Origin: Nitrospirota bacterium
GTDB lineage: Bacteria > Nitrospirota > Nitrospiria > Nitrospirales > Nitrospiraceae
DNA length: 64,000 nt
Direction of reading: 5' to 3'
NCBI GenBank assembly: GCA_963700335.1
Contig: CAVOXE010000004.1
Coordinates: 124,633 to 188,632 of the forward strand
Shown here: piece by piece, positions 1 through 64,000 of the stretch
How the letters are laid out: each line of letters starts with the position of its first letter
Position numbering within the stretch: the stretch's first letter is position 1
Notes under the pieces: generated by a model
The model's database searches: none
Told to the model about the DNA's origin: nothing
Seen by the model: only the letters and a program-made list of their open reading frames with translations
Position numbers and translations under genes: made by a program

Positions 1-280
1 TATCAGTATCGATGCCGGATCGGTCGCCGAAAATTCGCCATCGTAGAATTTCAGCCATGATGGCGTGTGTTAACATGCCCGCTAATTGAGTATTCCTGTC
101 TCCCATTCAAATAGTCAACCTGACCGGACACGATCATACCCACCATAGATGCGCGGGAAGCTTCCCTTCGTCTTTACGAATCTTCTCACGGGAGCGTCGC
201 TTCCAGTAGTGGTGGAGTGGGTGACGGAGCTATTGCCGTAGCGGAATTGAGGGGTTATGGGAGGATGAACGAATGAGACG

Positions 281-1798
281 CTACACGAAGAACTGACTCG
301 GATTGATGCCATACTCGGTGTGATCGATCAACCGCTGGATGGACAAGCGATAACGCCCCTGGTCGTCCAGGTCGGCTAAATTGACTTCCGGCCCGTCGAT
401 CGCATCGCCCTGCACGTCACTAATCAATTTTACCCACGGACGATCCCCGGCGCCGGTCTGGTTCGTGCGGATTACGACTGCCAGTTCATGAGAATCGAGT
501 AAGACCAGGCTGCCGATGGGCACGATGCCGACGCAATTGATAAACAATTTTAAGAGAACGGGATCGAACGCTTCGCCGCTCTTGGAGAGCATGATCTTCA
601 AGACTTTCTCAGGGGGCATGGGCTGACGGCGATAGACGCGCGATGAGGTCATGGCATCATAACAATCGGCGATCGTGACAACCCGCGCCGTAAGGGATTG
701 ATTCCATGGGACGGACAGCTTGGGATAGCCGCTGAGATTACAATTCATATGGTGTTCGAAGGAAGCCGCCGCTAGACGGCCGGGCACATTGGAAATGCCA
801 CGCAAAGCGATCATCGTGAGGACGCCTTCGATTGGATGCGAGCGCATGAGTTGCCATTCTTCGTCCGAGAATTCGCCGGGCTTGTTGAGTACTTGTAGCG
901 GAATGCAGGACTTGCCGACATCGTGAAAGAGCGCGGCCAATCCCAGTTCGGAGAGGTCCGCTTTGGGATAGCCCGCGCGATTGGCCAGCGCAATGGAGAG
1001 AATGGACACGTTTACCGAATGGTTATGAGTATATTCGTCGTGGCAACGGAGGGTCGTCAAGCCAAGTAAGATTGACTCGTCGTTCTGCATGAGATCCACG
1101 ATATTCTGGATCGCCCGCTTCGCCTGCTTAAAGCTAATGGTTCGGCCTTCACGAAGAGTCTGGTCGAGCTCCTGAGCCGCGCTGGCCCCTTGAACGTAAT
1201 AATTCTTCGCGAGCGCCTTGATCTGCGTACGGGCTCCTCCGCCCACCGATTGCAATTCCTCGAGCTCGATACTGCTGACGCCCCGTTCGATCATCGTCTT
1301 GCGAAATTCCTCCAAGGATGATGTGTGCGGATCGAGGGAGACAAAGAGGTGTGCAAACTCGCGTAGGTCGGTGGATCCTATCGACTGGTGGAATAGAATC
1401 GCCCCTATCTTCCAGGCGCTCAGGCTATCCATGAACTTTGAGAAGACGGTAATTTGCTTCGCACTCATTTTGAGGTGCATCTCGCCCAGGAATAGAAATC
1501 CACCATGGAACCGGATGGCGACTGGTTGATCCTGTGCGAGGGTTTTAAGAATGGTCAGCAATGACTCGGTGGATTGATTCAGTGCGGCATTCGCTTGATC
1601 ATGAATGCGCGCCGTCTGAAACAGGGCATGGAGATACAGCACACATTGAGAGCCGAGCCAAAGCAGTTGTTGATCAAAAATATCTCTGGCGTCCGAGCCT
1701 CGCCCGATCTTGTTTCCCAACGATTTTTCATGGATTAAGATGGGTGCCGAAGGTGAATCGGCCGCTAATTGCGCTGTTTCTGAAGATTTGCTTTCCAT
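281..1798 (-). CDS. HD-GYP domain protein (putative cyclic-di-GMP phosphodiesterase), no receiver domain
   Basis: Track ORF 281..1861(-). The C-terminal half carries HD-GYP hallmarks (LFHDVGK, EHHMNCNLSGYP, ADCYDAMTSSRVYR). The ATG at 1798 with AGGA 5 nt upstream is preferred over the TTG at 1861. The N-terminal ~270 aa are unassigned. Confidence 0.8.
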   Translation of the reverse strand: MESKSSETAQLAADSPSAPILIHEKSLGNKIGRGSDARDIFDQQLLWLGSQCVLYLHALFQTARIHDQANAALNQSTESLLTILKTLAQDQPVAIRFHGGFLFLGEMHLKMSAKQITVFSKFMDSLSAWKIGAILFHQSIGSTDLREFAHLFVSLDPHTSSLEEFRKTMIERGVSSIELEELQSVGGGARTQIKALAKNYYVQGASAAQELDQTLREGRTISFKQAKRAIQNIVDLMQNDESILLGLTTLRCHDEYTHNHSVNVSILSIALANRAGYPKADLSELGLAALFHDVGKSCIPLQVLNKPGEFSDEEWQLMRSHPIEGVLTMIALRGISNVPGRLAAASFEHHMNCNLSGYPKLSVPWNQSLTARVVTIADCYDAMTSSRVYRRQPMPPEKVLKIMLSKSGEAFDPVLLKLFINCVGIVPIGSLVLLDSHELAVVIRTNQTGAGDRPWVKLISDVQGDAIDGPEVNLADLDDQGRYRLSIQRLIDHTEYGINPSQFFV

Positions 1799-2025
1799 AT
1801 CAATCCTGATGAGCGCACAGAGAATCCCTTCAAGTGTCCCCACTACTCCGGAGTTTGTCAAACGGCAGACATAGAGAAGCGCGGGATTGCCTCGATGGGC
1901 TCAAGAGGGCGATGGACGGTCCGTGCACGGGTCAACAGCTAAAGAATGCACAAGATGGTACGGAGGGCGAGTAGTGGTTGAGATGGATGCGGTCCTGATC
2001 AAGCGTAAGAAGTTTAAGGGGATTC

Positions 2026-3102
2026 TCAACAATCGGCGAACGCCTGCATGATGTGCATAACCTCGTCCATCGACCCAAGAAAGAGATCGAGCAGGGTAGG
2101 ATCAAAATCTTTACCGCGTCGGCCACTCATAATGTCGATCGCTTCGTCCACCGGGAACGCAGGCTTATAGACCCGTTTGGTCGTGAGCGCATCGAAGTTG
2201 TCGGCAATCGCAACGATACGGCCTTCTAAGGGAATGTCTTCGCCCTTCAAACCTCTTGGATAGCCGGACCCATCATATTTCTCGTGATGGGTGTATGCGA
2301 TCGTGGCGGCGACTTGCAGTAACTCCGATTGTGAACCGGCCAAAATGCGATAACCCATTTCGGGGTGAAGCGAAATCGCCTTAAATTCCTCCGGCGTAAA
2401 TTTTCCAGCCTTGAGCAGCACATGGTCGGGGGTGCCGATCTTTCCAATGTCGTGCATCGGACTGGCCAGGCGGATGAGTTCGCAACGTTCGGAAGGGAGC
2501 CCGTAGAGGCCGGCCAATAGGGCGGCATAGTGACTCATCCGTTGGATGTGTTGGGCCGTCGATTCATCACGATATTCTGCCGCAATCGCCAATCGGCGTA
2601 TAGTTTCCTCCTGTGACAGCCGCAGTTCCTTTTGCGTTCGTTCGAGATTGTCGATTGCGCCATGCAAGGCGACCGTCCGAGCGGAGATGAGCGCTTCAAG
2701 CTGAGCCCTGTGCGCCTCGTTTTCGATCTCGAGGCGCCGCCGGCGAAGGGCGTTTGCAACATTGATCACCACTTCGTTCGTCTCGAAGGGCTTTAAAATA
2801 TAACCATAAGCGCCGTGCTCGATAGCCGCCGCGGCCAGTTGGGGACTATCTAAGCCTGTCACCATGACGGCAGCGGTGTGAGGATAACGCTCGCGGACAT
2901 ATTGAACGAGCTCCAGACCGGACATGCCCGGCATATTGATGTCACAGAGCAGCAGGTCATACTCCCGTTCGCTCAACCGTTGCATGGCCGTCTTACTGTC
3001 AGCCGCCGAGGCGCATTGATATCCGTACTGTTCCAGTACGCGACCCAACATGTGTTGGATGGGAGCTTCGTCGTCGACGATGAGAATGCGACCCTTGTCC
3101 AT
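2026..3102 (-). CDS. Response regulator with CheY-like receiver fused to an HD-GYP domain (RpfG family)
   Basis: Receiver motifs ILIVDDEAPI and LLCDINMPGMSG come first, then a coiled-coil linker. The HD-GYP motifs MHDIGKIG, HHEKYDGSGYPRGL and IADNFDALTTKRVYK follow. Clean ATG start. Confidence 0.88.
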   Translation of the reverse strand: MDKGRILIVDDEAPIQHMLGRVLEQYGYQCASAADSKTAMQRLSEREYDLLLCDINMPGMSGLELVQYVRERYPHTAAVMVTGLDSPQLAAAAIEHGAYGYILKPFETNEVVINVANALRRRRLEIENEAHRAQLEALISARTVALHGAIDNLERTQKELRLSQEETIRRLAIAAEYRDESTAQHIQRMSHYAALLAGLYGLPSERCELIRLASPMHDIGKIGTPDHVLLKAGKFTPEEFKAISLHPEMGYRILAGSQSELLQVAATIAYTHHEKYDGSGYPRGLKGEDIPLEGRIVAIADNFDALTTKRVYKPAFPVDEAIDIMSGRRGKDFDPTLLDLFLGSMDEVMHIMQAFADC

Positions 3103-3334
3103 AGGATTTCCTATTATGACCGAGTTTTACTGAGTGTCAATCTCAGAACGATCAGGGATCGGTATGTGTCTCCATCGGTTCGCACCCGGACGTTCGACGG
3201 CGTGGGACATCGCCTCAAGAAAAATCTGCCACCATCGCTGGCACAGACAGGCGGGGTGAGTCTGGATAGACGCCGGAGCGTGAACCGATAGGGAGGACTG
3301 ACGAATGAATAATGCGAATTAGAGAAGCGATCGT

Positions 3335-4363
3335 TTAACCCGAGGTGTGTCGGTCGACAGCCGGGCGTTCGTCTCCTAATGTCGTGCCCGGTATCAGATA
3401 GTGTTGGACACAGTCCTCGACTGCCTTGGCCAGCGGAGTAATCGGCTGGCTGTACGCGGTCGCACGCAATCGATCGAGTCGGGCGCACGTCGAGTATTGA
3501 TATTTCTCCCGTAGTTCTTCGGGCATGTCGATGAATTCAATCTTGGATGGTTTTCCGTAGGCACGAAAAACGGACTCAATCAATTCTAGCCATGTCGACG
3601 CTCGTCCCGAGCCGATGTTGAACAGACCTCCGGCCTTTTCGCTCTGGGCGAGATGGATGGTCATCGAGACAGCGTCTTTAACATAGAGAAAGTCGCGCTG
3701 TTGGCAGCCATCGGCAAAAGCAGGCCGATAGCTCCGGAACAGCCGTACGGTGCCGGTCGCACGAATCTGCTCGATGGCCTTGTGCACCATGCTGCGCATG
3801 GCCCCTTTATGATATTCATTAGGGCCGAAGACGTTGAAGTACTTTAAGCCCACCATCTGATCGAGAAAACCGTGTTGCTGGGCATAGCAATCAAACAGGT
3901 GTTTCGAATAGCCATACATATTGAGAGGACGTAAGGTCGAGAGCGCCAGGTCTTCGTTGAGATTCTGTTCGAGCCCGCCGTACGTGGCCGCTGAAGATGC
4001 ATATACAAATCGCGCTCCCTGACCCAAGGCCCATTCTGCCAGCCGCTTCGTATATTCAAAATTGTTGCGGATGAGATATGCGCCATCTTTTTCGGTCGTA
4101 TCCGTGCATGCCCCAAGATGAAAGACCAGCTTGATTTTGTTCAGTGAGGCCGGCTGTTCGCGCACGCGACGGTCCAGGTCGTCCGCTTCCAGATAATCGA
4201 GGAAGCGCAGCGGGGATAAATTCTTCCATTTGTCCGACTGCCGCAAGAAATCGGCAATGATAATATTGCGTTGGCCGAGTTGGTTCAGTGCCCACACAAT
4301 GGCACTACCGATCAAGCCTGCCCCGCCGGTCACCAGAATGCGGTCATCGGAGAAGTCGCGCAT
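3335..4363 (-). CDS. hldD: ADP-L-glycero-D-manno-heptose 6-epimerase
   Basis: Collinear with E. coli HldD/RfaD: VTGGAGLIGS Rossmann motif, HLGACTDTTE, YASSAATYGG, LNMYGYSK, YFNVFGPNEYHKGAMRS, QQRDFLYVKD. Confidence 0.85.
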   Translation of the reverse strand: MRDFSDDRILVTGGAGLIGSAIVWALNQLGQRNIIIADFLRQSDKWKNLSPLRFLDYLEADDLDRRVREQPASLNKIKLVFHLGACTDTTEKDGAYLIRNNFEYTKRLAEWALGQGARFVYASSAATYGGLEQNLNEDLALSTLRPLNMYGYSKHLFDCYAQQHGFLDQMVGLKYFNVFGPNEYHKGAMRSMVHKAIEQIRATGTVRLFRSYRPAFADGCQQRDFLYVKDAVSMTIHLAQSEKAGGLFNIGSGRASTWLELIESVFRAYGKPSKIEFIDMPEELREKYQYSTCARLDRLRATAYSQPITPLAKAVEDCVQHYLIPGTTLGDERPAVDRHTSG

Positions 4364-4462
4364 AGTTCTTTCACCATTCTGTTTGTAGAGCTGTCGACAA
4401 TAACCGTGAAGTGTACTCGGATCGTCGCGGCATTTCCACGTGTATAGCTAAAGGGAGCGCGC

Positions 4463-5665
4463 ATGATCATTCGACAGCCCTTTAGGCAACTTTGCGTAGT
4501 TGCCTGGCTGGTGAGCGCCATGGCCTTGGCAGTCGTCCCCTCATTAAGGGTTGAGGCGGGTGACACCGCTTCGATTCAAGCCAGAGTATTGCCTCCATTA
4601 GCAAAGGATATCGTCGCGCTCATCCCGCCGATTCGTTTCGCCGGAGTGAATGTCGAAGGCGGAGGGGAGATCACGCTTTCATTGGTTGATATCGTGTATT
4701 GTGGGAACGATCCACGACAGGTTCCCAAGTTGCTCGGCATTGTGTACCCGGGAGAGCAACCTTCTCGGCCAGCGCCCGCGTTGCAAGTAGAGGATTGCCA
4801 CGGCTTGCCCGCGGGAATTCTCAAACGAATCATCTCGCGCTCCGACACGCCTTCTTGGGTGGGACTGCTTGAATTGAGTGGGATGTGGAAGCCCTGGCAA
4901 GTGGAGTTGACCCCAACCAAGCTCCACGGTGTGGCGAAGTCTGCGCATCCCAAAATAGACATGCGGCTCTCACCGCAGGCCAGCCAAGTCTACCCGACCT
5001 CGTTTACCGTACCCATCGCCGGTGGCAAAGCTCTGCCGCTCCATTTCGCGATGGGAGGGGTCGGCACTGCGTGGATCGTGGACGCGTTGGTCGTCGAGTC
5101 GCCTCCGGCATCCTTTGCTCCGAAATTTACGCATCCGCTGAATGACGCCTTGCCTTCCGGAACTAATGCGATTGTGACCATGCCTCATGCATTGGCCAAT
5201 ACCATCCTTGGACAATATCTGGCGGGCGAAACGTATGCCATTCCAGTTGCACGATCTGCGCCGGCTTTGACGGTGAAGAGTCCGAGCGTGGCAGGGAGCC
5301 AAGATCGCTATCTCACGACCTCTGTCTTGGGGATGCGGGAATTTCCCGATGCGTTCAACCTGAAGCTGGAATGGACTGGCCGCGATCTACGACTCGCCAA
5401 GCTCGCCATGACGGCACGTGAGCTCGCGTGCGGCTCCGATGTCGTCTGTCAAATTAAGCGCGCCGGCGCCGACGCCCTGGCTGGCTCTATCGGACAACTG
5501 CTCAGGACACAGTACAACGGCGCGCTCTTACGCACGCTTATTCTGCAAGATGTCATCGCAGTGAAGTTGAGTGAAAAGGAAATCAAGATCCACGCCGAGG
5601 TGCTTCGCGCCGAATCTTCCGCTACAGACCTGATTCTCTACACCAAGATTACCTTTGTGCCCTAA
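4463..5665 (+). CDS. Hypothetical secreted protein
   Basis: 400-aa ORF with an N-terminal signal-like segment (LCVVAWLVSAMALAVVPSLRVEA). I recognise no family signature. Confidence 0.55.
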   Translation: MIIRQPFRQLCVVAWLVSAMALAVVPSLRVEAGDTASIQARVLPPLAKDIVALIPPIRFAGVNVEGGGEITLSLVDIVYCGNDPRQVPKLLGIVYPGEQPSRPAPALQVEDCHGLPAGILKRIISRSDTPSWVGLLELSGMWKPWQVELTPTKLHGVAKSAHPKIDMRLSPQASQVYPTSFTVPIAGGKALPLHFAMGGVGTAWIVDALVVESPPASFAPKFTHPLNDALPSGTNAIVTMPHALANTILGQYLAGETYAIPVARSAPALTVKSPSVAGSQDRYLTTSVLGMREFPDAFNLKLEWTGRDLRLAKLAMTARELACGSDVVCQIKRAGADALAGSIGQLLRTQYNGALLRTLILQDVIAVKLSEKEIKIHAEVLRAESSATDLILYTKITFVP

Positions 5666-5838
5666 CGATCAAACTACTCGTGTCAGCCGTCTATTTTTCA
5701 AATGTTTACCATGCTGCCATCCAGCCATTGTCCTACTCTTCTGCAAGCGAAATGACCGACATGGCCCCGTGAGCATACCCGGATGGTACTGGGCGCGCTG
5801 GCATTTTATGGTAGAGAAAACAGTAGGCAGGAGGATGA

Positions 5839-6375
5839 ATGAAGATTTCACTTATAGCCCTAAGCGCGTGTCTCATCTTAGAAGGCTTGATTGCGGGCTG
5901 TACGACTCCTTCTCAGGATTCGCCGTCCAGATCGCATACGGTGAGGAAGGACACCGTGCCGACGTCACCGGCAATTCGGAAACCGATTCGTGACACCACG
6001 GACGACACGGCGGTGGATAAGATGAATAGTCAGTCGCAGTCAGGTGCCCGTCAACGCACCATCCCCTCAGACGAGGCAGTCGCCGCAGACGATACCGGAA
6101 ACAATGCGCGCGACCGGGATGGGAAAACGTTAACACCTATGGATCAATCTTCAGATCCTAAAGATATCGAGATTACTCGCCAGATTCGCAAGGCGGTGAT
6201 GGCGGATGACTCGTTATCGACAACGGCCAAGAATATCAAAATTATTACCATCGATGGAGCGGCCACATTGCGGGGTCCTGTCGAAAGCAGCAGCGAGCGT
6301 ATCAACATTGGAAAGAAGGCCAACGTGATCGCTCCGGGCAAGGTCAACAATCAGCTTGAAGTGACCGTTCGGTAA
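5839..6375 (+). CDS. BON domain lipoprotein
   Basis: Signal peptide with lipobox (LEGLIAGC). The C-terminal segment TRQIRKAVMADDSLSTTAKNIKIITIDGAATLRGPVESSSE matches the BON (OsmY-like) pattern. GGAGG-like RBS upstream. Confidence 0.7.
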   Translation: MKISLIALSACLILEGLIAGCTTPSQDSPSRSHTVRKDTVPTSPAIRKPIRDTTDDTAVDKMNSQSQSGARQRTIPSDEAVAADDTGNNARDRDGKTLTPMDQSSDPKDIEITRQIRKAVMADDSLSTTAKNIKIITIDGAATLRGPVESSSERINIGKKANVIAPGKVNNQLEVTVR

Positions 6376-6403
6376 AGTTGAACGCTTCAAATAAGGAGTC
6401 GCT

Positions 6404-6922
6404 ATGTCAAATGCAGTATTTTGTATTGCCACGAACTACGGCCAGGCGGAAACCATTGTGGGAAATCTCAAGAGCGCCGGGTTTGCCAATCAAGACATAT
6501 CCGTGCTGCTGCCCGACAAGCAAGGTACACGCGATTTTGCACATGAAATGAATACCAAAGCGCCGGAAGGTGCAGTGGCGGGCGCGGGGACTGGTGGAGT
6601 CCTGGGTGGCGTCTTAGGATGGTTGGCCGGTATCGGGTCTTTGGCCATTCCTGGAGTCGGGCCGTTTGTCGCTGCCGGTCCCATCATGGCCGCGTTAGGC
6701 GGCGCCGCCGTAGGGGCAACCGTCGGCGGACTGGCAGGAACCTTGGTTGGGCTCGGCATCCCCGAATATGAAGCCAAGCAATACGAAGGCAAATTGCGCG
6801 AGGGGAACATCCTCATTTCCGTACACTCTGAGAGCGGGAAGGAAACGGATCGAGCCAAGAAAATTTTCGAGACAGCCGGGGCGCGAGACATTGCCTCAGC
6901 CTCTGAAAAAAAGGTCGGGTAA
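6404..6922 (+). CDS. YflT-like general-stress domain protein with a central glycine-zipper membrane segment
   Basis: N-terminus (VFCIATNYGQAETIVGNLKSAGFANQDISVLLPDK) resembles the YflT/general stress fold. The central stretch (GAGTGGVLGGVLGWLAGIGSLAIPGVGPFVAAGPIMAALGGAAVGATVGGLAG) is a Gly-zipper. RBS AAGGAG upstream. Confidence 0.6.
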   Translation: MSNAVFCIATNYGQAETIVGNLKSAGFANQDISVLLPDKQGTRDFAHEMNTKAPEGAVAGAGTGGVLGGVLGWLAGIGSLAIPGVGPFVAAGPIMAALGGAAVGATVGGLAGTLVGLGIPEYEAKQYEGKLREGNILISVHSESGKETDRAKKIFETAGARDIASASEKKVG

Positions 6923-6943
6923 GCGCTTAAATCTTGACCAGCG

Positions 6944-6975
6944 GAAATTGTGCCAGTGCACGGCGGCACAATTTC
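6944..6975. terminator. Strong hairpin between convergent genes (candidate bidirectional terminator)
   Basis: An 11-bp perfect inverted repeat gaaattgtgcc / ggcacaatttc (6944-6954 and 6965-6975) with a 10-nt loop, 22 nt after the stop of 6404..6922. There is no clear U-tract. Confidence 0.4.
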
Positions 6976-7101
6976 TAGATTCACAGTTCCGCGTCTCTGA
7001 CGGCTGACCAACCGGAAAGTTGCTGCGGAAGACCAAAAACACAAGAGATTTGACTCCGGCAGTTGAGTGCCTGTCTTTCGTCTAATGAAGTTTCTCGCCC
7101 A

Positions 7102-8940
7102 TTATACGGGTGCGACTACACCTGCTTGATCCAAAAGATCGACCATGGTGAATGTTCCGCTATTGGTCAGTGTGGGTGTCCAGGCCGGGTTTTGATTGAG
7201 ATAGGACGTGGGATCATGTTGGAGCAACCCCGCGAACACGTCAGCTACAATCTTTCCGCCGACAGGTCCCAACTGCTGGCCCTGCTGTAACACTTCCGCC
7301 TCCCTCAAGATATAGAACCATAATGGCGTCTGCGTATCCAAACCCAGAGACTTCACGTCTGCAAAGGCAGTGGCAGGAAGGGGAGTGAGCCCCATGGCTT
7401 GGGCAATAGCCTGACCGGAAGGGATTTCAAAGGTGAGATGCCGCAGCAAATTCCGCTGTGCAAGCGATTGCGGTTCCGCGTCCGTAAGGTTCAGCGGACC
7501 AGGGACCGTCGGCAGATCGAAGAGTCCCGATGAGAGATGCGTATCGATTTTCTTATTTGGCCGAGCATTCCCGTCGCCAAAATCAAAAAATGTTTGCCAG
7601 TCGACGAAGCGACGCGGAGCGCGCTCACCCCCGCGCAGGTCCGCGTGATCCTGAGATGGACTCAAACTATCGTCGAAAATTAGCGCGAAGAATTCTTCGC
7701 CCGGTTCGGGGCCGAAATTCGCGCGATAGCTGGGCCGTACTTGTGAATGGCCGAATCGATAGGCTGCGGTTGAAAACTCCACGGGAATAGACGCATCTTT
7801 CTGCGCGTCAAAGAACATAGGACCGCTACGTAACTCATTCGTAGTCAGCTCAGGACCGACGGTCTTGGGAAGAAATTCATGGGTAATGATCCATTGATAG
7901 TGCCACTGAACCAGGCGTTGTGCTTGCGAAAAGATTTCCGCCGGATCGACAAGGCCGGAAGTCGTCGAGATTTGATCCACGATGGCATTATGGAACTTCT
8001 CAAAGGCCAGGTGGAGCTGGGAAATAACCAAATTTTCATCGTTCCGTGGATCGCCGATAATGGCCTGGCCTGTAGAATCACGCGGCACATCATAACGCTG
8101 CACTCCTCCACGTGACTCAGGCACTGACCCGGGGATCTCTTCAATTAAGAACTTGATCCCGCGGCCGGCGGACGATTGATCGTACAACTGGGGCGAGCCG
8201 ATGGGTCCGCCTCCATAGACGCTATCCAGGTCGAACGCAGGCGTGCGAGAATTCAGCGTAGTGGTGGGGTCTTGCGCTTGCCCCAGAATAGACGATCGAT
8301 CGAAGGTCAGATCGTGATCCAAAAACTGCCCAAGGAACGTCATGCCGGCGGTCATGGCTGGGTTGTCCGGATTGTTGAGGGATTTGCTGGGATCCGTAAT
8401 GAGGGTTCTGGGGTTGCTGACGTCGTCACCGGCGTCTAGAATGCCGCCCCGTTTCCCGAGTTCCATAAGAGCACTTTGGACAGCGGCGGTATTGGGTGCA
8501 AATGACGGCAGATCAGGAAACAGTCGACTGAAGTCTGACGCCGCGATAGAAGGTGAGGCTGACGATGATTGAATCAGCGAATTGAAAAGCGATGGATCTC
8601 TGGTTAAAAGATCACTGACCGTCTGCGTCTGTTGCGGGATGATGCCCGTAGGACTCGTGACGACGGAGGACATCGACGTCGGCTGCTGCCCCATGGTGGC
8701 AAACGACGAGGCTTCTCTCACTAACAAGTCGGCGACACTGAGCGTTTGCTGAGCGTCGGCTTGAGCGGAAAGCACGGTGACCGCTGCCGGTTGTGGCGTT
8801 GCGACTGCTTGTTCTTGATTAATCTGTACGGCCGCCGGGACATCGGCGGAAAGTAAGATGCGAGCTTCCAGCGCTTCAAGGGCATAGGCAGTGGTTCTTC
8901 GTGGCTGATGACGGTAGTTGTCTGGTTGTTTTTTCTTGTC
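7102..8940 (-). CDS. Animal-haem-peroxidase family protein, secreted
   Basis: Track ORF 7102..8982(-). Family motifs FLGQFLDHDLTFD, RNDENLVISQLH and AAYRFGHSQVRP. The N-terminus has a basic stretch plus LEALEARILLSADVP. The ATG at 8940 (GGGGTGA upstream) is preferred to the ATG at 8982. Confidence 0.8.
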   Translation of the reverse strand, partial: DKKKQPDNYRHQPRRTTAYALEALEARILLSADVPAAVQINQEQAVATPQPAAVTVLSAQADAQQTLSVADLLVREASSFATMGQQPTSMSSVVTSPTGIIPQQTQTVSDLLTRDPSLFNSLIQSSSASPSIAASDFSRLFPDLPSFAPNTAAVQSALMELGKRGGILDAGDDVSNPRTLITDPSKSLNNPDNPAMTAGMTFLGQFLDHDLTFDRSSILGQAQDPTTTLNSRTPAFDLDSVYGGGPIGSPQLYDQSSAGRGIKFLIEEIPGSVPESRGGVQRYDVPRDSTGQAIIGDPRNDENLVISQLHLAFEKFHNAIVDQISTTSGLVDPAEIFSQAQRLVQWHYQWIITHEFLPKTVGPELTTNELRSGPMFFDAQKDASIPVEFSTAAYRFGHSQVRPSYRANFGPEPGEEFFALIFDDSLSPSQDHADLRGGERAPRRFVDWQTFFDFGDGNARPNKKIDTHLSSGLFDLPTVPGPLNLTDAEPQSLAQRNLLRHLTFEIPSGQAIAQAMGLTPLPATAFADVKSLGLDTQTPLWFYILREAEVLQQGQQLGPVGGKIVADVFAGLLQHDPTSYLNQNPAWTPTLTNSGTFTMVDLLDQAGVVAPV

Positions 8941-9381
8941 CATCTGCTCACCCCTTGAGAAATAGCTGGATTTTCCACTCATGAATACTCAGTCAGGTGG
9001 GATATACGATGCGAGCAGTAGTAATTAATCGCAATAGGAAAAACAATGGATATTATGGGGGCCCTGGGCTCGTTTGTATCAAGGCCGAGCTTTGTCCAGA
9101 CCCTCCCACCTTTGGTGTGAGAACCACGCCATGGATGAGGAAGAAGCAGGATGAAGAAAGACAAGACAACGGTCGGAGATTTTTCTGGATGAGTTGTTGC
9201 GTTCCTCCTTCATGAATCGAGATCAATGTTCATATTCGATGGAGCCCCGCTTGCAGGATCTCAGGATCTATGGACGAACTGCGACTCTTCCACTACTGAA
9301 CTGAATGCAACTAGACACCAGTTGGCTGTTCCTGTATAAAGACATACCTCTCCAGCACGATGTTCGATCGTCACCGCGAGA

Positions 9382-9456
9382 GCGGGCGTAGCTCAGTGGT
9401 AGAGTCCTAGCTTCCCAAGCTAGTTGTCAGGGGTTCAAATCCCCTCGCCCGCTCCA
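9382..9456 (+). tRNA. tRNA-Gly (anticodon CCC), CCA encoded
   Basis: Manual cloverleaf. Acceptor GCGGGCG/CGCCCGC and D-loop AGTGGTA. Anticodon arm CTAGC-TTCCCAA-GCTAG. T-arm AGGGG-TTCAAAT-CCCCT. Discriminator T followed by CCA. Confidence 0.95.
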
Positions 9457-9683
9457 AATTTATTTTTGTGCTCCTCGACCGTGTGGCGAACAGGGTGATG
9501 TGTTCGCACCGGGTACCTGCACGACTGATTTCCATCTTTGGCTGGCCTCTCGCCTGTCTTAGTTAGGTTCTCGACGCTCAATTGTGATCCTGTCCGCCTT
9601 TCGTCCTAAGACTCCTGCCCAATTGTTTGCTCATGGAAGATCTCCTAGGCTGAGTGCTCTGACATTGAACTAAGGAGGTCACT

Positions 9684-9848
9684 ATGTCTTGTCCACGTTG
9701 CTCCGGTCTCCTCGTACCCGAGTCGTTAGAGGATCGAGAAAGTACCTATTTGAAATGTTTGGCGTTCAAATGTGTGAGCTGCGGAAATGTCGTCGATCCC
9801 CTGATTACGAAGCATCGCCAACTAGGGCAACCCTCTTACCGACTGTAA
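9684..9848 (+). CDS. Small (54 aa) four-cysteine zinc-ribbon protein
   Basis: Too short for the ORF track. ATG at 9684 lies 5 nt after AAGGAGG. Translation: MSCPRCSGLLVPESLEDRESTYLKCLAFKCVSCGNVVDPLITKHRQLGQPSYRL. It has CxxC...CxxC and is a paralogue of 21569..21793. Confidence 0.5.
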   Translation: MSCPRCSGLLVPESLEDRESTYLKCLAFKCVSCGNVVDPLITKHRQLGQPSYRL

Positions 9849-9961
9849 AAGGAGATGGCAAGCAAGGACATTGTTGCTCACTCGTGCGCGTGTCCGCATT
9901 GCACCGTCTCCGTATGAACTTGGCCATGGTATAGTGAAGCACGATACTTTGCCGGCTGCTG

Positions 9962-10491
9962 TTGCTCTTTTGGGCATGTGTACTGAGTGCCTCCTGCACG
10001 TCCATCGGGTATGTGATCCCCGAACCGCTCGCTTCGCAAGTTGACCCCACGCTTTCGTTCAATGACATTACACAGGCGCCGACATCACATGCGGGAAAGG
10101 TCATTGCTCTGGGGGGGGCGAGGTATTGCATGCGAAGCGAGTCCAGGAAGGCACTGTCCTGGAAATTCTTCAGCTACCGTTATCCCAGGGTAAACCGGTG
10201 GGAGAGCGTTCGGCATCCCTAGGGCGTTTCTTGGCGGTGCAGCAGTCCTTCCTCGATCCTGCGACTCTCATTGAGGGGACTCGCGTGACCCTTGTCGGGC
10301 AAGTGTCGGGAGTCAAAACACAACAGTTCGATGAAAGTGCCCATACCTATCCATTTCTAGAGATTAAGGATCTGAAAGTGTGGCCTCCTGAAACTGATCC
10401 ATACGGCCCTCGAACCGGTCCAAGATTTGGTGTGTCCATCGGCGGAGGAACCGGCGTGGGGGTTGGTGGCGGGGCCGGAGTCGGCTTCTGA
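9962..10491 (+). pseudogene. Slp-family outer-membrane lipoprotein, interrupted by a frameshift in a G8 tract
   Basis: ORF 9962..10222 gives the signal/lipobox (ACVLSASC) and ...HAGKVIALGG. ORF 10126..10491 continues the Slp pattern (EVLHAKRVQEGTVLEILQLPLSQGKPVGERSASLGRFLAVQQSFLDPATL). The frames join across the G8 run at 10111-10118. G9 or G6 would restore one ORF. Confidence 0.65.
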
Positions 10492-10595
10492 TTTTGAGTC
10501 TTTTTATCTGCTTGCAGACAGCTACACGATAGTTTGATTCCTGCCTTCTACTTATTTACTATTCTCTAGAGCGTAATGAATGAAAGGAGGAGTGT

Positions 10596-10859
10596 ATGAT
10601 ACTCGTGCGATGTCTTTGTGTAGCCGTCATCCTTACCGGTATGGTTAGCTGCCAGTATTATGAAGACTACCGGATCAAGAAGGGCACGGCAGATATTCGT
10701 GAGGAAACGGCTGACTTGTTAAGAGCGTACCGGTTGTGTTTGCAACGCTATGAGGCTGAGCCGCCCAAAGCCAAGGAATATTGTGGTCCTTATACGCAAT
10801 CGTTGCGCGAAATAGATATTAAGCGAGAAACATTACGTCGCGATGGGAGAGGGGAATAG
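10596..10859 (+). CDS. Small hypothetical lipoprotein
   Basis: 87-aa ORF with a lipobox-like N-terminus (AVILTGMVSC) and AAGGAGGAG RBS upstream. No family recognised. Confidence 0.5.
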   Translation: MILVRCLCVAVILTGMVSCQYYEDYRIKKGTADIREETADLLRAYRLCLQRYEAEPPKAKEYCGPYTQSLREIDIKRETLRRDGRGE

Positions 10860-11243
10860 TTATTGTAAAGGGCGGTCGGGAAACGTGTCTTCAATCTGGG
10901 GAAGGCGCATGGAGCTGTCATGAACAATAGGACCGTTGCGGGTCAGGCGCACGATCTCCAGTTCGCACCGCGACCACTCCCATGCGATGATCAGCTTTTC
11001 ATTGGAATAGTACAGTTGGCGAGTATGACCTGTTCGAACCTTAAGATAGAGAGGGAATCCATGGTTGAGTGCCTGTCGAACCGGCGTTCGCGAGCATTTC
11101 CAACCCATGCGGCGGCAAATAGATCGAAGCCCCCAGTATTCTGCCTGACGCTGAGGCATCGCATTCTGTTCATATGAGGGTCTAGTCATCACACGTATTC
11201 CCTTACTCTTCGCAAAGCAATCCTCGCGCCATGCACACGACAC
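10860..11243 (-). CDS. Hypothetical protein, possible HTH DNA-binding protein
   Basis: 127-aa ORF, or 109 aa from the internal ATG at 11189. The segment LRSICRRMGWKCSRTPVRQALNHGFPLYLK is vaguely excisionase/AlpA-like. Weak evidence. Confidence 0.3.
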   Translation of the reverse strand: MSCAWREDCFAKSKGIRVMTRPSYEQNAMPQRQAEYWGLRSICRRMGWKCSRTPVRQALNHGFPLYLKVRTGHTRQLYYSNEKLIIAWEWSRCELEIVRLTRNGPIVHDSSMRLPQIEDTFPDRPLQ

Positions 11244-11738
11244 TCCCTAACCGCTACGTTGCAAAGGATTTATACGTAGTATCGCAAGCGGAGCGTTGAG
11301 AATTTCCACGCCACTAGTAAATTCTTCGACACCTCCTTTCGTCCAGATTCACCGACGGGCGGTGGGCGTTGATTTACCGGTCATAAAAAATCGCAATAAT
11401 TGTCGTTGTTTATCTGTCCTCGCTGACTCGCACGCCGTGGGGGTCATGCGGAGGAACGACATGTCAAGAAGTGTAAAGGCCTTTGACACATGTCTGTGCG
11501 TACTTCCCCATGGTCAAAGAGGAAATGAGAGAGAATCGGAAGAAGAAGAACAACGGCGTTGAATTGATAGGCGTTCTTAATGTAGGGCCAACACTGAGCG
11601 ACAGAAAAAAGCGAGGACCACCGATAATCAGAAAGTGTTAAGTTTTCCGACGCCGACTTTGGGCGTAGAACTGCGATGAGGCAGAAAGAGCAGTCAGAAA
11701 GGGGCGAAAGAGTCGAGGTGAGTGGGCGGTGCGAAAGA

Positions 11739-11930
11739 CTAGACGGCCTTTTTCACAAGACCGGAACGAAGGCAGCGCGTACAGACGCGGATGCGCTTGG
11801 CAGCTCCATTGATCAACGCCCGAACCGTCTGGAGATTGGGACTAAAGATCCGCTTCGTTTTGTTGTTGGCATGACTCACATTATGTCCGGACTGATGCCG
11901 CTTTGCGCAAATCTCACATACATAGGCCAC
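11739..11930 (-). CDS. rpmB: 50S ribosomal protein L28
   Basis: [34 protein letters not shown]... is the L28 signature. The GTG at 11930 lies 9 nt downstream of GAGGA. The track ORF starts at 11939. Confidence 0.9.
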
Positions 11931-12012
11931 GGTCTGCACTCCTCTTCAAGCGATTCATTGAGTTGAAAACGAGGGCCATGCTACCATAGGCTCGTCTTGT
12001 CTGACAAGCCTG

Positions 12013-14529
12013 ATGCACGAGCGCCCGTCACCACACTCTCTGTGTCCTCTCGTCTGGAGACGCTCCCACAACTCGTGCATCGACTCGCGGGTCCCATCGC
12101 ATTTGCCAGCCGCGATGCCTTTGCCCATCTTTCGACCATCAAAAGCCTCGGTCCCATTTGTATGCCGTCAAATCATTCAGGCGCTGACCGATCGCATCGA
12201 TCGACCTGAAATCGAAACCGATTTGCTGGCGCTACGCGACTTGTTTGTCGACTTCGATCGTGTGTCCGATTCGGCTGAACAACGGCGGCGCTTGAGCAGC
12301 GCACAGATTATTTTGGAACGCCTGAAGGCAAGCAGAGCCGTGGGCGAAACCGAGCATGAGCCGCACCGTTCATCCACACCGATCGAATCGGTGGCGCACA
12401 GACATCCTCCCGTATGGGGTCTGCCTGTCCAGTTTATTCGTGGTATCGGTCCGAAGCGAGCCGCTTTGCTCGAACGGTTGGGAATTATGACGGTCGAGGA
12501 TGCCCTGTGGTGCTTGCCGTGGCGATACGAGGATAGGTCCACGATCACGCCCATTGGTCAAGTGACCCTCGGTGCGCACGTGACTATTTGTGGAATCGTT
12601 CAGGACTGCCGGGCGACACGCACATTTCGCCGTGGGATGACTTTGGTGCAGGTTGGTATCACTGATTCTTCCGGAACGCTATCGGCCATCTTCTTCAATC
12701 AGCCGTATCTCGAACGAACCTTTTCCCCAGGCACGCGGATCATGATGAATGGGCGGATCACGGCGGGACGAGGCGGATGGACGGATCTTCAGATGGAAAG
12801 CCCACATTATGAAGTATTGGGAAAAGAGCACGATACCGTGTTGCATGTCGGGCGCATTGTGCCGCTCTATCACGAAACGAAGGGAGTCACCTCTCGCCAG
12901 CTTCGCAGTTTGATAAAGGAGCTGCTCGACGACTATGGCGCGGGAATCGAAGATCTGCTGCCCGCGCCGATGCGCCGTCGATACAATCTTCCTTCGATTC
13001 AGAAAGCGTTGGCAGAGGTCCATTTTCCTTCTAAAGGCACGGATGAACAGTCGCTCGAACGAGGGATTACCCCCGCACACCGACGATTGGCTTTCGAAGA
13101 ATGTCTACTGCTGCAATTAGCACTCGCTATGCGGCACCGGTCCGTGAAAAACGATCTCAAGGGCATTGCATTCCGCGTCGTCACCCCCTTGCTCGATCAG
13201 CTTCGGAAACGATTGTCGTATAAACTCACTGCGGCCCAGCAATGCGTCCTTTCCGAGATCAAGCAGGACATGGCGATTCCTCGACCGATGAATCGATTGG
13301 TGCAGGGAGATGTCGGATGCGGCAAAACGATCGTGGCGCTCCACGCCATGGTGATTGCCAGCGGGTCAGGTTATCAGGCGGCACTGATGGCCCCGACGGA
13401 AATTTTAGCTGAACAACATTACCTGACAATGCGGGCACTGATTCAGGACCTGGGCCTCACTGTCGTTCTGTTAAAAAGTGGTGGATCCGCGAAGGCAAAA
13501 AAGCTGGCAAGAGATCAGATCCGCCGGGGTGAGGCTCAGATCGTCATCGGTACGCAAGCCTTGATTCAACAGGGAATAGAATTTAAGAAGTTGGGCCTTG
13601 TCGTCGTCGACGAACAACACAAGTTCGGTGTGCTGCAACGCAAGTCGCTTGTCGAGAAAGGGATGGAGCCGGATGTGCTTGTGCTGACCGCGACCCCGAT
13701 TCCTAGAACCCTGGCCATGACCGTCTATGGTGACCTCGACGTGTCGGTGATCGACACATTGCCCCCCGGCAGGAAACCGATTAAGACCTGGCTGTTTAGC
13801 ATCGGTCAACGGAGGCGCGCCTACCAGGTTTTGCGGGAGGAATTAACGGCGGGCCATCAAGCGTACATCGTGTATCCCTTGGTGGAGGAGTCGGAGAAGG
13901 TGGATCTGCAGGCGGCCATCCAAGCTTCGGAGCGATTACAGACGACGGAGTTTTCGCAGTACCGCGTCGGCTTGCTGCATGGACGGATGAAGACCGACGA
14001 AAAAGAGCGTACGATGGCGGCATTCAAGGCCGGGGAGATTCAGATTCTTGTGGCGACGACCGTGATCGAGGTAGGGGTCGATGTTCAGAACGCCACGGTC
14101 ATGCTTATCGAGCATGCCGAGCGATTCGGGTTGGCGCAGCTGCATCAATTGCGCGGTCGCGTCGGGCGCGGAACGATACTGTCTTATTGTCTCTTAGTCA
14201 CCGCGGGACATCCGCGTGAAGGTTCGAAGCAATCGACGGCGCAGCAACGGCTCGAAGCGCTGGTCTCCTCGACCGATGGATTCCATCTTGCCGAGGAAGA
14301 TCTTCGGATTCGAGGTCCCGGTGAATTTTTCGGCGTCCGTCAATGGGGCTTGCCGGAATTTCGCGCCGCCGATCTTATTCGCGATCGCGTGCTGCTCGAG
14401 CAGGCTCGATCGGAAGCCTTTGCGTGGGTTCAACGCGATCCCTACCTAGCGGCGCCGTCGTCCCAGGCTATGCGAGAGGCGATGTTGCGGAGATGGAAAG
14501 AGCGTCTCAAGCTGGGCGCGATCTGTTAA
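12013..14529 (+). CDS. recG: ATP-dependent DNA helicase RecG
   Basis: Wedge-region motif LPWRYEDRS, Walker A GDVGCGKT, VVDEQHKFG, TATPIPRTL and QLHQLRGRVGRG. The N-terminal extension makes the start uncertain (alternative ATG at 12115). Confidence 0.92.
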   Translation: MHERPSPHSLCPLVWRRSHNSCIDSRVPSHLPAAMPLPIFRPSKASVPFVCRQIIQALTDRIDRPEIETDLLALRDLFVDFDRVSDSAEQRRRLSSAQIILERLKASRAVGETEHEPHRSSTPIESVAHRHPPVWGLPVQFIRGIGPKRAALLERLGIMTVEDALWCLPWRYEDRSTITPIGQVTLGAHVTICGIVQDCRATRTFRRGMTLVQVGITDSSGTLSAIFFNQPYLERTFSPGTRIMMNGRITAGRGGWTDLQMESPHYEVLGKEHDTVLHVGRIVPLYHETKGVTSRQLRSLIKELLDDYGAGIEDLLPAPMRRRYNLPSIQKALAEVHFPSKGTDEQSLERGITPAHRRLAFEECLLLQLALAMRHRSVKNDLKGIAFRVVTPLLDQLRKRLSYKLTAAQQCVLSEIKQDMAIPRPMNRLVQGDVGCGKTIVALHAMVIASGSGYQAALMAPTEILAEQHYLTMRALIQDLGLTVVLLKSGGSAKAKKLARDQIRRGEAQIVIGTQALIQQGIEFKKLGLVVVDEQHKFGVLQRKSLVEKGMEPDVLVLTATPIPRTLAMTVYGDLDVSVIDTLPPGRKPIKTWLFSIGQRRRAYQVLREELTAGHQAYIVYPLVEESEKVDLQAAIQASERLQTTEFSQYRVGLLHGRMKTDEKERTMAAFKAGEIQILVATTVIEVGVDVQNATVMLIEHAERFGLAQLHQLRGRVGRGTILSYCLLVTAGHPREGSKQSTAQQRLEALVSSTDGFHLAEEDLRIRGPGEFFGVRQWGLPEFRAADLIRDRVLLEQARSEAFAWVQRDPYLAAPSSQAMREAMLRRWKERLKLGAIC

Positions 14530-14564
14530 GGCGAAGAGTGTTATCCGTCATCTGAGTAGACTAC

Positions 14565-14903
14565 ATGGGATTCGTACAACGCCTCACACACGATCTGAAG
14601 GCCGGTCTGGCAAGACTACGCTATGGCACCGTCTATGCCGCGCATCGAGCGTTAGAAGAAACCGAACTGCTGCAGCTGCGCCTGGAATTGCGAAAGTTGG
14701 ACGCTCGAATCGACGATCTCTGCGGAGAAATCGGGGAGCGTGCGATCGATTTATACGAACGTGGGATGGCGACCGAACAGATTCTTCTGGATCCGGATAT
14801 CGTGCGGGGAATCGAACAGGTTGTGTCGCTGAGAGCAGACCGATTGAAGGTGACATCCGATATGGATGAGGTCCGTAGTGACGAGGGACATATCAGGCAG
14901 TAA
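14565..14903 (+). CDS. Hypothetical coiled-coil protein
   Basis: 112-aa ORF between recG and ppx in the same orientation. It has a heptad-like charged sequence. No family recognised. Confidence 0.5.
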   Translation: MGFVQRLTHDLKAGLARLRYGTVYAAHRALEETELLQLRLELRKLDARIDDLCGEIGERAIDLYERGMATEQILLDPDIVRGIEQVVSLRADRLKVTSDMDEVRSDEGHIRQ

Positions 14904-14957
14904 GCCTGATGCGCACGAATATTTAACGTCAACGCTGCAACGACCCAATCCACACTG

Positions 14958-15905
14958 ATGATTTTAGCTGCGGTCGATATCGGCACATTGACGTGCCGGC
15001 TGCTCATCGCCAAGATCTGCGCTGAAAATGAATTAACGGAAATGCGTTCCGAGCGGCGAATTTTGCGCCTGGGCGAAGGCGTCGATCAACATCGTCTGTT
15101 GCAGCCGGTCGCCATGCAACGCGTCATCGATGTCTTAAGGGAATGGCGGCGCACGATCGATTATTACGCCGTCGATCGGGAAACGGCGGTAGCAACCAGC
15201 GCGGTGCGCGATGCAGGCAATCGCAATGAATTTCTTGCTGCGGTGAAACGGGAGACAGGATTCGACGTCGAAGTGATTGCCGGCGAAGAAGAGGCTCGCC
15301 GAACCCTGCTCGGCATTCGTTCGGGATTGCCGAAAGGCATCTTGAATATCCTTGCGCTGGATATTGGAGGCGGCAGTACGGAATTCATTCTGGACCGTCC
15401 TTCCTGCGTCCCTGTCGTAAGATCTTTTGACATCGGCGTCGTCCGATTGACGGAGCGAGTGCTTCGTCACGATCCTCCCACACCCGAAGAGGTCGACGCC
15501 GAGCGAAGGCTCGTGAGAGCCCATGCGCTGGACTTTCAGGCCCACCTTCGAGATCTCAATTCCGTCACCTTCACGGGCACCGCGGGGACGATTACTACGC
15601 TGGCTGCCATGGCGCAGCGTCTCCCGACATATGATTCCACCCGGGTTCACAATTTCCCTCTCAGTTTGGCCATTATCAAAGAACTCGAACGAACGCTCCT
15701 GGCGAAGACGCGGGACGAGCGCCGTGGCGCGCCAGGACTGGAGGCGGGCCGCGAAGACGTGATTGTCGCGGGCGCGATCATTCTCAGTACCGTCATGGAG
15801 ACTTTGCGGTTGACCGCATGTCTGGTAAGCGATCGAGGCCTTCGTGAGGGGATGCTGTTCGATTTAGCCGCTCGGCTCCGTCAGCCGTCATGCCGGAACG
15901 GTTAA
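14958..15905 (+). CDS. Ppx/GppA-family phosphatase (exopolyphosphatase-like, N-terminal actin-fold domains only)
   Basis: AAVDIGTLTCRLLIA (phosphate-1), VATSAVRDAGN and LDIGGGSTEF motifs. 315 aa. Confidence 0.8.
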   Translation: MILAAVDIGTLTCRLLIAKICAENELTEMRSERRILRLGEGVDQHRLLQPVAMQRVIDVLREWRRTIDYYAVDRETAVATSAVRDAGNRNEFLAAVKRETGFDVEVIAGEEEARRTLLGIRSGLPKGILNILALDIGGGSTEFILDRPSCVPVVRSFDIGVVRLTERVLRHDPPTPEEVDAERRLVRAHALDFQAHLRDLNSVTFTGTAGTITTLAAMAQRLPTYDSTRVHNFPLSLAIIKELERTLLAKTRDERRGAPGLEAGREDVIVAGAIILSTVMETLRLTACLVSDRGLREGMLFDLAARLRQPSCRNG

Positions 15906-16074
15906 ACCCGCTGTAGTTTCAGGAACCGGAAGTGATTGCGTGGATTCCTCGGATCTTTCTTGACAACGTCTATGCCGCTTCATACACTTCGACCGTTCTT
16001 CCCTACGATTTCTACTCTACGAGGCGGACATGCCGCTTCGCTTCAGAAAGCCGTCCCAGTAACGCGGAGCGGAC

Positions 16075-19000
16075 GTGTATAACCTGGCCGAGTTTTCTCT
16101 TACGGACATGACGGCATGTTCCGCCGCCCTCCGAACGATCGGCGCCGGATCGCCTGATATGGACGAGACGGCCAAGCGGCTGGTTCGATACTTCTACGAG
16201 CACTTGATCAGCGGTCCGACCGACGGATCCGCATGCGCGCTGGTGCGATTCTTTACTACGCAGCCGTATGGGGATCTGCCTGCGGATTATCAAGATTGTG
16301 CTCGGAGCGTGCAAGGAGCGGAATCGGTTTCATCGGATGTCAAGTGCTTGACCCTACTCGCAACGGCGGGTGACCAATTGGAATGGAATCAGACGAGACA
16401 TTCCCAACGCTATAAATCTATTCCACTCATCAGCACGGAGTTCGTGGCCCAATTTCCCATGTTTTCGCAATTATTCACGCAACTGGGGATCCAGTTGCCG
16501 CTCCCGCAGGGCAACCATTCCGGCCTGCTGCTCGATGCGAAGGAACACACCTTCAATGTCTTTCATGTGCCGGAGGCCCTCGGCAGTCCTTTTGTGCCGG
16601 TTCAAAAGGAATTTGTGATTCCATACGGCATTCGATCGGTGATCGGTTTCGGCGGCGTGCTTCCATCCGGCAATCTCTTCGTCGTCATACTCTTCTCCAA
16701 AGTGCGGCTGTCTCATCAGACGGCTGAGCTATTCAAGACGTTAGCCTTAAGCGCCAAATTAGCCCTTCTGCCGGTCGATACAGAGCCGAAGGGCCGGAAG
16801 CTTGCCGGCAGCAGACCACCAAATGATCGTCAGCCCAATTATTCCGGCGCGCAGATTGCGGCCTTAGAGCAATTGTTAGCTGTCCACGAGCAAACCGTCA
16901 TTGCGCATGCGACGGAGCGTCGACATGCGGAGGAAGCGTTGGATGACAGTGAGGCCCGCCTTCGCGCGGTTGTCGGATCTACCAAAGACGTCGTGTTGTT
17001 TGTCGATCGCGATGGCATCATCAAGTCGTGGAACGAGGCGGCGGAGACGCTATTCGGCTATTCCTTTCATGAAGCGTATGGTAAGCCCGGCCGCATGATC
17101 ATCGAGACGGGTTTAGAAGAAGTGATCCAACAAGTCGCCGACGGAGCCTCAGTGAATTCCATCCTGCAAGCGACGGGCGCGACGTATCTCTCGAGCGGGA
17201 GAAAGAAGAACGGCCACACGTTTCCACTGGAATTGAGCCTGGCGTCATGGAAGACGAAGCACATGGGATTCTTCCTGGCGACTATCCGTGACATGACCGA
17301 ACGTCGACGCATCGAAGCGGCACTGGAGCAATCCGAGTCTCGTTTCAGAAATTTGATCGAACATGCCCCCGATCTTATTTTTACATTGTCGCCGACTGGT
17401 CTCATTACCTCGTTAAATCCTGTCTTCGAGACGATGACGAAATGGCCGCGGAGCGAATGGATTGGAAAACAGTTCGGAGCACTCGTCCATCGCGACGACA
17501 TGACGACGGCCCACGACGTGTTGAATTATATCGTCGACACACAGTTCCCGCTGACCTGCGTGCTACGCCTCAGTGCCTCCGATGAACGAGTCTTGATCGG
17601 AGAATTTATCGGTACGCCGCTCATGGAAGACGGGCGTGTGATCGGGGTGCTCGGGTTTGCTCGTGACATCACGGAACGAAAAGCGGTCGAGCACGCGCTG
17701 AAAGACAGCGAAGAGCGGCTGCAGGTCCATTGTGCAATCGACCAAGGACGCGATTATCTCGCTCGACCGCATGGACACGTGGTGTTTTGGAATCAAGGCG
17801 CCGAACAGATTTTCGGTTATGCGGCAGAGGATATGCTCAATCAACCGGTCACGCGTGTCATCCCGGAACGCTTTCGAGGCCACCAACAAGCATATACGAG
17901 CAGCCGCGGCCGGCCACGTTACAGGTCAGGAACGAGGGCGTCGAACTGGTCGGGCTACGATTAGGATGGAACGGAATTTCCTTTGGAGTTCAGCTTGGCG
18001 TCCTGGAAGCCTCGTCGGGCCAATTTTTCACAGGGATTATTCGTGATATCACCGAACGCAAATGGTCGGAAGATGCGATTCATGCCTTGTTCGCGGGACG
18101 GCCTCCGTGATCGGAGAGGAATTTTTCCCTGTCCTTGTTCGTCAACTGGCGTGCCGCCTTCGAAGTCTCCGTATGCCTTCGTGACGTCACTCGTTCCTGG
18201 AAGCAACGACAAAGCTTCGCATTCTGGCGAGCTGGGAAAAGAGAGCATGGGGCGTTCCATTCGAATATGATCGCGACCATTACTCCGTGTGGAGCGGTAT
18301 TACGTGACCGAAGGCCTTGTACGCCAAGGCGGTGCAAAACTCGTTCCCGAAGATTCGCGTTGACGCAATGTGACATGACGAGTTTCTTGGGCGTCGCCAT
18401 GCTCAACAGCACCGGCGAGGTGATCGGCCATGTTGGCGTTATGGATGACCCTCCCTTAAAGAATGACCAGCAAGCGCGAAGGCTCTCTGAATGTGTTTGC
18501 GGCGCGCGCGGCCGCCGAACTTGAACGACTTCATGCAACTGTCGCGCTCCGGCTAAGCGAAGCAAGACAGGCCTTAATCCTGAACTCACTGCCGATTGCA
18601 TTGTATACCGCTCAGGCCTCGTCGGACTTTCGCGCCACCTGGGTGAGCGATAATGTCGACCGGTTGACCGGCTTCCCGTCGTGCGCCTTTGTAGACACCC
18701 CGGATTTCTGGCTGTCTCGCGTGCACCCTGAAGATCGGAGAGGAGTCCTGGCTGACTTAGGCCGAGGACGTGCTACGCGAATGGTCTCCACCGAGTATCG
18801 CTGGCAGATCGCAGATGGCTCCTACCGGTGGTATTTGGATAATGCTGTCTATACGTATGATGCCGAGGGGAATCCGAAAGAACTCATCGGGGCTTGGACT
18901 GACATCACGCGTGTGAAGCATGCAGAAGAAGGCCTTCGCGAAACCGAAGAGCGGTTCAAAATCTTCATGGACCGCAATCCGGCCGTGATCTTCATGAAAG

Positions 19001-20784
19001 ACGAGCAAGGTCGACACGTGTATGCGAACCTCGAATTTGAGCGCATCCTAGGAATGCAGGCAGGGGATTGGCTCGGCAAGACGGATGATGTTCTCTGGCC
19101 GCCTCAGATCTCCGCCCAATTTCGTCAACACGATCGTGATGTGTTGGAGACTGGTGCCGTGTTGGATATCATCGAAACATCGGTCGATCTTTCGGGAGAG
19201 GAGCAATATTGGCGAGTGGTGAAATTTCCGTTAAAAGACCGTTCTGGAACACGCCACCTCTGTGGCATCGCGATGAACGTGACGTCACGAAAGCGTGCGG
19301 AAGAGGCCGTCAGACAGGCCGATGAGCGGTTCCGCAGTATTTTTGAGAACGCCGTCGAAGGGATCTTTCAAACGACGCCGGAGGGACGCTATTTGACCGT
19401 GAATCCCGCGCTGGCCCGACTCTATGGGTATGCGTCGCAGCAGGACCTCTTGGACACGATCACGGACATAGGTCGTCAGGTCTATGTCGATCCTCTCCGG
19501 AGGAAGTTTTTTAAGGAGTTGATGGAACAGCAATCGGCGGTCACGGGCTTCGAGTCGCAGGTCGTTCGTAAGGACGGCAAGGTTATTTGGATCTCAGAAA
19601 GTGTCCGTGCCATCCGAGATCGAAGAGGGCAATTGGTCGCCTACGAAGGCAGTGTCGAGGACATCACGGCGCGCAAGGAAGCTGAATATGCGTTACGCGA
19701 GAGCGAGGAACGCCTCAGGCTATCGTTGTCCGCGACCCACCTCGGCATCTGGGATTGGAACATTCTCACGGGCGATATCATCTGGTCGGATACGGTGCCC
19801 CCGATTTTTGGATTGGCGCGGGGCGCCTTCGCGGGCACGTATCAGGCCTATATCGAACTTATCTATCCGGACGACCGCGAGATCGTCCATAATGCGATCA
19901 CACGTTCGGTCGAAGAGGGTGTGGAGTATGCGTTGGAGCATCGCGTTCAATGGCCAGATGGCACAATCCGCTGGGTCGCCTGCAAGGGCGATGTACTGCG
20001 GAACGAGGAGGGAGCGGTCCAGCGCATGTTGGGGACGGTGCAAGATGTTACCGAGCGGAAGCGGGGCGAGGCGGAGTTGCAATCCGTCTTGACTCGGCTG
20101 CGCACGCTCTCGGGTAGGTTGGAGGTCATTCGTGAAGAAGAGCGAGGACGGATCGCGCGCGAGCTTCATGACGAATTCGGTGTCGGTCTCACCTGCATCA
20201 AAATTGATCTGTCGCGGTTAACGACACTGATTGGCGGCACGGTTGGATTAGAAAAAGCCCGTCTCATCGATGAGAAGATTCACTCGATGACGGAGTTCAT
20301 CGATACGACGATCGGGGGTGTGCAACGGATCGTCAGTGAATTGCGTCCCGCCATTTTAGATGATTTGGGACTGGTAGCGGCCATTGAATGGCAAGCACAA
20401 GATTTTCAACGGCGGACGGGCATTATCTGCTCCTCCGACATAGAAGACGAGCATCTTCACGTCGATTCGGATCGTGCCACCGTGATCTTTCGTATTTGCC
20501 AAGAGGCGTTGACCAATGTCGCTCGTCACGCCAGTGCAAGAACGGTATTGATTCGATTAGCTAAGCGGAAGCCGTTCGTGACGCTCGTGGTCGAGGATAA
20601 TGGAGTAGGGATTGCGCCGGAGAAGATCGCCGATCCACAGTCGCTTGGGCTATTGGGAATGCGTGAACGCGCGGAGCAATTTGGGGGGACGGTAACGATT
20701 GTCGGCCGTCCGCGCCAGGGAACCGTCGTAACGCTTCAATTGCCATATTCGCCCGAAGCGTCTTCCGTGGGGGGACTATGTTGA
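16075..20784 (+). pseudogene. Giant multi-PAS/GAF sensor histidine kinase (HisKA_3 + HATPase_c), reading frame broken many times between ~17.72 and ~18.48 kb
   Basis: ORF 16075..17964 has an unassigned ~230-aa N-domain plus PAS repeats. ORF 18463..20784 has PAS/PAC repeats, the HisKA_3 box ARELHDEFGVGLT, and VVEDNGVGI. Between them, PAS and GAF-like sequence can be followed only by hopping frames. Examples: SIVQSTKDAIISLDR in +1; VELVGLR..., EFSLASWK and SSGQFFTGIIRDITERK in three frames; SFLGVAMLNSTGEVIGHVGVMDDPPL, then LNVFAARAAAELERL. Confidence 0.7.
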
Positions 20785-21407
20785 ATGTATTGATCGTGGA
20801 TGATCATCCGTCGTTTCGTCGAGGGGTGAAAGAAATCTTGAATGAGGAACTCAGTCCGATCAAGTTCGGGGAAGCGTCGGATGCTCAAGAAATGTTGGAG
20901 TTGGTGAGGCGCAAGAAGTGGGACCTTATCGTTATGGACATCAGCATGCCAGGACTGACCGGCCCGGAAGCCCTGAAAGCCGTGAAGGAAATCCATCCGG
21001 CTCTTCCGGTGCTCGTGTTAAGTATGCATCCGGAAGACCAATATGCGATTCGCATGTTTAAAGCTGGAGCGGACGGGTACTTGACCAAGGCCAGCGCACC
21101 TAGCGAACTTGTCAGTGCAATTAAAAAGGTAATGATGGGCGGTCAATATGTGAGCCCTTCCCTGGGAGAAAAATTGGCCGTCACCGTCAAGGGCGGGACG
21201 GAACAAACTCCCCATCAGCGACTCTCGGACCGTGAATACCAAGTGCTGTGTCTGATCGCGTCTGGCAAAACCGTCAGTGAAGTGGCCGAGGTCGTGCATC
21301 TGAGCGTGACGACCATCAGCACCTATCGTGCGCGCATCTTGGAAAAAATGGGCATGAAGAATAACGCCGAGCTCACTCGCTACGCCATGCACGAGGGATT
21401 GGTCTAA
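20778..21407 (+). CDS. NarL/FixJ-family response regulator (receiver + LuxR-type HTH)
   Basis: VLIVDDHPSFRRG, DLIVMDISMPG, and the HTH LSDREYQVLCLIASGKTVSEVAEVVHLSVTTISTYRARILEKMG. Its start overlaps the kinase stop, which suggests translational coupling. Confidence 0.9.
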   Translation: MLNVLIVDDHPSFRRGVKEILNEELSPIKFGEASDAQEMLELVRRKKWDLIVMDISMPGLTGPEALKAVKEIHPALPVLVLSMHPEDQYAIRMFKAGADGYLTKASAPSELVSAIKKVMMGGQYVSPSLGEKLAVTVKGGTEQTPHQRLSDREYQVLCLIASGKTVSEVAEVVHLSVTTISTYRARILEKMGMKNNAELTRYAMHEGLV

Positions 21408-21568
21408 ACGTCGAACCCGCCATTGCCTTCTCTGTGTCGACCTGATCACGACATCCGACACCGAAAACATTTGACAGCAAAATGGCAGACCCGGTGATAG
21501 CCTCTCCTGGGGTGATCCGGTACACCAACACCAGTTCATGTAGGAGTTCTACTTCCAGGAGGTTCAGT

Positions 21569-21793
21569 ATGGATTCGGCGTGCATCCAGTGCCATCGATG
21601 CTTGGGATTAATGTGTCCCATCGACCTATGGGATTGGGAAAGTGGAACAGGGCAGGATACGTGCCGTGCCTTTCGCTGTTTGACGTGCGGCAATATCATC
21701 GACCGCCAAATCCTGCACAATCGCTTCGTCAATCAGGACCTTAGCCACAGTCTGCTCAGAAGTCGGGCGAGACACCACGTTCCTGCTTTCTAA
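21569..21793 (+). CDS. Small (74 aa) four-cysteine zinc-ribbon protein, paralogue of 9684..9848
   Basis: ATG at 21569 lies 6 nt after CCAGGAGG and is in frame with track ORF 21482..21793. Sequence: MDSACIQCHRCLGLMCPIDLWDWESGTGQDTCRAFRCLTCGNIIDRQIL... Confidence 0.5.
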   Translation: MDSACIQCHRCLGLMCPIDLWDWESGTGQDTCRAFRCLTCGNIIDRQILHNRFVNQDLSHSLLRSRARHHVPAF

Positions 21794-21824
21794 TACAGAC
21801 CTCAGAATTACGGAAGGAGGACCT

Positions 21825-22265
21825 ATGGCGGAGGGTGAAATGTCCCGCGACCGGCAGACCTCATCGACTCTACAAGAGGTTCAACAAGAAACCATTCTTC
21901 TTATCGACGACGAAGAACCAGTCCAGCAGATTGTCCGAGATATTTTAGCGCGGCGCGGGTACCGCGTCTTAGTCGCCTGCGACGGACCCGAAGCTCTGGC
22001 CGCCAGTCAAGACTTTTCTGGACCCATTCATCTTGTTCTCACGGATGTCGTCATGCCTCGCATGCATGGATGGGATGTGGCAAGAAGTTTGGCCGTCCAG
22101 CGTCCAGCGATTAAGATCCTTTTTATCTCAGGCTATCCGGAAAGCACGCTCTTTCAACGCGGTCCCAATTTGTTGGGGCGACACTTTTTGCAAAAGCCGT
22201 TTTTGGCCAATACACTGGTCCATAAGATTCGCCAAGTTCTCGATGATCCTCTCGATCGATCCTAA
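21825..22265 (+). CDS. Stand-alone CheY-like receiver protein
   Basis: ILLIDDEEPVQQIV, HLVLTDVVMPRMHG, ILFISGY and FLQKPF receiver motifs. GGAAGGAGG RBS. Confidence 0.82.
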   Translation: MAEGEMSRDRQTSSTLQEVQQETILLIDDEEPVQQIVRDILARRGYRVLVACDGPEALAASQDFSGPIHLVLTDVVMPRMHGWDVARSLAVQRPAIKILFISGYPESTLFQRGPNLLGRHFLQKPFLANTLVHKIRQVLDDPLDRS

Positions 22266-22390
22266 CGCCCCATCTGATTGCTTTTCTCACTCGACATTAA
22301 TCTTTTGAATCTTCCTCTTCGATCCACTACTCTAATGGGGCCGCTTCGCGGCCTAAGATCCAGCCGTAATCTCTTTGGAAGGAGGTTGTT

Positions 22391-22897
22391 ATGTTCAGCA
22401 GACTTGGAGCGATCGGTGCGCTTGGCCTGGTTCTCTTGACTGCCGCTTCCGCCTTGGCGGAAGACAGGAAGGTCGGTCCGGCCGATGGGTTTACCATCCA
22501 TGTCATGGCCCCCCATAAGTTCGAGGACGAAACCGTTCATGGCCCGTACCATCACTACTGCAAAGGGATTTCGCCTGAGATTCTGCAATGCCTTGTGTTC
22601 GAGTCGACGGACTCGAATGCGCTCTTGACCGACATCGAATATTTCGTCGCCAAGCCGATTGCGCGTGAATTGCCTCTCAATGTATGGAACCAGTTCTACC
22701 ACGATCATGAAGTGGAGATTGCGACGGGACGTGTTCAGGTGCTGGATATGCCGGAGGCAAAAGCTAAAGAAGTCGCGGCGGCGGCGGCGAAAACCGACGG
22801 GATTATTTTTCATCTCTGGCCACAGGGTGCGCCGGCGCCGACTGGGGAAGTGGGTCATCCACAATCCGTTGGCCACAAACCACGGACGCAGCAATAG
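22391..22897 (+). CDS. Secreted DUF1264-family protein
   Basis: Signal peptide (LVLLTAASALA). HGPYHHYCK and IEYFV...WNQFYHDHEVEIATG match the DUF1264 pattern. GGAAGGAGG RBS. Confidence 0.7.
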   Translation: MFSRLGAIGALGLVLLTAASALAEDRKVGPADGFTIHVMAPHKFEDETVHGPYHHYCKGISPEILQCLVFESTDSNALLTDIEYFVAKPIARELPLNVWNQFYHDHEVEIATGRVQVLDMPEAKAKEVAAAAAKTDGIIFHLWPQGAPAPTGEVGHPQSVGHKPRTQQ

Positions 22898-22906
22898 TCG
22901 CCGGAA

Positions 22907-22931
22907 AGAGCGGGCATTGTTTGCCCGCTCT
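22907..22931. terminator. Hairpin between convergent genes (candidate bidirectional terminator)
   Basis: A 10-bp perfect stem agagcgggca / tgcccgctct with a 5-nt loop, 10 nt after the DUF1264 stop. There is no clear U-tract. Confidence 0.4.
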
Positions 22932-22948
22932 GAAGCGACCCGCGACTG

Positions 22949-23623
22949 TTAAGAGATGAGAAAGCAGGATCGGATACGGATCAAGAACGCATCGACGGCC
23001 TGTCTGTCGGCGTGATGGGTACACCGCGCGAGCCTGCGCGTGGCCTCTTGTGTCCATTGTTCGGCGAGATCGATCACCTCTCCGGTGCGAAACGACTCCG
23101 CTTTCGCTCGAACGATGGTGGGCCCATCGGCGTTTCTGCTATACAAATTGTACACGTTCCCGCGTCGAGCAATTCGCAGAGATTGTATAAAACGCGCAGG
23201 TAGGTTGCCGCATATTTTGCAGGCCGTCCGTCCTTTGTTTCTAAGAACTTTGTGCGTTGATTCAATGCATAGCCGAGAAAACTGTCATAGGCCCGCCGAG
23301 GACTCCACACGGCAGGAAATAAATTGCGTAATTCCTCTCCCCACGAATCGAGACAGATGCTGGGCGCGAGGAAGGTTTCCAGGACCAGGGGATGGCACTG
23401 ATTGGCCAACGAAAGAAAGGGGCCGAGTTCCCAGCAGTTTCATCCTTTTCCCTTGGGGTCAGCGCGTGCCAGTGGATTTGTAGTTCAAGCGAACATGTTC
23501 GCTGTTGGGATAACATAGACACGGCGATAATCTCGATCGCTGAGGACCGGCCAACCCATGCGCATGGGATCCGACCAATACTCTGAGAATGGTATGGCCA
23601 TCAACGGGGCTCGTGTCCGTCAT
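22949..23623 (-). pseudogene. RlaP-like (DNA polymerase beta superfamily) nucleotidyltransferase remnant with at least 3 frameshifts
   Basis: The N-terminus MTDTSPVDGHTILRVLVGSHAHGLAGPQ has the NTase G-S motif. Later pieces lie in other frames: ...LVLETFLAPS...SFLGYALNQRTKF...KYAATYLRVLYNLCELLDAG, then ...RAKAESFRTGEVIDLAEQW...AVDAFLIRIR. The pieces come from track ORFs 23459..23944, 23262..23522, 23074..23409 and 22949..23155. Confidence 0.45.
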
Positions 23624-23717
23624 TGTATTACGACTTATCACTCCGTCGTGTGATAGGACCGATAACAGAGAGTCACTGGGAGCCTGAGCATGATGCTGAC
23701 AAACGTTGGTCTGCGGA

Positions 23718-24404
23718 ATGAAAGCGCCTAGAAGAAGAAACCCAGCCATGACTGCGATCGTCTGGATTGCCCTGATGAGTGTTGTGTATACAGGATGCAG
23801 TGGAGGGAGGTCGGCGGAGCGCAATCCGACGCCGTCGATCCCTTGTTGCACGTTGAAGTCCGGCAATTCGCTACAGACGGCCATCGCCGATACAGCGGCC
23901 CGTCTCGTCGGCGCACGAACCATTCGAGCAGGCCACCGGCTCATTGCCTATGACTGTGCCGGCGTCACACATGCCGTATTTCTTGCGCATGGGATCGATC
24001 TGTATGACGGCATCGCTGCATCGGAGGAGACCACCGGCGTTCGACGCATTCATGCGTATGTTCATCGACACGGACGACTACACCGTGGGCCGGAAGTTAG
24101 CCCAGGCGATCTTGTATTTTTCGATAACACGTGGGACGCGAATGGTGACGGCACGCAGAATGATCCGCTCACGCACATTGGCGTGGTGGAAGGAGTGGAG
24201 CCTGACGGAACCGTCAGTTTTATCAGTCGGACCGCAAGCGCGATTGAACGGTATCGAATGAACCTTCGATGGCCCAATAATTCAATGACGTCTGAGGGAC
24301 GGACATTGAATGATTTTTTGCGACGAAAGAAATCGGGAGACGATGCCGAGACGGCCTACCTAACGGGGCAATTATTCCTTGAATTCGGGAGCTTACAGAA
24401 GTAA
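23718..24404 (+). CDS. NlpC/P60-family lipoprotein (cell-wall peptidase-like)
   Basis: Lipobox (MSVVYTGC). Catalytic-type Cys context YDCAGVTHAVFLAHGIDL, then GDLVFFDN and LTHIGVV. Track ORF starts at 23706. Confidence 0.7.
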   Translation: MKAPRRRNPAMTAIVWIALMSVVYTGCSGGRSAERNPTPSIPCCTLKSGNSLQTAIADTAARLVGARTIRAGHRLIAYDCAGVTHAVFLAHGIDLYDGIAASEETTGVRRIHAYVHRHGRLHRGPEVSPGDLVFFDNTWDANGDGTQNDPLTHIGVVEGVEPDGTVSFISRTASAIERYRMNLRWPNNSMTSEGRTLNDFLRRKKSGDDAETAYLTGQLFLEFGSLQK

Positions 24405-24579
24405 CGCAGGGTCTACTCTTGGCCCTCAAAATTGTGGTTTCTGGTCGTTAAAAGAAATAAATAACAAATAATAGGTGTTGATTGGACGCACGCAGTCCGT
24501 ATTGCGTGATGGGCTTGTGTTCTTTGTACGCCTAGCATAGGATGCGCGTCAATTTCAGCCTTGAGCCGAGGAGGATGGC

Positions 24580-24819
24580 ATGAAGCAGTTGAAAAGCCAT
24601 GGCAAGGGACATGTAGATTTGACGCAAGAAGAGGAAGAAAACCTCCGACGCAAACTACTAAAACGCGCTCGTAACGGGGACGGTAAGGCCCAAGCAGAGT
24701 TAATGGCTTCTTACGGTGTGAGAGTCTATTCGGAGTCGGAGCGCGCAGCGTTGTCCCATTATACGGTGACAAAACCGGCTCGTCGCAAGAGTGCAAAGCC
24801 TACTCGGAAAAAATCGTGA
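24580..24819 (+). CDS. Small basic hypothetical protein
   Basis: 79-aa ORF with GAGGAGGA RBS. Lys/Arg-rich C-terminus. No family recognised. Confidence 0.45.
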   Translation: MKQLKSHGKGHVDLTQEEEENLRRKLLKRARNGDGKAQAELMASYGVRVYSESERAALSHYTVTKPARRKSAKPTRKKS

Positions 24820-24944
24820 ATTGTATGGCTCAAATGGAAGTCTTACAGAAAGTTCATCCCGGTCCTGACAGGAAAGCATCAGGCCCATCTTTAAAGTACC
24901 CCATCTGAGGTAGAGCACAGTGTGCATAACGACAAGGAGCGATT

Positions 24945-25223
24945 ATGGGTCGGACTGTGAGGACACACACACGGAATCAGCGGTCCATTCCGGCGTTGAC
25001 TCCACGACAGCAGCAGATCTTGAGTCTCATTACGGATGGGTTTACCAGTCGTGAGATTGGGAAACAATTAAAAATCAGCGTTCAGACCGTTGAAGTCCAT
25101 CGATTTAATTTGATGCGGCGGCTCGACGTGCGGAATGTGGCACAATTAATTCGTCAGGCGCTCGTTTTGGACTACCTCCCCAAATCTTATCCTCAAAGGC
25201 CGGTGACGCCGGCGCATTCCTAA
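24945..25223 (+). CDS. LuxR/GerE-type HTH solo regulator (EpsA-like position at the head of the PEP-CTERM/EPS locus)
   Basis: LTPRQQQILSLITDGFTSREIGKQLKISVQTVEVHRFNLMRRLDVRNVAQLI is a canonical GerE HTH. There is no receiver or ligand domain. AAGGAG RBS. Confidence 0.8.
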   Translation: MGRTVRTHTRNQRSIPALTPRQQQILSLITDGFTSREIGKQLKISVQTVEVHRFNLMRRLDVRNVAQLIRQALVLDYLPKSYPQRPVTPAHS

Positions 25224-25241
25224 GTTCAAGATTATTCTTGC

Positions 25242-25332
25242 GGAGAGGTGCGAGAGTGGCTGAATCGAGCGGGGAGTGATCCCTGCTATTCGGGAAACCG
25301 GATCGGATGTTCGAATCGTCCCCTCTCCGCCA
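25242..25332 (+). tRNA. Class-II (Ser-type body) tRNA-like gene with a non-canonical anticodon arm
   Basis: Manual fold. Acceptor GGAGAGG/CCTCTCC, discriminator G and encoded CCA. D-arm CGA-GAGTGGCTGAA-TCG. Long variable arm ATTCGG-GAAA-CCGGAT. T-arm GGATG-TTCGAAT-CGTCC. The anticodon position holds an 8-bp stem (25268-25275 / 25280-25287) closed by GUGA. Read as a 7-nt loop it would be GAGUGAU, which lacks U33. Confidence 0.55.
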
Positions 25333-25434
25333 GCCTTGCCTCTGCGCCGTTTAGTTCGGCTCACTGCACCTGTCTCCCTTCACTCGTCCGCCTGACTGTA
25401 TTTTGCTGCCTCTCCGAAGTTTTTCGAGAGGGGT

Positions 25435-25629
25435 TTATTTTGCACGAATAAGGAACAAGCAAATATGTATGACGACCAAGGTATAGAGCATCTCAAGCGA
25501 GGCGGGGAGTTTTCGTCCGAGAATAGCCTCCTCGTAAAACAAGGGAGCTAGTCCGACGAGAAGAATCAGAGCGGAAATAAGGCCGGGACGAAAGAGAGTT
25601 TTAAGCCGTGAAGCCGTCCTGAATTTCAC
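25435..25629 (-). CDS. Possible small two-helix membrane protein
   Basis: 64-aa ORF with a GTG start and AGGAA 9 nt upstream. It has two hydrophobic segments. It could be spurious. Confidence 0.25.
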   Translation of the reverse strand: MKFRTASRLKTLFRPGLISALILLVGLAPLFYEEAILGRKLPASLEMLYTLVVIHICLFLIRAK

Positions 25630-25979
25630 AATCTCATTCCTGTGAGGTAAAGGAAGTCAGCGTGGCCACAGTGTAAAAGATCAAATCACCAGAAACAATG
25701 CGACAAAAGTCGCTTCACCTTTGGCATTATATAAGGACTAATCTGCCGACAGGCGCAACCTCGTTTAAGCAATTGCCAACTACCAAAAGAGATTGTGGCA
25801 GACCATGAAACCGCCTGGATGTACATCTCCTGTCTGAGTTTGTACCTTCCACAAATAACCCAAGCAATACGAAATAAGATTGGCGCACGAGACTTTGGAC
25901 GTAAGCCACCCGTCTAATAGTTTCAGCCTAACGACACTGGTACAAAGATGCATCGCCCCATTCCATGATGGAGGTCTGT

Positions 25980-26267
25980 ATGCATGCACGAACGCTCTTT
26001 GCAGTGATCCTTGCCGTGCCGGTTATTTTCCTGACCGCTATGGACGTCGAACCGGCCGGAGCGATGTCTTTTGGTAATCATCACAATAATGGCGGTGGAT
26101 CGGCTCCCAGCAATGCTGGAAACAGCATATCTTCATCGTCGACTTCGACCATCACGTCGTTGGATGCGCCTCCATATATGACCCCGGTGCCTGAACCCTC
26201 AAGTATCGTGCTCTTAGGATCGGGAATATTCGCGTTGGGATGGTGGCGATACAGACGACATAATTAG
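25980..26267 (+). CDS. PEP-CTERM sorting-domain protein (small Ser/Gly/Asn-rich exosortase cargo)
   Basis: Signal peptide MHARTLFAVILAVPVIFLTAMDVEPAGA. Low-complexity middle. C-terminus VPEPSSIVLLGSGIFALGWWRYRRHN gives the PEP motif, a TM helix and a basic tail. GGAGG lies 5 nt before the ATG at 25980. Confidence 0.82.
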   Translation: MHARTLFAVILAVPVIFLTAMDVEPAGAMSFGNHHNNGGGSAPSNAGNSISSSSTSTITSLDAPPYMTPVPEPSSIVLLGSGIFALGWWRYRRHN

Positions 26268-26586
26268 TCGAATTGACGGTTTCTGCCCCAGTCGGGTTGA
26301 TCACTCGCTTGTGCGACGTGGTCGGTGAGTCGTCGAGTTTTTCGTCTCGTTCGAGACATGCACTGTAAGTGAAATGGCGGAGCTCCATGTGCTATCCGCC
26401 CGCCGTGAAATTGCTGCAGCGACTATGAGGTTCTCACCTACTGTAATGCAGTTCAATTTCTTTATGTTTTGAAATCCTGACCAGTCCTGCTCTTTGCCGG
26501 TGCAAAGGCATCGAAGCTATGATACATCCTGTTTTTTGGATCAGGAAAACACGAGGCAGGCGAAATCAAGTTATGCATCTCTGCCG

Positions 26587-27792
26587 ATGAATACTAAAAC
26601 GACGGACTTTCTTGTAATCGGTGGTGGGGTCATAGGCCTTAATATCGCCCGCGACTTGCGCGCACGCTATGGTGCCTCCCGGGTGACGCTTATTGAAAAA
26701 GAGTCGGATTGTGGTCTCCATGCCAGTGGACGAAATAGTGGGGTGCTGCATGCCGGATTTTATTATGCCCCCGATTCTCTCAAAGCCGCATTCACGCGTG
26801 GAGGCAACCAAGAGCTGACGGCATACTGCGAAGCGAAGGATCTGCCTATCAACCGATGTGGAAAGTTGGTTGTCGCTAAAAACCGGCAGGATCATCCAGC
26901 GCTCGATGAACTTCGTCGGCGTGGCGAGGCAAACGGCATTTCGTTGCAAGAAATTTCCGAGCATGAGGCGAAGGAGATCGAGCCGCGAGTCAAGACCTTC
27001 GAGCGGGCTCTCTTTTCGCCAACGACTTCGACGGTCGATCCCCGACGAGTGCTAAGTGCGATGAAGACCGATGCAATCAAGGAAGGAGTTGTGGTCGAAG
27101 CGGGCGTACGGTATATCCGCCGCAGTGGCTCAGCTCTTATTACCTCCACCGGCTCTTATCAGGCTGGGTATGTGGTGAACGCCGCCGGTTTGTACGCAGA
27201 TCGGATCGCTCGCGACTTCGGATTCTCCGACCGATATCGGATTCTGCCGTTTAAGGGCTTGTACCTCTACGCGAACGAGGAGGCGGCCGCCCTCCGGACG
27301 AACGTGTATCCAGTGCCGGATCTCGGCAATCCGTTCTTGGGCGTTCATTTCACCGTGACCGTTGATGGCCACGCGAAGATTGGCCCGACTGCAATTCCCG
27401 CGCTCTGGCGAGAGCACTATCGGGGGTATCAAGGCTTTAAGTTGGGAGAGTTTGCTGAAATCCTTGTGAGGACTTTTGGCCTGATCGCCTTGTCGGCATT
27501 TGATTTCAAACGATTGGCGGTGAGGGAATTGGCCAAGTATTCTCGTGCCCGACTCGTGTCTCAAGCGGCGGCCTTATTGGAAGGCGTCCATCTCAATCAT
27601 TATCGGACATGGGGCCCCGCCGGCATTCGAGCTCAACTGCTTGATCTCAAGCAGCGTAAACTCGAAATGGATTTCGTATTGGAAGGCGATGACCGATCCA
27701 TGCATGTGCTCAATGCTGTTTCACCAGCCTTCACGTGCTCTCTTCCATTTTCGCGCCATGTGGTCGACCGCATTGCTGCACTCGTGAAATAG
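26587..27792 (+). CDS. lhgO: FAD-dependent L-2-hydroxyglutarate oxidase-like oxidoreductase
   Basis: DFLVIGGGVIGL dinucleotide fold, HASGRNSGVLHAGFYYAPDSLKA and CGKLVVA are collinear with LhgO/YgaF. The ATG at 26587 gives ~401 aa. Track ORF starts at 26494. Confidence 0.72.
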   Translation: MNTKTTDFLVIGGGVIGLNIARDLRARYGASRVTLIEKESDCGLHASGRNSGVLHAGFYYAPDSLKAAFTRGGNQELTAYCEAKDLPINRCGKLVVAKNRQDHPALDELRRRGEANGISLQEISEHEAKEIEPRVKTFERALFSPTTSTVDPRRVLSAMKTDAIKEGVVVEAGVRYIRRSGSALITSTGSYQAGYVVNAAGLYADRIARDFGFSDRYRILPFKGLYLYANEEAAALRTNVYPVPDLGNPFLGVHFTVTVDGHAKIGPTAIPALWREHYRGYQGFKLGEFAEILVRTFGLIALSAFDFKRLAVRELAKYSRARLVSQAAALLEGVHLNHYRTWGPAGIRAQLLDLKQRKLEMDFVLEGDDRSMHVLNAVSPAFTCSLPFSRHVVDRIAALVK

Positions 27793-28416
27793 AGAAAGAA
27801 CGCCAGGAGCTTCCATGAATCAACTTCAATATGGTGGGAGGGGACGATTTCGTAATCCAAAGGTTTACAGAATAATCGCTCCATATTATCTTACAAGTAA
27901 ATACTTGTATCAGTCCTAAGGCTCAATCTAATACTTCTTTTGTGTATTACGCATAATAGGGTAAAATACTGGTATAGATAGGTGCACTGGTGTATAGCGA
28001 ACCATTTCCTTTAAAAATATCAACAAGAGAATCATCTTAGATGCAGCCATCCATCCGTTATGGATTACGCAAAAGTACTATTTTTATCGAATGATTGGCG
28101 GAAGGCATTGATTGTGTTGATTCCAAGAGGCGTGCCTTTGGACAGATTTTGACCTCCAGTTGGTATTTTAGTCCTACACATGCACTTCCTAAATACGCTC
28201 AACATTTTCAGTAAATTCTACGTGGCCCTCGTTTCCTTCACAGTTTACATTAACGTCGCCCCTGAATCGTAACGCACTGCTCTCTAAAGCATTCAGGTGC
28301 GAAAGTGTAAGCGAGATGGCGGAGCTATACACTTCTTTTCGCTGACGATCGGGTAGTCTAGTCCATGGGGTTAGAGCCACTCAGCTCTACAAGAAGAAGA
28401 AATTGGGGTTTGGATC
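27793..28416 (+). promoter_or_regulatory. AT-rich ~620-bp non-coding leader ahead of the EPS operon
   Basis: No credible ORF. Visibly lower GC than the flanks, especially 27.85-28.2 kb. It directly precedes the NusG-like gene that opens a >30-kb run of same-strand genes. The exact promoter was not identified. Confidence 0.45.
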
Positions 28417-29010
28417 ATGACCCACTCAGTGAGATATTGCAATGCCGACAGTCGAGCAGCGTCCAGACAAGAGGACGATGAGGAACACATGACGGCGAAG
28501 ACGGTGGGGCAGAGTTGGTATGCCATCCGCACCCGTTCACGCCATGAGAAGGTCGTTCGCGATCAATTGGCCGGTCGCGGCATCGAGCCGCTGCTACCGC
28601 TCTGCATCTCCATCAGTCAGTGGAAAGATCGAAAGAAAACCATTCAACTGCCGCTGTTTCCTGGTTACTGTTTCGCGAAGTTTGCCTTAGCCGATCGAAT
28701 GCCTGTTCTGCAAGCTCCCGGCGTTATCGAGATCGTAGGGCAAGCCCAATGTCCTGAGCCCGTTCCCCCACGAGATATCGAGATCATCAAAGCTCTTGTT
28801 GAAAGCTCTCATCGCTATGAGTCCCATCCCTATTTACAAGAGGGCGCCATGGTCGAGGTCATTCATGGTCCCTTTTTAGGCTTGCGCGGTCATCTACTCC
28901 GAAAAGCCAATCGTTGCCGACTGGTTGTGGCGGTACACATAATACGGCAAGCTGCATCGATCGAAATCAATGCCGACGACGTCATGCCGATTTCCATGCC
29001 CGTTGCCTGA
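28417..29010 (+). CDS. NusG-paralogue transcription antiterminator (RfaH/UpxY-like)
   Basis: NGN-domain start QSWYAIRTRSRHEKVVRDQL...LPLFPGYCFAKF and KOW-like EGAMVEVIHGPFLGLRGHLL. Alternative start ATG at 28489. Confidence 0.8.
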   Translation: MTHSVRYCNADSRAASRQEDDEEHMTAKTVGQSWYAIRTRSRHEKVVRDQLAGRGIEPLLPLCISISQWKDRKKTIQLPLFPGYCFAKFALADRMPVLQAPGVIEIVGQAQCPEPVPPRDIEIIKALVESSHRYESHPYLQEGAMVEVIHGPFLGLRGHLLRKANRCRLVVAVHIIRQAASIEINADDVMPISMPVA

Positions 29011-29223
29011 TCCTTCCACTCCTGATTCGTCACCCATGGCAGCGCCTCCTTTACTGTTAGAGAAGAATGTTGTCATTTCTTTCATAAGACGATCGCTGTA
29101 GCTGGATCGGTATGCAGATGATGAGTACATTGTGACTACGATGTGACGCACGGTGAACCTGTTGCATCAACTAGTAGACAAATAGTGCCGACAACCAATC
29201 AGCAAATGAAGGGCGGAGCAACT

Positions 29224-31492
29224 ATGAACCACAAGACGGACCTTGTTCAATTTCAGTCATTCTCTGGAGACGGGCCAGCGAATCCTCTCGAAGAATACGT
29301 CAATATCTTACGGCGCCGCTTCTGGCTTGTTGCCGGTTTCGCTGTAGGGTGCGCCGTTGTCGCAGCGATCTGGTCCTATTCGTTGACCCCGGTCTACCAA
29401 GGGAAGGCCACGGTCGTTATTGAGCGCGAGGGACCCGGCGCTCTGGACAGAGATAAGTCCATCCAACAGGATATTAGTCCTGAGTATTTCCAGACTCATT
29501 TCGAATTGATGAAAAGCCGCCAGGTGCTTCAGCGAACTGCGCATCTGCTCGATCTCCAGAATCAATCCGAGTATCAACCACAGCCTTCCCAAGTCAAGAC
29601 GATTGTATATTCCCTGTTGCCTGACTTCCATCGTTGAATTCTTGGAGCCTAAAGGAAGGGACATCCAAGATTTCTGAGGAAGAGAAGGAGGATACTCTCC
29701 TGAGGAATTTCGCTCAGCAGATCGAAATCATGCCTATACGAGGAGCCAGGCTGGCTTATATTACTGTGAATTCTAAGGATCCTAAATTTGCTGCACGAGC
29801 CGCTAACACGCTGGCAACAGTCTACATCGAGGGTGCTCAGGAATTAAGCTCAAGTTCCAAAGAAAAAGCCGCACGGTGGTTTACCGGTCAACTTGAGGAT
29901 GCGCGTAAGAAAGTCGAAGCGTCGCAACAAGCGCTCTACGTGTTCCGCTCGAAGCACGAGCTTCTTGGAGGCCATCAACAGGAAGCCGTGGCCGCACACA
30001 AGATCACAGAATTGAATTCAGAACTCTTCAAAGCGGAAATTGAAAAAGCGAGGGCGCAAACACGTTACGAGCAGATTGAAATGGTTCTTCGCAAGCGATC
30101 AGACAATGGCGCCATCAATTGGTCCAATTTAGATGCGGCGACCGAAGTCTTGACTTCGTCGCTGATTCAAACGCTTCGCGCCCAGGAGATCCAGGTTTCA
30201 GGACAACTGGCGGAACTCTCGGACAAATACGGCCCGCTTCATCCCAAAATGGCTCGAACGCAAGCGGAGCTACAGGATCTTCGCGAACGGATACAACAGG
30301 AAGTTCAAAAGATTTATGACTCGGTCAAGCGCGAGTACGACGGCGCACTGGCTAGGGAACACGCCATCCGTGAGGCCGTGAAGCGCCATCGACAGGAAAA
30401 GGTCAAGGTCGAGCAGTATGAAATCGAAGAAGGGATTTTGGAACGAGAAGCCGAAAGCAACCAGCACCTGTACGATATTTTTCTGAAAGTCACGAAAGAA
30501 GCTGATCTCTCTTCGGGGATAAAACCTAGCAACGTCTACCTTGCCGATCCAGCGGTAGCAAGCTCGCTGCCGGTCAAACCGAAGAAGAAGTTAAATACGA
30601 TGTTGGGCCTCCTCGTCGGACTGATATCAGGAACTGGGCTGGCCTTTGTTCTGGAGGCTCGTGATCGCAGTCTAAAGGGACCCGACGATGTTGAACGGTA
30701 TCTGCCCAGTGTGTCGTTGCTTGGCATGGTGCCCGCTCCTATCAAAGACCGATGCTTCGAACGGGCAGCTCTTGCCTTCCACAAACCCCTTGGGTCCGGC
30801 CGCTGAAAGTTTTCGCACCATTCGGACAAGTTTGCTCCTGTCCAATCCAGGCCAACTGCCGTCCAGTGTGCTTATTACCAGTCCTGGGGTGAATGAAGGG
30901 AAAACCACCCTTGCCGTCAATCTTGCGACAGCCATGGCTCAATTGGAGGATACGCGAGTCATCCTCATCGATGCCGACCTTCGGAAAGACCAAGTTCATC
31001 CCATTTTTGAAATCCAAACGGGAAATGGTGAACCCAAGGGACTTGTCGACTATCTAGAAGGGCAGAGCGGACCTGCGTTCCGTTATGCATCAGACCGAAA
31101 TCCCCAATCTTTCGGTCATTCCCAGCGGCTGTTGCCCATCCAATCCATCGGAATTGCTCCACTCAAAGTACATGAGTATTCTTCTCAAGCGTTGTCAACA
31201 GGAAGGATTCCACATTATTCTAGATGCTCCGCCGGTACTGCCCGTTACCGATCCTGTAATTTTGGCTACCAAAGTTGATGGCGTACTGGTGGTCGTGAGC
31301 GCAGGTCAGACGACTCGCGAAGGTTGCCGGTTGGCGATTCAAAGTCTCACGGCCGCCGGCGGGAAGATTCTGGGGATCGTACTGCAAAAGGCCCGAGTCT
31401 CTGCGGTTCCTTATTATTTTGCGTATGCAGGCTCAAAGAACGGAGTGACCCATCCAGCCAAGGCGCTTCCCTCCTCTTCTGAACTTCTGTGA
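29224..31492 (+). pseudogene. Wzc-type polysaccharide co-polymerase fused to a BY-tyrosine kinase, split by 3 frameshifts
   Basis: Four track ORFs in frames 1, 0, 1 and 2: 29143..29637, 29634..30806, 30688..31278 and 31085..31492. They read collinearly as follows. Wzz domain with TM1 (FWLVAGFAVGCAVVAAIW). Coiled coil. TM2 (LGLLVGLISGTGLAFVL). AESFRTIRTSL. Walker A SPGVNEGKTT. ILIDADLRK. Walker B IILDAPPV. Tyr-rich tail PYYFAYAG. The breaks lie near 29630, 30730 and 31075. Confidence 0.75.
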
Positions 31493-31620
31493 GCTGTTGT
31501 ATTGTTTCTTTCTTGTAATGGGTTCTGGGTATAAGCTCATAAAGCTACGCTAACGTGCCGGCCGCGCTAGCCTGATGGTAAGCAGGGGCCTGCTCGAGGC
31601 TCATAGGGAGAAAGCACGCG

Positions 31621-32826
31621 GTGGTGAGCCTTATAAAGGATGAAGCTCAGCTCGGCCTGAATGTTCGCACTGCGAGCATGTCTGACGCCTCTCAATGTGT
31701 TCCCACTCCCATGCGCATCACCATGGTCATTTCGTCTCTTGGCGGTGGGGGAGCCGAACGCGTCATGTCGGCGATGGCCAAATACTGGGTGGAGAGCGGC
31801 CGCAAGGTGACGCTCATCACGTTGGCTGAAACAGGTGAAGATTTTTATGCGCTTCATCCAGAGGTCAAACGAGTAGCACTAGGACTTATGGGGAACTCCC
31901 AGAGCCTCGTAGGCGCCGTACGGAACAATGTGCAAAGAGTGTTGCGATTACGGAAAGAAATCCGAGCCTCCAAACCGGATGTTGTTTTAAGCTTCGTCGA
32001 CAAAATGAACGTGATCGTCTTGGCTGGCACTCTGGGTCTGGGCATGCCGGTTATCGCGTCTGAACGTACCGATCCTCGCCACCACTCGATTGGGTTTGTC
32101 TGGAGATGTCTGCAGTTTCTATTCTACCGCCGCGCCGAAGCAATCGTGATGTTGACTGAGGGTGTGAGGGGGTGGGCTAAACGGCTCGTGCGGCCTGATG
32201 CAATCCGTGTCATTCCAAATCCTGTGTCGATCCCTGCTATGAGGTACACCGGCGCCCCGAATGTTCGAAATTCTGGACATACGGTTGCCACAATGGGACG
32301 ATTGTCACGTGAAAAGGGATGTGACCTGCTCTTGCGCGCCTTTGCCCGATGCGTAAGAAAGTATCCCGATTGGTCGCTCATCATTTTAGGAGAAGGCCCC
32401 GAGCGTAATCGTTTGGAGGCGTTAATTTGCGAATTAGGGATAAAGGATCAAGTCAGCTTGCCGGGACTGGTGAGAGAACCTTCTTCGGTTCTCCGTCATG
32501 TGGACCTCTTTGTTTTGCCCTCACGCTATGAAGGCTTTCCGAATGCCCTGGTCGAGGCGATGGCGTTGGGTAGGGCAGTGATTTCGACCGACTGCCCCAG
32601 CGGCCCAAGCGAGATTATCCGAGACGGGGTTGATGGGGTGTTGGTGCCATCCAATAATGTAGATGCCTTGGCTTCGGCCATGCAACGGTTGATGGCAAAT
32701 CAGCCGGAACGCGATCGACTCGGCGCAAGCGCTGTAGAAGTCCTCGAGCGGTTCAGCGTCGAGAAAATCATGAGCCTCTGGGACGACTTATTTGTCAAGA
32801 TATGCAAGGCTCGAAACCATTTTTAA
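31621..32826 (+). CDS. GT4-family glycosyltransferase
   Basis: MRITMVISSLGGGGAERV start region and a C-terminal GT1/GT4 core (LFVLPSRYEGFPNALVEAMALGRAVISTDCPSGPSEII). The start is uncertain (GTG 31621, ATG 31678 or 31711). Confidence 0.8.
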   Translation: MVSLIKDEAQLGLNVRTASMSDASQCVPTPMRITMVISSLGGGGAERVMSAMAKYWVESGRKVTLITLAETGEDFYALHPEVKRVALGLMGNSQSLVGAVRNNVQRVLRLRKEIRASKPDVVLSFVDKMNVIVLAGTLGLGMPVIASERTDPRHHSIGFVWRCLQFLFYRRAEAIVMLTEGVRGWAKRLVRPDAIRVIPNPVSIPAMRYTGAPNVRNSGHTVATMGRLSREKGCDLLLRAFARCVRKYPDWSLIILGEGPERNRLEALICELGIKDQVSLPGLVREPSSVLRHVDLFVLPSRYEGFPNALVEAMALGRAVISTDCPSGPSEIIRDGVDGVLVPSNNVDALASAMQRLMANQPERDRLGASAVEVLERFSVEKIMSLWDDLFVKICKARNHF

Positions 32827-32909
32827 GACAACACCATTGCAATGAAGGACAGACATTTCGCTAGATGCAATGAGTGTGTGTTGCAAGAAAATAGGAAGCG
32901 GCGGTCCTC

Positions 32910-34046
32910 ATGAAAATTGTCTTTCTCGTTCGCTCACTGAATTACGGTGGCGCAGAGCGGCAACTGACCCTCCTTTCCAAAGGACTGCGCCAACGCGGAC
33001 ATGATGTCGTGGTCGTTGTCTTTTATTCAGGGGGACCCTTAGAGAAGGAATTAGTGGACGCTCAAGTACGAGTTCGGCCGTTGAACAAACGCGGCCGTTG
33101 GGAGGTGTTCGGCTTTCTTATCAGGTTAATTCAAGTCTTGAGGGAAGAACGTCCAGACATCTTACACGGCTATCTTCATGATGCCAACCTCATGACCATG
33201 ATACCTAAGTTCTTAACTCTGTGTACGAAAGTAGTGTGGGGTGTACGGTGCTCCCACATAGATTTGCGTCAATACGATTGGCTCGCTTGGGTTGAATTTA
33301 AGGTTAATTGCTGGCTATCAATACTTCCCGATGCCATTATCGCCAACTCCCATGTAGGTCGCGACTATCATCTGGCCCTGGGTTATCCCGCCGAAAAGAC
33401 TGTTGTGATTCCCAACGGGATCGATACTGAACGGTTTCGTCCGAACCCTCTGGCGCGACGCCGAATACGGGAGGAGTGGGGCATCAAGGAACAGGAAGAA
33501 CTCATCGGTCTTGTGGGTCGGCTGGACCCCATGAAAGACCATCCCGTATTTATAGAAGCCGCGGCATTGTTAGCAAAAAGGCGAAGTGAAATACGCTTTG
33601 TATGTGTGGGGGGCGGCCCGGATGAATATCGTGCCGAACTACAGAGGCATGCCAAGCAGCTAGGGTTGGAAGATCGTTTGCTGTGGGTAGGAATTCGCGA
33701 GGACATGCCGGCTGTCTACACTGCGTTGGATATTGCTGTAAGCAGCTCATATGGTGAAGGGTTTGCCAATGTTATTGGTGAGGCGATGGCTTGTGGAGTA
33801 CCTTGCGTCGTCACTAATGTCGGAGACTCCGCTCGTGTGGTAGCGGATCTGGGTGAGGTGGTTCCTCCAAAAGACCCGGCCGCTCTGCGGGACGCCATTG
33901 AAAGATTGCTGGATCAAAAGCCGCATACTCCGGCTCAGGTTCGGCTTCGCATAGTAGAGGGTTTGTCTGCGGAGGCAATGGTCGTCAATACGGAGCGTGT
34001 GCTGCTCACGTTATCCTGCGGTCCATTGCGACCTAGTTCAAACTAG
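32910..34046 (+). CDS. GT4-family glycosyltransferase
   Basis: MKIVFLVRSLNYGGAERQL N-terminus and SSSYGEGFANVIGEAMACGVPCVVTNVGDS core. Confidence 0.85.
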   Translation: MKIVFLVRSLNYGGAERQLTLLSKGLRQRGHDVVVVVFYSGGPLEKELVDAQVRVRPLNKRGRWEVFGFLIRLIQVLREERPDILHGYLHDANLMTMIPKFLTLCTKVVWGVRCSHIDLRQYDWLAWVEFKVNCWLSILPDAIIANSHVGRDYHLALGYPAEKTVVIPNGIDTERFRPNPLARRRIREEWGIKEQEELIGLVGRLDPMKDHPVFIEAAALLAKRRSEIRFVCVGGGPDEYRAELQRHAKQLGLEDRLLWVGIREDMPAVYTALDIAVSSSYGEGFANVIGEAMACGVPCVVTNVGDSARVVADLGEVVPPKDPAALRDAIERLLDQKPHTPAQVRLRIVEGLSAEAMVVNTERVLLTLSCGPLRPSSN

Positions 34047-34092
34047 GCCGGGAGTGACACTACGTCTGACGCGAAAATGAAGGCAGGCCTTC

Positions 34093-34929
34093 ATGATGCA
34101 GAACGCCAATCAAAAAAATCATATGAGGTTCGAATTCGGCGAGAATTGGCGCCGATTTCTTGAGTCAGTAAATGAGACGCGCATAGGTGAAGCCCAGCAA
34201 TCACTTATGGATTTGCTCGGAGTGAAGACACTCCAAGGCGAAACGTTCTTAGACATCGGTTCAGGAAGTGGCCTTTTTAGTCTAGCAGCGCGAAGGTTGG
34301 GAGCCCGCGTCCATTCGTTTGATTATGACCAGCAGTCTGTCGCCTGCACTCAGGAGCTTAAGCGTCGCTATTTCCCGACTGACGAAGGCTGGACAATTGA
34401 GCAAGGATCCGTTTTGGATGATGCCTATGTCGCGTCACTAGGGAAGTTTGATGTGGTGTATTCATGGGGTGTGCTTCATCATACTGGAGCGATGAGGCAT
34501 GCACTGGAGAATGCGTGCTTAGCCGTCGCATCAAGGGGGCGCTTATGCATTGCGATCTACAATGATCAGGGATGGCGCACCGTCTACTGGACCCAAATCA
34601 AAAAACTCTATAATCGGGTCCCCCGCATCGGAAAGTTTGCAACCGTCTCCATGATCTTTGTCAGCTGGTGGGCTCCCAAAATTCTGCGAGATTCGATTCT
34701 TGGAAGTCCGTTGCGGAGTTGGAAGAACTATGTCACGCATCGCGGCATGTCTCCATGGTGGGATGCCGTGGATTGGGTGGGCGGATATCCCTTTGAGGTC
34801 GCGAAACCGGAAGAAATCTTTCATTTCTACCGAGAGAGAGGCTTTTCAATGACGAATTTGAAAACCTGCGGCGGTAAGCTCGGCAATAATCAGTTTGTGT
34901 TTGAAAAGGTCGTAACGGACCGCTCATGA
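34093..34929 (+). CDS. Class I SAM-dependent methyltransferase
   Basis: Motif I FLDIGSGSGLFSLAARRLGARVHSFDYD and post-I/II elements (VVYSWGVLHHT). Confidence 0.75.
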   Translation: MMQNANQKNHMRFEFGENWRRFLESVNETRIGEAQQSLMDLLGVKTLQGETFLDIGSGSGLFSLAARRLGARVHSFDYDQQSVACTQELKRRYFPTDEGWTIEQGSVLDDAYVASLGKFDVVYSWGVLHHTGAMRHALENACLAVASRGRLCIAIYNDQGWRTVYWTQIKKLYNRVPRIGKFATVSMIFVSWWAPKILRDSILGSPLRSWKNYVTHRGMSPWWDAVDWVGGYPFEVAKPEEIFHFYRERGFSMTNLKTCGGKLGNNQFVFEKVVTDRS

Positions 34930-35081
34930 ACGCCTATTTATTGACCTTATCGCCTTTGATTACAGGACAGTAGGTATATGTTGGAGAATAGAGGGGCATT
35001 CCTTTCTCCATGCTCTCTAGGTTGAATTATGAATAGAGCGGCAAGGTGGACGAACAAAACTCTTGCAGCACGGGAGGCGTC

Positions 35082-36257
35082 ATGAGATTCGATCTTTGCG
35101 CGAAGATTTTCTTGCTCGGTGTGTGCGGCATGCACCTTATCGATGTTCCCACACTTTGGGCCGCCCAGTTATACACGGCAGAGGATCTCAATATCCAAGA
35201 CGCCGTGAAAGCCGTCGGTCCTAATTTAAGCGGCCAGGCGGCCGTCCGATCCGGTTTTACCGCCGCTCGTTCGGATTTAGCAACACGGGGAACCACGCCG
35301 CGCGCATCGGGCTTCCTAGCACTGGTGTAACCGGGACCGCCACGACGAATGGAATCACGAGCGCGAGGACGGCAGTTGGTTCCAGCAATAGGGGCGACGA
35401 CATCACCGCGTACGGCATTAATGACGCGGGCCTTGTCGTCGGATCGAGCAACATCAGCTTTGGGTCCCAGCAGTGCCGTCCCAATATTCCGGACGCACCA
35501 CCGTCAGGAACCTGTACGTTGAGCGCGGTCCATGCGGTGATCTGGATGAAGAACGACAGCTTGCGTGATCTCGGCACATTGCCGGGCGATACCGCCAGTG
35601 AAGGGTCCGGCGTTAACAATTCGAGAGCGGTGGTCGGGTACTCAAGCGGCCCGAACGGCGCTCGAGCGTTTCTCTGGACGCCAAGAACGGCATGCAAAAT
35701 CTCGGTACCTTGCCAGGAGGGACCATCAGCAAAGCACGGGGGATCAGCGACAATGGGCTCATCGTGGGAAGCTCCTCAAGCTCTGGCGGGCACGCGCGCC
35801 GTATTATGGACCCGCGGAGGCATTCAAAATCTCGGCACGCTGCCGGGTGACCTGTCGAGCGAGGCGTACGCTGTGAATAATCGCGGTGCCGTCGTCGGAT
35901 ATTCCCGAGGTCCGGCCGGCACGCGCGCCTTTATATGGACGTCTCAGAACGGAATGCAGAGCTCTGCCTTCGCTCCCGGGCGGCAGTGTGACTCGCGCGT
36001 TAGCTCTGAATGACAAAAATGAAGTCGTGGGCAGTTCGGGAAGTGCGCTTGGAGCTCGCGCCGTTCTTTGGAATGCGGCAGGGGAGGTACAGGACCTTCA
36101 AGCGATCGTGTCCCTTCCTTCTGGCGTGACACTGTTAGAGGCGGTCGGTATTAATGCACGCGGAGAGATCGTGGCTATGGCAGGAGACGAGAGGAATGCC
36201 CACGGATTTCATGAGGGGTCCAGCCGGGTCTTTCATCTGACGCCGACCGGGCCATAA
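35082..36257 (+). pseudogene. HAF-family extracellular repeat protein, at least 4 frameshifts
   Basis: Signal peptide MRFDLCAKIFLLGVCGMHLIDVPTLWA. Repeats of the type A(Y/V)(G/A)(I/V)N..G.VVG(Y/S)S......AF(L/I)WT....(I/M)QNLGTLPG are spread over all three frames (track ORFs 35046.., 35519.., 35886.., plus an unlisted frame at 35680-35800). It ends ...RVFHLTPTGP without a PEP-CTERM tail. Confidence 0.6.
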
Positions 36258-36345
36258 GGGTATCGCTCCACTATGGCTTCTAGTAGCCAGAATCTTCTCA
36301 ATCTTATCTCCTAACAGTGCTAGTCGTAAGAAAAGGACGATCGCT

Positions 36346-38437
36346 ATGAATCGACCAAGATTCTTCGCTTTATTGCTGGCAGTCGCCATAAGCGTGAGTC
36401 TTAAGTTTGGGGCTGCGTATGCACAAACTCCCTCTCACAGTCGGTCGGTGGGACTTGGGCCCTGTGTGGGATATTGCACCGGTCCACATGGTGCTACTGC
36501 CTAATGGAAAGGTGATGTTCTGGCCGGGAGATTATATTAGCGGGGATGATGCCCGTCTGTGGGATCCGGTCACGAACACCCTGACCAGTCTCTCGAAGGC
36601 GACGTACGATCTCTTTTGCGCCGGTCATACGTTGATGTCGGACGGCAATCTCTTCGTTCCAGGAGGAAATCTCCTCACCCCCTTCAATGGATTGCCCAAC
36701 GCCAGCATCTACAATCCGGTGACCAATATCTGGACACGGTTGCCGGACATGAATGCCGCCCGTTGGTATCCGACCACTACCGCGACGGGCAACAGACGAA
36801 GTACTGGTCATGACGGGCACGATTGATAGCGTTCAACTGGAAAATCCACTGCCGCAGGTTTGGCAACCGTCACGCTGGGAGCCTGGCGCAATCTCACGAA
36901 CGCGCTTCTCAAAATCTACAACTATTCCTGGGTGTATTGGACTCCGTTTGGGAATGCCTTTGTGGCGGGCCCGCGGCAAAACACACGTTATCTCAATATT
37001 TCAGGCACTGGAGCGTGGACCGACGTTGCCACGTTCAATTATCCCGACGTACGTGATTACGGGTCCTCGGTCATGTATGGCGGCCCATGGAACATCCTCA
37101 TTGCGGGCGGCGGCCAGCCACCGACCAATACGGCCGAAATCATCGATCTGGCGGATGCAACTCCGACTTGGCAGTACACCAACCCGATGGCCTATCCACG
37201 TCGGCATTTCAATCTCACGCTGTTACCCGATTCGAATGTGCTGGCCATCGGCGGCTCGGGCGGCACTGGATTTAACGATACGACCTGTCCCGTCTATCCA
37301 TCCGAAATGTGGAACATCTTTACCCACACCTGGACGACGATGGCGAGCCAGACGGTGGGACGGTTTTACCATTCGAGTGCGCTCTTGCTGCCGGACGGAC
37401 GGGTGCTGAGCGCCGGTGGAAACTATACGTATCAGACGGAGATCTATTCGCCTCCGTATCTTTTTAAGGGAGCCCGGCCGACGATCACGTCCGCTCCTAC
37501 CAGCGCCGACTACGGAACGACGTTCTTCGTCGGCACACCGAATGCGACCAGCATTGCGAATGTCAGGCTGATCCGTCTGGCAGCCGTCACCCATGCGTTC
37601 GATCAGAACCAGCGGTATCTTCCGCTGAGCTTTACGCCAGACCACTGGAGGGACTCAATGTCACCGCTCCCCCAGATAGCAACAAGGCTCCTGTCGGCCA
37701 CTATATGCTGTTTATCCTGAACGCGAACGACGTGCCCTCAGTCGCGAAAATCATTCAAATCGGGGTTGCGGGAGCGCCACCGCCGCCGCCACCGCCGCCG
37801 CCGCCACCGCCGCCTCCACCGCCGCCGCCGCCACCACCACCGCCGCCGCCTCCACCGCCGCCCCCTCCAGGCATTCCTGCGGCACCGACCGGACTTGTGA
37901 CGACAGTCAGTGTCTAGTACTCAGATCAACCTGACCTGGGTTGATAATGCGAACAATGAGAGTGGATTCAAAATAGAACGTACAACAGGAACGGGTAGTT
38001 TTGCTCAAATAGCGACGGTAGGGACAAACGTCACGACGTATTCGAACACTGGTTTGACGGCTGCAACGAACTACAGCTATCGCGTGCGCGCAACAAACAG
38101 CAGTGGCGACTCCGCATATTCCAATACTGCGACCGCAACCACGCAGACCGCCGGAGCACAGTCTCTCACGCTCAACGGGGGGACCGGGCCGATCACCGTC
38201 GCACGGGGGGCCACGATCACGATCACAGTCGTGAATCCCACGGGCAATTCCCTAAGATTGGATCGGGATTTATAAGGTCGGCCAGTCATCGAGTACCAAG
38301 AGTGTAGTGGAGCATTATGTCAATATACAACCTATACGATTCCCTCCAGCACACCGGTCGGCACATATGAGGCCGATTATTTGCCAATGATTCGCTCTAT
38401 TCTGTTGGCGACGAGTGCTACGATCACGGTGCAATGA
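36346..38437 (+). pseudogene. Secreted glyoxal/galactose-oxidase-like protein (Kelch propeller + DUF1929 E-set) with poly-Pro linker, FN3 domain and a C-terminal domain; at least 7 frameshifts
   Basis: Signal peptide MNRPRFFALLLAVAISVSLKFGAAYA with AAGGA RBS. Family blocks: DLFCAGHTLMSDGNLFVPGG, ARWYPTTT, GRFYHSSALLLPDGRVLSAGG, IYSPPYLFKGARPTI, VTHAFDQNQRYLPL and APVGHYMLFILNANDVPSVAKIIQI. Then 31 Pro. Then FN3 (INLTWVDNANNESGFKIERTT...YSYRVRATNSSGDS). The tail ends ...LLATSATITVQ. The pieces are track ORFs 36407.., 36753.., 36860.., 37705.. and 37910.. plus unlisted frames. Confidence 0.65.
37777..37869 (+). repeat. Run of 31 consecutive proline codons (CCG/CCA/CCT), a low-complexity triplet tract
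   Basis: Read directly from the sequence. Track ORF 37705..37917 shows A-P(31)-GIPAAPTG. Confidence 0.95.
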
Positions 38438-38444
38438 AACGCAA

Positions 38445-38470
38445 GCCGCTGACGCGCTCGCGTCAGCGGC
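38445..38470 (+). terminator. Strong GC hairpin just after the oxidase-like gene
   Basis: gccgctgacgcg-ct-cgcgtcagcggc is a 12-nt perfect inverted repeat 8 nt after the TGA at 38435-38437. No U-tract, so its function as an intrinsic terminator is uncertain. Confidence 0.35.
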
Positions 38471-38652
38471 AGTGCCGAAGCTCTAATGGCACGCGGAGCT
38501 TGCTTTGATAGATAGTCAACGGAAGCAACCTGCACATCGCTTGCTTCTCCTTGGGTAGCGGGTGTTGGATTCACCCTCGACGGCTCTCTCGAATAGTCCC
38601 CATCCGCTATTAGGATCATTTGTCTTGCCCAGACGGCGGAAAACTCGCTCAA

Positions 38653-39885
38653 ATGGAAATAAGCTATTACCACAAGGCACTAGTCGTGGCCGTCATTGCC
38701 GTCTTCTACACGTATGTGCCCCCGTATATATACGGGGTGTTCGGGTCACCGCTCGAATGGAAACATTGGATGATGGTGTTTTGGGTGCTCGCATTACCGG
38801 TCATTCTCACGCACGCGACTTCATGGAATGCACTCGGATCACCCATCATGGGTTGGGTCGTGGCGTATGTGGTTATGACCTTGACATGGTTTGCGCTTTC
38901 TTCACAGTCGGACATGTCCTGGCAGGAAGTGCGAAACCGTCTCATGGCAATTCTAGAGATTCTGTCTTTTCTGCTGATATTCTGGGAACCGGTGGCGGCC
39001 CGATTGGCAAGGAAGACCTTGGTTGGGGCAGTTATCGCCGGAGCCGTTATCAATATCTATGAAATTTTCTTTCCTATGTCCTTCAGCGCGGTTCTCGGCC
39101 GTTCAGCGGGTCTCTACGGCAATCCCACTCAAGCTGGGGAAGCATTAGTCTTGGGTATGATCGTCTGCGTCACTGTCTTAGAGCCAAAATATCGAGGTCC
39201 CTTCATGCTGCTGACCGGGATCGGTATTTTCACGACGTTCTCTCGCGCTGCTATTCTGGGATGGGTAATTGCCGTCGCAGGCCTCCTATTCGTGCGCAAG
39301 CTCTCTTTAAAAGATTTTCTGCCGTCAGTGTTCGTGGGGCTCGTACTAGGACTGTTAATATTACTCCCTTACTGGGATACACTGCTTACAACGTGGGACA
39401 GGAATGGTGTGTCCAACTCGAATGTGGAGGAACGACTCGCCTGGTTCAGTGATCCATCCGGTGTATCCGATTATTCAAGTTGGGAGCGGAAGTATCTAGC
39501 GCAGCGAGCCTGGGAGAAGATTGCGGAACGCCCAATCCTGGGAAGCGGAACCGGATCTTCATATGCAGCATACACAGCGCCGCATAATCAGTATTTATCC
39601 TTCATGCTGGACCACGGTCTTATCGGTGCACTGGTCATACCCATGCTCCTCGTAACCATAATGTGGGGTGCGCAAGGTGAGACAAAACAAGTGGCCATCG
39701 TTTTTAGTTGTGTAGTTCTGGTCCTATGTTTTTTTACGCACACTATTCTCAACACGACATACAGCCTGGTTCTATTTTCTTTGATGACCGCTATGACGGC
39801 TACGAGTAGTCGCTATGAAATGACAAACAGCAGGATTAGGGAAACGCGGGACGTACGCACGGCACAGGTTTTAGTCCAGGCCTGA
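38653..39885 (+). CDS. O-antigen ligase/polymerase-like (Wzy_C) multi-pass membrane protein
   Basis: About 10 hydrophobic helices. FTTFSRAAILGWVIAVAGLLFV and a periplasmic loop with ...GSGTGSSYAAYTAPHNQYLSFMLDHGLIG are typical of the Wzy_C/O-antigen-ligase family. Track ORF starts at the TTG at 38620. Confidence 0.75.
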   Translation: MEISYYHKALVVAVIAVFYTYVPPYIYGVFGSPLEWKHWMMVFWVLALPVILTHATSWNALGSPIMGWVVAYVVMTLTWFALSSQSDMSWQEVRNRLMAILEILSFLLIFWEPVAARLARKTLVGAVIAGAVINIYEIFFPMSFSAVLGRSAGLYGNPTQAGEALVLGMIVCVTVLEPKYRGPFMLLTGIGIFTTFSRAAILGWVIAVAGLLFVRKLSLKDFLPSVFVGLVLGLLILLPYWDTLLTTWDRNGVSNSNVEERLAWFSDPSGVSDYSSWERKYLAQRAWEKIAERPILGSGTGSSYAAYTAPHNQYLSFMLDHGLIGALVIPMLLVTIMWGAQGETKQVAIVFSCVVLVLCFFTHTILNTTYSLVLFSLMTAMTATSSRYEMTNSRIRETRDVRTAQVLVQA

Positions 39886-39944
39886 GGTTCGCTCGCGGAG
39901 AGTCACGGTCAATTCCATTACACAAAGATCGGAAATGAAGACGT

Positions 39945-41182
39945 ATGGCACGGTTGCGGTCAAATGTTCATGAAAAGCGGAATGCGAAGGGGATTTACCT
40001 TGCCGATGCCGATTCAGAAATTACTGGCAATTCCAGAAAGCCCATTGCGATCCTATGCTTGATCACCGGCCTTGAGTACGGCGGCGCTGAGATGATGCTG
40101 TATAAGTTTCTTTCGCGCATGGACAAAACAAGGTTTACGGCCCAGGTTATTTCGATGATCGATCTCGGTCCTTTCAGCGGAAGAATCCAAGAGTTGGGTG
40201 TGCCTCTGTTGTCCCTTGGGATGCGACGGGGAAGTCCGAATCCGACTGGCATCCTACGGCTTGTTCGTTGGCTTCGCCAAAACCGACCTGATGTCATACA
40301 AACGTGGATGTACCACGCCGACCTCATGGGTGGCTTCGCAGCCAAGCTGGCGGGAGGCATACCGGTTGCATGGAACATTCGACACACAGAATTTATTGCT
40401 CACGACAATCCGACTAACCGTGTATACGATGCGGATGTGCGCTCGATTATCTAAGTGGCTTCCCACCCGCATTGTCTGCTGTTCGGAAGCCTCTCGGGAA
40501 GTGCACACCAAACTAGGATATGCAGCCGAAAAAATGGTCGTAATTCCTAACGGAATGGATTTGGCTGCTTTCAGGCCTGATGAGGCGGCGCGCGACTCGG
40601 TCAGGAAGGAACTTAACCTTTCATCTGATGTCGTGATTATCGGCATCGTGGGAAGATTCGACCCAAACAAAGACCATCGGAATTTCATTCAGGCTGCCGC
40701 TTTACTGTGTCGCGAAGGATTAAACGCACATTTCCTGTTTTGTGGCGACGATATGACCTGGGAGAATACTCAACTAGCCTCGTGGTTTGATGGGACAGGT
40801 ATCGGAGAACATAGCCATTTGCTCGGTCACCGAGATGATATGCCTCGTCTGACGGCCGCCTTTGATATTGCCTGCGTTTCTTCTTCGAGTGAGGGCTTTC
40901 CAAATGTCATCGGGGAGGCCATGAGCTGTGAGATTCCGTGTGTGGTGACTGATGTTGGAGACTCGGCGCTGATCGTTGGCCAAACTGGCACGCGTTGTGC
41001 CTCCGCGAGATTCTAAAGCGTTGGCTGCCGGCTTGCGCGAGTTGATCGATCTCGGCCGTGAGGGGCGACGCCAGATTGGCAGAACGGCTCGTCAACGGGT
41101 AAAAGAACTCTATGACTTGCCCGACATTGTACGGCGGTACGAGAACCTCTACGAGGAACTGGCAAATACCTATCGCTCGTAA
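39945..41182 (+). pseudogene. GT4-family glycosyltransferase, 2 frameshifts; tandem paralogue of 41317..42591
   Basis: Track ORFs 39945..40454, 40198..41016 and 40976..41182 align end to end with the intact neighbour. Shared blocks: LCLI(T/S)GLE(Y/H)GG(A/T)EMMLY, RPDVIQTWMYHADL, EGFPNVIGEAMSCEIPCVVTDVGDSALIVGQTG and LPDIVRRYENLYEELA. The breaks lie near 40400 and 40990. Confidence 0.7.
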
Positions 41183-41316
41183 TTAAAGCCGAAGCCTAAG
41201 TACCTTCTACGACGAATTGCTAAAAGTTGATTCCATTTGATGTCGCCACAGCGGCGACTATTCCCCTGAGCTTCCTGTGTCTTGCGATCTAGACTCAACC
41301 GCAGAACGAATGTGAG

Positions 41317-42591
41317 ATGAGAATAGAACAATCCATGCCACGGCTCCAGTCTAAGAAACTCCATGACGGTGCGCATCGGCACACCTACCGCGGATCGCGG
41401 AAAACTATTTCTGTCCTGTGCCTGATCAGTGGGCTTGAGCATGGCGGAACTGAAATGATGCTCTATAGATTTCTATCGGGCATGGACAGAACGCGATTTT
41501 CAGCCCAAGTGATTTCGATGATTGGGGTTGGACCATATAGTAATAGGATACAGGAACTAGGGGTGCCTTTGTGGTCGCTCGGAATGCAGCGGGGCATTCC
41601 GAATCCAATGGGTATCGTGCGGCTTGTTCGCTGGCTTCGGGAAGCCCGCCCTGATGTCATTCAAACGTGGATGTACCATGCTGATCTTCTTGGCGGCGTG
41701 GCAGCGAAGCTGGCTGGAAATATTCCGGTGGCATGGGGCGTCCATCAAAGCGATATGAGCAGAGAAGGAAATGGGTGGTTGACTCTGCGGACCATTGCCT
41801 TATGCAGCAGAATGTCTCCGTGGCTGCCGTCTCGAGTCATTTGCTCCTCCGAGGCTTCTCGACAAGTCCATGTTTCAGCGGGCTATTCGGCGAAGAAAAT
41901 GATGGTCATTCCCAACGGTTTTGATCTGGAAATTTTCAAACCCAATCCAGCTGCCCGGCGATCCGTCAGAAAGCAGTTAGAAATTCCCGATGAAGCTCCC
42001 CTCGTCGGTCTATTGGCTCGTTTTCATCCTCAAAAGGATCATCGCAACTTTGTCGAGGCTGCCGGATTACTCTCTCGCATGCGACCCGATGTTCATTTTC
42101 TTCTCTGTGGCGACGGGGTGACACCGGATAATGCGGAGCTTCTGCAAATGCTGCAGAAGGCCGATATTCTGGGGCGGTGTAGAGTGCTAGGGAATCGAGA
42201 CGATGTTCCCTTCCTCCTGGCTTCGCTTGATATTGTCGCATCTTCGTCGTTCGCAGAATCTTTTCCAGTGGTGATAGGGGAAGCGATGAGCTGTGAAATT
42301 CCGTGTGTGGTGACTGATGTCGGTGATTCGGCGCTAATAGTGGGGCAGACAGGCCGAAGCGTGCCCCCTAGAGATCCTAAGGCCCTGGCTTTCGGCCTCC
42401 ATGAGTTGATCCAACTCGGCCGCGAGGGACGTCAGCGGTTGGGCAAAGCGGCCCGCCAACGGATTAGAGCTCATTACGACTTGCCGGACATTGTGAGGCA
42501 GTATGAGAACGTGTATGAGGAGCTTGCTAGCGTCACGCATCATGAACATGAAAATAGAGTTGCAGGATGGACGCAGTCGTCACATCGTTAA
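41317..42591 (+). CDS. GT4-family glycosyltransferase
   Basis: Intact 424-aa ORF with the GT4 core ESFPVVIGEAMSCEIPCVVTDVGDS. The start may be the internal ATG (MPRLQS...). Confidence 0.8.
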   Translation: MRIEQSMPRLQSKKLHDGAHRHTYRGSRKTISVLCLISGLEHGGTEMMLYRFLSGMDRTRFSAQVISMIGVGPYSNRIQELGVPLWSLGMQRGIPNPMGIVRLVRWLREARPDVIQTWMYHADLLGGVAAKLAGNIPVAWGVHQSDMSREGNGWLTLRTIALCSRMSPWLPSRVICSSEASRQVHVSAGYSAKKMMVIPNGFDLEIFKPNPAARRSVRKQLEIPDEAPLVGLLARFHPQKDHRNFVEAAGLLSRMRPDVHFLLCGDGVTPDNAELLQMLQKADILGRCRVLGNRDDVPFLLASLDIVASSSFAESFPVVIGEAMSCEIPCVVTDVGDSALIVGQTGRSVPPRDPKALAFGLHELIQLGREGRQRLGKAARQRIRAHYDLPDIVRQYENVYEELASVTHHEHENRVAGWTQSSHR

Positions 42592-42612
42592 TATTATGAG
42601 GGAGGTCCTACA

Positions 42613-43622
42613 GTGATTCTCGTAACTGGTGCAGCAGGGTTTATCGGTTCTCATGTGTCGCAACGATTGCTTGAGCGAGGAGAGGAAGTGCTCGGGCTCG
42701 ACAACATGAACAACTATTATGACGTCAGGTTGAAGGAGGCGCGGTTAGCCCGGCTGACTTCACAAAAAAACTTTACCTTTCTAAAGGCGGACCTGGCCGA
42801 CCGTGACGCGCTCTCTTCGGCGTTTGCCTCCTATCCTATTCAGCTCGGTGGTGCATCTCGCGGCCCAGGCAGGCGTCCGTTATTCCTTGGTCAATCCGCA
42901 TGCCTATGTCGACGCTAATATCACGGGGTTTCTTAACATCCTGGAAAACTGCCGGCATGCAAAGGTTCGGCATCTGGTGTTCGCATCCTCCAGTTCCGTG
43001 TACGGTGGAAACAAGCGGATGCCGTTTTCAGTTCATGACAACGTCGATCATCCCGTCTCACTCTATGCCGCCTCAAAGAAGGCCAATGAACTGATGGCCC
43101 ATTCCTATGCGCATTTATTTGGGATTCCTTGCAGCGGATTGAGATTCTTTACGGTCTATGGACCATGGGGCAGGCCAGACATGGCCCTTTTCATCTTCAC
43201 TGAAGCCATCGTGAATAACAAACCGATCGATGTCTTCAACTTTGGAAACATGCGCCGTGACTTTACCTACATCGACGATATTGTAGAAGGCGTCTTACGC
43301 GTGCATGATCATCCGGCATCTCCCAATGCCGATTGGTCTGGGCCAGGACCCGGATCCAGGGACATCTTCAGCTCCCTATCGCATCTATAATATCGGGAAT
43401 CACCAGCCTGCGGAACTCTCGTACCTCATCGAACTTCTAGAGAAAGCTCTGGGGAAAACGGCTCACAAGAACTTGTTGCCCATGCAACCCGGCGACGTGC
43501 CCGCTACATACGCTGATGTGGATGATTTGATTCGTGACGTGGGATTTAAGCCGGATACCTCGATCGAGGTCGGGGTTCAACGGTTTGTGGATTGGTATCG
43601 GGACTATTATCAGTTGAAATAA
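42613..43622 (+). pseudogene. NAD-dependent nucleotide-sugar epimerase (UDP-glucuronate 4-epimerase / CapI-like), 2 frameshifts
   Basis: MILVTGAAGFIGSHV (GTG start, GAGGGAGG RBS), [23 protein letters not shown] (YxxxK), [16 protein letters not shown] and [11 protein letters not shown]. The blocks are spread over track ORFs 42613.., 42803.. and 43305... The breaks lie near 42840 and 43340. Confidence 0.75.
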
Positions 43623-43682
43623 CGTGCCTCATCTGTTGGGTCGGATCGTTTGATATCCGGCCTTCGCTGGAGGAGTTAAGTA

Positions 43683-45660
43683 ATGTGTGGAATTAGCGGA
43701 TTTCTCGATTTATCACATCGGTCCAGAAACGATGAACTCCAGGCTACCGTCTTGAAGATGGTGAATACGCTTCACCATCGTGGCCCCGACGATAGCGGAG
43801 CCTGGGCGGACGCTGAAACAGGAATCGCGCTGGGGCATCGCCGCTTGTCGATTGTGGATCTGTCCCCCGAAGGGCAGCAACCGATGCGCTCCGTATGCGG
43901 TCGGTACGTGATCAGTTTTAACGGCGAAGTGTATAACTTCAAGGCGCTCCGCGCTGAAATGGAAGGATTGGGCCATACATTTCGCGGCCATTCCGATACC
44001 GAGATCATGTTGGCCTGTATCTCTCAATGGGGCCTTCTTCCGTCGGTGGAACGTTTCAATGGAATGTTTGCGTTTGCCTTGTGGGACCGCGCAGAGAGAA
44101 AGCTACACCTGGTTCGTGATCGTCTCGGCGAGAAGCCTCTCTATTATGGATGGATGGGCAGGACGTTTCTGTTCGGCTCGGAATTGAAGGCCTTATGTGC
44201 ACATCGTAGTTTTAAACGCGAGCTGAATCGTGATGCCTTGGCCCTCTATTTGCGTCATAACTATATTCCCGCTCCCTATTCGATCTATCAGAATGTGTTC
44301 AAGGTACAACCCGGCATGATCGTGACCATCGATCCGGCCGACGGCAGTGGATCGGTTGCTGCTTTACCGTATTGGTCAGCTCGGCGATGCTGCCGAACGA
44401 GGAGTGGCTGAACCGTTTTCAGGATCCGTCGATGATGCCCTAGCTGCACTTGGATGAATTATTATCCGATGCCGTTAAACTACGTATGCATGCCGATGTG
44501 CCGCTTGGCGCGTTTCTGTCGGGCGGGCTCGATTCTTCGACGATTGTCGCACTGATGCAAGCCCAAAGCACAAAGCCGGTGCAGACTTTTACTATTGGAT
44601 TCTACGAGAGTCGCTACAACGAAGCTCAGAATGCGAAGGCTGTCGCCCATCACTTGGGGACAGAGCATACTGAACTGTACGTCCGACCCGAAGAAGCCAT
44701 GGCCGTGATCCCGCGGCTAGCGACCTTGTATGATGAGCCATTTGCAGACTCGTCTCAAATCCCTACATTTCTGATTTCTCAGTTGGCTCGGCGGCATGTC
44801 ACGGTGAGTTTGTCAGGCGATGCGGGCGACGAACTATTTGCCGGTTACGACCGGTACTTTCTGGGCCACACGCATTTGGGACAAGGTAAACCGAATTCCC
44901 ATGGGACTTCGGAGCTTGGGCGCCAAAGGTTTGAAGACGATCTCACCCGCGTATATGGGAAGCCATCTTCGGGGGACTGCGACCGTTGTTCTCCCGATAG
45001 ACTGAAGATGCGAAACCCGCGAGATAAGCTTGGCCGGCTTGCTGAATTACTCATGACCGACTCTCGTGAAGCGCTGTACTTGAGCCTGGTTTCTCATTGG
45101 AAGGCGCCCGCATCGTTAATCTATGGCGCCAAGGAACCGCAAACGCTCTTGACTGATCCTGGGCAGTGGGCAAACCTGCCGGAGTTTACGCAGCGCATGA
45201 TGTATCTCGATATGGTGACCTATTTGCCTGACGACATTCTGGTCAAAGTGGATCGAGCCAGCATGGGCGTAGGGTTGGAGGCGCGTGTCCCTTTTCTCGA
45301 CCACCGTGTCGTCGAGTTTGCGTGGCAAATTCCTCTTATCGATGAAAATCCGTAACGGTCAGGGCAAGTGGCTGTTACGGCAGCTCTTGCACCGATATGT
45401 TCCGAAGGCATTGGTCGAACGGCCCAAAATGGGGTTTGGTGTCCCCATCGATGGCTGGCTGCGCGGGCCACTCCGGGAGTGGGCCGACACGCTATTAGAT
45501 GAAAAACATTTGAAAGATCAAGCGATCTTCGATCCCAATCCGATTCGCAGCGATATGGGCGGAACACCTCTCCGGTAGGCAGGATTGGCACTACTATTTA
45601 TGGGACATCCTCATGTTCCAATCCTGGTTAGAGCACCAAAAAAGTAACGGTGTCATGTAA
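43683..45660 (+). pseudogene. Glutamine-hydrolysing asparagine synthase (AsnB-type amidotransferase, as found in exosortase/EPS loci), at least 6 frameshifts
   Basis: MCGISGF Ntn start and HRGPDDSG. FLSGGLDSS PP-loop. DEPFADSSQIPT. YLPDDILVKVDRASMGVGLEARVPFLD. GFGVPIDGWLRG. Tail WAEHLSGRQDWHYYLWDILMFQSWLEHQ. Pieces come from track ORFs 43683.., 44450.., 44820.. and 45285.. plus unlisted frames. The last in-frame stop is TAA at 45658-45660. Confidence 0.75.
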
Positions 45661-45869
45661 GAAATGCGGTAGATCGCGTCGCTTACTGTTCTGCGTTTCT
45701 GTGATCGTGCGCCAGTGTTTTCAGTCTCACTCGGGTGGACTCTCAAAGGCAATCCTAACCCCTCATTTAGAATCCCAGATACAGGCACGTGCGCCGGCTG
45801 TCGCGCGGGAGCAGCGGTCGCGAGTGTATCGGGTTGTCGTAGAATCCGTATGATCGAAGGAAGGTTCGA

Positions 45870-47813
45870 ATGTTGACTTACCTCTTACTCATGCTGATGG
45901 CCTGTGGCGCCTCACTCGTGCTGACGCGGCTTGTCCGGGGCGTCGCCGTCCGAGTCGGCGCCGTTGATAAGCCGGATGGACGAAAGGTTCACAAGATAGC
46001 CATCCCCCGCCTAGGCGGTGTCAGCGTCGTGCTTGCCGTAGGTCTTACGACTCTCGCTGCTCTTTGGCTAGGGCCGTTGCAAGGATCAGCTCTCGGCATC
46101 GACGGATGGACGCCCGTGTTACTTGGAAGCGCCATTGTGTTTGTCACGGGATTCTGGGATGACCTGCGACCGCTGCCCGCATGGTTGAAGTTTCTGTTCC
46201 AGGCTATTGCGGCGGGCACGGCGATTTGGTTTGGCGTTCGCGTGGACTCAGTGTTTGCTTTAAGCGGCCACGCCTTCAACCTTGGGATCTTTGCTGTTCC
46301 TCTGACGTTCTTATGGATTGTCGGCCTGACCAATGCCTTTAACCTGATCGATGGGTTGGATGGACTCGCGACCGGACTTGGTTTGATCGCCGCCCTCACA
46401 AGCGCGACGATCTTCTTTCTTGGAGGAGGCCAGTCGGAAGGGCTCCTGTTGCTGATTCTCTCCGGGGCGCTTGCGGGATTTCTTTTCTATAACTTTTACC
46501 CGGCGACAATTTTTCTGGGGGATTCAGGAAGCCAAGTCATTGGATATGTGTTTGCCGTAACCACCATCACGGGCCTACAGAAGGGAAGTTCTGTGCTCTC
46601 GGCCATCATCCCTCTTCTCGTCTTCGGGTTGCCGATCGCCGATACGCTGCTGTCCATCGCCCGTCGTGCCTTCCGCTGTCTCAAAGGCAGCCGAGTGACG
46701 CATACGACGCTCAAAGAACGGATGGTGTTGGCCAAGCACATTTTCAAACCCGATCGCGACCATGTTCATCATCGGTTGCTGGCCATGGGTTTTCCCCATC
46801 GCTCCGCTGTCCTCATGCTCTATGCTTTCGCAGGCGGTCTCTCGTGCCTGGCTCTCCTTGCCGTGGTCGCTGAATACCGCAATGCGGGAGGCATTCTCTT
46901 CGCCGTAGGCGTTGCGACGTACATCGGCATTCGCAAGCTCAATTATGAAGAGGTGGCATTGTGGAAGATCGGTACGCTGCTACGGTGGACCGAACACATT
47001 GTGTTCACCCGGTTGTCACTCCTCATTATGATGGACGTGATGCTGGTCACTGCGGCGTATTGGTCTGCGTTTGTATTGAAATATGATGGGTTGGCGGCAC
47101 CGGCTGTGATGCAGTGGCATCTCATCGCCTTCCCCTGTGTGCTTCTGATTCAGATGAGCGTGTTTTTCGCGGGTGGATTGTATCGAAGCCTTTCTCGTGC
47201 GATGGACATAGCCGACCTGCTTCATTTGAGTGCGGCCGTTGCCACCGCTGTCCTTCTGTCCCATGCGCTGTCGGTGGTCTATGAACCGCCAACGAATGTC
47301 AGGGGCTTCTTTGGAATCGATGCCTTGTTTCTTCTGGTCATCATTTTGGGAGGCCGGAGCGCGTATAGAATTTTGGTCCATCCGCGGCATAAACCTGAGC
47401 TTGTGAAAGAGGGAGAGCGTGTTCTTATCTATGGAGCCGGCCGAAGAGGCGAATGGATTCAGAAAGAGTTACTGGTGAATCGCTCACTCAAACTGTGCCC
47501 GGTCGGTTTTATTGAGGATGATCCCTGCCGGATGGGGCTGACGATCAACGGACTCCGGGTGCTTGGATCAAGTCGAGATTTGGCGCATTTGCTAGACGCG
47601 TGGAAGATTTCGGCTGTCATTGTCTCCTCGAAGAAAATCGGAGCGGAGCGCTTGGCGCCGGTGATCGGCCTCTGTTCCAAATATCAGATCGCCGTGCTGC
47701 GCGCCGACTTTCACCTCGATCTGCTGTCTGGTCCGAAACGGCAAGAGACCACGTGGATGGGTCCCGCATACATACCGGAGTATTCCCGCCCTGGTGAAAT
47801 GATTTCCCGCTGA
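45870..47813 (+). CDS. WecA/MraY-type polyprenyl-phosphate N-acetylhexosamine-1-phosphate transferase fused to extra TM helices and a C-terminal Rossmann-like (CoA-binding-type) domain
   Basis: IPRLGGV, NAFNLIDGLDGLATG and FLGDSGSQ are MraY/WecA-family motifs. After ~330 aa come 4-5 more TM helices. Then VLIYGAGRRGEWIQKEL...VGFIEDDP...INGLRVLG, which resembles the N-terminal module of EPS priming transferases. Confidence 0.8.
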   Translation: MLTYLLLMLMACGASLVLTRLVRGVAVRVGAVDKPDGRKVHKIAIPRLGGVSVVLAVGLTTLAALWLGPLQGSALGIDGWTPVLLGSAIVFVTGFWDDLRPLPAWLKFLFQAIAAGTAIWFGVRVDSVFALSGHAFNLGIFAVPLTFLWIVGLTNAFNLIDGLDGLATGLGLIAALTSATIFFLGGGQSEGLLLLILSGALAGFLFYNFYPATIFLGDSGSQVIGYVFAVTTITGLQKGSSVLSAIIPLLVFGLPIADTLLSIARRAFRCLKGSRVTHTTLKERMVLAKHIFKPDRDHVHHRLLAMGFPHRSAVLMLYAFAGGLSCLALLAVVAEYRNAGGILFAVGVATYIGIRKLNYEEVALWKIGTLLRWTEHIVFTRLSLLIMMDVMLVTAAYWSAFVLKYDGLAAPAVMQWHLIAFPCVLLIQMSVFFAGGLYRSLSRAMDIADLLHLSAAVATAVLLSHALSVVYEPPTNVRGFFGIDALFLLVIILGGRSAYRILVHPRHKPELVKEGERVLIYGAGRRGEWIQKELLVNRSLKLCPVGFIEDDPCRMGLTINGLRVLGSSRDLAHLLDAWKISAVIVSSKKIGAERLAPVIGLCSKYQIAVLRADFHLDLLSGPKRQETTWMGPAYIPEYSRPGEMISR

Positions 47814-47913
47814 AAGAAGTCACGGAAACGCAACGAGGCGTGGGCTCTGATCGAGGACGCGCCTATTCTGTACGACACGCTTAATAACGATCTGAACATT
47901 ATAGGAGATAGCT

Positions 47914-49032
47914 ATGAACAACATACCTATTATTCGCCCCACGCTTCCTGATCTCTCGCAGGTGATCAACGAAATCCGTTCCGGATGGGATGTCGGCATG
48001 GTCACGGTCGGACCGGTCGTGAAGCGGCTGGAAGAGGAAGCCTGCCGACAAACCGGTGCGCAACATGCCGTCGCCTTGTCCTGCTGCACGGCGGGACTCA
48101 TGATGATTCCACGCGCACTGGATCTGCCCCCCGGTAGCGAGGTCATCGTGCCCTCCTTTACCTTTGCGGCCACGGCGCAAGCGCTGCTCTGGAATGGTCT
48201 CGTACCGGTGTTTTGCGAGTGCTTGCCCGGCACGTGCTCGTTAGATCCGGAAGATGTCGAAAGGAATCTGTCGCCACGAACGTCAGCGATTTGCGCTGTG
48301 GCTGTGTACGGTTTGCCCCCCGATATCGATGCCTTGCTGGAAGTCGGCCGACGTGCCGGCGTCCCGGTCTATTTCGATAGTGCGCAAGGATTGGGAGCGA
48401 CCTATCGTGGACAACCGCTGGGAGCGTGGGGAGCCTGTGAAGTGTTCTCACTCAGCCCGAGCAAGGTCGTCACGGCGATTGAAGGCGGTCTTTTCACAAC
48501 CAATGATGCCGCGCTCGCGGGGCGCATTCGGGCGATGCGGGATTACGGGAAGGATCCGGTCAAGGGCGAGGAAATGCTCTATCTGGGATTGTCGGCCCGC
48601 ATGAGCGAATTGCACGCGGCGGTGGGATTGCTCTCGCTCCGTTCCGTTCACGAATTAGTCAAGGCCCGGATGGATCGCATCGCCATGTATCGCGATCGCC
48701 TGGGTTCCTTGCCGGGTTGTTGGGTGCAGGAGTATCCGGCGGATCGAACCACAAGCGGGAACTACTTTGTCCTGTTCATTACCGATCAGGCAAAGGCCGG
48801 CCGAGACGACGTGTACGAGTCACTGAAACAGGCGGGGATACAAACGAAGCGATATTTTTATCCACCGCTTCACGAGCAGGCGATCTTTAAGAAATTCCCG
48901 ATGAGGCTGAGCAATCGTCTTTCGCAGACACAACAGGCCAGTCGTGCAGGCTTGGCCTTGCCCTTGTACTGCCATATGCCGCAGGAAGAGATCGACATGA
49001 TCTGCGAGCGTGTTGAAGCCTTACTCGCGTGA
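47914..49032 (+). CDS. DegT/DnrJ/EryC1/StrS-family PLP-dependent sugar aminotransferase
   Basis: IPIIRPTLPD start, VIVPSFTFAATAQAL, and FSLSPSKVVTAIEGG (PLP lysine context). Confidence 0.85.
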   Translation: MNNIPIIRPTLPDLSQVINEIRSGWDVGMVTVGPVVKRLEEEACRQTGAQHAVALSCCTAGLMMIPRALDLPPGSEVIVPSFTFAATAQALLWNGLVPVFCECLPGTCSLDPEDVERNLSPRTSAICAVAVYGLPPDIDALLEVGRRAGVPVYFDSAQGLGATYRGQPLGAWGACEVFSLSPSKVVTAIEGGLFTTNDAALAGRIRAMRDYGKDPVKGEEMLYLGLSARMSELHAAVGLLSLRSVHELVKARMDRIAMYRDRLGSLPGCWVQEYPADRTTSGNYFVLFITDQAKAGRDDVYESLKQAGIQTKRYFYPPLHEQAIFKKFPMRLSNRLSQTQQASRAGLALPLYCHMPQEEIDMICERVEALLA

Positions 49033-49112
49033 AGACGGAACTAGTATGTTGATGTCAGGACAACCACACTCCGGATCGAAGGACGACCTCGTCACCGGGT
49101 CATGCTGCAGCC

Positions 49113-50894
49113 TTGAAGGGCGCGACGGCTGCCGGAAAACCCAGGCTTTTTCTCTTAATCACGGAGGATTCGTATTTTTGGACCCACCGACTCGACTTAG
49201 CTAGGGCGGCTCGGGATGCGGGTATGGACGTCCATATCGTGACGCGCGTCCGGGATCATGGGAAACGGATTACCGACGAAGGCTTTACACTCGTCCCCAT
49301 TCCGTTTGTACGGAGCGGCCGGCAGCCCTTTGGTGAACTCTTGGCCGTGCTCAAACTGGCGCGATTGTATCGTCGGTTGAAACCGGACCTCGTGCACCAC
49401 GTGGCGATGAAACCGATTCTGTACGGATCATGGGCGGCACGTTTGGCTGGCGTCCCGGCCGTCGTCAATGCCTTTGCAGGCTTAGGGTATGTGTTCATCG
49501 AACAGAACTGGAAGGCTCGATTGCTTCGTGCGGGAGTGAAGATAGGTATGCGCAGTGCGCTTGCCCTGTCGAATGCGCGGGTCATCCTGCAAAACGATGC
49601 TGACTGCAATCGGCTGATCCATGAGAAGGTGGTGCGTCGTGAACAGGTGGCCATGATCCGCGGGGCAGGGGTAGATCTTCAAGCCTTCCATCCCGAGCCG
49701 GAGAAGGCGCGGGAGATCCCCGTGATCGTCCTCGGAGCGCGGATGTTGTGGCACAAAGGCATTGGAGAATTTGTCGAGGCGGCCCGCATCTTACGGAAAC
49801 AGGGCGTACGCGCACGCTGTGTCTTGGTCGGCAAGGCGGACCCCGATAATCCTGCGAGCCTATCGGATGAGCAACTGGCGCGTTGGCATGAGGAAGGCAT
49901 CGTCGAGTGGTGGGGGCATCGGGAAGACATGCCGCACGTGCTGATGCATGCCGATGTGGTGGTGCTGCCCAGCTATGCCGAAGGTTTGCCGAAGATCCTG
50001 CTCGAGGCGTGTGCCTGCGGAAAACCGGTGGTAGCTACGTCCGTAGACGGGTGTCGAGAAATTATTAAGGAGGGGGAGAACGGACTGCTCGTTCCACCGA
50101 AAGATGCCGCAGCCCTCGCCTCGGCCATGAACCGTCTCGTGTCGGATGCCGACCTTCGCCGTCGGATGGGCCATCGTGGTCGAGAGATCGTCGCCCGCTC
50201 CTATTCCAAGGAGCAGGTGGCGCGAGAAACACTGGCTGTCTATGCCGACTTGCTAAATCGCAAGGGCCGCTTTGCATCGAGCAATGGTCATCACATTATG
50301 CCGTTGTTGAATACCACGTCTCGCGTCAACATTGTGAATGAGTCAAGGAGTGCTGTCATGACTTCTCAGATCCCTGTGCCTCCTGGATCGCCGATCGTCA
50401 AACGCGCGTTGGATCTGTGTGGATCGCTGCTGGGCCTTATCGCGCTGACTCCTGTATTCGCCCTTGTCGCCGTGCTGATCAAGATGGATTCATCGGGGCC
50501 GGTATTTTTTCGGCAGGAACGCATCGGCAAGAACTTCCGCCCCTTCTGGATTTATAAACTGCGAACGATGGTGCGTGACGCGCCACGACGAGGGGGCACG
50601 GTTACCACCACTCAGGATCCACGCATCACTCGATTGGGAGCGATTCTTCGCGATACCAAATTGGATGAATTGCCTCAGTTGATTAACGTGCTGAAGGGCG
50701 ACATGAGCTTGGTTGGTCCTCGCCCCGAGGTACAAGAATACGTGCAGATGTTTAAGACTCAGTATACGACGGTCCTGTCCATCCGCCCGGGGATGACGGA
50801 TCTGGCATCGCTTAAATATCGCCATGAGGCCGAAATCTTGTCGTGGGCAGCCAATCCCGAAGAGGAATATGTCAGGCATATTCTTGCCCGATAA
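49113..50894 (+). CDS. Continuous ORF combining a GT4 glycosyltransferase module and a bacterial sugar transferase (Bac_transf, polyprenyl-phosphate hexose-1-P transferase) module; 3' end frameshifted
   Basis: The GT4 part runs to about aa 385 (VVVLPSYAEGLPKILLEACACGKPVVATSVDGCREII). The Bac_transf part starts at an internal AAGGAG-N7-ATG at 50358 (MTSQIPVPPGSPIVKRALDLCGSLLGL..., FFRQERIG, YKLRTM, DELPQLINVLKGDMSLVGPRP). The family's C-terminus (LPDKLRLAEEYVRRSCLGLDLALIFKTF) continues in another frame to 51033. Confidence 0.7.
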   Translation: MKGATAAGKPRLFLLITEDSYFWTHRLDLARAARDAGMDVHIVTRVRDHGKRITDEGFTLVPIPFVRSGRQPFGELLAVLKLARLYRRLKPDLVHHVAMKPILYGSWAARLAGVPAVVNAFAGLGYVFIEQNWKARLLRAGVKIGMRSALALSNARVILQNDADCNRLIHEKVVRREQVAMIRGAGVDLQAFHPEPEKAREIPVIVLGARMLWHKGIGEFVEAARILRKQGVRARCVLVGKADPDNPASLSDEQLARWHEEGIVEWWGHREDMPHVLMHADVVVLPSYAEGLPKILLEACACGKPVVATSVDGCREIIKEGENGLLVPPKDAAALASAMNRLVSDADLRRRMGHRGREIVARSYSKEQVARETLAVYADLLNRKGRFASSNGHHIMPLLNTTSRVNIVNESRSAVMTSQIPVPPGSPIVKRALDLCGSLLGLIALTPVFALVAVLIKMDSSGPVFFRQERIGKNFRPFWIYKLRTMVRDAPRRGGTVTTTQDPRITRLGAILRDTKLDELPQLINVLKGDMSLVGPRPEVQEYVQMFKTQYTTVLSIRPGMTDLASLKYRHEAEILSWAANPEEEYVRHILAR

Positions 50895-51224
50895 ACTCCG
50901 ATTGGCTGAAGAGTATGTACGACGGTCCTGTCTTGGCCTGGATCTGGCGCTTATTTTCAAGACGTTTCTCAAGCTCATCCCTCATGGGAAACCGACGGCC
51001 GTCTCGTATTCGAGAGACTCGTCGATTTCCTAACGATGCCGCCAGCAGTCGCCGGGCCCTCCTACCGTTGTTTCATGGTTTGGCGAGGAACGAGCGACAC
51101 ACGACTGCTCTGTTCGAACAATCATTATCTAGATTTCTTTGAGGACTAAGTTTGGGCGAGTCATCCATGGGATGACCATATCGCTCGCCGAATGATTGGT
51201 GTGCGCTGAAAAAGGAGAAGAAGT

Positions 51225-52812
51225 ATGGTTACCACCGATAGGATCCGTTCATATGTCGATACCGGCGTCCGTCTCGCCGCCGACATGATTATGGTCAACG
51301 TCTCGCTGGCGTTCGCCATGTTGGCGCGGTACTTCATCGTCCTCTGGGTAGAAGGGAGTCTATCGCCGCATGACGTACTTCTCGATTATGTTCGGACAAT
51401 TCGTCCATAGCTTTTGGATTCTGACGATCATTTCCATGGCTGTGTTTTACATCAGCGGGTTTTATACCCGTGGACGGTTCTACCAAGGTCAATATAAAGC
51501 GCTCGTGGTCGCGCAAGCAGTCAGCCTCAGCTATCTCATGTTCGGCTTTGTCTCCATGCTCTCACACGGAGCGATCGTATTGCCGCGCAGCGTCTTCTTT
51601 ATCGGTTGGGCGGTTACCGCCGGCGTATTGATTCTGTCGCGGCTCTGGACAATGTTGTGGCGAATGATGGATGGAACCTCCATGCCGATGGATCGTCGCA
51701 GAGGTGTGACGAAAGGACAGAGGACAAGGAAAATTCTCGTCATCGGAGGAGCGGGGTACATTGGATCGGCGCTGCTGCCCAAGCTGTTGGACCGTGGATA
51801 TCATGTGCGTCTGTTGGACTTGTTCTTGTTCGGAAAGGGTCCCATCGTCGATGTGATTGGCCACCCCAATTTACAAATCGTGCATGCCGATTTTCGTCAC
51901 GTCGATCGCATCGTTCAAGCGATGAACGGTATGGATGAGGTGATTCATCTGGGGGCGATCGTCGGCGATCCCGCCTGCTCCTTGGATCAGGAATTGACCG
52001 TCGAAGTGAATTTGATGGCGGTTCGGATGATTGCCGAAGTGGCGAAGGGAAGCGGCATCCGACGGTTTTGCTTTGCGAGTACCTGCTCTGTATATGGAGC
52101 CAGCGATGAGTTTTTAGAAGAGCGATCGCATCTGCACCCGCTTTCACTCTATGCGCGAAGCAAGCTTGCGTCTGAAAAGGTTCTGACGCAGATGGCGGAC
52201 GAGCAATTTTCGCCCGTCATTCTTCGGTTAGGGACGGTGTATGGATTGTCCGGACGCACTCGCTTCGATCTGGTGATCAACCTATTGACCGCAAAAGCGG
52301 TGAAAGAAGGAAAGATCACGGTATTCGGAGGCGGACAGTGGAGGCCGTTCCTGCATGTCAACGATGCCGCCCTTGCCTTATTGAAGGCGGTCGAAGCGCC
52401 CACGGATCTCATTCACGGACAAGTCTTCAATGTGGGATCCAACGAGCAAAACTATCGGTTAGGAGATGCGGCAGCCATCATCCAGTCACTGGTGCCTGGG
52501 TCGGAAGTCGTCGATATGGGAGCCGATACGGATTTCAGAAATTATCGGGTCGACTTTTCCAAGATTAAAAAGATGTTGAACTTCACTCCGGAATGGACCT
52601 TAGAGCAGGGGATTAAACAGGTGATTGCGGCATTCGATAAAGGCGAAGTGTTGGATTATCGGAATGCCATGTACAGCAATGTCAAATTCCTCATCGAGGA
52701 AGCGAACTCCCGCTTGATCCGACGTGAGAAAGGATGGGCGCACGAGCTTCTGAAGGAAGAAGTGAAGCCGTCAAATGGTTCGAATGGGCCTGTCGTCGTG
52801 GCGACACATTGA
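51225..52812 (+). pseudogene. Membrane-anchored NAD-dependent sugar epimerase/dehydratase, 1 frameshift in the N-terminal TM region
   Basis: Track ORF 51225..51410 holds the first TM helix (RLAADMIMVNVSLAFAMLARYFIVL). ORF 51370..52812 holds three more TM helices. The SDR domain follows: ILVIGGAGYIGSAL, HLGAIVGDP, LYARSKLASE. The junction is near 51395 (acaattcg). Confidence 0.7.
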
Positions 52813-52863
52813 CGCAAACGGATTGTAAAAGGAATCAGTCACCATGCAGGCAGACGTAGCGGT

Positions 52864-53889
52864 ATGAGTATCAGACACAAAACAAGGCGCCTTGGTCATT
52901 TCGTTGGACTTCGAGCTCTACTGGGGCATGCGAGATGTAAGGGGGATCGAGAATTATCGGGAGACTCTCTTAGGGGAGCGACTGGTCGTTCCGGCCCTGT
53001 TGCAGCTCTTTCAGGAGTATGAGATTCATGCCACATGGGCGACGGTCGGCTTTATGTTCTGTGAGACGCGCGATGAACTCCTCCGGCAAGCGCCGACGCA
53101 AGAAGCCACTGTATGTCAATCACGAACTTTCGCCATATCCTCACCTCTCACACGTCGGACGGGACGAACAGGAAGACCCATTTCATTTTGCGCCTTCGCT
53201 CATCAAGCTCATCGCGTCGTCCCCCCATCAGGAAGTGGCAACCCACACGTTCTCTCATTACTATTGTTTAGAAAAAGGACAAGACATAGAGTCCTTCCGT
53301 GCTGATCTCGAAGCGGCGAAGAAGGTCGCGAGCAAATATACATTGAATATGGAAAGTCTTGTATTCCCACGCAACCAATTCAATGGCGACTATCTCTCGG
53401 CGTGCAAGGAATTAGGCATCAAGGCCTATCGTGGCAACGAACGTTCGTGGATTTACAGGGCGAAAAGCAGAGAGGATGAATCCCTATTTCGCCGTGCAGT
53501 GCGGCTCCTGGATGCCTATGTCAATATCTCAGGTCATAACTGCTATGCTCTCGAACGGCTTCCGCGCGACAGTACCAGTAAATGTTCCGTCAAGCCGATT
53601 TCTTCGGCCTGTTTCCATCAGTCGTCGGTTGCTGGAGCCTTTGCGTATGCGCCGGATCCTGTCCGATCTGACGCATGCGGCAAAGAAGGGATTGGTGTAT
53701 CACCTGTGGTGGCATCCGCATAATTTCGGCGACCACATGGAAGAAAACTTGGCGTTTCTCAAAAAGATTTTGGATCATTACGCGAATCTGAAAAAGGTTT
53801 ATGGCATGGAAAGTCTTAATATGGGAGACATCGCTCGGAGAGCATTGAATGGCAATGACGTCGTACATAACGCCTTGGTAAATGGGTAG
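52864..53889 (+). pseudogene. Polysaccharide deacetylase-like protein, 3 frameshifts
   Basis: ATG at 52864 (MSIRHK), then a shift in an A-run into LVISLDFELYWGMRD... (ORF 52892..). It continues in ORF 53019.. (EVATHTFSHYYC, LVFPRNQF) and ORF 53431.. (LVYHLWWHPHNFG). Family call is moderate. Confidence 0.55.
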
Positions 53890-54798
53890 GCTTTCATTTC
53901 TGATAAGGCATCTTATGAATGTGAACCTAAGGCCCTTCACGGCCTCGATTCCCTGGTGGGGAAAGATCGCCGCGAAACTGGTTTTGGCGCGTTTACCGGT
54001 AGATTATACAATCTGGAAAGGGTTGCACTTATTCGAGTGCGGCCTCATGGAAGATCCCAGCTATGCCTATGGCGTATTTAAAAAACATTATGATGCGGCC
54101 CAATCACGACGGACATTCCGTGGGTTCGTCGGACTGGAGCTAGGCCCAGGAGATTCGCTATTCACAGCGATGATTGCCAATGCGTACGGGGCCACGGGCT
54201 ATTATTTGGTTGATGTGAAGGACTATGCGAAACGTGACATGCAATGCTATAGGGCCTTGACACAATTTCTCACGGACCGAGGGATTGGCAACGATCTCAG
54301 AAGACGGCTTGACATCGACAGAAGCGCTTCTCACCGCGTGTCATGCGACCTACGGTACGCGCGGGCTCAGATCGTTGCAGGCAATTCCAGATCACTCAGT
54401 CGATTACAGTTGGTCGCACACCGTTCTGCAGCACGTCCCCTTGAAAGAATTTAGACAAACAATCGGAGAGCTCCGGCGCCAGCTTCGTCCCGATGGCATC
54501 AGCTCACATTGGGTAGATCTGCAAGACTGCATAGGGGGAGGCCTGAACAATCTCAGATTCTCAGAAGCCGTGTGGGAATCGCCCTTCATGGCCAACTCCG
54601 GCTTTTACACTAATCGCATACGATATTCGGAAATGTTGGAAGTATTCAAAGAAGCTCGATTCGAAGCTGAGGTCGTACAGTGTCAAGCGTTGGGATCGAC
54701 TTCCGATTCAGCGCTCAAAGCTGTCGCCACGATTTCAGAAGCTGTCTGACGAGGATTTGCGCGTGCGAGTCTTTCATGTGATTTTAAGACCGGTCTAA
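53882..54798 (+). pseudogene. SAM-dependent methyltransferase-like protein, 2 frameshifts
   Basis: GLELGPGDSLFTAMIA (motif I-like) in ORF 53882..54454. VDYSWSHTVLQHVPLKEF...LRPDGISSHWVDL in ORF 54285..54749. The tail RVFHVILRPV is in a third frame and ends with TAA at 54796-54798. Confidence 0.55.
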
Positions 54799-54847
54799 TG
54801 GGTTTGTTATCTAAACTTTCCACGCTTCATAATTAAGGTTGATCGAG

Positions 54848-56312
54848 ATGAGATATATGCTGGGCAGGTTGAAGTATTGTGTGACGTGCTGGGCGTTAAG
54901 CGTGGCACTGAGTTGTGTTTTGATGGTTGACGACCGGGCATGCAGCGTCGTCGACAGCGCATCAAAGTTACCGGCTCGGACCCAATGACGTGGTTCGGAT
55001 CCAAGTCTATGGAGAAGAAGACTTAACGATCGAAAGTAAAATTGATGGCGACGGAAATATTAATTTTCCATTACTGGGGATGGTGACGGTCGCGGGTAAG
55101 ACTCTCCCGGAACTTCAGGAATATCTAGGCGCTCAGTTGGCACGAGGCTATGTTCGCACGCCGCGGGTCACCGCCTATATATTCAAATATCGAAACTTTT
55201 ACGTCAGTGGAGAGGTCAAGACTCCAGGAGGCCATCCGTATGAGGAGGGGCTCAGCGTTCAAAAAGCGATCACGATGGCAGGTGGTCTGACGGACAAGGC
55301 AGAACGGGACAACGTTTACGCCTTACGGCGCGTCAATGGTCAAGAAGAGACAGTGCCGGTTACATTGGAGAGCCCGGTATACCCCGACGATACCATCGTT
55401 GTGCCTGAAGGACAGAAAATATACGTGAGTGGCGAGGTCAAGACGCCCGGCCGCTTTGGTTATGAAAAAGGATTGACCGTCCAAAAAGCGTTGAGCCTGG
55501 CAGGGGGGCGCACAGAAAAGGCGGAAAAAGGTGTCATCAAAGTGACGCGCGTGACGGAAGGCCTGGCGGCAACGTTGCCTGTGAATCCAGAGGCGGTTGT
55601 CATGCCGGGCGACATTCTCGTGGTCGAGCCGCAAGATTATAAATTCTACACCAGCGGAGAAGTGAAAAACCCTGGCGGATATTCCCATAAGGAGGGTCTG
55701 ACCGTTCACAAAGCTATTGCCATGGCAGGAGGGCTCACCGAAAAAGCAATGCCTGGCGATTTGCATATCCTTCGTTCGGTGAATGGACGAGAGGAAACAC
55801 TCGAGGTTAAATTGGATACCTTGGTCCTCCCAGACGACATCATCGTGGTAGCTCAGGGAGAGAAGTTTTTTGTTAACGGAGAAGTGAAGATACCGGGTCG
55901 CTATTTATACGAGAAGGGGCTGACCGTGCACAAGGCCATCACGATGGCCGGTGGGTTTACCGACAAGGCTGAAAAGGCCGCGATTAAAGTCACTCGGCAG
56001 GTCGATGGGAACCCTCACACAGTGGAGGCCGATCTTGAGGCCAGGGTGCTTCCCAATGATTTTATTGTCATCGCCCAGATGCATAAAGTGTATGTGAATG
56101 GAGAAGTAAAGAAGGCCGGTGACTATCCGTATGAGAAGGGCCTGACGATCCATAAAATCATCACTATGGCTGGTGGGTTTACGGACAAGGCGGCGGTGGG
56201 GCGGACGAAGATTTTACGGATTGTGGATGGGGAGGAGCAATCGTTGCGGGTGACGCTGGATGCGCAGGTGTTGCCGGAGGATATCGTCGTGGTGCCGCGC
56301 AGTTTCTTTTAA
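54848..56312 (+). pseudogene. Wza-like polysaccharide export protein A: Poly_export domain + 5 SLBB modules; signal peptide is out of frame
   Basis: Track ORF 54927..56312 starts at a TTG with no signal peptide. An ATG at 54848 encodes MRYMLGRLKYCVTCWALSVALSCVLMV in the -1 frame and would join near 54925-54935. Poly_export: YRLGPNDVVRIQVYGEEDL...INFPLLGMVTVAGKT. Five repeats of the type FYVSGEVK.PG.Y.YE.GLTV.KAI.MAGG.T.KA follow. Confidence 0.75.
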
Positions 56313-56384
56313 GGCGGCGGGGAGACGGACGAAGCGGCCGGGACGGGAGAGTCGTGATTGGAGCGGGACCGTGAGGGAAGGACC

Positions 56385-58286
56385 ATGAACAGAGCACGGG
56401 CGCGAGGGACGAGGGGGCTACGGAAGGGACTGTGGCTGGGCATCCTGCTGGCGTCATGGGTAGCGGTGGCGGTGGCGGCGACCGCGCCCGGGTACCGGCT
56501 GGGGCCCAATGATGTGGTGCGCATTCAAGTCTATGGCGAAGAAGACTTGACGGTGGAGAGCAAGGTGGACGGCGAGGGCACGATTCATTTTCCGTTAGTG
56601 GGCCAGGTGGCGGTCGGAGGGAAGACCACGCAGGAGCTACAGGAGTTGCTGACGACGCGCTTAGCGGGGGGCTATATGCGCGCCCCGCGCGTGACGGCCT
56701 ATGTGTTGAAGTATCGCAATATTTACGTCAGTGGAGAAGTGCGGACGCCGGGCGGACATCCGTATGAGGAGGGCCTCACGGTGCAGAAGGCCATTACGAT
56801 GGCGGGTGGCATTACCGAGAAGGCCGAGCGGGGCGGCGCGGTGCGCATTGTGCGGTCCGTCAACGGGCAGGAGACGGCAGTACTGGTTCAGTTAGACAGT
56901 CTCGTCTTACCGGACGATACGATTGTGGTGGCGGAGGGGCAGCGAGTGTATGTGAGTGGGGAGGTGAAGACGCCGGGGCGGTATCTGTATGAGAAGGGGT
57001 TGACGGTGCACAAGGCGCTGGGGATGGCCGGGGGGCGTTCGGAGAAGGGGGAGAAGGGGCTGATCAAAGTGACGCGGCTGACCCAGGGCGTGGCCGAGAC
57101 GCAGGTGTTGGCGCCGGAGGCGGCGGTGCTGCCCGATGATATTTTGGTGGTGGAGCCGCAGGACTATAAGTTCTACGCGAGCGGCGAGGTGAAGAATCCC
57201 GGCGGCTATCCCTATAAGGAGGGGCTGACGGTGCATAAGGCGCTGGCCATGGCCGGCGGGCTGACGGAGAAGGCCGAGCGCGGAGACGTGCACATCTTAC
57301 GCGCGGGCAAGGGGCAGGAGGAGACGCTGGTCGGCAAGCCCGAGAGCCTCCTGCTGCCGGACGATACGATTGTGGTGGCGGAGGGGCAGCGAGTGTATGT
57401 GAGTGGGGAGGTGAAGACGCCGGGGCGGTATCTGTATGAGAAGGGGCTGACGGTGCACAAGGCGCTGGGGATGGCCGGGGGGCGCTCGGAGAAGGGGGAG
57501 AAGGGGCTGATCAAAGTGACACGGCTGACCCAGGGCGTGGCCGAGACGCAGGTGTTGGCGCCGGAGGCGGCGGTGCTGCCCGATGATATTTTGGTGGTGG
57601 AGCCGCAGGACTATAAGTTCTACGCGAGCGGCGAGGTAAAGAATCCCGGCGGCTATCCCTATAAGGAGGGGCTGACGGTGCATAAGGCGCTGGCCATGGC
57701 CGGCGGGCTGACGGAGAAGGCCGAGCGCGGGGACGTGCACATCTTACGCGCGGGCAAGGGGCAGGAGGAGACGCTGGTCGGCAAGCCCGAGAGCCTCCTG
57801 CTGCCGGACGATACGATTGTGGTGGCGGAGGGGCAGCGAGTGTATGTGAGTGGGGAAGTGAAGACGCCGGGGCGGTATCTGTATGAGAAGGGGTTGACGG
57901 TGCACAAGGCCATTACGATGACCGGCGGCTTTACGGAGAAAGCGGATAAGGCCACGATCCACGTGACGCGCGTCGTCAACGGTGTCGCGCAGACCCGGGA
58001 AGCTACGCTGGAGACGTCCGTGCTGCCGGATGATTTCGTCGTCATCTCCCAGCTGCACAAGATTTATGTCAACGGGGAGGTGAAGAAAGCCGGCGACTAT
58101 CCCTATGAGAAGGGGCTGACGATTCATAAGATCATTACGATGGCCGGGGGCTTTACCGATAAAGCAGCCGCCGGCCGGACGACCATCTTGCGCATCGTCA
58201 ATGGCGAGGAGCAATCCCTCCGCGTCACGCTTGATGCCCTCGTGCTCCCCGAAGATATCGTCGTCGTCCCCCGCAGCTTCTTCTAG
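56385..58286 (+). CDS. Wza-like polysaccharide export protein C: Poly_export domain + 7 SLBB modules
   Basis: The ATG at 56385 (GGGAAGGA RBS) gives the signal peptide MNRARARGTRGLRKGLWLGILLASWVAVAVAA. The Poly_export domain is followed by 7 SLBB repeats. The protein ends ...VVVPRSFF. Confidence 0.85.
   Translation: MNRARARGTRGLRKGLWLGILLASWVAVAVAATAPGYRLGPNDVVRIQVYGEEDLTVESKVDGEGTIHFPLVGQVAVGGKTTQELQELLTTRLAGGYMRAPRVTAYVLKYRNIYVSGEVRTPGGHPYEEGLTVQKAITMAGGITEKAERGGAVRIVRSVNGQETAVLVQLDSLVLPDDTIVVAEGQRVYVSGEVKTPGRYLYEKGLTVHKALGMAGGRSEKGEKGLIKVTRLTQGVAETQVLAPEAAVLPDDILVVEPQDYKFYASGEVKNPGGYPYKEGLTVHKALAMAGGLTEKAERGDVHILRAGKGQEETLVGKPESLLLPDDTIVVAEGQRVYVSGEVKTPGRYLYEKGLTVHKALGMAGGRSEKGEKGLIKVTRLTQGVAETQVLAPEAAVLPDDILVVEPQDYKFYASGEVKNPGGYPYKEGLTVHKALAMAGGLTEKAERGDVHILRAGKGQEETLVGKPESLLLPDDTIVVAEGQRVYVSGEVKTPGRYLYEKGLTVHKAITMTGGFTEKADKATIHVTRVVNGVAQTREATLETSVLPDDFVVISQLHKIYVNGEVKKAGDYPYEKGLTIHKIITMAGGFTDKAAAGRTTILRIVNGEEQSLRVTLDALVLPEDIVVVPRSFF
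56910..57910 (+). repeat. In-frame 447-bp tandem repeat, ~2.2 copies (gene C)
   Basis: The anchor ccggacgatacgattgtggtggcggagggg recurs at 56910, 57357 and 57804, an exact 447-nt period. Units are near-identical. Confidence 0.92.
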
Positions 58287-58454
58287 CCATTTGTTCCACT
58301 GTGCACTCTAGGTTCTTCCAGCCTGTTTCCCTTAATCCTAGTGCCCACCTTCGGTATTAACTACTGAGCGACAGTCGCACCCGGAGTGATTGTTTTGAGG
58401 CCCGTTATCATAAGCGCTTCTGTGAAATGTGAACGAGCGAGCTAAGGTGGAAAT

Positions 58455-59235
58455 ATGAACACTCGATCCCTTCGATTGAAATGGTGTCTGCTCAGTGTAT
58501 TTCTGACTTGCTTGATGTCTACCGCCGGCGTCGCATCACCCATATCCTCGCATCAAAGCTATCGATTAGGGGTCAATGATGTGGTGCGCATCCAAGTCTA
58601 TGGGGAAGAGGACCTGACGGTAGAAAGTAAAGTGGATGGCGATGGGAATATTAATTTTCCTTTGTTGGGGATGATATCCATAGCAGGCAAGACGAGTCTG
58701 GAGTTGCAGGAATATCTCACGACACGGTTGGCGGGCGGTTACGTACGGTCGCCGAAAGTCACGGCGTCCATCCTTAAATACCGAAATTTCTATGTGAGCG
58801 GAGAAGTGAAGAGCCCGGGAGGGTACCCCTATGAGGAAGGACTTAGTGTTCAAAAAGCACTCACCATTGCAGGGGGTATGACGGAAAAGGCCGAGAAGCA
58901 TGACTTGAATATCCTCCGATCGGTCAATGGGAATCCACAGATCCTTCCGGTCAAGGCCGATAGCGTCGTTCTGCCCGATGATACGATTGTCGTGGCGGAG
59001 GGCAAGCGCTTCTATGTCAATGGTGAAGTGAAGTCGCCAGGCCGTTATCTCTACGAGAAAGGCCTCACGGTGCACAAGGCCATCACCATGGTTGGGGGGG
59101 TTTACGGACAAGGCGGCGGTGGGGCGGACGAAGATTTTACGGATTGTGGATGGGGAGGAGCAATCGTTGCGGGTGACGCTGGATGCGCAGGTGTTGCCGG
59201 AGGATATCGTCGTGGTGCCGCGCAGTTTCTTCTAG
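58455..59235 (+). pseudogene. Wza-like polysaccharide export protein D: Poly_export + 2 SLBB modules, frameshifted in a G7 tract
   Basis: Signal peptide MNTRSLRLKWCLLSVFLTCLMSTAGVA. After ...HKAITMVGG the G7 run (59094-59100) throws the frame, so track ORF 58455..59282 ends in Gly/Arg-rich nonsense. With G6 the sequence reads FTDKAAVGRTKILRIVDGEEQSLRVTLDAQVLPEDIVVVPRSFF and stops at 59233-59235. Confidence 0.75.
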
Positions 59236-59309
59236 AGGCGGCGGGGAGACGGACGAAGCGGCCGGGGACGGGAGAGTCGTGATTGGAGCGGGACCGTGAG
59301 GGAAGGACC

Positions 59310-61658
59310 ATGAACAGAGCACGGGCGCGAGGGACGAGGGGGATACGGAAGGGACTGTGGCTGGGCATCCTGCTGGCGTCATGGGTAGCGGTGGCGGTGG
59401 CGGCGACCGCGCCTGGGTACCGGCTGGGGCCCAATGATGTGGTGCGCATTCAAGTCTATGGCGAAGAAGACTTGACGGTGGAGAGCAAGGTGGACGGCGA
59501 GGGCACGATTCATTTTCCGTTAGTGGGCCAGGTGGCGGTCGGAGGGAAGACCACGCAGGAGCTACAGGAGTTGCTGACGACGCGCTTAGCGGGGGGCTAT
59601 ATGCGCGCCCCGCGCGTGACGGCCTATGTGTTGAAGTATCGCAATATTTACGTCAGTGGCGAAGTGCGGACGCCGGGCGGACATCCGTATGAGGAGGGCC
59701 TCACGGTGCAGAAGGCCATTACGATGGCGGGTGGCATTACCGAGAAGGCCGAGCGGGGCGGTGCGGTGCGCATTGTGCGGTCCGTCAACGGGCAGGAGAC
59801 GGCAGTGCTGGTCCAGTTAGACAGTCTCGTCTTGCCGGACGATACGATTGTGGTGGCGGAGGGGCAGCGGGTGTATGTGAGTGGGGAGGTGAAGACGCCG
59901 GGGCGGTATCTGTATGAGAAGGGGTTGACGGTGCACAAAGCGCTGGGGATGGCCGGGGGGCGTTCGGAGAAGGGGGAGAAGGGGCTGATCAAAGTGACGC
60001 GGCTGACCCAGGGCGTGGCCGAGACGCAGGTGTTGGCGCCGGAGGCGGCGGTGCTGCCCGATGACATTTTGGTGGTGGAGCCGCAGGACTATAAGTTCTA
60101 CGCGAGCGGCGAGGTGAAGAATCCCGGCGGCTATCCCTATAAGGAGGGGCTGACGGTGCACAAGGCGCTGGCCATGGCCGGCGGGCTGACGGAGAAAGCC
60201 GAGCGCGGGGACGTGCACATCTTACGCGCGGGCAAGGGGCAGGAGGAGACGCTGGTCGGCAAGCCCGAGAGCCTCCTGCTGCCGGACGATACGATTGTGG
60301 TGGCGGAGGGGCAGCGAGTGTATGTGAGTGGGGAGGTGAAGACGCCGGGGCGGTATCTGTATGAGAAGGGGCTGACGGTGCACAAGGCGCTGGGGATGGC
60401 CGGGGGGCGTTCGGAGAAGGGGGAGAAGGGGCTGATCAAAGTGACGCGGCTGACCCAGGGCGTGGCCGAGACGCAGGTGCTGGCGCCGGAGGCGGCGGTG
60501 CTGCCCGATGATATTTTGGTGGTGGAGCCGCAGGACTATAAGTTCTACGCGAGCGGCGAGGTAAAGAATCCCGGCGGCTATCCCTATAAGGAGGGGCTGA
60601 CGGTGCATAAGGCGCTGGCCATGGCCGGCGGGCTGACGGAGAAGGCCGAGCGCGGGGACGTGCACATCTTACGCGCGGGCAAGGGGCAGGAGGAGACGCT
60701 GGTCGGCAAGCCCGAGAGCCTCCTGCTGCCGGACGATACGATTGTGGTGGCGGAGGGGCAGCGAGTGTATGTGAGTGGGGAGGTGAAGACGCCGGGGCGG
60801 TATCTGTATGAGAAGGGGCTGACGGTGCACAAGGCGCTGGGGATGGCCGGGGGGCGCTCGGAGAAGGGGGAGAAGGGGCTGATCAAGGTGACGCGGCTGA
60901 CCCAGGGCGTGGCCGAGACGCAGGTGTTGGCGCCGGAGGCGGCGGTGCTGCCCGATGATATTTTGGTGGTGGAGCCGCAGGACTATAAGTTCTACGCGAG
61001 CGGCGAGGTAAAGAATCCCGGCGGCTATCCCTATAAGGAGGGGCTGACGGTGCACAAGGCCGTGGCCATGGCCGGCGGGCTGACGGAGAAGGCCGAGCGC
61101 GGGGACGTGCACATCTTACGCGCGGGCAAGGGGCAGGAGGAGACGCTGGTCGGCAAGCCCGAGAGCCTCCTGCTGCCGGACGATACGATTGTGGTGGCGG
61201 AGGGGCAGCGAGTGTATGTGAGTGGGGAGGTGAAGACGCCGGGGCGGTATCTGTATGAGAAGGGGTTGACGGTGCACAAGGCCATTACGATGACCGGCGG
61301 CTTTACGGAGAAAGCGGATAAGGCCACGATCCACGTGACGCGCGTCGTCAACGGTGTCGCGCAGACCCGGGAAGCTACGCTGGAGACGTCCGTGCTGCCG
61401 GATGATTTCGTCGTCATCTCCCAACTGCACAAGATTTATGTCAACGGCGAGGTGAAGAAAGCCGGCGACTATCCCTATGAGAAGGGGCTGACGATTCATA
61501 AGATCATTACGATGGCCGGGGGCTTTACCGATAAAGCAGCCGCCGGCCGGACGACCATCTTGCGCATCGTCAATGGCGAGGAGCAATCCCTCCGCGTCAC
61601 GCTCGATGCCCTCGTGCTCCCCGAAGATATCGTCGTCGTCCCCCGCAGCTTCTTCTAG
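59310..61658 (+). CDS. Wza-like polysaccharide export protein E: Poly_export domain + 9 SLBB modules
   Basis: Near-identical to gene C with one extra 149-aa (two-SLBB) unit. ATG at 59310 has the same RBS and signal peptide. Confidence 0.85.
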   Translation: MNRARARGTRGIRKGLWLGILLASWVAVAVAATAPGYRLGPNDVVRIQVYGEEDLTVESKVDGEGTIHFPLVGQVAVGGKTTQELQELLTTRLAGGYMRAPRVTAYVLKYRNIYVSGEVRTPGGHPYEEGLTVQKAITMAGGITEKAERGGAVRIVRSVNGQETAVLVQLDSLVLPDDTIVVAEGQRVYVSGEVKTPGRYLYEKGLTVHKALGMAGGRSEKGEKGLIKVTRLTQGVAETQVLAPEAAVLPDDILVVEPQDYKFYASGEVKNPGGYPYKEGLTVHKALAMAGGLTEKAERGDVHILRAGKGQEETLVGKPESLLLPDDTIVVAEGQRVYVSGEVKTPGRYLYEKGLTVHKALGMAGGRSEKGEKGLIKVTRLTQGVAETQVLAPEAAVLPDDILVVEPQDYKFYASGEVKNPGGYPYKEGLTVHKALAMAGGLTEKAERGDVHILRAGKGQEETLVGKPESLLLPDDTIVVAEGQRVYVSGEVKTPGRYLYEKGLTVHKALGMAGGRSEKGEKGLIKVTRLTQGVAETQVLAPEAAVLPDDILVVEPQDYKFYASGEVKNPGGYPYKEGLTVHKAVAMAGGLTEKAERGDVHILRAGKGQEETLVGKPESLLLPDDTIVVAEGQRVYVSGEVKTPGRYLYEKGLTVHKAITMTGGFTEKADKATIHVTRVVNGVAQTREATLETSVLPDDFVVISQLHKIYVNGEVKKAGDYPYEKGLTIHKIITMAGGFTDKAAAGRTTILRIVNGEEQSLRVTLDALVLPEDIVVVPRSFF
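59835..61282 (+). repeat. In-frame 447-bp tandem repeat, ~3.2 copies (gene E)
   Basis: The same anchor recurs at 59835, 60282, 60729 and 61176. Confidence 0.92.
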
Positions 61659-61720
61659 TAGAGCAACCTCAGGTAAACGCATCAGGCTAATGAACAACGA
61701 AGAGAACAGTGAGGTGGCCG

Positions 61721-62002
61721 ATGAATAACGAGCCATGGGTCGTCAAAACACGCAATGGAACGGTATGGGGAAAAATTCTTCGTGTCATCATCGATCCAGC
61801 CAGTCGGCAGATCGTATCGGTCGATGTCATGCTTAGCGCACAAGACCGATTTATTCGAGTGCCGTGGAAAAGATTAGAGGTCGAGAACGACGACATCATA
61901 CTGAGCATAACGGAAGGTGAAGTTGAACATCTTGAGTCTCCATCAGGTGCAGGGATGCCAACTACGATGACGCTGGAAGACTCCGCGGCATGTAACGCCT
62001 AG
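61721..62002 (+). CDS. Small PRC-barrel-like protein
   Basis: MNNEPWVVKTRNGTVWGKILRVIIDPASRQIVSVDVMLSAQDRFIRVPWKRLEV fits the PRC-barrel pattern (G..vG.i.d..iD...g.i). GAGGTGG RBS. Track ORF starts at the GTG at 61709. Confidence 0.55.
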   Translation: MNNEPWVVKTRNGTVWGKILRVIIDPASRQIVSVDVMLSAQDRFIRVPWKRLEVENDDIILSITEGEVEHLESPSGAGMPTTMTLEDSAACNA

Positions 62003-62112
62003 AGCTCATACAGTCAATTGCAGCGTCACGGCGAAGTTTGACCGTAGGCCTGAGTTCATGAACACAAAAGGTATCTAACGCCTCCGGCTTTGACGGTTGA
62101 ATAAAGGGCTTC

Positions 62113-62679
62113 ATGTACCGACGGATTTTCATCGCGACAGTTCTCGCAACGGCCGCGTTTCTCGTGGCTCACATCGTGAATTTAATGGTCGCCCATGCCC
62201 TGACACGGAGTATCACCCTTCGCCAGATGTCGGCCAAAATGGAAAATCCTCCGGCTTCGAAAGTCGATCATCTCAAGCTCACCGAAGAAATTCTGGCGAG
62301 CGGAATATTCGGCGGACCGGAAGCTGAAGCGGCTCCCGCATCTTTGCACCCGAAAGGCGCCAGCGCGATCAGTGAAGCGGAGGCTCTCGTGTCGATAGGA
62401 CCGCCGATCGATGCCGCGAAGAAGGTCAAACTAGTCGGAACGGTGGTTGGAGATGATAAGGTCGACCTCGCGGTTGTCGAAGAGATCAGCACAAAGAAAC
62501 AAACGCTCTACCATCTCCATGACTTGATCGTGAACGTGGGGCAGATCACTCAAATTCGAAAAGATGCCATCCTCATTCGGCAAGGCGCGCAACACGAAAC
62601 CTTGGAACTCGACTATGCGGTTTCCCCTGTCCAACCCGGCACACAGGTCGTCATCCCGACCACTCCCTCCGCTCAGTAA
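62113..62679 (+). CDS. Type II secretion GspC-like protein
   Basis: N-terminal TM anchor (IFIATVLATAAFLVAHIVNLMV). The C-terminal HR-type domain KLVGTVVGDDKVDLAVVEEISTKKQTLYHLHDLIVNVGQITQIRKDAILIRQGAQHETLEL is typical of GspC/PilP-like partners of secretins. Confidence 0.65.
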   Translation: MYRRIFIATVLATAAFLVAHIVNLMVAHALTRSITLRQMSAKMENPPASKVDHLKLTEEILASGIFGGPEAEAAPASLHPKGASAISEAEALVSIGPPIDAAKKVKLVGTVVGDDKVDLAVVEEISTKKQTLYHLHDLIVNVGQITQIRKDAILIRQGAQHETLELDYAVSPVQPGTQVVIPTTPSAQ

Positions 62680-62738
62680 AGCTGATGAAAGCGGGCCACA
62701 TTACTCCTGCGAACGAGAGCGCGAATGAAAGGGCAATT

Positions 62739-64000
62739 ATGACTTCACGAGGCTTCCTGAAATGCACATGGCTGCTGTTTGTGGTCGTGCTGGCAGGGCA
62801 GCTGTTGTACAGCACTCCTATGCGGGGGGAGGAGCTAAGCGATCGTGGACGCGTGAGTCTTGATTTCAATGAGGTCGACCTCCCTGTCTTCATTCGGTAT
62901 ATCAGTCAACTGAGCGGGAAACATTTTATTCTCGATGAACGGGTGACGGGCAAGATCACCATGTACTCGCCCTCAAAGGTGTCTCCCGCGCAGGTCTATA
63001 ATTTGTTCCTATCCGCGTTGGAAGTCCGCCGGCTCGCGGCGATTCCCAGAGGAGACGTCATTCAAATCGTTCCAGTGGCGGAAATGCCTCCCGAGCGCAA
63101 TGTGTATGTCTACAAGCTCAAGAACGCCGCAGCCACCGACACGGCAGCCGTATTGACCAATGTCGTGGCACGATCGGTGAACCCGCCACCTGCGCTGGGG
63201 GGCCGTCCACCGCTTCGGCAATCCGGAGAATTCGAGTCTCCTGTCCAGATCTTTGCGGACAAACCCACCAACTCCTTAATTGTCACAGGGAGCCGGACCG
63301 ACTATGAGCGACTCGTGTCGGTGATCAGGTCCCTGGACATACGGCGCAACCAAGTGTTTGTCGAAGCCGTCATTATGGAGGTCAATGTCAGTCGGTTGCG
63401 GCTTCTTGGGCTCGACCCGGTTCAGGGCTTGGCGGCCATCCAAAAAGGGTCCGTCATCCTTCTTGGAGGATTGAACCGGGTGCCGGAGGAGATCAGCGCG
63501 ATTGCCCAATCGCTCACGGGCGCCGGCGCGGGTGCGGGAGGAACTGTCAATTTGCTCAACACGGGAACCCTGCGCCTGTTTCTACAAATTCTGAACAACT
63601 CGACGGATTCCAATATTCTCTCTACCCCGCAGCTTCTCGCGGCGGACAACCAGCGGGCAAAGATCATCGTAGGTGAGAATCGGCCATTCCCCACTGGGCA
63701 AGCCCAGGGAATTACTGGAGGAACCCTCGTGACGATTGAAAGGAAGGATGTGGGGGTGACCTTGGAGATTACGCCGCAAGTATTAGACAATAATTTAATT
63801 CGCCTCGACGTCAAACAGGAAATTACGGCGATTGCCGAAAATGTCGCACAGACGATCGGTTCAGGCAATTCGTCCATTCCCGTGGGTCCAACAACGACGA
63901 AACGAGCAATGGAGACCATTACGATCGTGCCTGATCAACAGACCGTGGTACTTGGGGGGCTCGTACGTGACAATGTCACGTTCAATGAAAGCAAGATTCC
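62739..64000 (+). CDS. GspD-family secretin (type II secretion/type IV pilus-like outer-membrane channel), 3' end beyond the window
   Basis: Not in the ORF track because it has no stop. It is open from the ATG at 62739 to the window end. Signal peptide. N0 (VSLDFNEVDLPVFIRYISQLSGKHFILDERVTGKITMYS). N1 (VYVYKLKNAAATDTAAVL...IFADKPTNSLIVTGSRTDYERLVSVIRSLD). Secretin core (NILSTPQLLAADNQRAKIIVGENRPF...VTLEITPQV...VVLGGLVRD). Confidence 0.85.
   Translation, partial: MTSRGFLKCTWLLFVVVLAGQLLYSTPMRGEELSDRGRVSLDFNEVDLPVFIRYISQLSGKHFILDERVTGKITMYSPSKVSPAQVYNLFLSALEVRRLAAIPRGDVIQIVPVAEMPPERNVYVYKLKNAAATDTAAVLTNVVARSVNPPPALGGRPPLRQSGEFESPVQIFADKPTNSLIVTGSRTDYERLVSVIRSLDIRRNQVFVEAVIMEVNVSRLRLLGLDPVQGLAAIQKGSVILLGGLNRVPEEISAIAQSLTGAGAGAGGTVNLLNTGTLRLFLQILNNSTDSNILSTPQLLAADNQRAKIIVGENRPFPTGQAQGITGGTLVTIERKDVGVTLEITPQVLDNNLIRLDVKQEITAIAENVAQTIGSGNSSIPVGPTTTKRAMETITIVPDQQTVVLGGLVRDNVTFNESKI

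Follow-up and report, generated by a model that had tools for sequence, protein, structure and literature searches.

The window analyzed here, that is, the whole stretch of 64,000 nucleotides, contains only two tRNA-like genes according to ARAGORN. One encodes a tRNA-Gly (9382-9456). The other, hereafter the element, is a tRNA-Ser-like gene that directly follows the gene of a small LuxR-type regulator and converges with a short hydrophobic open reading frame:

24945..25223, + strand: LuxR/GerE-type HTH regulator of 92 aa (Pfam GerE, 1.3e-18); its stop codon precedes the element by 18 nt
25224..25241, + strand: spacer of 18 nt with the hairpin CAAGA-TTAT-TCTTG, which ends 1 nt before the element
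25242..25332, + strand: tRNA-Ser-like gene, the whole element of 91 nt including an encoded CCA; 'tRNA-???' in ARAGORN; each arm aligns with its counterpart in canonical tRNA-Ser genes
25242..25248, + strand: 5′ strand of the acceptor stem, GGAGAGG, partner of 25323-25329; invariant in 8/8 variants and 100% paired
25251..25267, + strand: D-arm CGA-GAGTGGCTGAA-TCG of the class-II tRNA-Ser type, with G18 and G19; invariant in the family
25269..25286, + strand: aberrant anticodon arm, a 5-bp stem (GCGGG/CCTGC) with the 8-nt loop GAGTGATC; predicted closure gives a 7-bp helix capped by a GUGA tetraloop at 25276-25279
25288..25303, + strand: long variable arm ATTCGG-GAAA-CCGGAT, a 6-bp helix with a GAAA loop; helix kept in all variants
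25305..25321, + strand: T-arm GGATG-TTCGAAT-CGTCC; loop invariant, one stem pair U-G in the window and C-G elsewhere
[quoted passage not shown]
25435..25629, - strand: hydrophobic ORF of 64 aa, convergent with the element; also called at this position in every syntenic locus

The small LuxR protein weakly resembles the DNA-binding portion of EpsA. Its orthologue lies upstream in every element-carrying locus, with a stop-to-element gap of 18-24 nt, and the element is tied to this one orthologous LuxR gene only: the paralogous small-LuxR loci carry neither the element nor remnants of it. The 64-aa ORF gave no family match, and a PADLOC scan of the four conserved neighbours for defence systems returned nothing meaningful. 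What follows the element varies, namely a PEP-CTERM gene only in the window species, and a response regulator, or an RRM protein together with DUF748, in other clades. Elsewhere in the window, some genes of a polysaccharide cluster look split or truncated.

Read directly, the letters of the element from 25242 to 25332 are GGAGAGG-TG-CGA-GAGTGGCTGAA-TCG-A-GCGGG-GAGTGATC-CCTGC-T-ATTCGG-GAAA-CCGGAT-C-GGATG-TTCGAAT-CGTCC-CCTCTCC-G-CCA. An initial annotation of this DNA had described a 7-bp acceptor stem, G73, CCA, a class-II D-arm, and a 6-bp variable arm with a GAAA loop, all of which can be read in the sequence; it had also called the T-arm perfect, which is accurate for the TTCGAAT loop and overlooks one U-G wobble in the window T-stem. 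As in canonical tRNA-Ser, the acceptor end combines 7 bp, G1-C72, G2-C71, G73, and a 3′ CCA, and the class-II body, compared with four canonical tRNA-Ser genes, is complete in its D-stem, G18G19 loop, long variable arm, and T-arm. The CCA is likewise encoded in the window tRNA-Gly gene and is therefore normal for this genome.

The serine character of this body is recognizable in detail. The acceptor strand GGAGAGG is that of the Eisenbacteria tRNA-Ser(GGA) and tRNA-Ser(GCU) genes, the (CGA) gene differing by its GGAGAGA, and the 20-mer of the D-arm, with its 3-bp stem and 11-nt loop, is found again outside this phylum in authentic genes for tRNA-Ser(CGA) and tRNA-Ser(GCU). In Escherichia coli, C11-G24 is a tRNA-Ser identity element; the D-stem of the element carries G11-C24, which counts against its serine identity, although tRNA-Ser of other phyla has this same D-arm. 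Bacterial seryl-tRNA synthetase (SerRS) uses G1-C72, G2-C71, G73, and the long variable arm, and serine identity is independent of the anticodon (PMC9976931). These identity elements are all present, in agreement with the earlier proposal that SerRS could recognize such an RNA through its variable arm and acceptor end. The retained features should allow the RNA to adopt the tRNA L-shape, to be processed at its 5′ and 3′ ends by tRNA enzymes, and to be recognized by SerRS.

The departure from canonical bacterial tRNA-Ser is confined to the anticodon arm. The two share the 7/5 acceptor/T architecture, G1-C72, G2-C71, G73, and CCA, a 3-bp D-stem with the GAGUGGCUGAA loop, a long variable arm, and a TΨC-type T-loop. 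However, where canonical tRNA-Ser has the 7-nt CUNNNAA, the window element has the 8-nt GAGUGAUC, and the family loop, GAGUNAUC in all variants, offers no Ser anticodon in a valid register. A canonical anticodon loop has 7 nt, with U33, R37, and, for serine, the anticodon NGA or GCU. None of the variants conforms; indeed, on a regular 5-bp stem no register provides both U33 and a purine at 37. The view that this is a tRNA-Ser-shaped gene devoid of a usable anticodon loop is thereby upheld. Since an in silico swap of the 8-nt loop alone for CTNNNAA makes ARAGORN call a tRNA-Ser, the loop is the sole defect.

Unlike that of canonical tRNA-Ser, this loop is predicted to close upon itself into a 7-bp helix. 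Folding calculations favour closure by ~5 kcal/mol and give every variant tested pair probabilities of 0.94 or higher; MFE folding and RNAalifold likewise predict it. Because the two extra loop-closing pairs are the same in all variants, the argument for the 7-bp helix is a thermodynamic one. The form GAGTNATC is common to all variants, and changes in the stem retain pairing. The initial annotation had proposed an 8-bp helix with a GNRA-type GUGA tetraloop. In the window, positions 25268-25287 indeed form an A-U pair plus 7 bp capped by GUGA, but the eighth pair, A26-U44, turns into A.G in one clade. GUGA occurs only in the window species and GUCA in six of the eight family variants; because GUCA is not a GNRA sequence, the label does not extend to the family. 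With the anticodon loop replaced by the self-complementary GAGUNAUC, predicted to form a 7-bp helix with a GUNA tetraloop, decoding is most likely impossible.

Could the element nevertheless be a working decoder with an expanded loop? As a quadruplet reader, GUCA would read UGAC and GUGA would read UCAC; as a mistranslating tRNA-Ser, the forced 7-nt reading GAGUGAU yields the anticodon GUG (His), and GUC (Asp) in relatives, comparable to allo-tRNAs or to the Streptomyces mistranslating tRNA families. ARAGORN does fit a tRNA model in which the loop has 8 nt and the anticodon four bases, in silico deletion of one loop base turns the call into tRNA-His or tRNA-Ser, the sequence of the loop is constrained, and SerRS ignores the anticodon (PMC9976931). 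Functional tRNAs with 8-nt loops also exist, such as yeast mitochondrial tRNA-Thr(UAG) (PMC7609411) and SufB2 (PMC7803779). Such a decoder is nonetheless improbable, given that U33 and a purine at 37 never coincide on the regular stem and that the outer loop bases, G-C and A-U complementary, are predicted to be paired at 0.94 or more. Moreover, the sole variable loop position falls inside the would-be anticodon, so relatives would read different codons (stop versus Ser, Asp versus His), which ill fits conserved decoding.

The initial annotation had named ARAGORN and the Rfam models as checks, and their outcomes diverge: ARAGORN places the element at its exact coordinates as 'tRNA-???', with the 4-base 'anticodon' gtga of the 8-nt loop, and the Rfam tRNA (RF00005) and tRNA-Sec (RF01852) models find no match to it, neither at the gathering score nor at E ≤ 10. 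For comparison, a canonical relative, a tRNA-Ser(CGA) with the identical D-arm, scores 52 bits in Rfam. Bacterial tRNA-Sec has an 8/5 acceptor/T branch, a 6-bp D-stem with a 4-nt loop, and a UCA anticodon. The 7/5 branch of the element, its 3-bp D-stem with an 11-nt loop, and the lack of an RF01852 match at E ≤ 10 rule out a tRNA-Sec identity. The allo-tRNAs and selC* tRNAs resemble the element as bacterial Ser/Sec-like genes with long variable arms and odd features, and some are thought to be non-translating or regulatory; however, they have a 12-bp branch (8/4 or 9/3), a tRNA-Sec-like D-arm, and readable anticodons (Mukai et al. 2017, PMC5389517). The element has no readable anticodon, and its 7/5 arrangement and normal tRNA-Ser D-arm rule out this identity as well.

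The element belongs to a small family of eight sequence variants, from roughly five species-level lineages, that, within a narrow clade of Nitrospira, occupy one syntenic slot between the small LuxR gene and the 64-aa ORF; its carriers include contigs whose LuxR protein is identical to that of the lineage V strain Nitrospira sp. Nam74. The seven variants other than that of the window come from JGI, ENA, NCBI, and Logan assemblies, and all have the 8-nt loop architecture. A scan of 185,579 species genomes for the D-arm 20-mer found only three Nitrospirales/Nitrospiraceae MAGs and unrelated canonical tRNA-Ser genes, and a loop-focused metagenome scan that left D-stem, anticodon stem, variable arm, and acceptor unconstrained found nothing beyond this family; both scans used exact patterns, so diverged relatives could be missed. 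Among the loci examined, no outgroup had a canonical tRNA-Ser in the same slot.

The element is under strong purifying selection in all of its arms and in its loop. The window and the other clades differ at 62-75% of the four-fold sites in the LuxR gene, whereas the element is 81-92% identical. All acceptor, D-arm, and T-loop positions are invariant across the variants, as are 9/10 positions of the T-stem and 7/8 of the loop. Standard pairs fill all stem cells (208/208, 100%), against 43-58% with slid partners, and the variable-arm helix survives many changes, including an exchange of its first pair from A-U to G-C and a 4-nt versus a 3-nt loop. The initial annotation had pointed to syntenic copies and compensatory changes as informative: the eight copies do sit in a conserved slot with pairing kept, but the covariation is not statistically significant (267/500 shuffles reach the observed score). 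The anticodon- and T-stem changes all pass through G-U. In the RNAalifold consensus, the acceptor, D, and T arms are exchanged for an alternative built only of invariant pairs, which is probably a folding artefact.

A decayed lineage provides the counterpart. L033-L035, which are no further than 0.32 from L009 at four-fold sites, have lost the 5′ acceptor strand and the T-loop, and other lineages at distances of 0.22-0.28 from L009 have elements that differ by 0-2 nt. The element-less lineage retains all neighbours, including an intact LuxR gene; the element is thus dispensable there.

These data bear directly on whether the element is a pseudo-tRNA that has no function, or a remnant of island integration, and has so far escaped decay, or is conserved for a DNA-level reason. 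A defective anticodon loop, outright decay in one lineage, non-significant formal covariation, and the narrowness of the family speak for this explanation. Yet the tRNA core is invariant where neighbouring synonymous sites are saturated, every stem substitution preserves pairing, and the decayed copy shows how fast neutral decay proceeds at much smaller distances, which together make this explanation very unlikely and lead us to reject the decayed pseudo-tRNA that the initial annotation had entertained. An integration scar, which it had also listed, fares no better. The genes to either side keep their synteny from clade to clade, which means that the element does not mark the border of an island; its 3′ end is not repeated within the window, and the element was not found in the viral contigs searched. 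Synteny on both sides, the missing 3′-end repeat, and the lack of a viral-contig match rule out an island scar or att site.

Assembly error had been offered as a further option, in which a normal tRNA-Ser gene acquired indels in its anticodon loop, and the split- or truncated-looking genes of the polysaccharide cluster would fit an error-prone assembly. The identical 91 nt are, however, present in five independent JGI metagenome contigs of the window species whose flanks differ by 1.3-2.1%, the seven further variants share the 8-nt loop architecture, and no single indel brings back U33. Independent assemblies refute this explanation, the probability of which is negligible.

We therefore favour, at a probability of about 0.6, the reading that the element is a selectively kept, lineage-specific derivative of a serine tRNA gene, probably a non-decoding tRNA-Ser mimic, in a narrow soil Nitrospira clade. 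That its RNA is charged without decoding is a plausible conjecture. In the mechanism that we envisage, the LuxR gene and the element would share one transcript, as suggested by the gap of only 18-24 nt and by a search for sigma-70-like promoters between them that found none. RNase P would free the element RNA from this transcript, and SerRS would load it with serine. The RNA would then act outside ribosomal decoding as a dedicated seryl donor or, alternatively, would mimic a tRNA and thereby bind or titrate a factor that recognises tRNAs; excision of the RNA would also set the 3′ end of the LuxR mRNA. A bolder version, which we consider speculative and rather doubtful, is that this is the first 'anticodon-less' tRNA, matured and recognized by SerRS but kept from decoding by its zipped loop, and serving either as a carrier of activated serine for a non-ribosomal reaction or as a charged/uncharged tRNA-Ser decoy sensed by a regulator, in connection with the LuxR/EpsA-like protein. 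No account of the element turned up in a literature search that covered tRNA-like genes of Nitrospira, anticodon loops of 8 nt, and pseudo-tRNAs.

The position of the element admits a different function, as a purely cis-acting processing signal. A cut by RNase P, falling just after a small protective hairpin, would give the LuxR mRNA a defined, stable 3′ end, following the logic of MALAT1/mascRNA and of secG-leuU co-transcripts; the released RNA would be a by-product, and charging would be unnecessary. Consistent with this possibility, the element always starts 18-24 nt past the LuxR stop codon, with one orthologous LuxR gene as its only partner and no promoter-like site in between, and in three clades a hairpin of 4-5 bp, different in sequence in each, ends 1-2 nt before the presumed cleavage site. 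Nevertheless, the spacer hairpin is weak or absent in two variants, the LuxR gene is intact where the element has decayed, and, as RNase P is known to need little beyond the coaxial helix of acceptor and T-arm and the elbow, the preserved variable-arm helix, G73, and the invariant loop sequence of the anticodon arm are left unexplained. A processing signal pure and simple is thus possible but rather unlikely next to a tRNA-Ser mimic with a role of its own.

To our knowledge, only a handful of tRNA-derived RNAs operate outside translation, such as tRNA-Other, the Fem-substrate tRNAs, and mascRNA, and each of them revealed a new reuse of the tRNA scaffold. In mascRNA, a eukaryotic tRNA-like fold that lacks a proper anticodon loop follows the MALAT1 transcript, and RNase P cleavage forms the upstream 3′ end. 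The arrangement of mascRNA and of bacterial mRNA-tRNA co-transcripts, a tRNA-like fold directly after a functional transcript, recurs here 18-24 nt past the LuxR stop; unlike mascRNA, which is without the full synthetase identity set, the element conserves its entire Ser-type body, variable arm and G73 included. In Staphylococcus, tRNA-Gly isoacceptors feed Fem-type transferases; their anticodon loop is normal, and because EF-Tu binds them weakly they stay out of translation. What they would have in common with the element is the idea of a tRNA charged normally and kept off the ribosome as an aminoacyl donor. However, Fem-substrate tRNAs occur alongside Fem transferases, and a scan of 41 window proteins found no FemAB, no aaRS-like protein, and no other enzyme that depends on tRNA, nor was any tRNA-dependent enzyme, including a Fem/MurM-type aminoacyl-tRNA transferase, found in the conserved neighbourhood. 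The Fem/PEP-CTERM connection that the initial annotation had drawn is not supported, as the PEP-CTERM gene adjoins the element only in the window species.

A further parallel is tRNA-Other of Bacillus cereus, a translation-inactive tRNA-derived gene that is probably expressed within a longer transcript and is retained in a regulatory role (Rogers et al. 2012, PMC3399842); its charging by a LysRS1/LysRS2 complex is cited in PMC5389517. Both are tRNA-derived and retained, the translation inactivity of the element being deduced from its sequence and its retention from purifying selection. They differ in that tRNA-Other is of another tRNA type and flanks a pathogenicity island, whereas the element has a Ser-type identity, does not lie at an island border, and has a specific, conserved predicted closure of the anticodon loop.

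In this company the element is an unusually clean case, in which the features for folding, processing, and serylation are frozen by selection and the decoding loop is swapped for a conserved self-closing sequence. If charged, its RNA would represent a natural separation of aminoacylation from decoding and would suggest that nitrite-oxidising bacteria possess a still undiscovered reaction or sensor that depends on seryl-tRNA. Should the element be no more than a processing signal, bacteria would have in it their own version of the MALAT1/mascRNA mechanism. Since tRNA finders return the element as 'undetermined' or miss it, comparable genes elsewhere may have been overlooked. The sister lineage, for its part, shows the speed at which the element decays once selection stops.

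The 91-nt element (25242-25332, + strand) reads GGAGAGG UG CGA GAGUGGCUGAA UCG A GCGGG GAGUGAUC CCUGC U AUUCGG GAAA CCGGAU C GGAUG UUCGAAU CGUCC CCUCUCC G CCA. Sequence reading, folding and ARAGORN bear out every anatomical point of the initial annotation; ARAGORN returns a "tRNA-???" at exactly these coordinates, with the four-base anticodon gtga, that is, an 8-nt anticodon loop. The sole other ARAGORN call in the 64-kb window is an ordinary tRNA-Gly(CCC) gene, and because this gene also encodes its CCA, that of the element is normal for the genome. The Rfam tRNA and tRNA-Sec models leave the element unmatched in a 301-nt search, at the gathering score and even at E<=10, while a canonical tRNA-Ser(CGA) with an identical D-arm scores 52 bits. 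Since exchanging the 8-nt loop alone for CUNNNAA turns the ARAGORN call into tRNA-Ser, the loop is the single defect; it is this loop and the missing Rfam score that separate the element from canonical tRNA-Ser. Its 7/5 architecture with a 3-bp D-stem rules out tRNA-Sec and allo-tRNA (PMC5389517). Energy-based folds of the variants from the window and from L009, a comparison locus, prefer long-range pairing between the 5′ and 3′ thirds to formation of the acceptor, D, and T arms, as does the RNAalifold consensus of our alignment (A4); all pairs of this alternative fold are invariant, so that comparison neither supports nor excludes it.

The closest named homologue of the window's LuxR protein is found in Nitrospira sp. 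Nam74, a lineage V Nitrospira whose genome is closed (PMC12342949). Among contigs retrieved by orthologues of this protein (77-85% identity), 12 of 12 carry a 91-nt "tRNA-???" at the same site, in the gene order NlpC/P60-CHAP-like protein, 78-aa protein, LuxR, element, and opposite-strand 64-aa ORF. The invariant D-arm 20-mer, scanned with an unconstrained anticodon arm against 185,579 species-representative genomes, located the element in three Nitrospirales/Nitrospiraceae MAGs, as well as genuine tRNA-Ser(CGA) and tRNA-Ser(GCU) genes in Eisenbacteria and a Bacillota. As bona fide tRNA-Ser genes carry the same 20-mer, the D-arm of the element qualifies as that of a true tRNA-Ser. A single copy of the 20-nt D-arm in a Bacteroidota MAG (L019 508-527), where ARAGORN calls no tRNA, could have arisen by chance or be a piece of a tRNA. 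A metagenome scan requiring only the tRNA-Ser D-loop, the GAGTNATC loop, and the T-loop matched eight contigs, every one from the element's family. Five of these eight equal the window over all 91 nt yet differ by 1.3-2.1% in their flanks, which excludes assembly error as the source of the odd loop, contradicts the indel origin raised earlier, and reduces the prospect of an artefact to almost nothing. A pattern scan of viral contigs found nothing resembling the element. The family comprises eight distinct variants; judged by these public scans, which looked for exact patterns in partial collections, it is small and spans only a narrow part of the phylogeny.

At 25268-25287, an A-U and seven further pairs form a helix closed by GUGA. 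The anticodon-arm loop is GAGUNAUC in all variants, N being C in six and G in the two of window type; the initial description of a GNRA tetraloop holds for the window type but not across the family, whose consensus is GUNA. At the outer edges of the loop, the complementary bases G...C and A...U are the same in all eight variants. The nearest-neighbour model prefers pairing of these bases by ~5 kcal/mol and gives the pairs probabilities of 0.94-1.00; the 7-bp anticodon helix is common to the MFE and RNAalifold predictions. U33 is near-universal in tRNA anticodon loops; here, no reading register combines U33 with a purine at 37 on a regular 5-bp stem. A forced 7-nt register yields A33 and a bulge, with the anticodon GUC (Asp) or GUG (His), and an 8-nt register yields GUCA or GUGA. 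Because the sole variable loop base falls within any would-be anticodon, sister species would read different codons. Decoding through an expanded or forced register is improbable in light of the missing register, the predicted loop closure, and the variable base. At the level of sequence, a conserved, self-complementary 8-mer has replaced the anticodon loop.

Between the window and other clades, 62-75% of the four-fold degenerate sites in the adjacent LuxR gene differ, amounting to saturation, while the element remains 81-92% identical. Among the eight variants, nothing changes in the acceptor stem, at positions 8-9, anywhere in the D-arm, in the T-loop, at G73, or in the CCA; every substitution lies at position 26 or 44, in the anticodon stem or the variable arm, or at a single position each of the anticodon-arm loop and the T-stem. 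Standard pairs fill 208 of 208 stem cells (43-58% in a control with partners slid 1-3 columns), and the variable-arm helix is preserved despite an A-U to G-C exchange and an altered loop length. As for the compensatory changes proposed as a check, pairing is kept throughout the stems, but formal covariation is weak (267 of 500 column shuffles reached the observed score), and the anticodon-stem and T-stem changes all proceed via G-U. The case for selection is one of rate contrast and substitution placement, not of covariation statistics. It is strengthened by a natural control, a wrecked copy in the same slot at three comparison loci:

L033 2771-2860 (also L034, L035): decayed element remnant; T-loop lost (now GTTCACCTCG), spacer and 5′ acceptor strand deleted, neighbouring genes all intact

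This lineage lies 0.32 substitutions per four-fold site from L009; since lineages at 0.22-0.28 from L009 differ in the element by 0-2 nt, the element decays fast when unconstrained. To judge from these remnants, at least one lineage can do without it. A decayed pseudo-tRNA, offered initially as an alternative, fits poorly with an invariant core beside saturated LuxR four-fold sites and with the appearance of a true wreck, and we regard a pseudogene as very unlikely. Comparative analysis establishes the element as a tRNA-Ser-derived gene that purifying selection maintains within a narrow clade of Nitrospira.

Bacterial serine identity resides in G1-C72, G2-C71, G73, and the long variable arm, independently of the anticodon (PMC9976931). 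All of these features are present and invariant in the element, from which charging by SerRS may reasonably be inferred. We favour a functional, non-decoding tRNA-Ser mimic, with a probability of roughly 0.6: the LuxR gene and the element would be co-transcribed, the element excised by RNase P and 3′-trimmed to its encoded CCA, decoding prevented by the closed 7-bp anticodon helix, and the RNA serylated by SerRS to act off the ribosome. A more specific role for the mimic, whether as a donor of seryl groups dedicated to that task or as a decoy that is sensed, is a speculative proposal and much less probable.

The LuxR gene lies 18 nt upstream of the element, and its product is a 92-aa HTH protein of LuxR/GerE type. 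The tight coupling of this gene to the element is conserved, the element starting 18-24 nt past the stop codon of one LuxR orthologue, and no promoter-like site lies between LuxR stop and element. At two further loci (L005 and L020) a spacer hairpin is weak or missing, but in three clades the spacer forms a 4-5-bp hairpin, different in sequence in each, that stops 1-2 nt short of the tRNA 5′ end:

Window 25224-25241: spacer hairpin, CAAGA/TCTTG
L001 3280-3299: spacer hairpin, AGTGT/ACACT
L009 3274-3297: spacer hairpin, GTCGA/TCGAC

Such a hairpin could shield the mRNA upstream of it once RNase P has cut. The main rival to a tRNA-Ser mimic is a fold whose sole purpose is to signal RNase P cleavage and so shape the LuxR mRNA 3′ end, by analogy with the eukaryotic mascRNA; it would not easily explain the conserved variable arm, G73, and loop sequence, and appears unlikely. 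Paralogous small LuxR genes have neither element nor remnant at the loci compared. Several adjoin PEP-CTERM proteins, on Nitrospira-like contigs; in each case below, a small (~90-aa) LuxR paralogue lies directly 3′ of a 267-288-aa PEP-CTERM/exosortase-sorting protein, and the element is absent:

L017 (Nitrospira sp. Nam74 genome) 2104-3279
L036 921-2156
L040 1597-2773
L041 1594-2773

By analogy, the element would have its nearest functional counterparts among the few tRNA-derived RNAs acting outside translation. Fem-substrate tRNAs retain a normal anticodon. The connection with Fem-type transferases and PEP-CTERM loci put forward initially is not supported: PEP-CTERM adjacency is restricted to the window species, and a scan of 41 window proteins found no FemAB-like, aaRS-like, or other tRNA-dependent protein. 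The four conserved neighbours of the element match no defence system. The Bacillus cereus tRNA-Other differs from the element in lying at an island border and in not being Ser-type (PMC3399842). Reviews of non-canonical tRNAs and a Nitrospirales comparative-genomics paper do not mention the element.

It is only in the window species that the element is followed by the polysaccharide cluster beyond the PEP-CTERM gene; in other clades, that place is taken by a response regulator, or by an RRM protein and DUF748. The first three genes below form a block specific to the window species, and several cluster genes (40198-45355) seem split or truncated:

25965-26267: PEP-CTERM gene (100-aa protein), downstream of the element, window species only
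26494-27792: L-2-hydroxyglutarate-oxidase-like gene, between element and UpxY gene
28417-29010: UpxY-family (NusG/RfaH-like) antiterminator, heading the polysaccharide cluster
40198-41016: glycosyltransferase, N-terminally short
42803-43390: epimerase fragment
43683-44411 and 44450-45355: asparagine synthase as two ORFs, GATase and synthase domain

The split or truncated genes could be assembly frameshift errors or true pseudogenes. Contigs of the same species that cover 18-30 kb show 4-16 gap openings relative to the window. Four Wza-like polysaccharide export proteins follow in succession (54927-61658), with 2 to 9 SLBB repeats each; where they lie, G+C jumps to 0.58-0.63 and GC skew to 0.2-0.3. 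Elsewhere, a 626-aa protein (7102-8982, − strand) has a match to the animal haem peroxidase family at E = 5e-26, an unusual finding in a nitrite oxidiser.

Follow-up and report, generated by a model that had tools for sequence, protein, structure and literature searches.

A tandem array of OPX exporter genes, probably of Class 3 type, at the putative export end of an exopolysaccharide locus in a Nitrospira-lineage bacterium

Polysaccharide exporters of the OPX superfamily join a Poly_export domain to SLBB modules. In E. coli Wza (Class 1, PDB 2J58), two SLBB modules are accompanied by an N-terminal lipid anchor and an amphipathic Wza_C helix that spans the outer membrane. Class 3 proteins are described as consisting of Poly_export-SLBB(n) and lacking both Wza_C and GfcC, with n quoted as 1-7, and about 30% of them are given as SPI-type (PMC9603273). 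In the Class 3 protein WzaB of M. xanthus, the terminal S-F-F is needed for binding of the porin WzpB and for secretion, and oligomerisation requires lipidation (PMC12819527). Saidi et al. (2022, PMC9603273) catalogued Poly_export-SLBB(1-14)-Wza_C architectures, and their supplement lists seven Pfam SLBB matches in OPX proteins of Thermotoga (992 aa) and Ignavibacterium (894 aa); the available part of that survey contains no discussion of tandem paralogue arrays with differing module counts. Characterised exporters carry one or two SLBB modules so far, in line with a sequence-only reading of the DNA analysed here, which had given them one to three.

The window, a stretch of 64,000 nucleotides, contains four OPX genes on one strand, named g1 to g4 in their order (Table 1). 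Upstream, on the same strand, lie the PCP/Wzz-kinase, Wzy_C, glycosyltransferase and priming transferase genes that form the expected context of OPX genes, although Pfam and NCBIfam scans of this upstream locus identified no Wzx flippase. The region probably forms the exporting end of an exopolysaccharide locus of Wzx/Wzy type in a Nitrospira-lineage bacterium, closed by paralogous OPX genes of Class 3 type in tandem, in which a 447-bp two-module unit sets the module number and g4 is of recent origin.

Table 1. Positions of the exporter genes, their repeats and the upstream locus in the window
Feature	Position	Strand	Content	Basis
Upstream polysaccharide biosynthesis locus	28417..54749	+	exporters at its end	Pfam and NCBIfam scans
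NusG-like ORF	28417-29010	+	in upstream locus	Pfam/NCBIfam
PCP / chain-length determinant with kinase	29143-31278	+	three fragments	Pfam/NCBIfam
Wzy_C polymerase	38620-39885	+	in upstream locus	Pfam/NCBIfam
Priming transferases	within 28417..54749	+	WecA-like and Bac_transf	
Other upstream-locus genes	within 28417..54749	+	GT4 glycosyltransferases, AsnB-type amidotransferase, DegT aminotransferase, epimerases	
g1	54848..56312 (ORF 54927-56312)	+	Poly_export + 5 SLBB (A-B-C-D-E), end ...VVVPRSFF	ORF, translation, Pfam, module parsing
Segmental duplication, copy 1	56170..58286	+	second half of last module of g1, g1-g2 spacer, whole g2	self-BLAST, alignment
g2	56385..58286 (ORF 56358/56385-58286)	+	633 aa, Poly_export + 7 SLBB, PRSFF end	ORF, Pfam, module parsing
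Tandem array in g2	56910..57910	+	447-bp B-C unit, 2.2 copies, 98% matches, no indels	
g3	58455..59235 corrected (ORF 58455-59282 as assembled)	+	short paralogue, Poly_export + 2 SLBB	
Segmental duplication, copy 2	59095..61658	+	g3 tail, spacer nearly identical to g1-g2 spacer, whole g4	
g4	59310..61658 (ORF 59283/59310-61658)	+	782 aa, Poly_export + 9 SLBB	ORF, Pfam, module parsing
Tandem array in g4	59833..61323	+	447-bp B-C unit, 3.2 copies, 98% matches	

Pfam searches detected one Poly_export domain (PF02563; E 1e-22 to 1e-24) in each gene, followed by SLBB (PF10531) stretches numbering 5, 7, 2 and 9 in g1, g2, g3 and g4 (E 5e-63, 3e-90, 1e-19 and 2e-115, respectively). These matches are far above chance level and bear out the module counts that had been read from the four neighbouring genes. 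No match to Wza_C (PF18412, Class 1) or Caps_synth_GfcC (PF06251, Class 2) was found by Pfam in g1-g4 at E<=0.01, and module parsing showed that Poly_export and the SLBB modules fill the whole length of the four proteins. The AF2 model of g1 (pLDDT 80.5) comprises five beta-grasp modules and ends in a beta-strand, with the terminal helix absent. Its top Foldseek matches are Wza (E ~1e-17) and the Class 3 WzaB (PDB 9n9a; E 1e-12). The proposed identity as Wza-family (OPX) exporters is supported by the domains of all four proteins and by the fold of g1. The four proteins fit Class 3, with the nine modules of g4 lying beyond the quoted range.

Module parsing resolved g1 as A-B-C-D-E, g2 as A-(B-C)x2-D-E and g4 as A-(B-C)x3-D-E. 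The DNA of g2 and g4 is ~99% identical, g4 having one more 447-bp B-C unit, whereas g1 and g3 are ~70-76% identical to this pair; contrary to what had been claimed, module number is thus not the sole difference among the four genes. Between g2 and g4, and among all the copies of B and of C, 0-6 substitutions per module were counted, nearly all synonymous, and no indels. The g2/g4 pair belongs to a segmental duplication of ~2.1-2.6 kb whose start falls within the final module of g1 and g3, and from a GG|TTTACGG junction on the two copies are nearly identical, with isolated differences only, single-base indels included. Judging from these identities, the supposed graded set of paralogues appears to consist of three lineages of paralogues and a single, very recent duplicate. 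Since g4 is a recent copy of g2 with one additional two-module repeat, the 5/7/2/9 ladder is less of a designed series than it seems.

Copy 2 of the duplication is missing from an 88%-identical relative (L003), in which a 5-7-2 array is directly followed by a PRC-barrel gene, and another relative (L005) also has 5-7-2. In the separate assembly of a close strain (L080), with 94.6-98.3% identity over aligned segments, the four genes recur as 5/7/2/7, while another close strain (L081) lacks g2 and g3 and has 5/9, its 9-module allele being 98.5% identical to g4. Proteins identical to g2 (P0137) and g4 (P0134) are present in public databases. Arrays were also found in Ca. Nitrospira defluvii (2-9-7; FP929003.1, within 2609031-2630899) and in further genomes (9-2 and 11-5, both in Nitrospira, and 4-2). 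The suggested check of SLBB counts across related genomes thus showed that multi-module tandem arrays recur, and the view that such an arrangement is undescribed does not hold, given these arrays and the SLBB(1-14) architectures catalogued in PMC9603273. A short 2-module OPX recurs beside a long OPX in many genomes. Among homologues, 50 have five modules, 30 have seven, four have nine and one has 11, with 24 having even counts; this predominance of odd numbers fits a 3+2n rule. Nor does a 9-module protein appear rare: in a representative library of 1.84 billion proteins clustered at 50% identity, 35 of the best 150 cluster representatives have at least eight SLBB-like modules (maximum 21), suggesting that public proteins with 8 to 21 such modules are common. 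On this comparative sequence evidence, the 5/7/2/9 array appears to be real, lineage-typical and uncharacterised, and arrays of this kind seem normal in Nitrospira.

These comparisons are probably accounted for by an ancestral 5-7-2 array, with g3 as a conserved short 2-module paralogue, in which the module number shifts by 447-bp B-C units. The g4 gene probably arose recently, when homologous recombination at the conserved last (E) modules duplicated the stretch from the E tail of g1 through g2 and its copy was placed behind g3.

Two of the genes are interrupted as assembled. The signal-peptide segment of g1 (54848 to ~54929) begins with an ATG at 54848 preceded by a Shine-Dalgarno-like motif, and one additional base near 54930 puts it in another frame than the Poly_export part. 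Every gene had been said to start with a signal peptide and Poly_export; the domain is found in all four, and the signal peptide of g1 is out of frame. Intact 483-aa orthologues of g1 from other samples (P0124 and P0126) read ...CVLMVATGHAAS... and have the junction MVATGHAAS, while L080 shares the extra base, and this frameshift may be real. In g3, a +1 frameshift at a G7 run (59094-59100) makes the protein end in ...GGVYGQGGGG...TGES; after removal of one G, g3 encodes 259 aa ending in PRSFF, with a TAG stop at 59233-59235. The claim of a shared C-terminus is, therefore, upheld by PRSFF in g1, g2 and g4, and by g3 only in its corrected form. An indel error in the assembly is the most likely source of this second frameshift: L080 has G7+TT at the site, in frame, and the L003 orthologue is an intact gene of 259 aa.

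We regard it as unlikely that the array is partly decayed in this strain, with g1 and g3 true pseudogenes and only g2 and g4 functional. The shared extra base in g1, with intact orthologues elsewhere, and the absence of g2 and g3 from L081, which would make gene content at the locus dispensable or variable, speak for decay. However, the g3 frameshift is confined to the window in these comparisons, both genes are otherwise open and conserved beyond their shifts, and with 1-nt gaps at ~0.6% in these assemblies, same-platform assemblies could share systematic errors.

Assembly noise bears on the array itself. Single nucleotides make up 54 of the 56 gaps between the window and its close relatives, and many of the genes nearby are broken up over more than one frame; with assemblies so noisy in indels, neither the precise copy numbers nor the integrity of g1 and g3 can be taken as certain. 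It could be argued that the fourth gene, the 7-versus-9 difference, or both, stem from mis-assembly of a noisy long-read metagenome, by expansion or collapse of repeats or by a chimeric join, and that the true locus is 5-7-2 or 5-9, the more so as the g3 frameshift coincides exactly with the junction of the duplication, the three related assemblies conflict, and a collapsed duplication would yield precisely the 5/9 of L081. Yet g2 and g4 differ by ~1% substitutions, almost all synonymous and indel-free, a pattern unlike that left by error or by a read path used twice. A different assembly (L080) has the four genes in the same order, the 9-module allele recurs in L081, and an artefact would require two precise junctions inside homologous E modules. 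Mis-assembly is, thus, distinctly unlikely, and a real array with a recent g4 is preferred.

RSFF ends g1, g2, g4 and the corrected g3, and FF ends 113 of 120 homologues. In a profile search of the PDB, 9n9a ranked first, its ...VPESFF aligning on the consensus ...VVVPrrFF, where the window proteins have ...VVVPRSFF. By analogy with WzaB (PMC12819527), this end would be better explained as a Class 3 porin-docking motif than as the outer-membrane targeting beta-signal proposed for it from the sequence. We infer by the same analogy how such proteins would work, including ring stacking, oligomeric state and porin docking: each OPX would oligomerise into stacked rings forming a periplasmic conduit, with the Poly_export end towards the inner-membrane PCP/Wzc and the C-terminal Phe-Phe docked on a beta-barrel porin of the outer membrane whose gene would lie elsewhere in the genome, and each B-C pair would add two rings of conduit length. 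A 2-ring and a 9-ring conduit cannot span one and the same periplasm, which leaves the roles of the paralogues unexplained.

The partner porins of Class 3 proteins are outer-membrane beta-barrels of 16-18 strands (Wzp, EpsX or GfcD type), whose genes are often adjacent. Scans of ORFs in the window, L008 and L035 with general rather than Wzp-specific models picked out no gene for a Wzp-like or any other beta-barrel porin, and none was recognised beside the arrays of N. defluvii and L035. This would suit self-sufficient Class 1 (Wza-type) channels whose aromatic C-terminus inserts into or targets the outer membrane with no porin partner, as would the remark in PMC12819527 that the side chains of FF might also become embedded in the bilayer. 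Moreover, a 262-aa N. moscoviensis OPX is listed as Class 1 by HHpred in a table of PMC9603273, so that the class assignment of this clade is not unanimous. We nevertheless consider such channels very unlikely: Pfam gives no Wza_C match, the final 74 residues in the AF2 model form a complete SLBB module with a beta-strand end and no amphipathic helix, and the C-terminus aligns with that of WzaB, which depends on WzpB. Highly improbable is the idea that these beta-grasp chains are not conduits but extended scaffolds or fibres that bind polysaccharide in the periplasm or matrix, with module number tuning avidity instead of length; the beads-on-a-string g1 monomer model (low pTM 0.39), Foldseek matches to linear poly-ubiquitin and bacterial multi-ubiquitin filaments below the OPX matches, and the ligand-binding nature of SLBB domains are outweighed by the invariant Poly_export domain, the position at the end of a PCP/Wzy locus, the conserved FF motif and the fact that all characterised proteins of this architecture are export-channel components (PMC9603273, PMC12819527).

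If the array does encode export conduits, a bolder and, in our view, unlikely extension is that the 447-bp unit and the recombining E modules act as a rapidly adjustable length ruler. The 5/7/2/9, 5/7/2/7 and 5/9 sets may reflect such adjustment among strains of one population, and conduits of differing length may be co-expressed, or a long OPX may be stacked head-to-tail on a 2-module OPX. The Nitrospira periplasm is reportedly unusually wide or variable. Were the ruler idea true, conduit sets would bridge this periplasm, and its width would be one selectable factor that determines exporter architecture, a mirror image of the 'short OPX plus extra-long PCP' idea (PMC9601211).

For the XrtA/PEP-CTERM exporter (TIGR03027) and EpsE (TIGR03028) families, the g1 and g4 proteins pass the TIGR03027 cut-off of 180 (184.7 and 252.2, scores summed over 4-8 repeated stretches) and g4 also passes that of TIGR03028 (328.5 against 262.65, inflated by repeated stretches), while g3 falls under the cut-off; the models, 169 and 239 positions long, describe proteins with one or two SLBB modules, and the scanned ORFs of the window included no recognised exosortase. 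The multi-SLBB proteins of Saidi et al., known from genomics alone, share one Poly_export domain and many SLBB modules with those of the window, but the long ones were placed in Class 1, whereas the 9-module protein here lacks Wza_C. Wza, the best structural match of g1, likewise has Poly_export followed by tandem beta-grasp SLBB modules, and differs from the window proteins in their lack of Wza_C, their up to nine SLBB modules and their FF C-terminus.

WzaB, WzaX and WzaS of M. xanthus, as far as described in PMC12819527, PMC9603273 and PMC9601211, consist, as here, of Poly_export (D1) and SLBB alone and belong to a Wzx/Wzy-type locus with a PCP, and the ...VP(E/R)SFF end of WzaB matches that of the window proteins residue for residue. 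WzaB is, however, a 204-aa lipoprotein with a lipid anchor and one SLBB module against 2, 5, 7 and 9, and its porin gene adjoins wzaB, while none was found beside the window exporters. By inspection, the signal peptides of g2 (Sec-type) and g4 contain no lipobox Cys, g1 and its intact orthologues have a possible lipobox (...ALSC/ALGC...), and g3 has FLTC, atypical as a lipobox. In the alignment, the twin-arginine PCP-contact loop of WzaB D1 (R106-R107, YVRRP) is not kept in g1-g4, which retain the first Arg alone (YVRTP in g1, YMRAP in g2/g4, YVRSP in g3). Ca. N. defluvii shares adjacent same-strand OPX paralogues, the 447-bp two-module repeat and the FF C-terminus with the window; its gene order is 2-9-7 instead of 5-7-2-9, it has no near-identical gene duplicate, and its repeat copies are 82-86% identical, compared with 98% in the window. 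There, as here, the array closes a sugar-nucleotide/EPS gene cluster.

In diderm bacteria, polysaccharide-export (OPX) proteins carry capsule and biofilm polymers across the periplasm. Nitrospira, for which an enlarged periplasmic space has been reported, are key nitrite oxidisers of dense, EPS-rich flocs and biofilms. In the Nitrospirota window, four adjacent OPX genes (g1 to g4) form the end of a same-strand polysaccharide locus of ~26 kb. A Pfam search found one Poly_export domain per gene (E 1e-22 to 1e-24) and agreed with the 5/7/2/9 SLBB module counts of the sequence-only reading, with E-values far beyond chance. That reading had also given all four genes a signal peptide and a shared C-terminus. 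The first feature does not hold for g1 as assembled, in which the signal-peptide ORF, preceded by a Shine-Dalgarno-like motif, is not in frame with the Poly_export part, with one extra base near 54930 between them; at this junction, intact 483-aa g1 orthologues read ...CVLMVATGHAAS.... The second does not hold for g3 as assembled, whose tail is out of frame and reads ...VVVPRSFF only after removal of one G from the G7 run at 59094-59100. Both genes are thus interrupted in the noisy assembly of the window. The extra g1 base is common to the window and the close ENA assembly L080; the g3 frameshift is absent from L080, which keeps the frame with G7+TT. That g3 is a deletion remnant was rejected, since an intact two-module paralogue is kept beside long ones in many genomes. 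Antisense ORFs of 100-206 aa span the SLBB repeats with a 447-bp period, and were rejected as genes, being by-products of repeat composition.

Features of the exporter array, its polysaccharide locus and the rest of the window (positions in the window unless stated)
Feature	Position	Strand	Content
g1 ORF	54927-56312	+	Poly_export + 5 SLBB (Pfam, SLBB E 5e-63); modules A-B-C-D-E
g1 signal-peptide ORF	start ATG 54848		
g2 ORF	56358-58286, likely ATG 56385	+	Poly_export + 7 SLBB (Pfam, SLBB E 3e-90); modules A-(B-C)x2-D-E
g3 ORF	58455-59282	+	Poly_export + 2 SLBB (Pfam, SLBB E 1e-19); frame-corrected modules A + D/E-like last module
g4 ORF	59283-61658, likely ATG 59310	+	Poly_export + 9 SLBB (Pfam, SLBB E 2e-115); modules A-(B-C)x3-D-E
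Antisense ORFs	56907-58214; 59648-61736	-	over the SLBB repeats
NusG-domain ORF	28417-29010		RfaH/UpxY-like antiterminator candidate at the locus head, directly before the PCP gene
PCP gene	29143-31278		chain-length determinant with kinase, three fragments
Two unusual fusions	45870-47813; 49113-50894		
Split genes	29143-31278; 36753-37720; 39945-41016; 43683-45355; 52892-53889; 53882-54749		overlapping ORFs in different frames
PRC-barrel ORF, then type II secretion-like cluster	61709-62679		L080 9311-17437; L081 9566-17503
626-aa ORF	7102-8982	-	animal haem peroxidase domain, E 5e-26
3-kb stretch without long ORF	8983-12012		
tRNA-Gly(CCC)	9382-9456		within the 3-kb stretch
91-nt tRNA-like call	25242-25332		ARAGORN, 4-base anticodon

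Besides the polysaccharide co-polymerase (PCP) gene, the locus encodes several GT4 glycosyltransferases, a Wzy_C polymerase, an AsnB-type amidotransferase, WecA-like and Bac_transf priming transferases, a DegT aminotransferase and epimerases. Two fusions are unusual. In one, a WecA-like Glycos_transf_4 domain precedes the N-terminal part of an EPS polyprenyl glycosylphosphotransferase; in the other, a GT4 glycosyltransferase is joined to a Bac_transf domain. These may be genuine, or neighbours joined by frameshift. The array is followed by a small PRC-barrel ORF, as in L080, in a second close ENA assembly (L081) and in L003, an 88%-identical relative. The type II secretion-like cluster beyond it (GspC, secretin, GspE, GspF, GspG and pseudopilins) likewise follows the PRC-barrel gene in L080 and L081. 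A promoter and terminator scan gave only weak consensus matches, not above the shuffled control, and an Rfam scan of the window nothing but one tRNA, leaving the odd tRNA-like call of ARAGORN without Rfam support. Elsewhere in the window lies an ORF with a haem peroxidase domain of the animal family, which is uncommon in bacteria.

To parse the modules, the proteins were cut at the conserved (F/I/V)Y(V/A)(S/N)GEV motif, which gave five module types, A to E. The B-C pair corresponds to a 447-bp unit present in 2.2 copies in g2 and 3.2 in g4, with 98% matches and no indels (Tandem Repeats Finder). Module-by-module DNA comparison showed 2-6 substitutions per module between g2 and g4 and 0-5 among all B copies and among all C copies, nearly all synonymous and with zero gaps; between g1 and g2, ~25-30% of positions differ. 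g4 arose very recently by copying of g2 and carries one B-C unit more, and these near-identical modules, with their synonymous, gap-free differences, mean that the ladder does not represent four independent designs. The duplicated stretch exceeds the gene: it begins within the last module, at the junction between GG and TTTACGG (56170 in g1, 59095 in g3), spans the inter-gene spacer and runs to the stop codons (58286 and 61658). The two copies match almost throughout, with isolated differences only, single-base indels among them. The nine-module gene is a recent duplicate made by repeat-mediated recombination. What had been read as a graded set of paralogues is a recombination-driven pattern typical of the lineage. 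GC3 is 0.82-0.84 and GC 0.635-0.643 in g2 and g4 (56385-58283 and 59310-61655), and GC3 is 0.52-0.66 in g1, g3 and eight other window genes. The high values may stem from GC-biased gene conversion in the recombining repeat, from a foreign origin or from codon bias linked to expression.

Homologues are nearly all from Nitrospira or Nitrospirales, and the window's own proteins are present in public databases. HMMs built from the window's own modules, rather than Pfam models, were run on 77 loci of GTDB species representatives, a set without the genome of the window itself. The same HMMs gave the module counts below for homologue clusters, for L080 and L081 and for the library-wide scan, and these counts are approximate for distant proteins. 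The best locus match among these representatives, L003, is 88% identical and reads 5-7-2; others read 7 ... 5-7-2 (L005), 2-9-7 (the complete genome of Ca. Nitrospira defluvii, L008), 9-2 (L035), 11-5 (L001) and 4-2 (five genomes, and several Methylomirabilota/Rokubacteria loci), and two Ca. Marithrix genomes carry a single 10-module gene. Tandem OPX arrays of varied counts are the rule in this lineage. In L003, g3 is intact (259 aa) and directly followed by the PRC-barrel gene, which makes 5-7-2 the ancestral state and g4 an insertion. The 447-bp unit is lineage-wide, with lower copy identity elsewhere (91% in L003, 82-86% in N. defluvii and 72% in L001). Among the 109 complete proteins counted in the best 120 clusters at 90% identity, 4, 5, 6 and 7 modules were found in 6, 50, 14 and 30 proteins, and 8, 9, 10 and 11 modules in 2, 4, 2 and 1, an odd-count excess that fits a 3+2n rule. 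C-terminal FF is present in 113 of the 120. A long multi-SLBB gene repeatedly adjoins a short two-SLBB gene in Nitrospira and in Methylomirabilota/Rokubacteria MAGs (L003, L005, L006, L008, L010-L014, L028, L032, L035 and L039), and this recurrent pairing suggests that the two forms may work together.

In the polysaccharide locus, many genes are broken into overlapping ORFs that lie in different frames (three for the PCP, two each for one GT4 and for AsnB), and 54 of the 56 gaps between the window and L080, aligned at 95-98% identity, are of 1 nt. Together these point to an indel-rich assembly, probably from long reads, which weakens a biological reading of the frameshifts in g1 and g3. The four-gene array could itself be an artefact, since all three close assemblies are noisy and their arrays mutually discordant: L080 and L081, 93-98% identical to the window, carry 5/7/2/7 and 5/9. 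However, the four-gene order recurs in L080 and the nine-module allele in L081 (98.5% identical to g4), each thus in a second assembly; with the synonymous-only divergence, this argues against a simple artefact. The differences among the three arrays reflect either real recombinational polymorphism, apparently at strain level, or assembly collapse.

To our knowledge, OPX proteins studied so far are versions with one or two SLBB modules only, and none of the catalogued long forms has been examined experimentally. HMMER, run in full against 1.84 billion cluster representatives, returned 345 proteins at E<=1e-30; among the best 150 of these, 35 had at least 8 SLBB-like modules, with a maximum of 21 in a 2,040-aa protein. 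Saidi et al. 2022 list Poly_export-SLBB(1-14)-Wza_C as Class 1 and Poly_export-SLBB(1-7) as Class 3, and their supplement includes OPX of Thermotoga and Ignavibacterium in which Pfam finds seven SLBB modules (PMC9603273), and Schwabe et al. 2022 give an OPX length range of 138-1,728 aa (PMC9601211). A nine-module exporter is thus not unusual, and its place in a graded tandem set, previously taken as undescribed, is less novel than supposed, long forms being common in public proteins and already catalogued, and arrays occurring in related genomes. Our literature search found no paper tying Nitrospira to SLBB or multi-module exporters, or dealing with Nitrospira arrays. Arrays of this kind are already in public genomes, including N. 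defluvii, though unremarked, and the 5/7/2/9 pattern depends partly on a noisy assembly.

The proteins g1 to g4 have no Pfam match to Wza_C or GfcC. An AF2 model of g1 (pLDDT 80.5) strings five beta-grasp modules together and terminates with a strand instead of a helix. Structurally, it is closest to Wza, the Class-1 OPX of Escherichia coli, and to WzaB, the Class-3 OPX of Myxococcus xanthus, and WzaB (9n9a) is also the top PDB profile match. The aromatic end had been likened to an outer-membrane targeting signal, and a beta-signal was rejected, the last 74 residues being a complete SLBB module. The WzaB tail ...VPESFF aligns to the profile consensus ...VVVPrrFF, where the window proteins read ...VVVPRSFF, and deletion of S-F-F in WzaB abolishes both binding of the WzpB porin and secretion (Mellouk et al. 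2026, PMC12819527). The shared FF end is, therefore, probably best read as a Class-3 porin-docking motif. Pfam scans found nothing resembling a barrel in the unannotated window ORFs at 4463-5665, 35519-36013, 36753-37409 and 23706-24404, or in the flanks of the N. defluvii and L035 arrays; a 488-aa ORF of L035, considered as partner porin, is not a barrel by sequence.

We propose that each paralogue would form stacked rings, oriented with Poly_export toward the PCP and with FF placed on an outer-membrane barrel, and that a stack would grow by two rings with every B-C pair. If such two-ring steps are true, the arrays offer a natural experiment on matching conduit length to envelope geometry. 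Against this model, the scans brought up no neighbouring porin gene, and conduits of 2 and 9 rings are unable to span one same gap. In a long stack the Poly_export domain would lie far from the outer membrane, so that geometry would rule out an N-terminal lipid anchor there; the signal peptides of g2 and g4, which have no Cys, agree with this. The points of interest are two-module length stepping, apparent strain-level polymorphism and the assembly of long non-lipidated Class-3 OPX. As a whole, the array is a variant of Class-3 OPX exporters that is typical of the lineage and uncharacterised. Of the PCP-contact pair R106-R107 of WzaB, the window proteins keep the first Arg only. WzaB requires lipidation to oligomerise (PMC12819527), which also counts against the model; by comparison, the long, non-lipidated, FF-terminated exporters would constitute a natural experiment on Class-3 oligomerisation without a lipid anchor.

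Follow-up and report, generated by a model that had tools for sequence, protein, structure and literature searches.

Analysis of the window, a 64-kb stretch of DNA cited here in its own coordinates, revealed four class-3-type OPX (Wza-like) genes in an array, G1 to G4, with 5, 7, 2 and 9 SLBB domains, respectively. The array closes a Wzx/Wzy-dependent polysaccharide locus in a Nitrospirales genome, and the window also encodes several GT4 glycosyltransferases, Wzy_C (38620-39885) and a Wzc/EpsF/EpsG-like co-polymerase whose gene is split over 29143-31278. L-labels denote related contigs or loci and P-labels database proteins. The features are as follows.

54927-56312, + strand: G1, the 'short' OPX gene, Poly_export plus five SLBB domains (Pfam, NCBIfam)
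56172-56312, + strand: t1, the last 46 codons and stop of G1 (GGFTDKAAVGRTKILRIVDGEEQSLRVTLDAQVLPEDIVVVPRSFF followed by the stop), the left homology patch
56172-58286, + strand: S1, repeat copy comprising the G1 tail, the spacer and the entire G2 (2115 nt; alignment blocks, self-BLAST)
56313-56384, + strand: G-rich spacer, 72 nt, GC 0.72
56385-58286, + strand: G2, a 'long' OPX gene, 633 aa, Poly_export plus seven SLBB domains, C-terminus ...VVVPRSFF
56910-57910, + strand: tandem array of G2, 447-nt units, 2.2 copies, 98 % identity (Tandem Repeats Finder)
58287-58454, + strand: unique intergenic segment, G2 to G3
58455-59235, + strand: G3, the 'mini' OPX gene, Poly_export plus two SLBB domains
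59095-61658, + strand: S2, repeat copy comprising the t1 copy, the spacer and the entire G4 (2564 nt; alignment)
59310-61658, + strand: G4, a 'long' OPX gene, 782 aa, Poly_export plus nine SLBB domains
59833-61282, + strand: tandem array of G4, 447-nt units, 3.2 copies, 98 % identity (Tandem Repeats Finder)
59833-60279, + strand: additional 447-nt unit that G4 has over G2 (arbitrarily placed in the near-identical array)
61709-62002, + strand: PRC-barrel ORF, 97 aa (Pfam PRC, E 8.7e-7)
62113-62679, + strand: GspC-like gene that opens a type II secretion operon after the array (context only)

As assembled, the G1 frame carries no N-terminal signal peptide, probably owing to an indel close to 54927. 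Intact orthologues (P0124 and P0126) have a length of 483 aa, and from residue 25 on G1 shares 86.5 % amino acid identity with the L025 short gene. The G2 and G4 proteins are identical to database proteins P0137 and P0134, respectively, and G4 departs from G2 at two residues (L12I and L436V) and has one additional 149-aa unit. G3 would encode 259 aa if one base were dropped from the G/T run at 59093-59102; as assembled it is frame-shifted and its ORF extends to 59282. In-frame versions are present in L007, L031 and L034, and the frameshift is probably a consensus error; read support would be needed before G3 is annotated as a pseudogene.

The spacer at 56313-56384 holds a Shine-Dalgarno-like GGGAAGGA a few bases 5' of the ATG. 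Promoter- and terminator-like sites were not above shuffled-sequence frequency and none lies between the genes, and the four OPX genes are probably co-transcribed. No structured RNA was matched in Rfam at E <= 0.1 across 54.0-62.8 kb. For the segment between G2 and G3, L007 was the sole match in the first set of loci, and the segment also falls within the collinear matches of the close-strain contigs L031, L032 and L034. The PRC-barrel ORF forms a conserved 3' boundary of the OPX array in all relatives by synteny, and type II secretion genes are likewise found at L001, L025 and L027.

Class-3-type architecture of the exporter family

Each of the four genes encodes an N-terminal Poly_export domain (PF02563, E 1e-22 to 1e-24) followed by the SLBB stretches (PF10531), and the proteins stop directly after the final SLBB. 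Neither Wza_C (PF18412) nor GfcC (PF06251) was matched, and a threshold relaxed to E <= 1 for the last SLBB and repaired G3 gave no match either. All four proteins end in ...RSFF (G3 after frameshift repair), and across the paralogues here and those of 12 related loci the C-terminus reads ...(R/Q)(S/R)FF. The best match among solved structures was 9n9a_A, a 'polysaccharide export protein' (186 aa), with E 3e-19, followed by Wza. G2 and G4 exceed the cut-offs of both TIGR03027 (XrtA/PEP-CTERM exopolysaccharide export protein; 273 and 329 against 262.65) and TIGR03028 (EpsE; 217 and 252 against 180), with scores that sum over many repeated SLBB stretches, while G1 is above the cut-off for TIGR03027 only and G3 for neither. 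No exosortase gene was found among the ORFs scanned in the window.

Poly_export followed by SLBB only, with no Wza_C or GfcC, is the arrangement of the class-3 OPX proteins WzaB, WzaX and WzaS of Myxococcus xanthus (PMC9603273, PMC12819527), which also share the C-terminal Ser-Phe-Phe and a Wzx/Wzy-type locus with a Wzc-like co-polymerase. In WzaB, S202-F203-F204 is needed for porin binding (PMC12819527), and the conserved C-terminal Ser-Phe-Phe of the present proteins would dock an outer-membrane partner. Oligomerisation of WzaB needs N-terminal lipidation, and an ordinary signal peptide is present in about 30 % of the class-3 proteins (PMC9603273). The signal peptides of G2 and G4 contain no cysteine, in which they differ from the class-3 models, and thus no lipobox is evident; the G3 signal (...FLTC...) is, by inspection of the sequence, a poor fit to the lipobox consensus.

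Further differences from these models are the number of SLBB domains, which is 2 to 9 here and 11 in L003 compared with 1-2 in the myxobacterial proteins, and the occurrence of two to four paralogues in tandem. A 2022 survey gave a class-3 range of 1-7 SLBB domains (Saidi et al. 2022, PMC9603273), which is exceeded here with up to 9, and class-3 OPX proteins can thus far exceed the studied models in length. In contrast to the models, the array is followed by a type II secretion operon, and no gene for an 18-strand porin was seen close by. A further 38 ORFs of the 64-kb window, for the most part the larger ones, were scanned for families without a porin-like match, and the ORF at 4463-5665 was rejected as a porin candidate for want of any supporting feature; the porin partners of class-3 proteins can be encoded at distant sites (PMC9603273). 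With the class-1 protein Wza of Escherichia coli (PDB 2J58, E about 1e-11 to 1e-12), G1-G4 share Poly_export, ring domains of the SLBB type and, to judge from sequence, a predicted role in polysaccharide export, but they have no Wza_C amphipathic helix across the outer membrane and many more SLBB domains. Both long copies appear to encode functional periplasmic conduit proteins, the length of which would be set by SLBB number.

Duplicated segments, junctions and internal units

Global alignment and self-BLAST bore out the sequence-only reading that two segments of the array are near-identical: S1 and S2 match at 2093 of 2115 aligned bases (99.0 %). In the global alignment, identity is 138/140 for 56172-56311 versus 59095-59234, 28/28 for 56312-56339 versus 59236-59263, 562/568 for 56340-56907 versus 59265-59832, and 1365/1379 for 56908-58286 versus 60280-61658. 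Of the 22 substitutions, 20 are synonymous. S2 is longer by one 447-nt unit and three 1-nt indels, two of which lie at 59235 and 59264; the third is an extra base in the G/T run at the left junction. At 2.1 kb and 99 % identity, a chance match is ruled out as a concern.

The boundaries proposed in that reading, in the codons of the GGFTDKA motif on the left and at the stop codon on the right, were correct to within 3-4 nt, whereas the piece of the upstream gene, put at about 110 nt, is actually 141 nt including its stop codon. The left junction falls in the GGT/GGG codons of M-A/V-G-G-F-T-D-K-A, and just 5' of the repeat (56123-56171 versus 59045-59093) identity is only about 71-75 %. The right junction is the final base of the TAG stop, and similarity is gone beyond both stop codons. 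This junction also lies within shared homology, that is, the common C-terminal tail of all paralogues, which ends at the stop codon; no trace of an old mini-gene tail is found there. A simple tandem duplication was rejected because its 2923-nt repeat unit would require similarity past 61658, where there is none.

Both G2 and G4 hold an internal tandem array of 447-nt units, each of which encodes 149 aa and two SLBB domains, and the units are mutually 97.8-99.3 % identical (unit identity matrix). The long genes of L025, L027 and L003 contain arrays of the same period, with unit identities of 87, 99 and 72 %, respectively. G4 has nine SLBB domains in the window and seven in L007, where the deletion is in a different register. 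Comparison of strains shows that SLBB units have been gained and lost in 447-nt steps by unequal recombination, giving seven versus nine domains. Proteins of 484, 633 and 782 aa share one 90 % identity cluster; the number of 447-nt units per gene is uncertain, since short-read assemblies yield the 484-aa versions and these may be collapsed.

Related strains and gene conversion between the copies

Six contigs from other samples (three long-read-style and three short-read) have matching gene order, and four of the six cross junctions. The four-gene order and both junctions of the window recur in L007, L029, L031, L032 and L034, which come from other samples and assemblers: the passage from G2 to G3 is crossed in L029, L032 and L034, L031 runs from the end of G2 through G3 and G4 to the PRC-barrel ORF, and L007 contains the full array. 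Two other species (L008 and L035) have only a short-long-mini arrangement, with mini genes of about 260 aa that each retain their own tail and are orthologous to G3, and the more distant relatives L001 and L025 have two OPX genes only. The G3 head is 80-82 % identical to its orthologues, which are separate mini genes in other species, and this rules out that it is a diverged recent copy of G1. The G3 head (58455-59094) is an old two-SLBB paralogue, and the tail (59095-59235) is a copy of t1 that has overwritten the gene's own.

L028 has G1 and a single long gene. In its first gene, G1-like sequence gives way to G3-like sequence about 50-65 nt ahead of the junction, and this G3-derived patch indicates that L028 derives from the four-gene state and is not ancestral. 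In this strain, recombination between the last SLBB of G1 and the last SLBB of G3 removed G2 together with most of G3. Strains with 94-99 % identity at the locus carry SLBB arrays of 5-7-2-9, 5-7-2-7 or 5-9, which makes the OPX array a small natural experiment.

The unique 808-nt segment embedded between the copies is 2.8-6.6 % divergent between strains (21-49 of 740 sites). Since strains this far apart have the four-gene structure and identical junctions in common, the duplication predates their divergence. Within genomes the copies are much closer: in the window S1 and S2 differ at 22 of 2115 sites (3/449 in the 5' part), and in the short-read population at 0-1 of 449 sites, where contigs could have merged the copies and exaggerated their identity. 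The contrast between 3-6 % in the unique segment and 0-1 % between the copies in the window and the short-read population argues for ongoing gene conversion. At nine sites one base is common to both window copies and another to both L007 copies, compared with only three sites of the orthologous pattern. The L007 copies are less alike (9/449 in the 5' part; 95.5 % overall, partly owing to the register difference), and thus homogenisation is not uniform across strains. The excess mismatches of L007 G4 stem mostly from a unit deletion in a different register, and it was rejected as an 'older, 7 % diverged' copy. An old duplication whose copies are closer within a genome than between genomes indicates concerted evolution, with the caveat of error-prone assemblies. 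The assemblies of L007, L028, L029 and the window are indel-rich, and some between-strain substitutions may be consensus errors, which would inflate between-strain divergence.

The sequence-only reading had suggested either a very recent duplication or ongoing conversion through SLBB modules, and the evidence favors ongoing conversion atop an older duplication. A single, very recent duplication with no later conversion, in which 99 % identity is a sign of young age, is unlikely. It would agree with the high and even identity along the tract, with the two-gene allele of the close strain L028 and with the two genes of the distant relatives L001 and L025; however, the junctions are shared by strains 2.8-6.6 % apart although the copies differ by <=1.0 % within a genome, the nine genome-specific sites are common to both copies, and the L028 allele is a derived deletion.

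Origin of the fourth gene and comparison with known systems

We consider it very probable that the array is a tandem OPX family with a recombination-driven duplication history, in which an ancestral short-long-mini arrangement was modified by duplication, conversion and unit turnover. The ancestral array would have comprised a short gene (five SLBB), a long gene (seven SLBB) and a mini gene (two SLBB), followed by the PRC-barrel gene and the type II secretion operon. In the ancestor of the strain group, a break in the mini-gene tail may have been repaired off the short gene, through its paralogous tail, with repair synthesis proceeding through the spacer and the whole long gene before re-annealing via the equally conserved long-gene tail; unequal crossover followed by deletion would give an identical product. 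Either route would replace the tail of the mini gene with the short-gene tail, spacer and long gene, thereby creating the fourth gene; conversion has since kept the two 2.1-kb copies homogeneous. That G4 arose from the G1 tail, spacer and G2 copied into the old mini-gene tail is suggested by the two other species that have short-long-mini only. Such an event accounts for both junctions, the left one in the GGFTDKA codons and the right one at the stop codon, where paralogue homology ends. The substrate would be the conserved C-terminal half-SLBB (...GGFTDKA...VVVPRSFF) common to all paralogues.

The recombining tract also differs in composition. Its third-position G is 0.56-0.65 and its GC3 0.76-0.84, well above the 0.31-0.36 and 0.57-0.66 of the G1 head, the G3 head and neighbouring genes; t1 consists mostly of NNG codons, and the step at 56172 is sharp. 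The recombination model alone does not explain this jump in third-position G at the junction. G-quadruplex-driven recombination was rejected, as the tract has no canonical G3+N1-7 motif and only a doubled density of G-runs. Horizontal import of the G-rich tail, spacer and long gene from a lineage with other codon usage, with integration once or twice at the tail motif, would account for this step and for the G1 tail as the outlier among the tails compared (71-76 % nucleotide identity to every other). Even so, such an import seems improbable, since no donor-like sequence was found and the closest non-clade relatives have about 77 % protein identity, the long genes of other Nitrospirales are also mildly enriched in third-position G, the tract turns from G-rich to C-rich over its last ~370 nt, so that compositional domain and duplicated tract are not exactly coincident, and internal duplication with conversion would still be needed.

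The duplicate is real and not an assembly artefact, given the contigs from other samples with matching gene order that cross the junctions. A mis-assembled repeat that produced the second copy or the order, with one long gene in reality, is highly improbable: the window contains many indel errors (about seven frameshifts in conserved genes at 50.9-54.7 kb), assembly of tandem 447-nt units with 98 % identity is difficult and L028 has a single long gene, but the copies differ at 22 mostly synonymous sites, the 808 nt of unique sequence between them encode an old paralogue with an equivalent position in L008 and L035, L029, L031, L032 and L034 cross the junctions and L007 spans the full array (three of these being short-read contigs), and the patch in L028 points to four-gene ancestry. 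The earlier caution about assembly therefore holds for the number of 447-nt units per gene, which is uncertain, but not for gene copy number and order, which other contigs support. For annotation, both long genes and the four-gene order can be taken as real, but only long reads should be relied on for the number of SLBB units in each gene.

The array shows the conserved C-terminal SLBB/SFF tail to be the part of the protein under most constraint as well as the substrate of rearrangement. In soils and wastewater treatment Nitrospira grow as dense flocs and biofilms, and variation in polysaccharide export is thus of some practical interest. It is a speculative and rather unlikely idea that the array is a recombination-driven length-tuning device, perhaps docking the type II secretin instead of a porin and involving the G-rich sites. 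If so, gain, loss and conversion of units and whole genes would enable rapid changes in conduit length and mix (2 to 11 SLBB rings) within Nitrospira populations, which could suit the unusually wide periplasm of Nitrospira; the conduit might dock the secretin encoded by the type II secretion operon, which is always found after the array, and the purine-/G-rich synonymous sites confined to the recombining tract would be a cause or a footprint of recombination.

The array represents ordinary gene-family evolution, and no new type of system or mechanism is indicated. Concerted evolution by gene conversion is known for tufA/tufB and rRNA operons, where, as here, paralogues within a genome are closer than orthologues, the tract is bounded by the end of homology and direct repeats give rise to deletion alleles. 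Unlike those cases, the copies here are tandem neighbours with just 0.8 kb between them, the tract extends into the 3' end of the gene before it and an internal array also recombines. Repeat-number variation in modular surface proteins is known from the streptococcal alpha C / Rib family, in which near-identical, in-frame, whole-domain units are likewise gained and lost by recombination and protein length varies by strain; in contrast, the unit here is an SLBB pair in a periplasmic export conduit and not part of an exposed antigen.

The tandem array and its repeat pair

ORF listing found four open reading frames on one strand at 54.9-61.7 kb, where repeat finding revealed densely packed direct repeats spaced 447 nt and 222/225 nt apart.

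Tandem OPX (Wza-like) genes of the array, all on one strand
54927-56312: G1, short gene, 5 SLBB domains, 461 aa as assembled
56385-58286: G2, long gene, 7 SLBB domains, 633 aa
58455-59235 (ORF reads to 59282): G3, mini gene, 2 SLBB domains, 259 aa if repaired
59310-61658: G4, long gene, 9 SLBB domains, 782 aa

Aligned blocks of the two repeat copies (global alignment; copy 1, copy 2, identical bases)
56172-56311, 59095-59234, 138/140
56312-56339, 59236-59263, 28/28
56340-56907, 59265-59832, 562/568
56908-58286, 60280-61658, 1365/1379

The sequence-only reading had described near-identical segments at 56176..58286 and 59098..61658. These limits proved right to within a few bases, as shown by the aligned blocks (99.0 % identity, 22 substitutions in 2115 aligned bases) and the loss of identity at both ends: 5′ of 56172/59095 it falls to approximately 71-75 %, and 3′ of both TAG stops similarity is gone. 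Relative to copy 1, copy 2 has an additional 447-nt unit and one surplus base each at 59235 and 59264, and a third such base lies in a G/T run at the left junction. Twenty of the 22 differences are synonymous (17 third-position and two synonymous first-position leucine changes are among the differences), and only L12I and L436V alter the protein. Random consensus errors would not give such a pattern, and both long-gene copies thus appear to be under purifying selection.

The tract also differs from its surroundings in base composition. Third codon positions are 56-65 % G (80-83 % in some 90-nt windows) with a GC3 of 0.76-0.84 and a GC skew of +0.2 to +0.3, compared with 31-36 % G and a GC3 of 0.57-0.66 in the heads of G1 and G3 and in neighbouring genes. 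Composition changes abruptly at 56172, a position within G1 that coincides exactly with the left junction. Over their final ~370 nt, G2 and G4 are instead C-rich, and long genes in relatives show mild G enrichment. The G-rich synonymous sites could reflect GC-biased conversion confined to the recombining tract, or possibly a foreign origin of the cassette. The tract lacks G-quadruplex motifs, and the array has no match to a known RNA family.

Support from other assemblies and sequence quality

Copy number and order had been flagged as needing independent support, which contigs from other samples provide. The full G1-G2-G3-G4 array is carried by L007 (ENA ERZ25039568, 17.4 kb), which is collinear with 51972-64000 and has both junction sequences of the window. 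Partial structures are spanned by L029 (ERZ25039581; G1-G2-intergenic-G3 start), the JGI contig L034 (G2 end-G3-G4 start, 97.4 %) and the short-read contigs L032 (G2-intergenic-G3), L031 (G2 end-intergenic-G3-spacer-G4-PRC-GspC) and L030 (G1-spacer-long gene, ending at that gene's stop codon); L031 and L034 share the left junction of the window. On these contig sequences, an assembly duplication as the source of the second copy is excluded. The number of 447-nt units inside each long gene is less certain, since the short-read forms of that gene may be collapsed.

Relative to proteins of the related locus L025, one or two frame changes occur in each of the genes for the glycosyltransferase, epimerase, deacetylase and methyltransferase, and G1 lacks an in-frame signal peptide in the window. 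Because the deacetylase, methyltransferase and G1 are all intact in short-read L030, we favour many indel errors in the window; many pseudogenes are less probable. Overall, the window resembles an unpolished long-read assembly, and its single-base indels should therefore not be taken as biology. The G3 frameshift site reads GTTGGGGGGGTTT in the window and is one base shorter in L007, while short-read contigs have GTGGGCGGGTTT or GTGGGTGGGTTT, in frame, which yields a 259-aa protein ending in t1 (the last 46 codons and stop of G1, 56172-56312). Consensus errors are the most probable source of this frameshift and of the remaining 1-nt indels that separate the copies.

Set against intact orthologues, the conserved genes at 50881-54930 are split by frame changes (a GT4-phosphoglycosyltransferase fusion, the epimerase, deacetylase, methyltransferase and G1 N-terminus), as is Wzc. 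Overlapping same-strand ORF pairs occur elsewhere in the window, for example at 29143-31278, 36753-37720, 38562-39885 and 39945-41016.

Origin and continuing recombination of the array

In more distant relatives the array consists of two genes, short-long (L001, L025) or long-short (L003, L027). Two other species, represented by L008 (a Nitrospirales MAG) and L035, have short-long-mini, with mini genes of approximately 260 aa and 2 SLBB domains that are 80-82 % identical to G3. Each retains its own tail, and thus G3 is the old paralogue and G4 the addition; in L008 the position of the PRC-type ORF is directly 3′ of the mini gene. In the strain group of the window, the mini tail from the GGFTDKA codons to the stop is swapped for t1, the spacer and a long gene, which agrees with the left junction previously placed in these codons. 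The right junction had been assigned to the stop codon; the position stands, as similarity is lost after TAG, yet its coincidence with the stop is only apparent because this is merely where homology ends. The mini-gene tail would have paired with the short-gene tail at the left junction, and its end with the long-gene tail at the right junction. Candidate routes are gap repair by synthesis-dependent strand annealing, or unequal crossover then deletion; either would give the observed product, and the choice between them is a matter of inference.

Ongoing gene conversion between the copies, one of the two readings suggested earlier, is supported by comparison with the embedded 808-nt segment, the unique sequence between them. 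Here the genome of the window differs from short-read strains at 21-23/740 sites and from L007 at 28/740, and L007 differs from the short-read strains at 47-49/740, whereas divergence between the two copies within the window is only 1.0 %. Over the 449 shared columns of the unambiguous 5′ part, the copies differ from each other at 3 sites in the window, at 9 in L007 and at 0-1 in the short-read population, and comparisons between populations give 4-17 differing sites. When both copies of the window and L007 are compared, nine sites pair by genome and three by position.

Unit number also varies. G4 has 9 SLBB domains in the window and in L028, and 7 in L007, which lacks 450 nt (window 59712-60161) in a register unlike the G2/G4 difference inside the window. 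A single 90 % identity cluster contains 484-, 633- and 782-aa proteins, a step of 149 aa, the 484-aa forms deriving from short-read contigs and possibly being collapsed. Internal units of the window are 97.8-99.3 % identical to one another. Arrays with a 447-nt period in L027, L025 and L003 (unit identities of 99 %, 87 % and 72 %) indicate that homogenisation or expansion of units recurs independently across lineages. The L027 array, on a 4.6-Mb JGI contig from a different Nitrospira genome, occupies 8488-9913 and comprises 3.2 units at 99 % identity. L028, a 603-kb contig with 98.5 % identity downstream, carries a single 9-SLBB gene besides G1. Its first gene switches from G1-like to G3-like sequence at ~56108-56125, before the junction, which identifies it as a descendant of the four-gene state; this deletion allele arose by recombination between the last SLBBs of G1 and G3.

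Neighbourhood and relation to class-3 OPX proteins

Upstream of the array, the window encodes an UpxY-type antiterminator, a Wzc-like co-polymerase/kinase, a Wzy-type polymerase, glycosyltransferases and sugar-modifying enzymes. This UpxY/RfaH-type antiterminator gene (28417-29010) heads the polysaccharide locus, immediately before the Wzc-like gene, and its position suggests that the ~33-kb same-strand run down to the array is read as one long operon. Downstream (61709-64000) are a 97-aa PRC-barrel ORF and GspC. Among Nitrospirales loci that reach beyond the array (L001, L025, L027, L028 and L031), the genes directly after the array are, in order, a ~93-aa ORF (mostly with a PRC-barrel match), GspC, the GspD secretin and the remaining type II secretion operon; L008 shows only the position of a ~94-aa ORF, and the context of L003 differs. 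Elsewhere, on the minus strand, the 626-aa ORF at 7102-8982 carries a domain of the animal haem peroxidase family (PF03098, E 5e-26), an unusual feature in this bacterial group.

Each of the four ORFs has Poly_export at its N-terminus and nothing but SLBB domains after it, with no Wza_C or GfcC domain detected in the OPX genes even at E <= 1. Saidi et al. 2022 (PMC9603273) describe this architecture as class-3 OPX, and the four predicted proteins conform to it at sequence level. Among solved structures, G3 is closest to 9n9a_A (E 3e-19), a 186-aa 'polysaccharide export protein', and E. coli Wza ranks behind it. Nearly all homologues are from Nitrospira/Nitrospirales; database proteins P0137 (633 aa) and P0134 (782 aa), both on one 257,633-nt NCBI/ENA contig, are identical to G2 and G4, respectively.

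The last 46 codons of G1, G2, G4, repaired G3 and the paralogues in L001, L008, L025 and L027 encode a C-terminal half-SLBB terminating in PRSFF, and every paralogue of the array ends in ...VVVPRSFF (G3 after frame repair). The peptide, ITMAGGFTDKAA.GRTK.LRIV.GEEQSLRV.LDA.VLPEDIVVVPRSFF, is nearly invariant across all paralogues and lineages, yet it is encoded by DNA of only 67-88 % identity; judged from this disparity, the half-SLBB is under very strong purifying selection. Nearly the same tail peptide uses NNG codons in t1 and NNC codons in the long-gene tail. In Myxococcus xanthus WzaB, the terminal Ser-Phe-Phe is needed for secretion and for binding the porin WzpB (PMC12819527), and the conserved tail would be consistent with a similar docking role.

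The duplication is real and recorded across several strains, and the kind of event is already known: standard non-allelic homologous recombination with concerted evolution in a tandem gene family, with variation in domain-repeat number. Compared with studied class-3 OPX models, no porin gene, the expected partner, is seen nearby within the window, the paralogues are in tandem and SLBB domains are far more numerous. The 2022 survey reported 1-7 SLBB domains (PMC9603273), a range exceeded by 9- and 11-SLBB class-3-type proteins (G4; L025 8001-10370; L027 8001-10319; L003 10001-12859), and these genomes as a rule carry arrays of 2-4 OPX paralogues with widely differing SLBB numbers (2, 5, 7, 9, 11).

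Follow-up and report, generated by a model that had tools for sequence, protein, structure and literature searches.

Described OPX systems

Among OPX proteins, the closest described systems are Wza of Escherichia coli (Class 1, PDB 2J58), whose role is Wzx/Wzy-dependent polysaccharide export, and the Class-3 protein WzaB of Myxococcus xanthus (PDB 9N9A). In WzaB, the Ser-Phe-Phe (SFF) tail has been shown experimentally to be a porin-binding motif, an Arg-Arg motif in the apical loop of the Poly_export domain binds the co-polymerase, and a lipid anchor is required for oligomerisation (PMC12819527). Only about half of the Class-3 OPX proteins are lipoproteins (PMC9603273). The periplasm width to be bridged is 210-440 angstroms. 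Because WzaB reaches only ~62 angstroms, the 2026 study of this protein invokes an extending co-polymerase (PMC12819527). Across bacteria, OPX length shows no correlation with periplasm width (PMC9603273). That the number of SLBB repeats varies among OPX proteins is already known, with 1-8 repeats reported in PMC1796856, and 1-14 for Class 1 and 1-7 for Class 3 in PMC9603273.

Here, we describe OPX genes found in a stretch of 64,000 nucleotides of Nitrospirota DNA, called the window below. Overall, it is likely that two of these genes, C and E, carry real cassette arrays whose number is driven by recombination, as argued from sequence, and that the cassettes would form rings of a conduit, as proposed by analogy with solved exporters.

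The OPX genes and their locus

The OPX genes are encoded on the forward strand. Gene B (54839..56312) is an OPX paralogue in which the main ORF (54927-56312) and an exon-like piece for the signal peptide (54839-54988) lie in different frames; its counterpart in relative L019 is intact and encodes 490 aa including a signal peptide. Gene C (56385..58286) is followed by the short gene D (58455..59282), in which a run of G near 59092 has one G too many and shifts the frame. Without this G, gene D would be expected to end with PRSFF at about 59235. Intact versions of D occur in L028 (259 aa) and in L060. Over its last 140 nt, D has 99% identity with the 3′ end of gene B. Gene E (59310..61658) encodes a protein with a signal peptide and the same C-terminus as that of gene C. 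The products of C and E are identical to the public proteins P0125 and P0122, respectively, both from the same 257,633-nt public contig. Their shared signal peptide, MNRARARGTRGLRKGLWLGILLASWVAVAVAATAPGY, is of the Sec type and has no cysteine; hence, the lipobox is absent and with it the feature expected for N-terminal lipidation.

The organization of the region reflects a segmental duplication of ~2.1-2.6 kb on the forward strand. One copy (56172..58286) contains the 3′ end of B, the intergenic spacer and gene C; the other (59095-61658) contains the 3′ end of D, the spacer and gene E. The two copies are ~99% identical and differ by one repeat unit and three 1-nt indels.

Elsewhere in the window, a polysaccharide co-polymerase (29143..31278, forward strand), composed of a GNVR chain-length determinant and a tyrosine-kinase fragment split over frames, is presumed to be the inner-membrane partner of the OPX proteins. 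A small PEP-CTERM protein (25965..26267, forward strand; TIGR02595, 25.2 bits for a cut-off of 16) carries a sorting signal from which the locus is taken to be exosortase/PEP-CTERM-associated. Among the window ORFs scanned, none was identified as an exosortase gene. The OPX genes close an exopolysaccharide locus of a Nitrospira which, as judged from its gene content, is of the Wzx/Wzy type and associated with PEP-CTERM. In relatives, a secretin gene is found directly downstream of the OPX locus. Searches of ~45 window ORFs with Pfam and NCBIfam, two libraries from which WzpB-like models are possibly absent, returned no porin-like family. A 400-aa ORF (4463-5665) was considered as a WzpB-/EpsL-like beta-barrel partner and rejected, having no family match and a C-terminus that does not resemble that of a beta-barrel; no other candidate for such a partner was found in the window. 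Finally, numerous genes are frameshifted in the window and in the relatives represented by long contigs. These assemblies are consequently regarded as noisy consensus sequences.

A 447-nt tandem cassette in genes C and E

Genes C and E each contain a tandem array of a 447-nt unit that encodes 149 aa. In gene C, the array (56905..57910, forward strand) has 2.2 copies, with full units at 56910-57356 and 57357-57803. In gene E, the array (59830..61282, forward strand) has 3.2 copies, with full units at 59835-60281, 60282-60728, and 60729-61175. Tandem Repeats Finder recovers these copy numbers with a period of 447 nt, 98% matches and 0% indels in both cases (56910-57910 with a score of 1960; 59833-61282 with a score of 2809). 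The edges of the tracts are sharp in a sliding comparison, at ~56905 and ~57910 in C and at ~59830 and ~61282 in E. The five full units are in frame and show pairwise identities of 97.8-99.3%, without indels. Chance would be far too small to explain such identity across 1-1.4 kb. An earlier note on this DNA had the unit recurring at two further positions, 57804 and 61176. The five full units are indeed where that note placed them, but the copies at these two positions are only partial, with ~107 nt near-identical and 56-57% identity to the full units over the whole 447 nt.

According to Pfam, each unit corresponds to two SLBB (beta-grasp) domains, spaced by 74-75 aa and belonging to alternating subtypes. 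The ORFs of C and E can be read from TTG codons (56358 and 59283), giving 642 and 791 aa, or from the likelier ATG codons, giving 633 and 782 aa. Whichever start is used, E is longer than C by exactly 149 aa, as the earlier note had pointed out. Its view that an in-frame, two-SLBB unit accounts for this is borne out by Pfam and by sequence comparison, one unit being the sole length difference between two genes that are ~99% identical outside the array. A genuine tandem array, in frame and built of a 447-nt cassette, is present in these two recently duplicated paralogues. Long minus-strand ORFs found within the arrays (for instance 60222-60665) recur with the period of the array; they were discarded as by-products of the repeat and of the high G+C content.

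Assignment of the proteins to Class 3

The earlier note had described the exporter as Wza-type. This description does not hold when the proteins are compared with Class-3 OPX proteins as defined in PMC9603273, with WzaB as the paradigm (PMC12819527). The products of B, C, D, and E all match Poly_export (PF02563) with 80-84 bits, for a cut-off of 28, followed by 5, 7, 2, and 9 SLBB stretches (PF10531), respectively, as counted with Pfam. The nine stretches of gene E exceed the range of 1-7 published for Class 3 (PMC9603273). Neither Wza_C (PF18412) nor GfcC (PF06251) is matched by the window OPX proteins at E <= 0.01. In the AlphaFold monomer model, the chain stops 5 residues past the last strand of the final SLBB, its C-terminal element being a strand and not a helix. 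The C-terminal sequence PRSFF is found in B, C, and E, as well as in the D proteins of relatives.

In the PDB, no sequence matches better than that of Myxococcus WzaB (9n9a). The alignment extends to the very C-terminus, PGDIVFVPESFF facing PEDIVVVPRSFF, and the tail matches the ESFF end of WzaB. In the region of the beta1-beta2 loop, the sequence alignment shows an 11-residue gap in the query against Wza (2w8h) and none against WzaB. The loop is therefore predicted to be short and devoid of the tyrosine ring, as in WzaB. In the apical loop, YVRRPQV of WzaB corresponds to YMRAPRV in C and E, YVRTPRV in B, and YVRSPKV in D, such that the first arginine is kept and the second is replaced. The missing lipobox does not disqualify the proteins from Class 3 since lipoproteins make up only about half of this class. 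Taken together, the sequence features place the window proteins in Class 3 rather than with Wza proper. Matches to NCBIfam profiles have to be read with the repeats in mind. B, C, and E score 185, 217, and 253 bits with TIGR03027, for a cut-off of 180, and C and E also exceed the cut-off of TIGR03028, but these scores are summed from 4-8 stretches and C and E pass mainly because the repeated SLBB domains add score.

A putative periplasmic conduit

In the AlphaFold monomer model, the domains are predicted with pLDDT values of ~75-88 as repeated beta-grasp units. In Foldseek, Wza D1-D3 and WzaB rank first, and it is onto Wza D1-D3 that Poly_export and the two SLBB domains next to it can be superposed (Foldseek E 2e-16, TM 0.5 for the target). 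If the analogy with these two exporters holds, Poly_export, at the N-terminus, would be turned towards the inner-membrane co-polymerase, the C-terminal Ser-Phe-Phe would dock on an outer-membrane beta-barrel, and the SLBB domains would stack as rings around a periplasmic conduit. Two rings may then be gained with each cassette, or an estimated ~60-75 angstroms. This height is extrapolated from published values, according to which WzaB measures ~62 angstroms over D1+D2 and Wza ~100 angstroms over D1-D3. The locus would thereby encode exporters with 2, 5, 7, and 9 rings, and cassette number would be expected to influence channel length. No precedent for the stacking of more than three domains as rings was found among solved structures. 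The absence of a lipid anchor in C and E, the Arg-Arg motif conserved only by half (YMRAPRV), and the failure to find a partner porin in the window were counted against a WzaB-like conduit, as were the low pTM of the monomer model (see below) and the lack of correlation between OPX length and periplasm width among bacteria.

Another possibility may be envisaged, in which the SLBB pairs are polysaccharide- or peptidoglycan-binding beads on a string, whose number would tune avidity or reach rather than conduit length. SLBB was indeed defined as a soluble-ligand-binding beta-grasp domain and was proposed to bind sugars of polysaccharide or peptidoglycan (PMC1796856). The pTM of the monomer model, only 0.33, leaves the geometry between domains unfixed, and linear polyubiquitin chains come next among the structural matches, after Wza and WzaB. 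However, SLBB-type domains are stacked channel rings in all solved OPX structures (Wza 2J58; the WzaB model of PMC12819527). Moreover, the ends contacting partners, namely Poly_export and the SFF tail, are conserved and the repeats lie between them, an arrangement that fits a spacer or conduit role. We therefore consider the beads rather unlikely and retain the conduit as the preferred reading.

A more ambitious version of the conduit proposal may be imagined. The di-SLBB cassette would be an adjustable spacer, and its number a selected, fast-evolving trait setting the length of a conduit that spans the periplasm. The SFF tail would dock on a channel of the outer membrane, for which the secretin always encoded directly downstream is a possible candidate, and the conduit would have a length suited to the wide periplasm of Nitrospira. 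If so, cassette number would not be a matter of neutral repeat instability. A wide periplasm is reported for the genus; in our literature search, a statement on Nitrotoga was the only one found on this subject. We hold this version of the proposal to be decidedly doubtful.

Selection and exchange of sequence among units

Among the five window units, 14 sites are variable. They correspond to 13 synonymous changes and one Leu to Val replacement involving two adjacent bases. Over 11 units, the mean pN/pS is 0.054, a value which argues that every unit copy is under strong purifying selection. Sequencing noise was considered as a source of the differences between units and set aside, because all changes but one are synonymous and no indel is observed; differences that are almost all synonymous are not those of random error.

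The earlier note had suggested that per-unit substitutions be compared to date the expansions. In such a comparison, unit-to-unit pS is 0.026-0.08 and C-to-E pS outside the array is ~0.035, both below the strain-to-strain values of 0.09-0.145. Positional orthology is absent between the units of the window and those of L019, and informative sites form a mosaic across units, genes, and strains. The synonymous character of the differences, together with these shuffled polymorphisms, indicates that the units are real, selected copies that exchange sequence. Cassette number is probably altered by homologous recombination between near-identical units, through unequal crossing-over or slippage. Gene conversion operates besides unit gain and loss, among units within a gene as well as between C and E. 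Thus, unequal recombination, the mechanism originally put forward, agrees with the differences in unit number among relatives (see below) but does not act alone, since gene conversion contributes too.

Unit number across the family and in close relatives

Across the Nitrospirota family, the period is exactly 149 aa in 116 of the 120 homologues listed, and 117 of 124 members end with [RS]FF. In a ladder with this 149-aa step, the proteins have 2 to 11 SLBB domains, counts of 5, 7, and 9 standing out as peaks, and the units of a given protein are 50-100% identical. A second lineage possesses its own 447-nt array on a 4.6-Mb contig (3.2 copies, 99% identical). Its unit has only 71% protein identity with that of the window, and this array is independent of those described here.

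Close relatives were compared as assembled contigs, bearing in mind that the long-contig assemblies are noisy and contain frameshifts. In the window and in L058, gene C has two units and gene E three. In L001, both genes have two units, the locus being otherwise collinear and 94.6-98.3% identical. In L057, gene B is followed by a single gene with three units, the C-D segment being missing. The comparison of strains for a polymorphism of unit number, proposed in the earlier note, was thus rewarding: the gene at the E position has three units in three assemblies (window, L057, and L058) and two in L001. As assembled, close relatives differ both in cassette number and in the presence of the C-D segment. 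In contrast, in all short-read contigs (L021, L059-L062), the genes at the C and E positions have a single unit each. These alleles were rejected as a third copy-number state because every short-read assembly has one unit and every long-contig assembly two or three. They are probably the result of repeat collapse, although a real one-unit strain could also explain them.

Could the difference between C and E nevertheless be fixed? According to this explanation, seven and nine SLBB domains would be stable and specified by function, and the identity of the units would result from gene conversion only, with units neither gained nor lost at present. Nine SLBB domains are also found in the E-position orthologue of L055, a relative with 77% identity. 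In addition, position-specific variants in E units one and three are common to the window and L057 (4 differences each), and strong purifying selection acts on every unit. However, in L001, the gene at the E position has only two units although the rest of the locus is collinear, and C and D are missing in L057. Furthermore, counts of 2-11 combined with unit identities of 50-100% require repeated gains and losses. A fixed difference is therefore distinctly unlikely.

Finally, that the assembler built the third unit of E, or the whole C/E duplication, from strain variants with shorter arrays would accord with the many frame-broken genes of the window, typical of a noisy long-read consensus, and with the single unit in all short-read contigs of close relatives, but it is very improbable in view of the three E units found in three assemblies from different ENA samples (the 257.6-kb window contig, the 603-kb L057, and the 183-kb L058), of the position-specific variants that units one and three of the window have in common with those of L057, of unit substitutions that are nearly all synonymous in window arrays without indels, of the nine-SLBB orthologues with diverged units (74-94% identical) assembled by two independent pipelines, one of them short-read, in the more distant relatives L055 and L056, and of the fact that the error expected from short reads is repeat collapse, not expansion. 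We thus favor arrays that are real and whose unit number changes by recombination.

In short-read metagenome assemblies, these OPX genes appear to be collapsed to a single unit, so that exporter architectures may be systematically under-called in Nitrospira MAGs. Since Nitrospira flocs and biofilms are important in wastewater nitrification, variation in exopolysaccharide export is of some applied interest.

Comparison with known systems

A literature search on tandem-repeat copy-number variation in Wza, OPX, or SLBB proteins gave nothing relevant. The earlier suggestion that length variation is undescribed has to be narrowed, variable SLBB number in OPX proteins being already published; as far as found, what appears to be new is the near-identical DNA cassette with its strain-level polymorphism.

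Surface proteins with variable repeat number include the streptococcal alpha C/Rib proteins and the staphylococcal Bap-type adhesins. The arrays of the window resemble them in consisting of long, in-frame, near-identical repeats of whole domains, with a copy number that varies between strains, and in the likely role of recombination in gain, loss, and homogenisation. The resemblance stops at function. The window protein is a predicted periplasmic channel component and not an exposed adhesin or antigen, and its units are under strong purifying selection, with no sign of selection driven by immunity or phages.

EpsE and the XrtA-PEP-CTERM export proteins (TIGR03028, TIGR03027) are the best NCBIfam matches of the window OPX proteins. 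As in the corresponding loci, a PEP-CTERM protein, an EpsF/EpsG-like co-polymerase, an asparagine synthase, and a deacetylase are present. However, those profiles have 169-239 positions and cover one or two SLBB domains. With E. coli Wza, the likeness lies in the superposition on D1-D3 and in the presumed role in Wzx/Wzy-dependent export of polysaccharide. Unlike Wza, the products of C and E are devoid of the Wza_C amphipathic helix, of a lipoprotein signal, and of the long tyrosine-ring loop.

The proteins of the window are closest to WzaB, WzaX, and WzaS of M. xanthus, in which Poly_export is likewise followed by SLBB without a C-terminal membrane helix or GfcC (PMC9603273, PMC12819527). They share with WzaB the short beta1-beta2 loop, an identical Ser-Phe-Phe tail, and a Wzx/Wzy-type locus with a PCP tyrosine-kinase co-polymerase. 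They depart from WzaB in that no WzpB-like porin gene is seen in the window, and in that C and E have no lipobox cysteine, whereas WzaB needs lipidation, and carry a replaced second arginine in the Arg-Arg motif. The major difference is one of length. Whereas WzaB has one SLBB domain and 204 aa, the Nitrospira subfamily offers a natural length series: the proteins of a single locus have 2, 5, 7, and 9 SLBB domains, and others of the family as many as 11, a number outside the range of 1-7 known for Class 3. With conserved partner-contacting ends and variants differing by one cassette among close strains, it would be a ready system for relating conduit length to export.

The 447-nt array of genes C and E

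Four tandem genes of the polysaccharide export (OPX) family are found on the plus strand within 54.8-61.7 kb: B (ORF 54927-56312), C (56358/56385-58286, two possible starts), D (58455-59282) and E (59283/59310-61658, two possible starts). Public proteins on the 257,633-nt contig (NCBI, ENA) are identical to C and E. Both C and E carry an in-frame array, the units of which are under selection and recombine, and unit number varies between paralogues and between close relatives. Tandem Repeats Finder places the array at 56910-57910 in C (2.2 copies) and at 59833-61282 in E (3.2 copies), in each case with a period of 447 nt, 98% matches and 0 indels. E exceeds C by exactly one unit (149 aa), as an earlier note had proposed from an in-frame 447-nt repeat, and the two genes are ~99% identical outside the array. 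The unit starts listed in that note correspond to full units, except those at 57804 (C) and 61176 (E), which are partial copies; beyond ~107 near-identical nucleotides they run into an older, diverged terminal SLBB pair. Pairwise identity among the five full units of the window is 97.8-99.3%. Both tracts are sharply bounded, beginning at LPDDTIVV and stopping at TVHKA, and the boundaries fall within SLBB domains, not between them. Antisense ORFs of 100-206 aa also recur at the 447-nt period in both arrays (59648-61736 and 56907-58214, minus strand); as genes, they were set aside as by-products of the G+C-rich repeat.

According to Pfam, an N-terminal Poly_export domain is followed by five SLBB domains in B, seven in C, two in D and nine in E. 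The SLBB spacing is 74-75 aa, so that one unit comprises two SLBB domains. These are of alternating subtypes, with ~50% identity when compared out of register.

Selection and exchange among units

Among the five window units, 14 sites vary: 13 changes are synonymous, and the only amino-acid change is Leu to Val, through two adjacent bases. Averaged over 11 units drawn from four sources, pS comes to 0.10 and pN to 0.005 (ratio 0.054). Random consensus errors would be expected to be mostly non-synonymous and, in long reads, mostly indels, whereas the changes are mostly synonymous and the window arrays are free of indels. Thus, each unit copy is real and under strong purifying selection.

Dating by per-unit substitutions, as suggested in the earlier note, gives unit-to-unit pS values of 0.026-0.08; outside the array, C and E differ at a pS of ~0.035. 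Flanking genes, compared between the window and the relatives nearest to it, give higher values (0.09-0.145). Window units show 3-10 differences among themselves and 16-23 to either unit of a 95%-identical relative (L019), whose own two units are 28 nt apart; the unit comparison reveals no positional orthology between the window and L019. Furthermore, in a set of 21 units taken from eight sources, the informative sites are arranged as mosaics that units, genes and strains share. Such a pattern marks repeated exchange, both from unit to unit and from paralogue to paralogue, by unequal crossing-over and gene conversion.

The exchange process acting on units and paralogues also explains gene D. 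The region 56172-58286 (3′ end of B, spacer and C) is duplicated, with ~99% identity, as 59095-61658 (3′ end of D, spacer and E). The stretch that runs from the final 140 nt of D through the spacer into the beginning of E matches, at 99% identity, the one from the 3′ end of B through its spacer into the beginning of C, and the duplication junction in D lies within a conserved SLBB motif.

Unit and gene number in relatives

Unit numbers were read from assembled contigs, the relatives being three ENA assemblies whose contig names and frameshift loads suggest long-read data. These long-contig relatives align collinearly with the window, and their identity to it is 94.6-100%. The window contig (257.6 kb) has the order B, C (2 units), D, E (3 units). 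L058 (183 kb) has C (at least 2 units), D and E (3 units), and L001 (17 kb) has B, C (2 units), D and E (2 units), its locus being 442 nt shorter than that of the window. The polymorphism that the earlier note invited others to look for is therefore visible in these assemblies, E having three units in the window and L058 and two in L001. In L057 (603 kb; region 7618-11503), B directly precedes a single 3-unit gene and C and D are absent; gene number is thus polymorphic, as is unit number. The window and L057 have position-specific variants in common in the first and in the third E unit (4 differences each). The three-unit state is thus inherited and not the artefact of one assembly.

Every short-read contig of close relatives (MEGAHIT k141 or JGI; L021, L059-L062) has exactly one unit in the C-position gene and in the E-position gene alike, in a version of 484 aa, as against 2-3 units in all long-contig assemblies. 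These one-unit alleles likely reflect systematic repeat collapse and were discounted as copy-number evidence. If collapse is systematic, SLBB counts would be under-called in short-read Nitrospira MAGs.

The window itself shows broken frames in the co-polymerase/kinase gene (29143-31278), a GT4 gene (39945-41016), asparagine synthase (43683-45355), a deacetylase (52892-53889, three frames), a methyltransferase (53882-54749), the 5′ end of B (54839-54988 with 54927-) and D (~59092, an extra G in a G-run). Since short-read relatives have intact B (L019, 490 aa) and D (L028, 259 aa), the window is probably a noisy, error-containing consensus of long reads and not a locus in decay.

At the family scale, the repeat period is 145-151 aa in all 120 listed homologues and exactly 149 aa in 116 of them; where the source gives a name, it is Nitrospira, Nitrospirales or Nitrospirota. 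One protein has 2 SLBB domains, six have 4, 55 have 5, 15 have 6, 36 have 7, three have 8, five have 9, two have 10 and one has 11. In-register units within one protein are 50% to 100% identical. P0007, a homologue from another Nitrospira lineage (L054, 4.6-Mb contig), has its own 447-nt array (3.2 copies, 99% identical), the units of which are only 71% identical to window units at the protein level. On L054 (10488-11913 and 12897-13827), the 99%-identical array lies in a 772-aa OPX protein and an older, 80-87% array in an adjoining 547-aa paralogue. Two independent assemblies of a 77%-identical relative (L055, L056) have nine SLBB domains in the E-position gene, the third unit being 74-80% identical to the first two. 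This ladder and the independent arrays indicate that cassette duplication, loss and homogenisation are recurrent in this lineage.

Genomic neighbourhood

The OPX genes stand at the end of a Wzx/Wzy-type exopolysaccharide locus with a NusG-like regulator, a GNVR co-polymerase and tyrosine-kinase fragment (29143-31278), several GT4 glycosyltransferases, a Wzy-like polymerase, asparagine synthase, WecA-like and Bac_transf initiating transferases, an aminotransferase, an epimerase and a deacetylase. A 100-aa PEP-CTERM protein (25965-26267, plus strand; TIGR02595, 25.2 bits vs a cut-off of 16) combines a signal peptide with a middle part rich in Ser, Gly and Asn and a VPEP...transmembrane...RRHN tail at the C-terminus. 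None of the window ORFs scanned was identified as an exosortase gene. A HAF-repeat protein fragment (35519-36013, plus strand) and a Kelch/galactose-oxidase-like protein (36860-37720, plus strand) inside the cluster may be PEP-CTERM cargo. Apart from this locus, a 626-aa ORF at 7102-8982 (minus strand) has an animal-haem-peroxidase domain (PF03098, E 5e-26); it looks unusual for a bacterial genome and is unrelated to the array.

On the 3′ side of the OPX genes, the order is constant: a 93-115-aa ORF (weak PRC-domain match in L001, L057 and L058), a GspC-like gene, secretin, GspE, GspF, GspG and minor pseudopilins (window 61709-62679 onward; L001 9311-16944; L054 14301-22319; L055 12443-17980; L057 11566-21503; L058 4803-12659). 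The window includes the GspC-like gene, and relatives add secretin, GspE, GspF and GspG beyond. This order is kept even between relatives only ~70% identical. It may be speculated that the secretin is the outer-membrane partner of these helix-less OPX proteins.

Comparison with known exporters

The earlier note had taken the exporter to be Wza-type (Class 1, after E. coli Wza). B to E lack Wza_C and GfcC in Pfam and are Class-3, not Class-1, OPX proteins under published definitions (PMC9603273). In NCBIfam they match EpsE and the XrtA/PEP-CTERM exopolysaccharide export protein best, and the nearest solved structure by sequence is Myxococcus WzaB (Class 3, 9n9a), followed by Wza. In an AlphaFold model of C made from 26 homologues, the beta-grasp domains are well predicted (pLDDT ~75-88), the inter-domain geometry is not fixed (pTM 0.33) and a C-terminal helix is absent; Foldseek ranks Wza D1-D3 and WzaB first, then linear polyubiquitin chains. 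PRSFF forms the C-terminus of B, C and E, and also that of D in relatives with an intact frame; an [RS]FF C-terminus occurs in 117 of 124 family proteins. In WzaB, the terminal Ser-Phe-Phe was shown by experiment to be the docking motif for the outer-membrane porin (PMC12819527).

By analogy with Wza and WzaB, the Poly_export end would contact the co-polymerase, the SFF tail would contact the outer-membrane barrel and the SLBB domains would form stacked rings in between. Published heights (WzaB D1+D2, ~62 angstroms; Wza D1-D3, ~100 angstroms) extrapolate to ~30-38 angstroms for an extra ring and ~60-75 angstroms for a cassette. A 9-SLBB protein could then span ~300-370 angstroms, which the measured periplasm widths (210-442 angstroms) cover. 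Against such a conduit-length model, OPX length and periplasm width are uncorrelated across bacteria, the window yielded no partner porin, and the Arg-Arg motif of WzaB is only half conserved. In addition, WzaB needs its lipid anchor for oligomerisation, whereas C and E, with a Sec-type signal peptide devoid of cysteine, lack that anchor.

The novelty that the earlier note claimed for exporters holds in part. Variable SLBB number is already published, with 1-8 repeats at domain definition (PMC1796856) and, in a 2022 catalogue, 1-14 in Class 1 and 1-7 in Class 3 (PMC9603273). The searchable literature yielded no cassettes within OPX genes that are near-identical at the DNA level, no polymorphism of their number between strains, no Class-3 subfamily with 9-11 SLBB domains and no neighbouring genes that encode different rungs of the ladder. 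Neither the protein family nor the recombination mechanism is out of the ordinary; what is useful is the natural SLBB length series, as a means to approach a question of mechanism.
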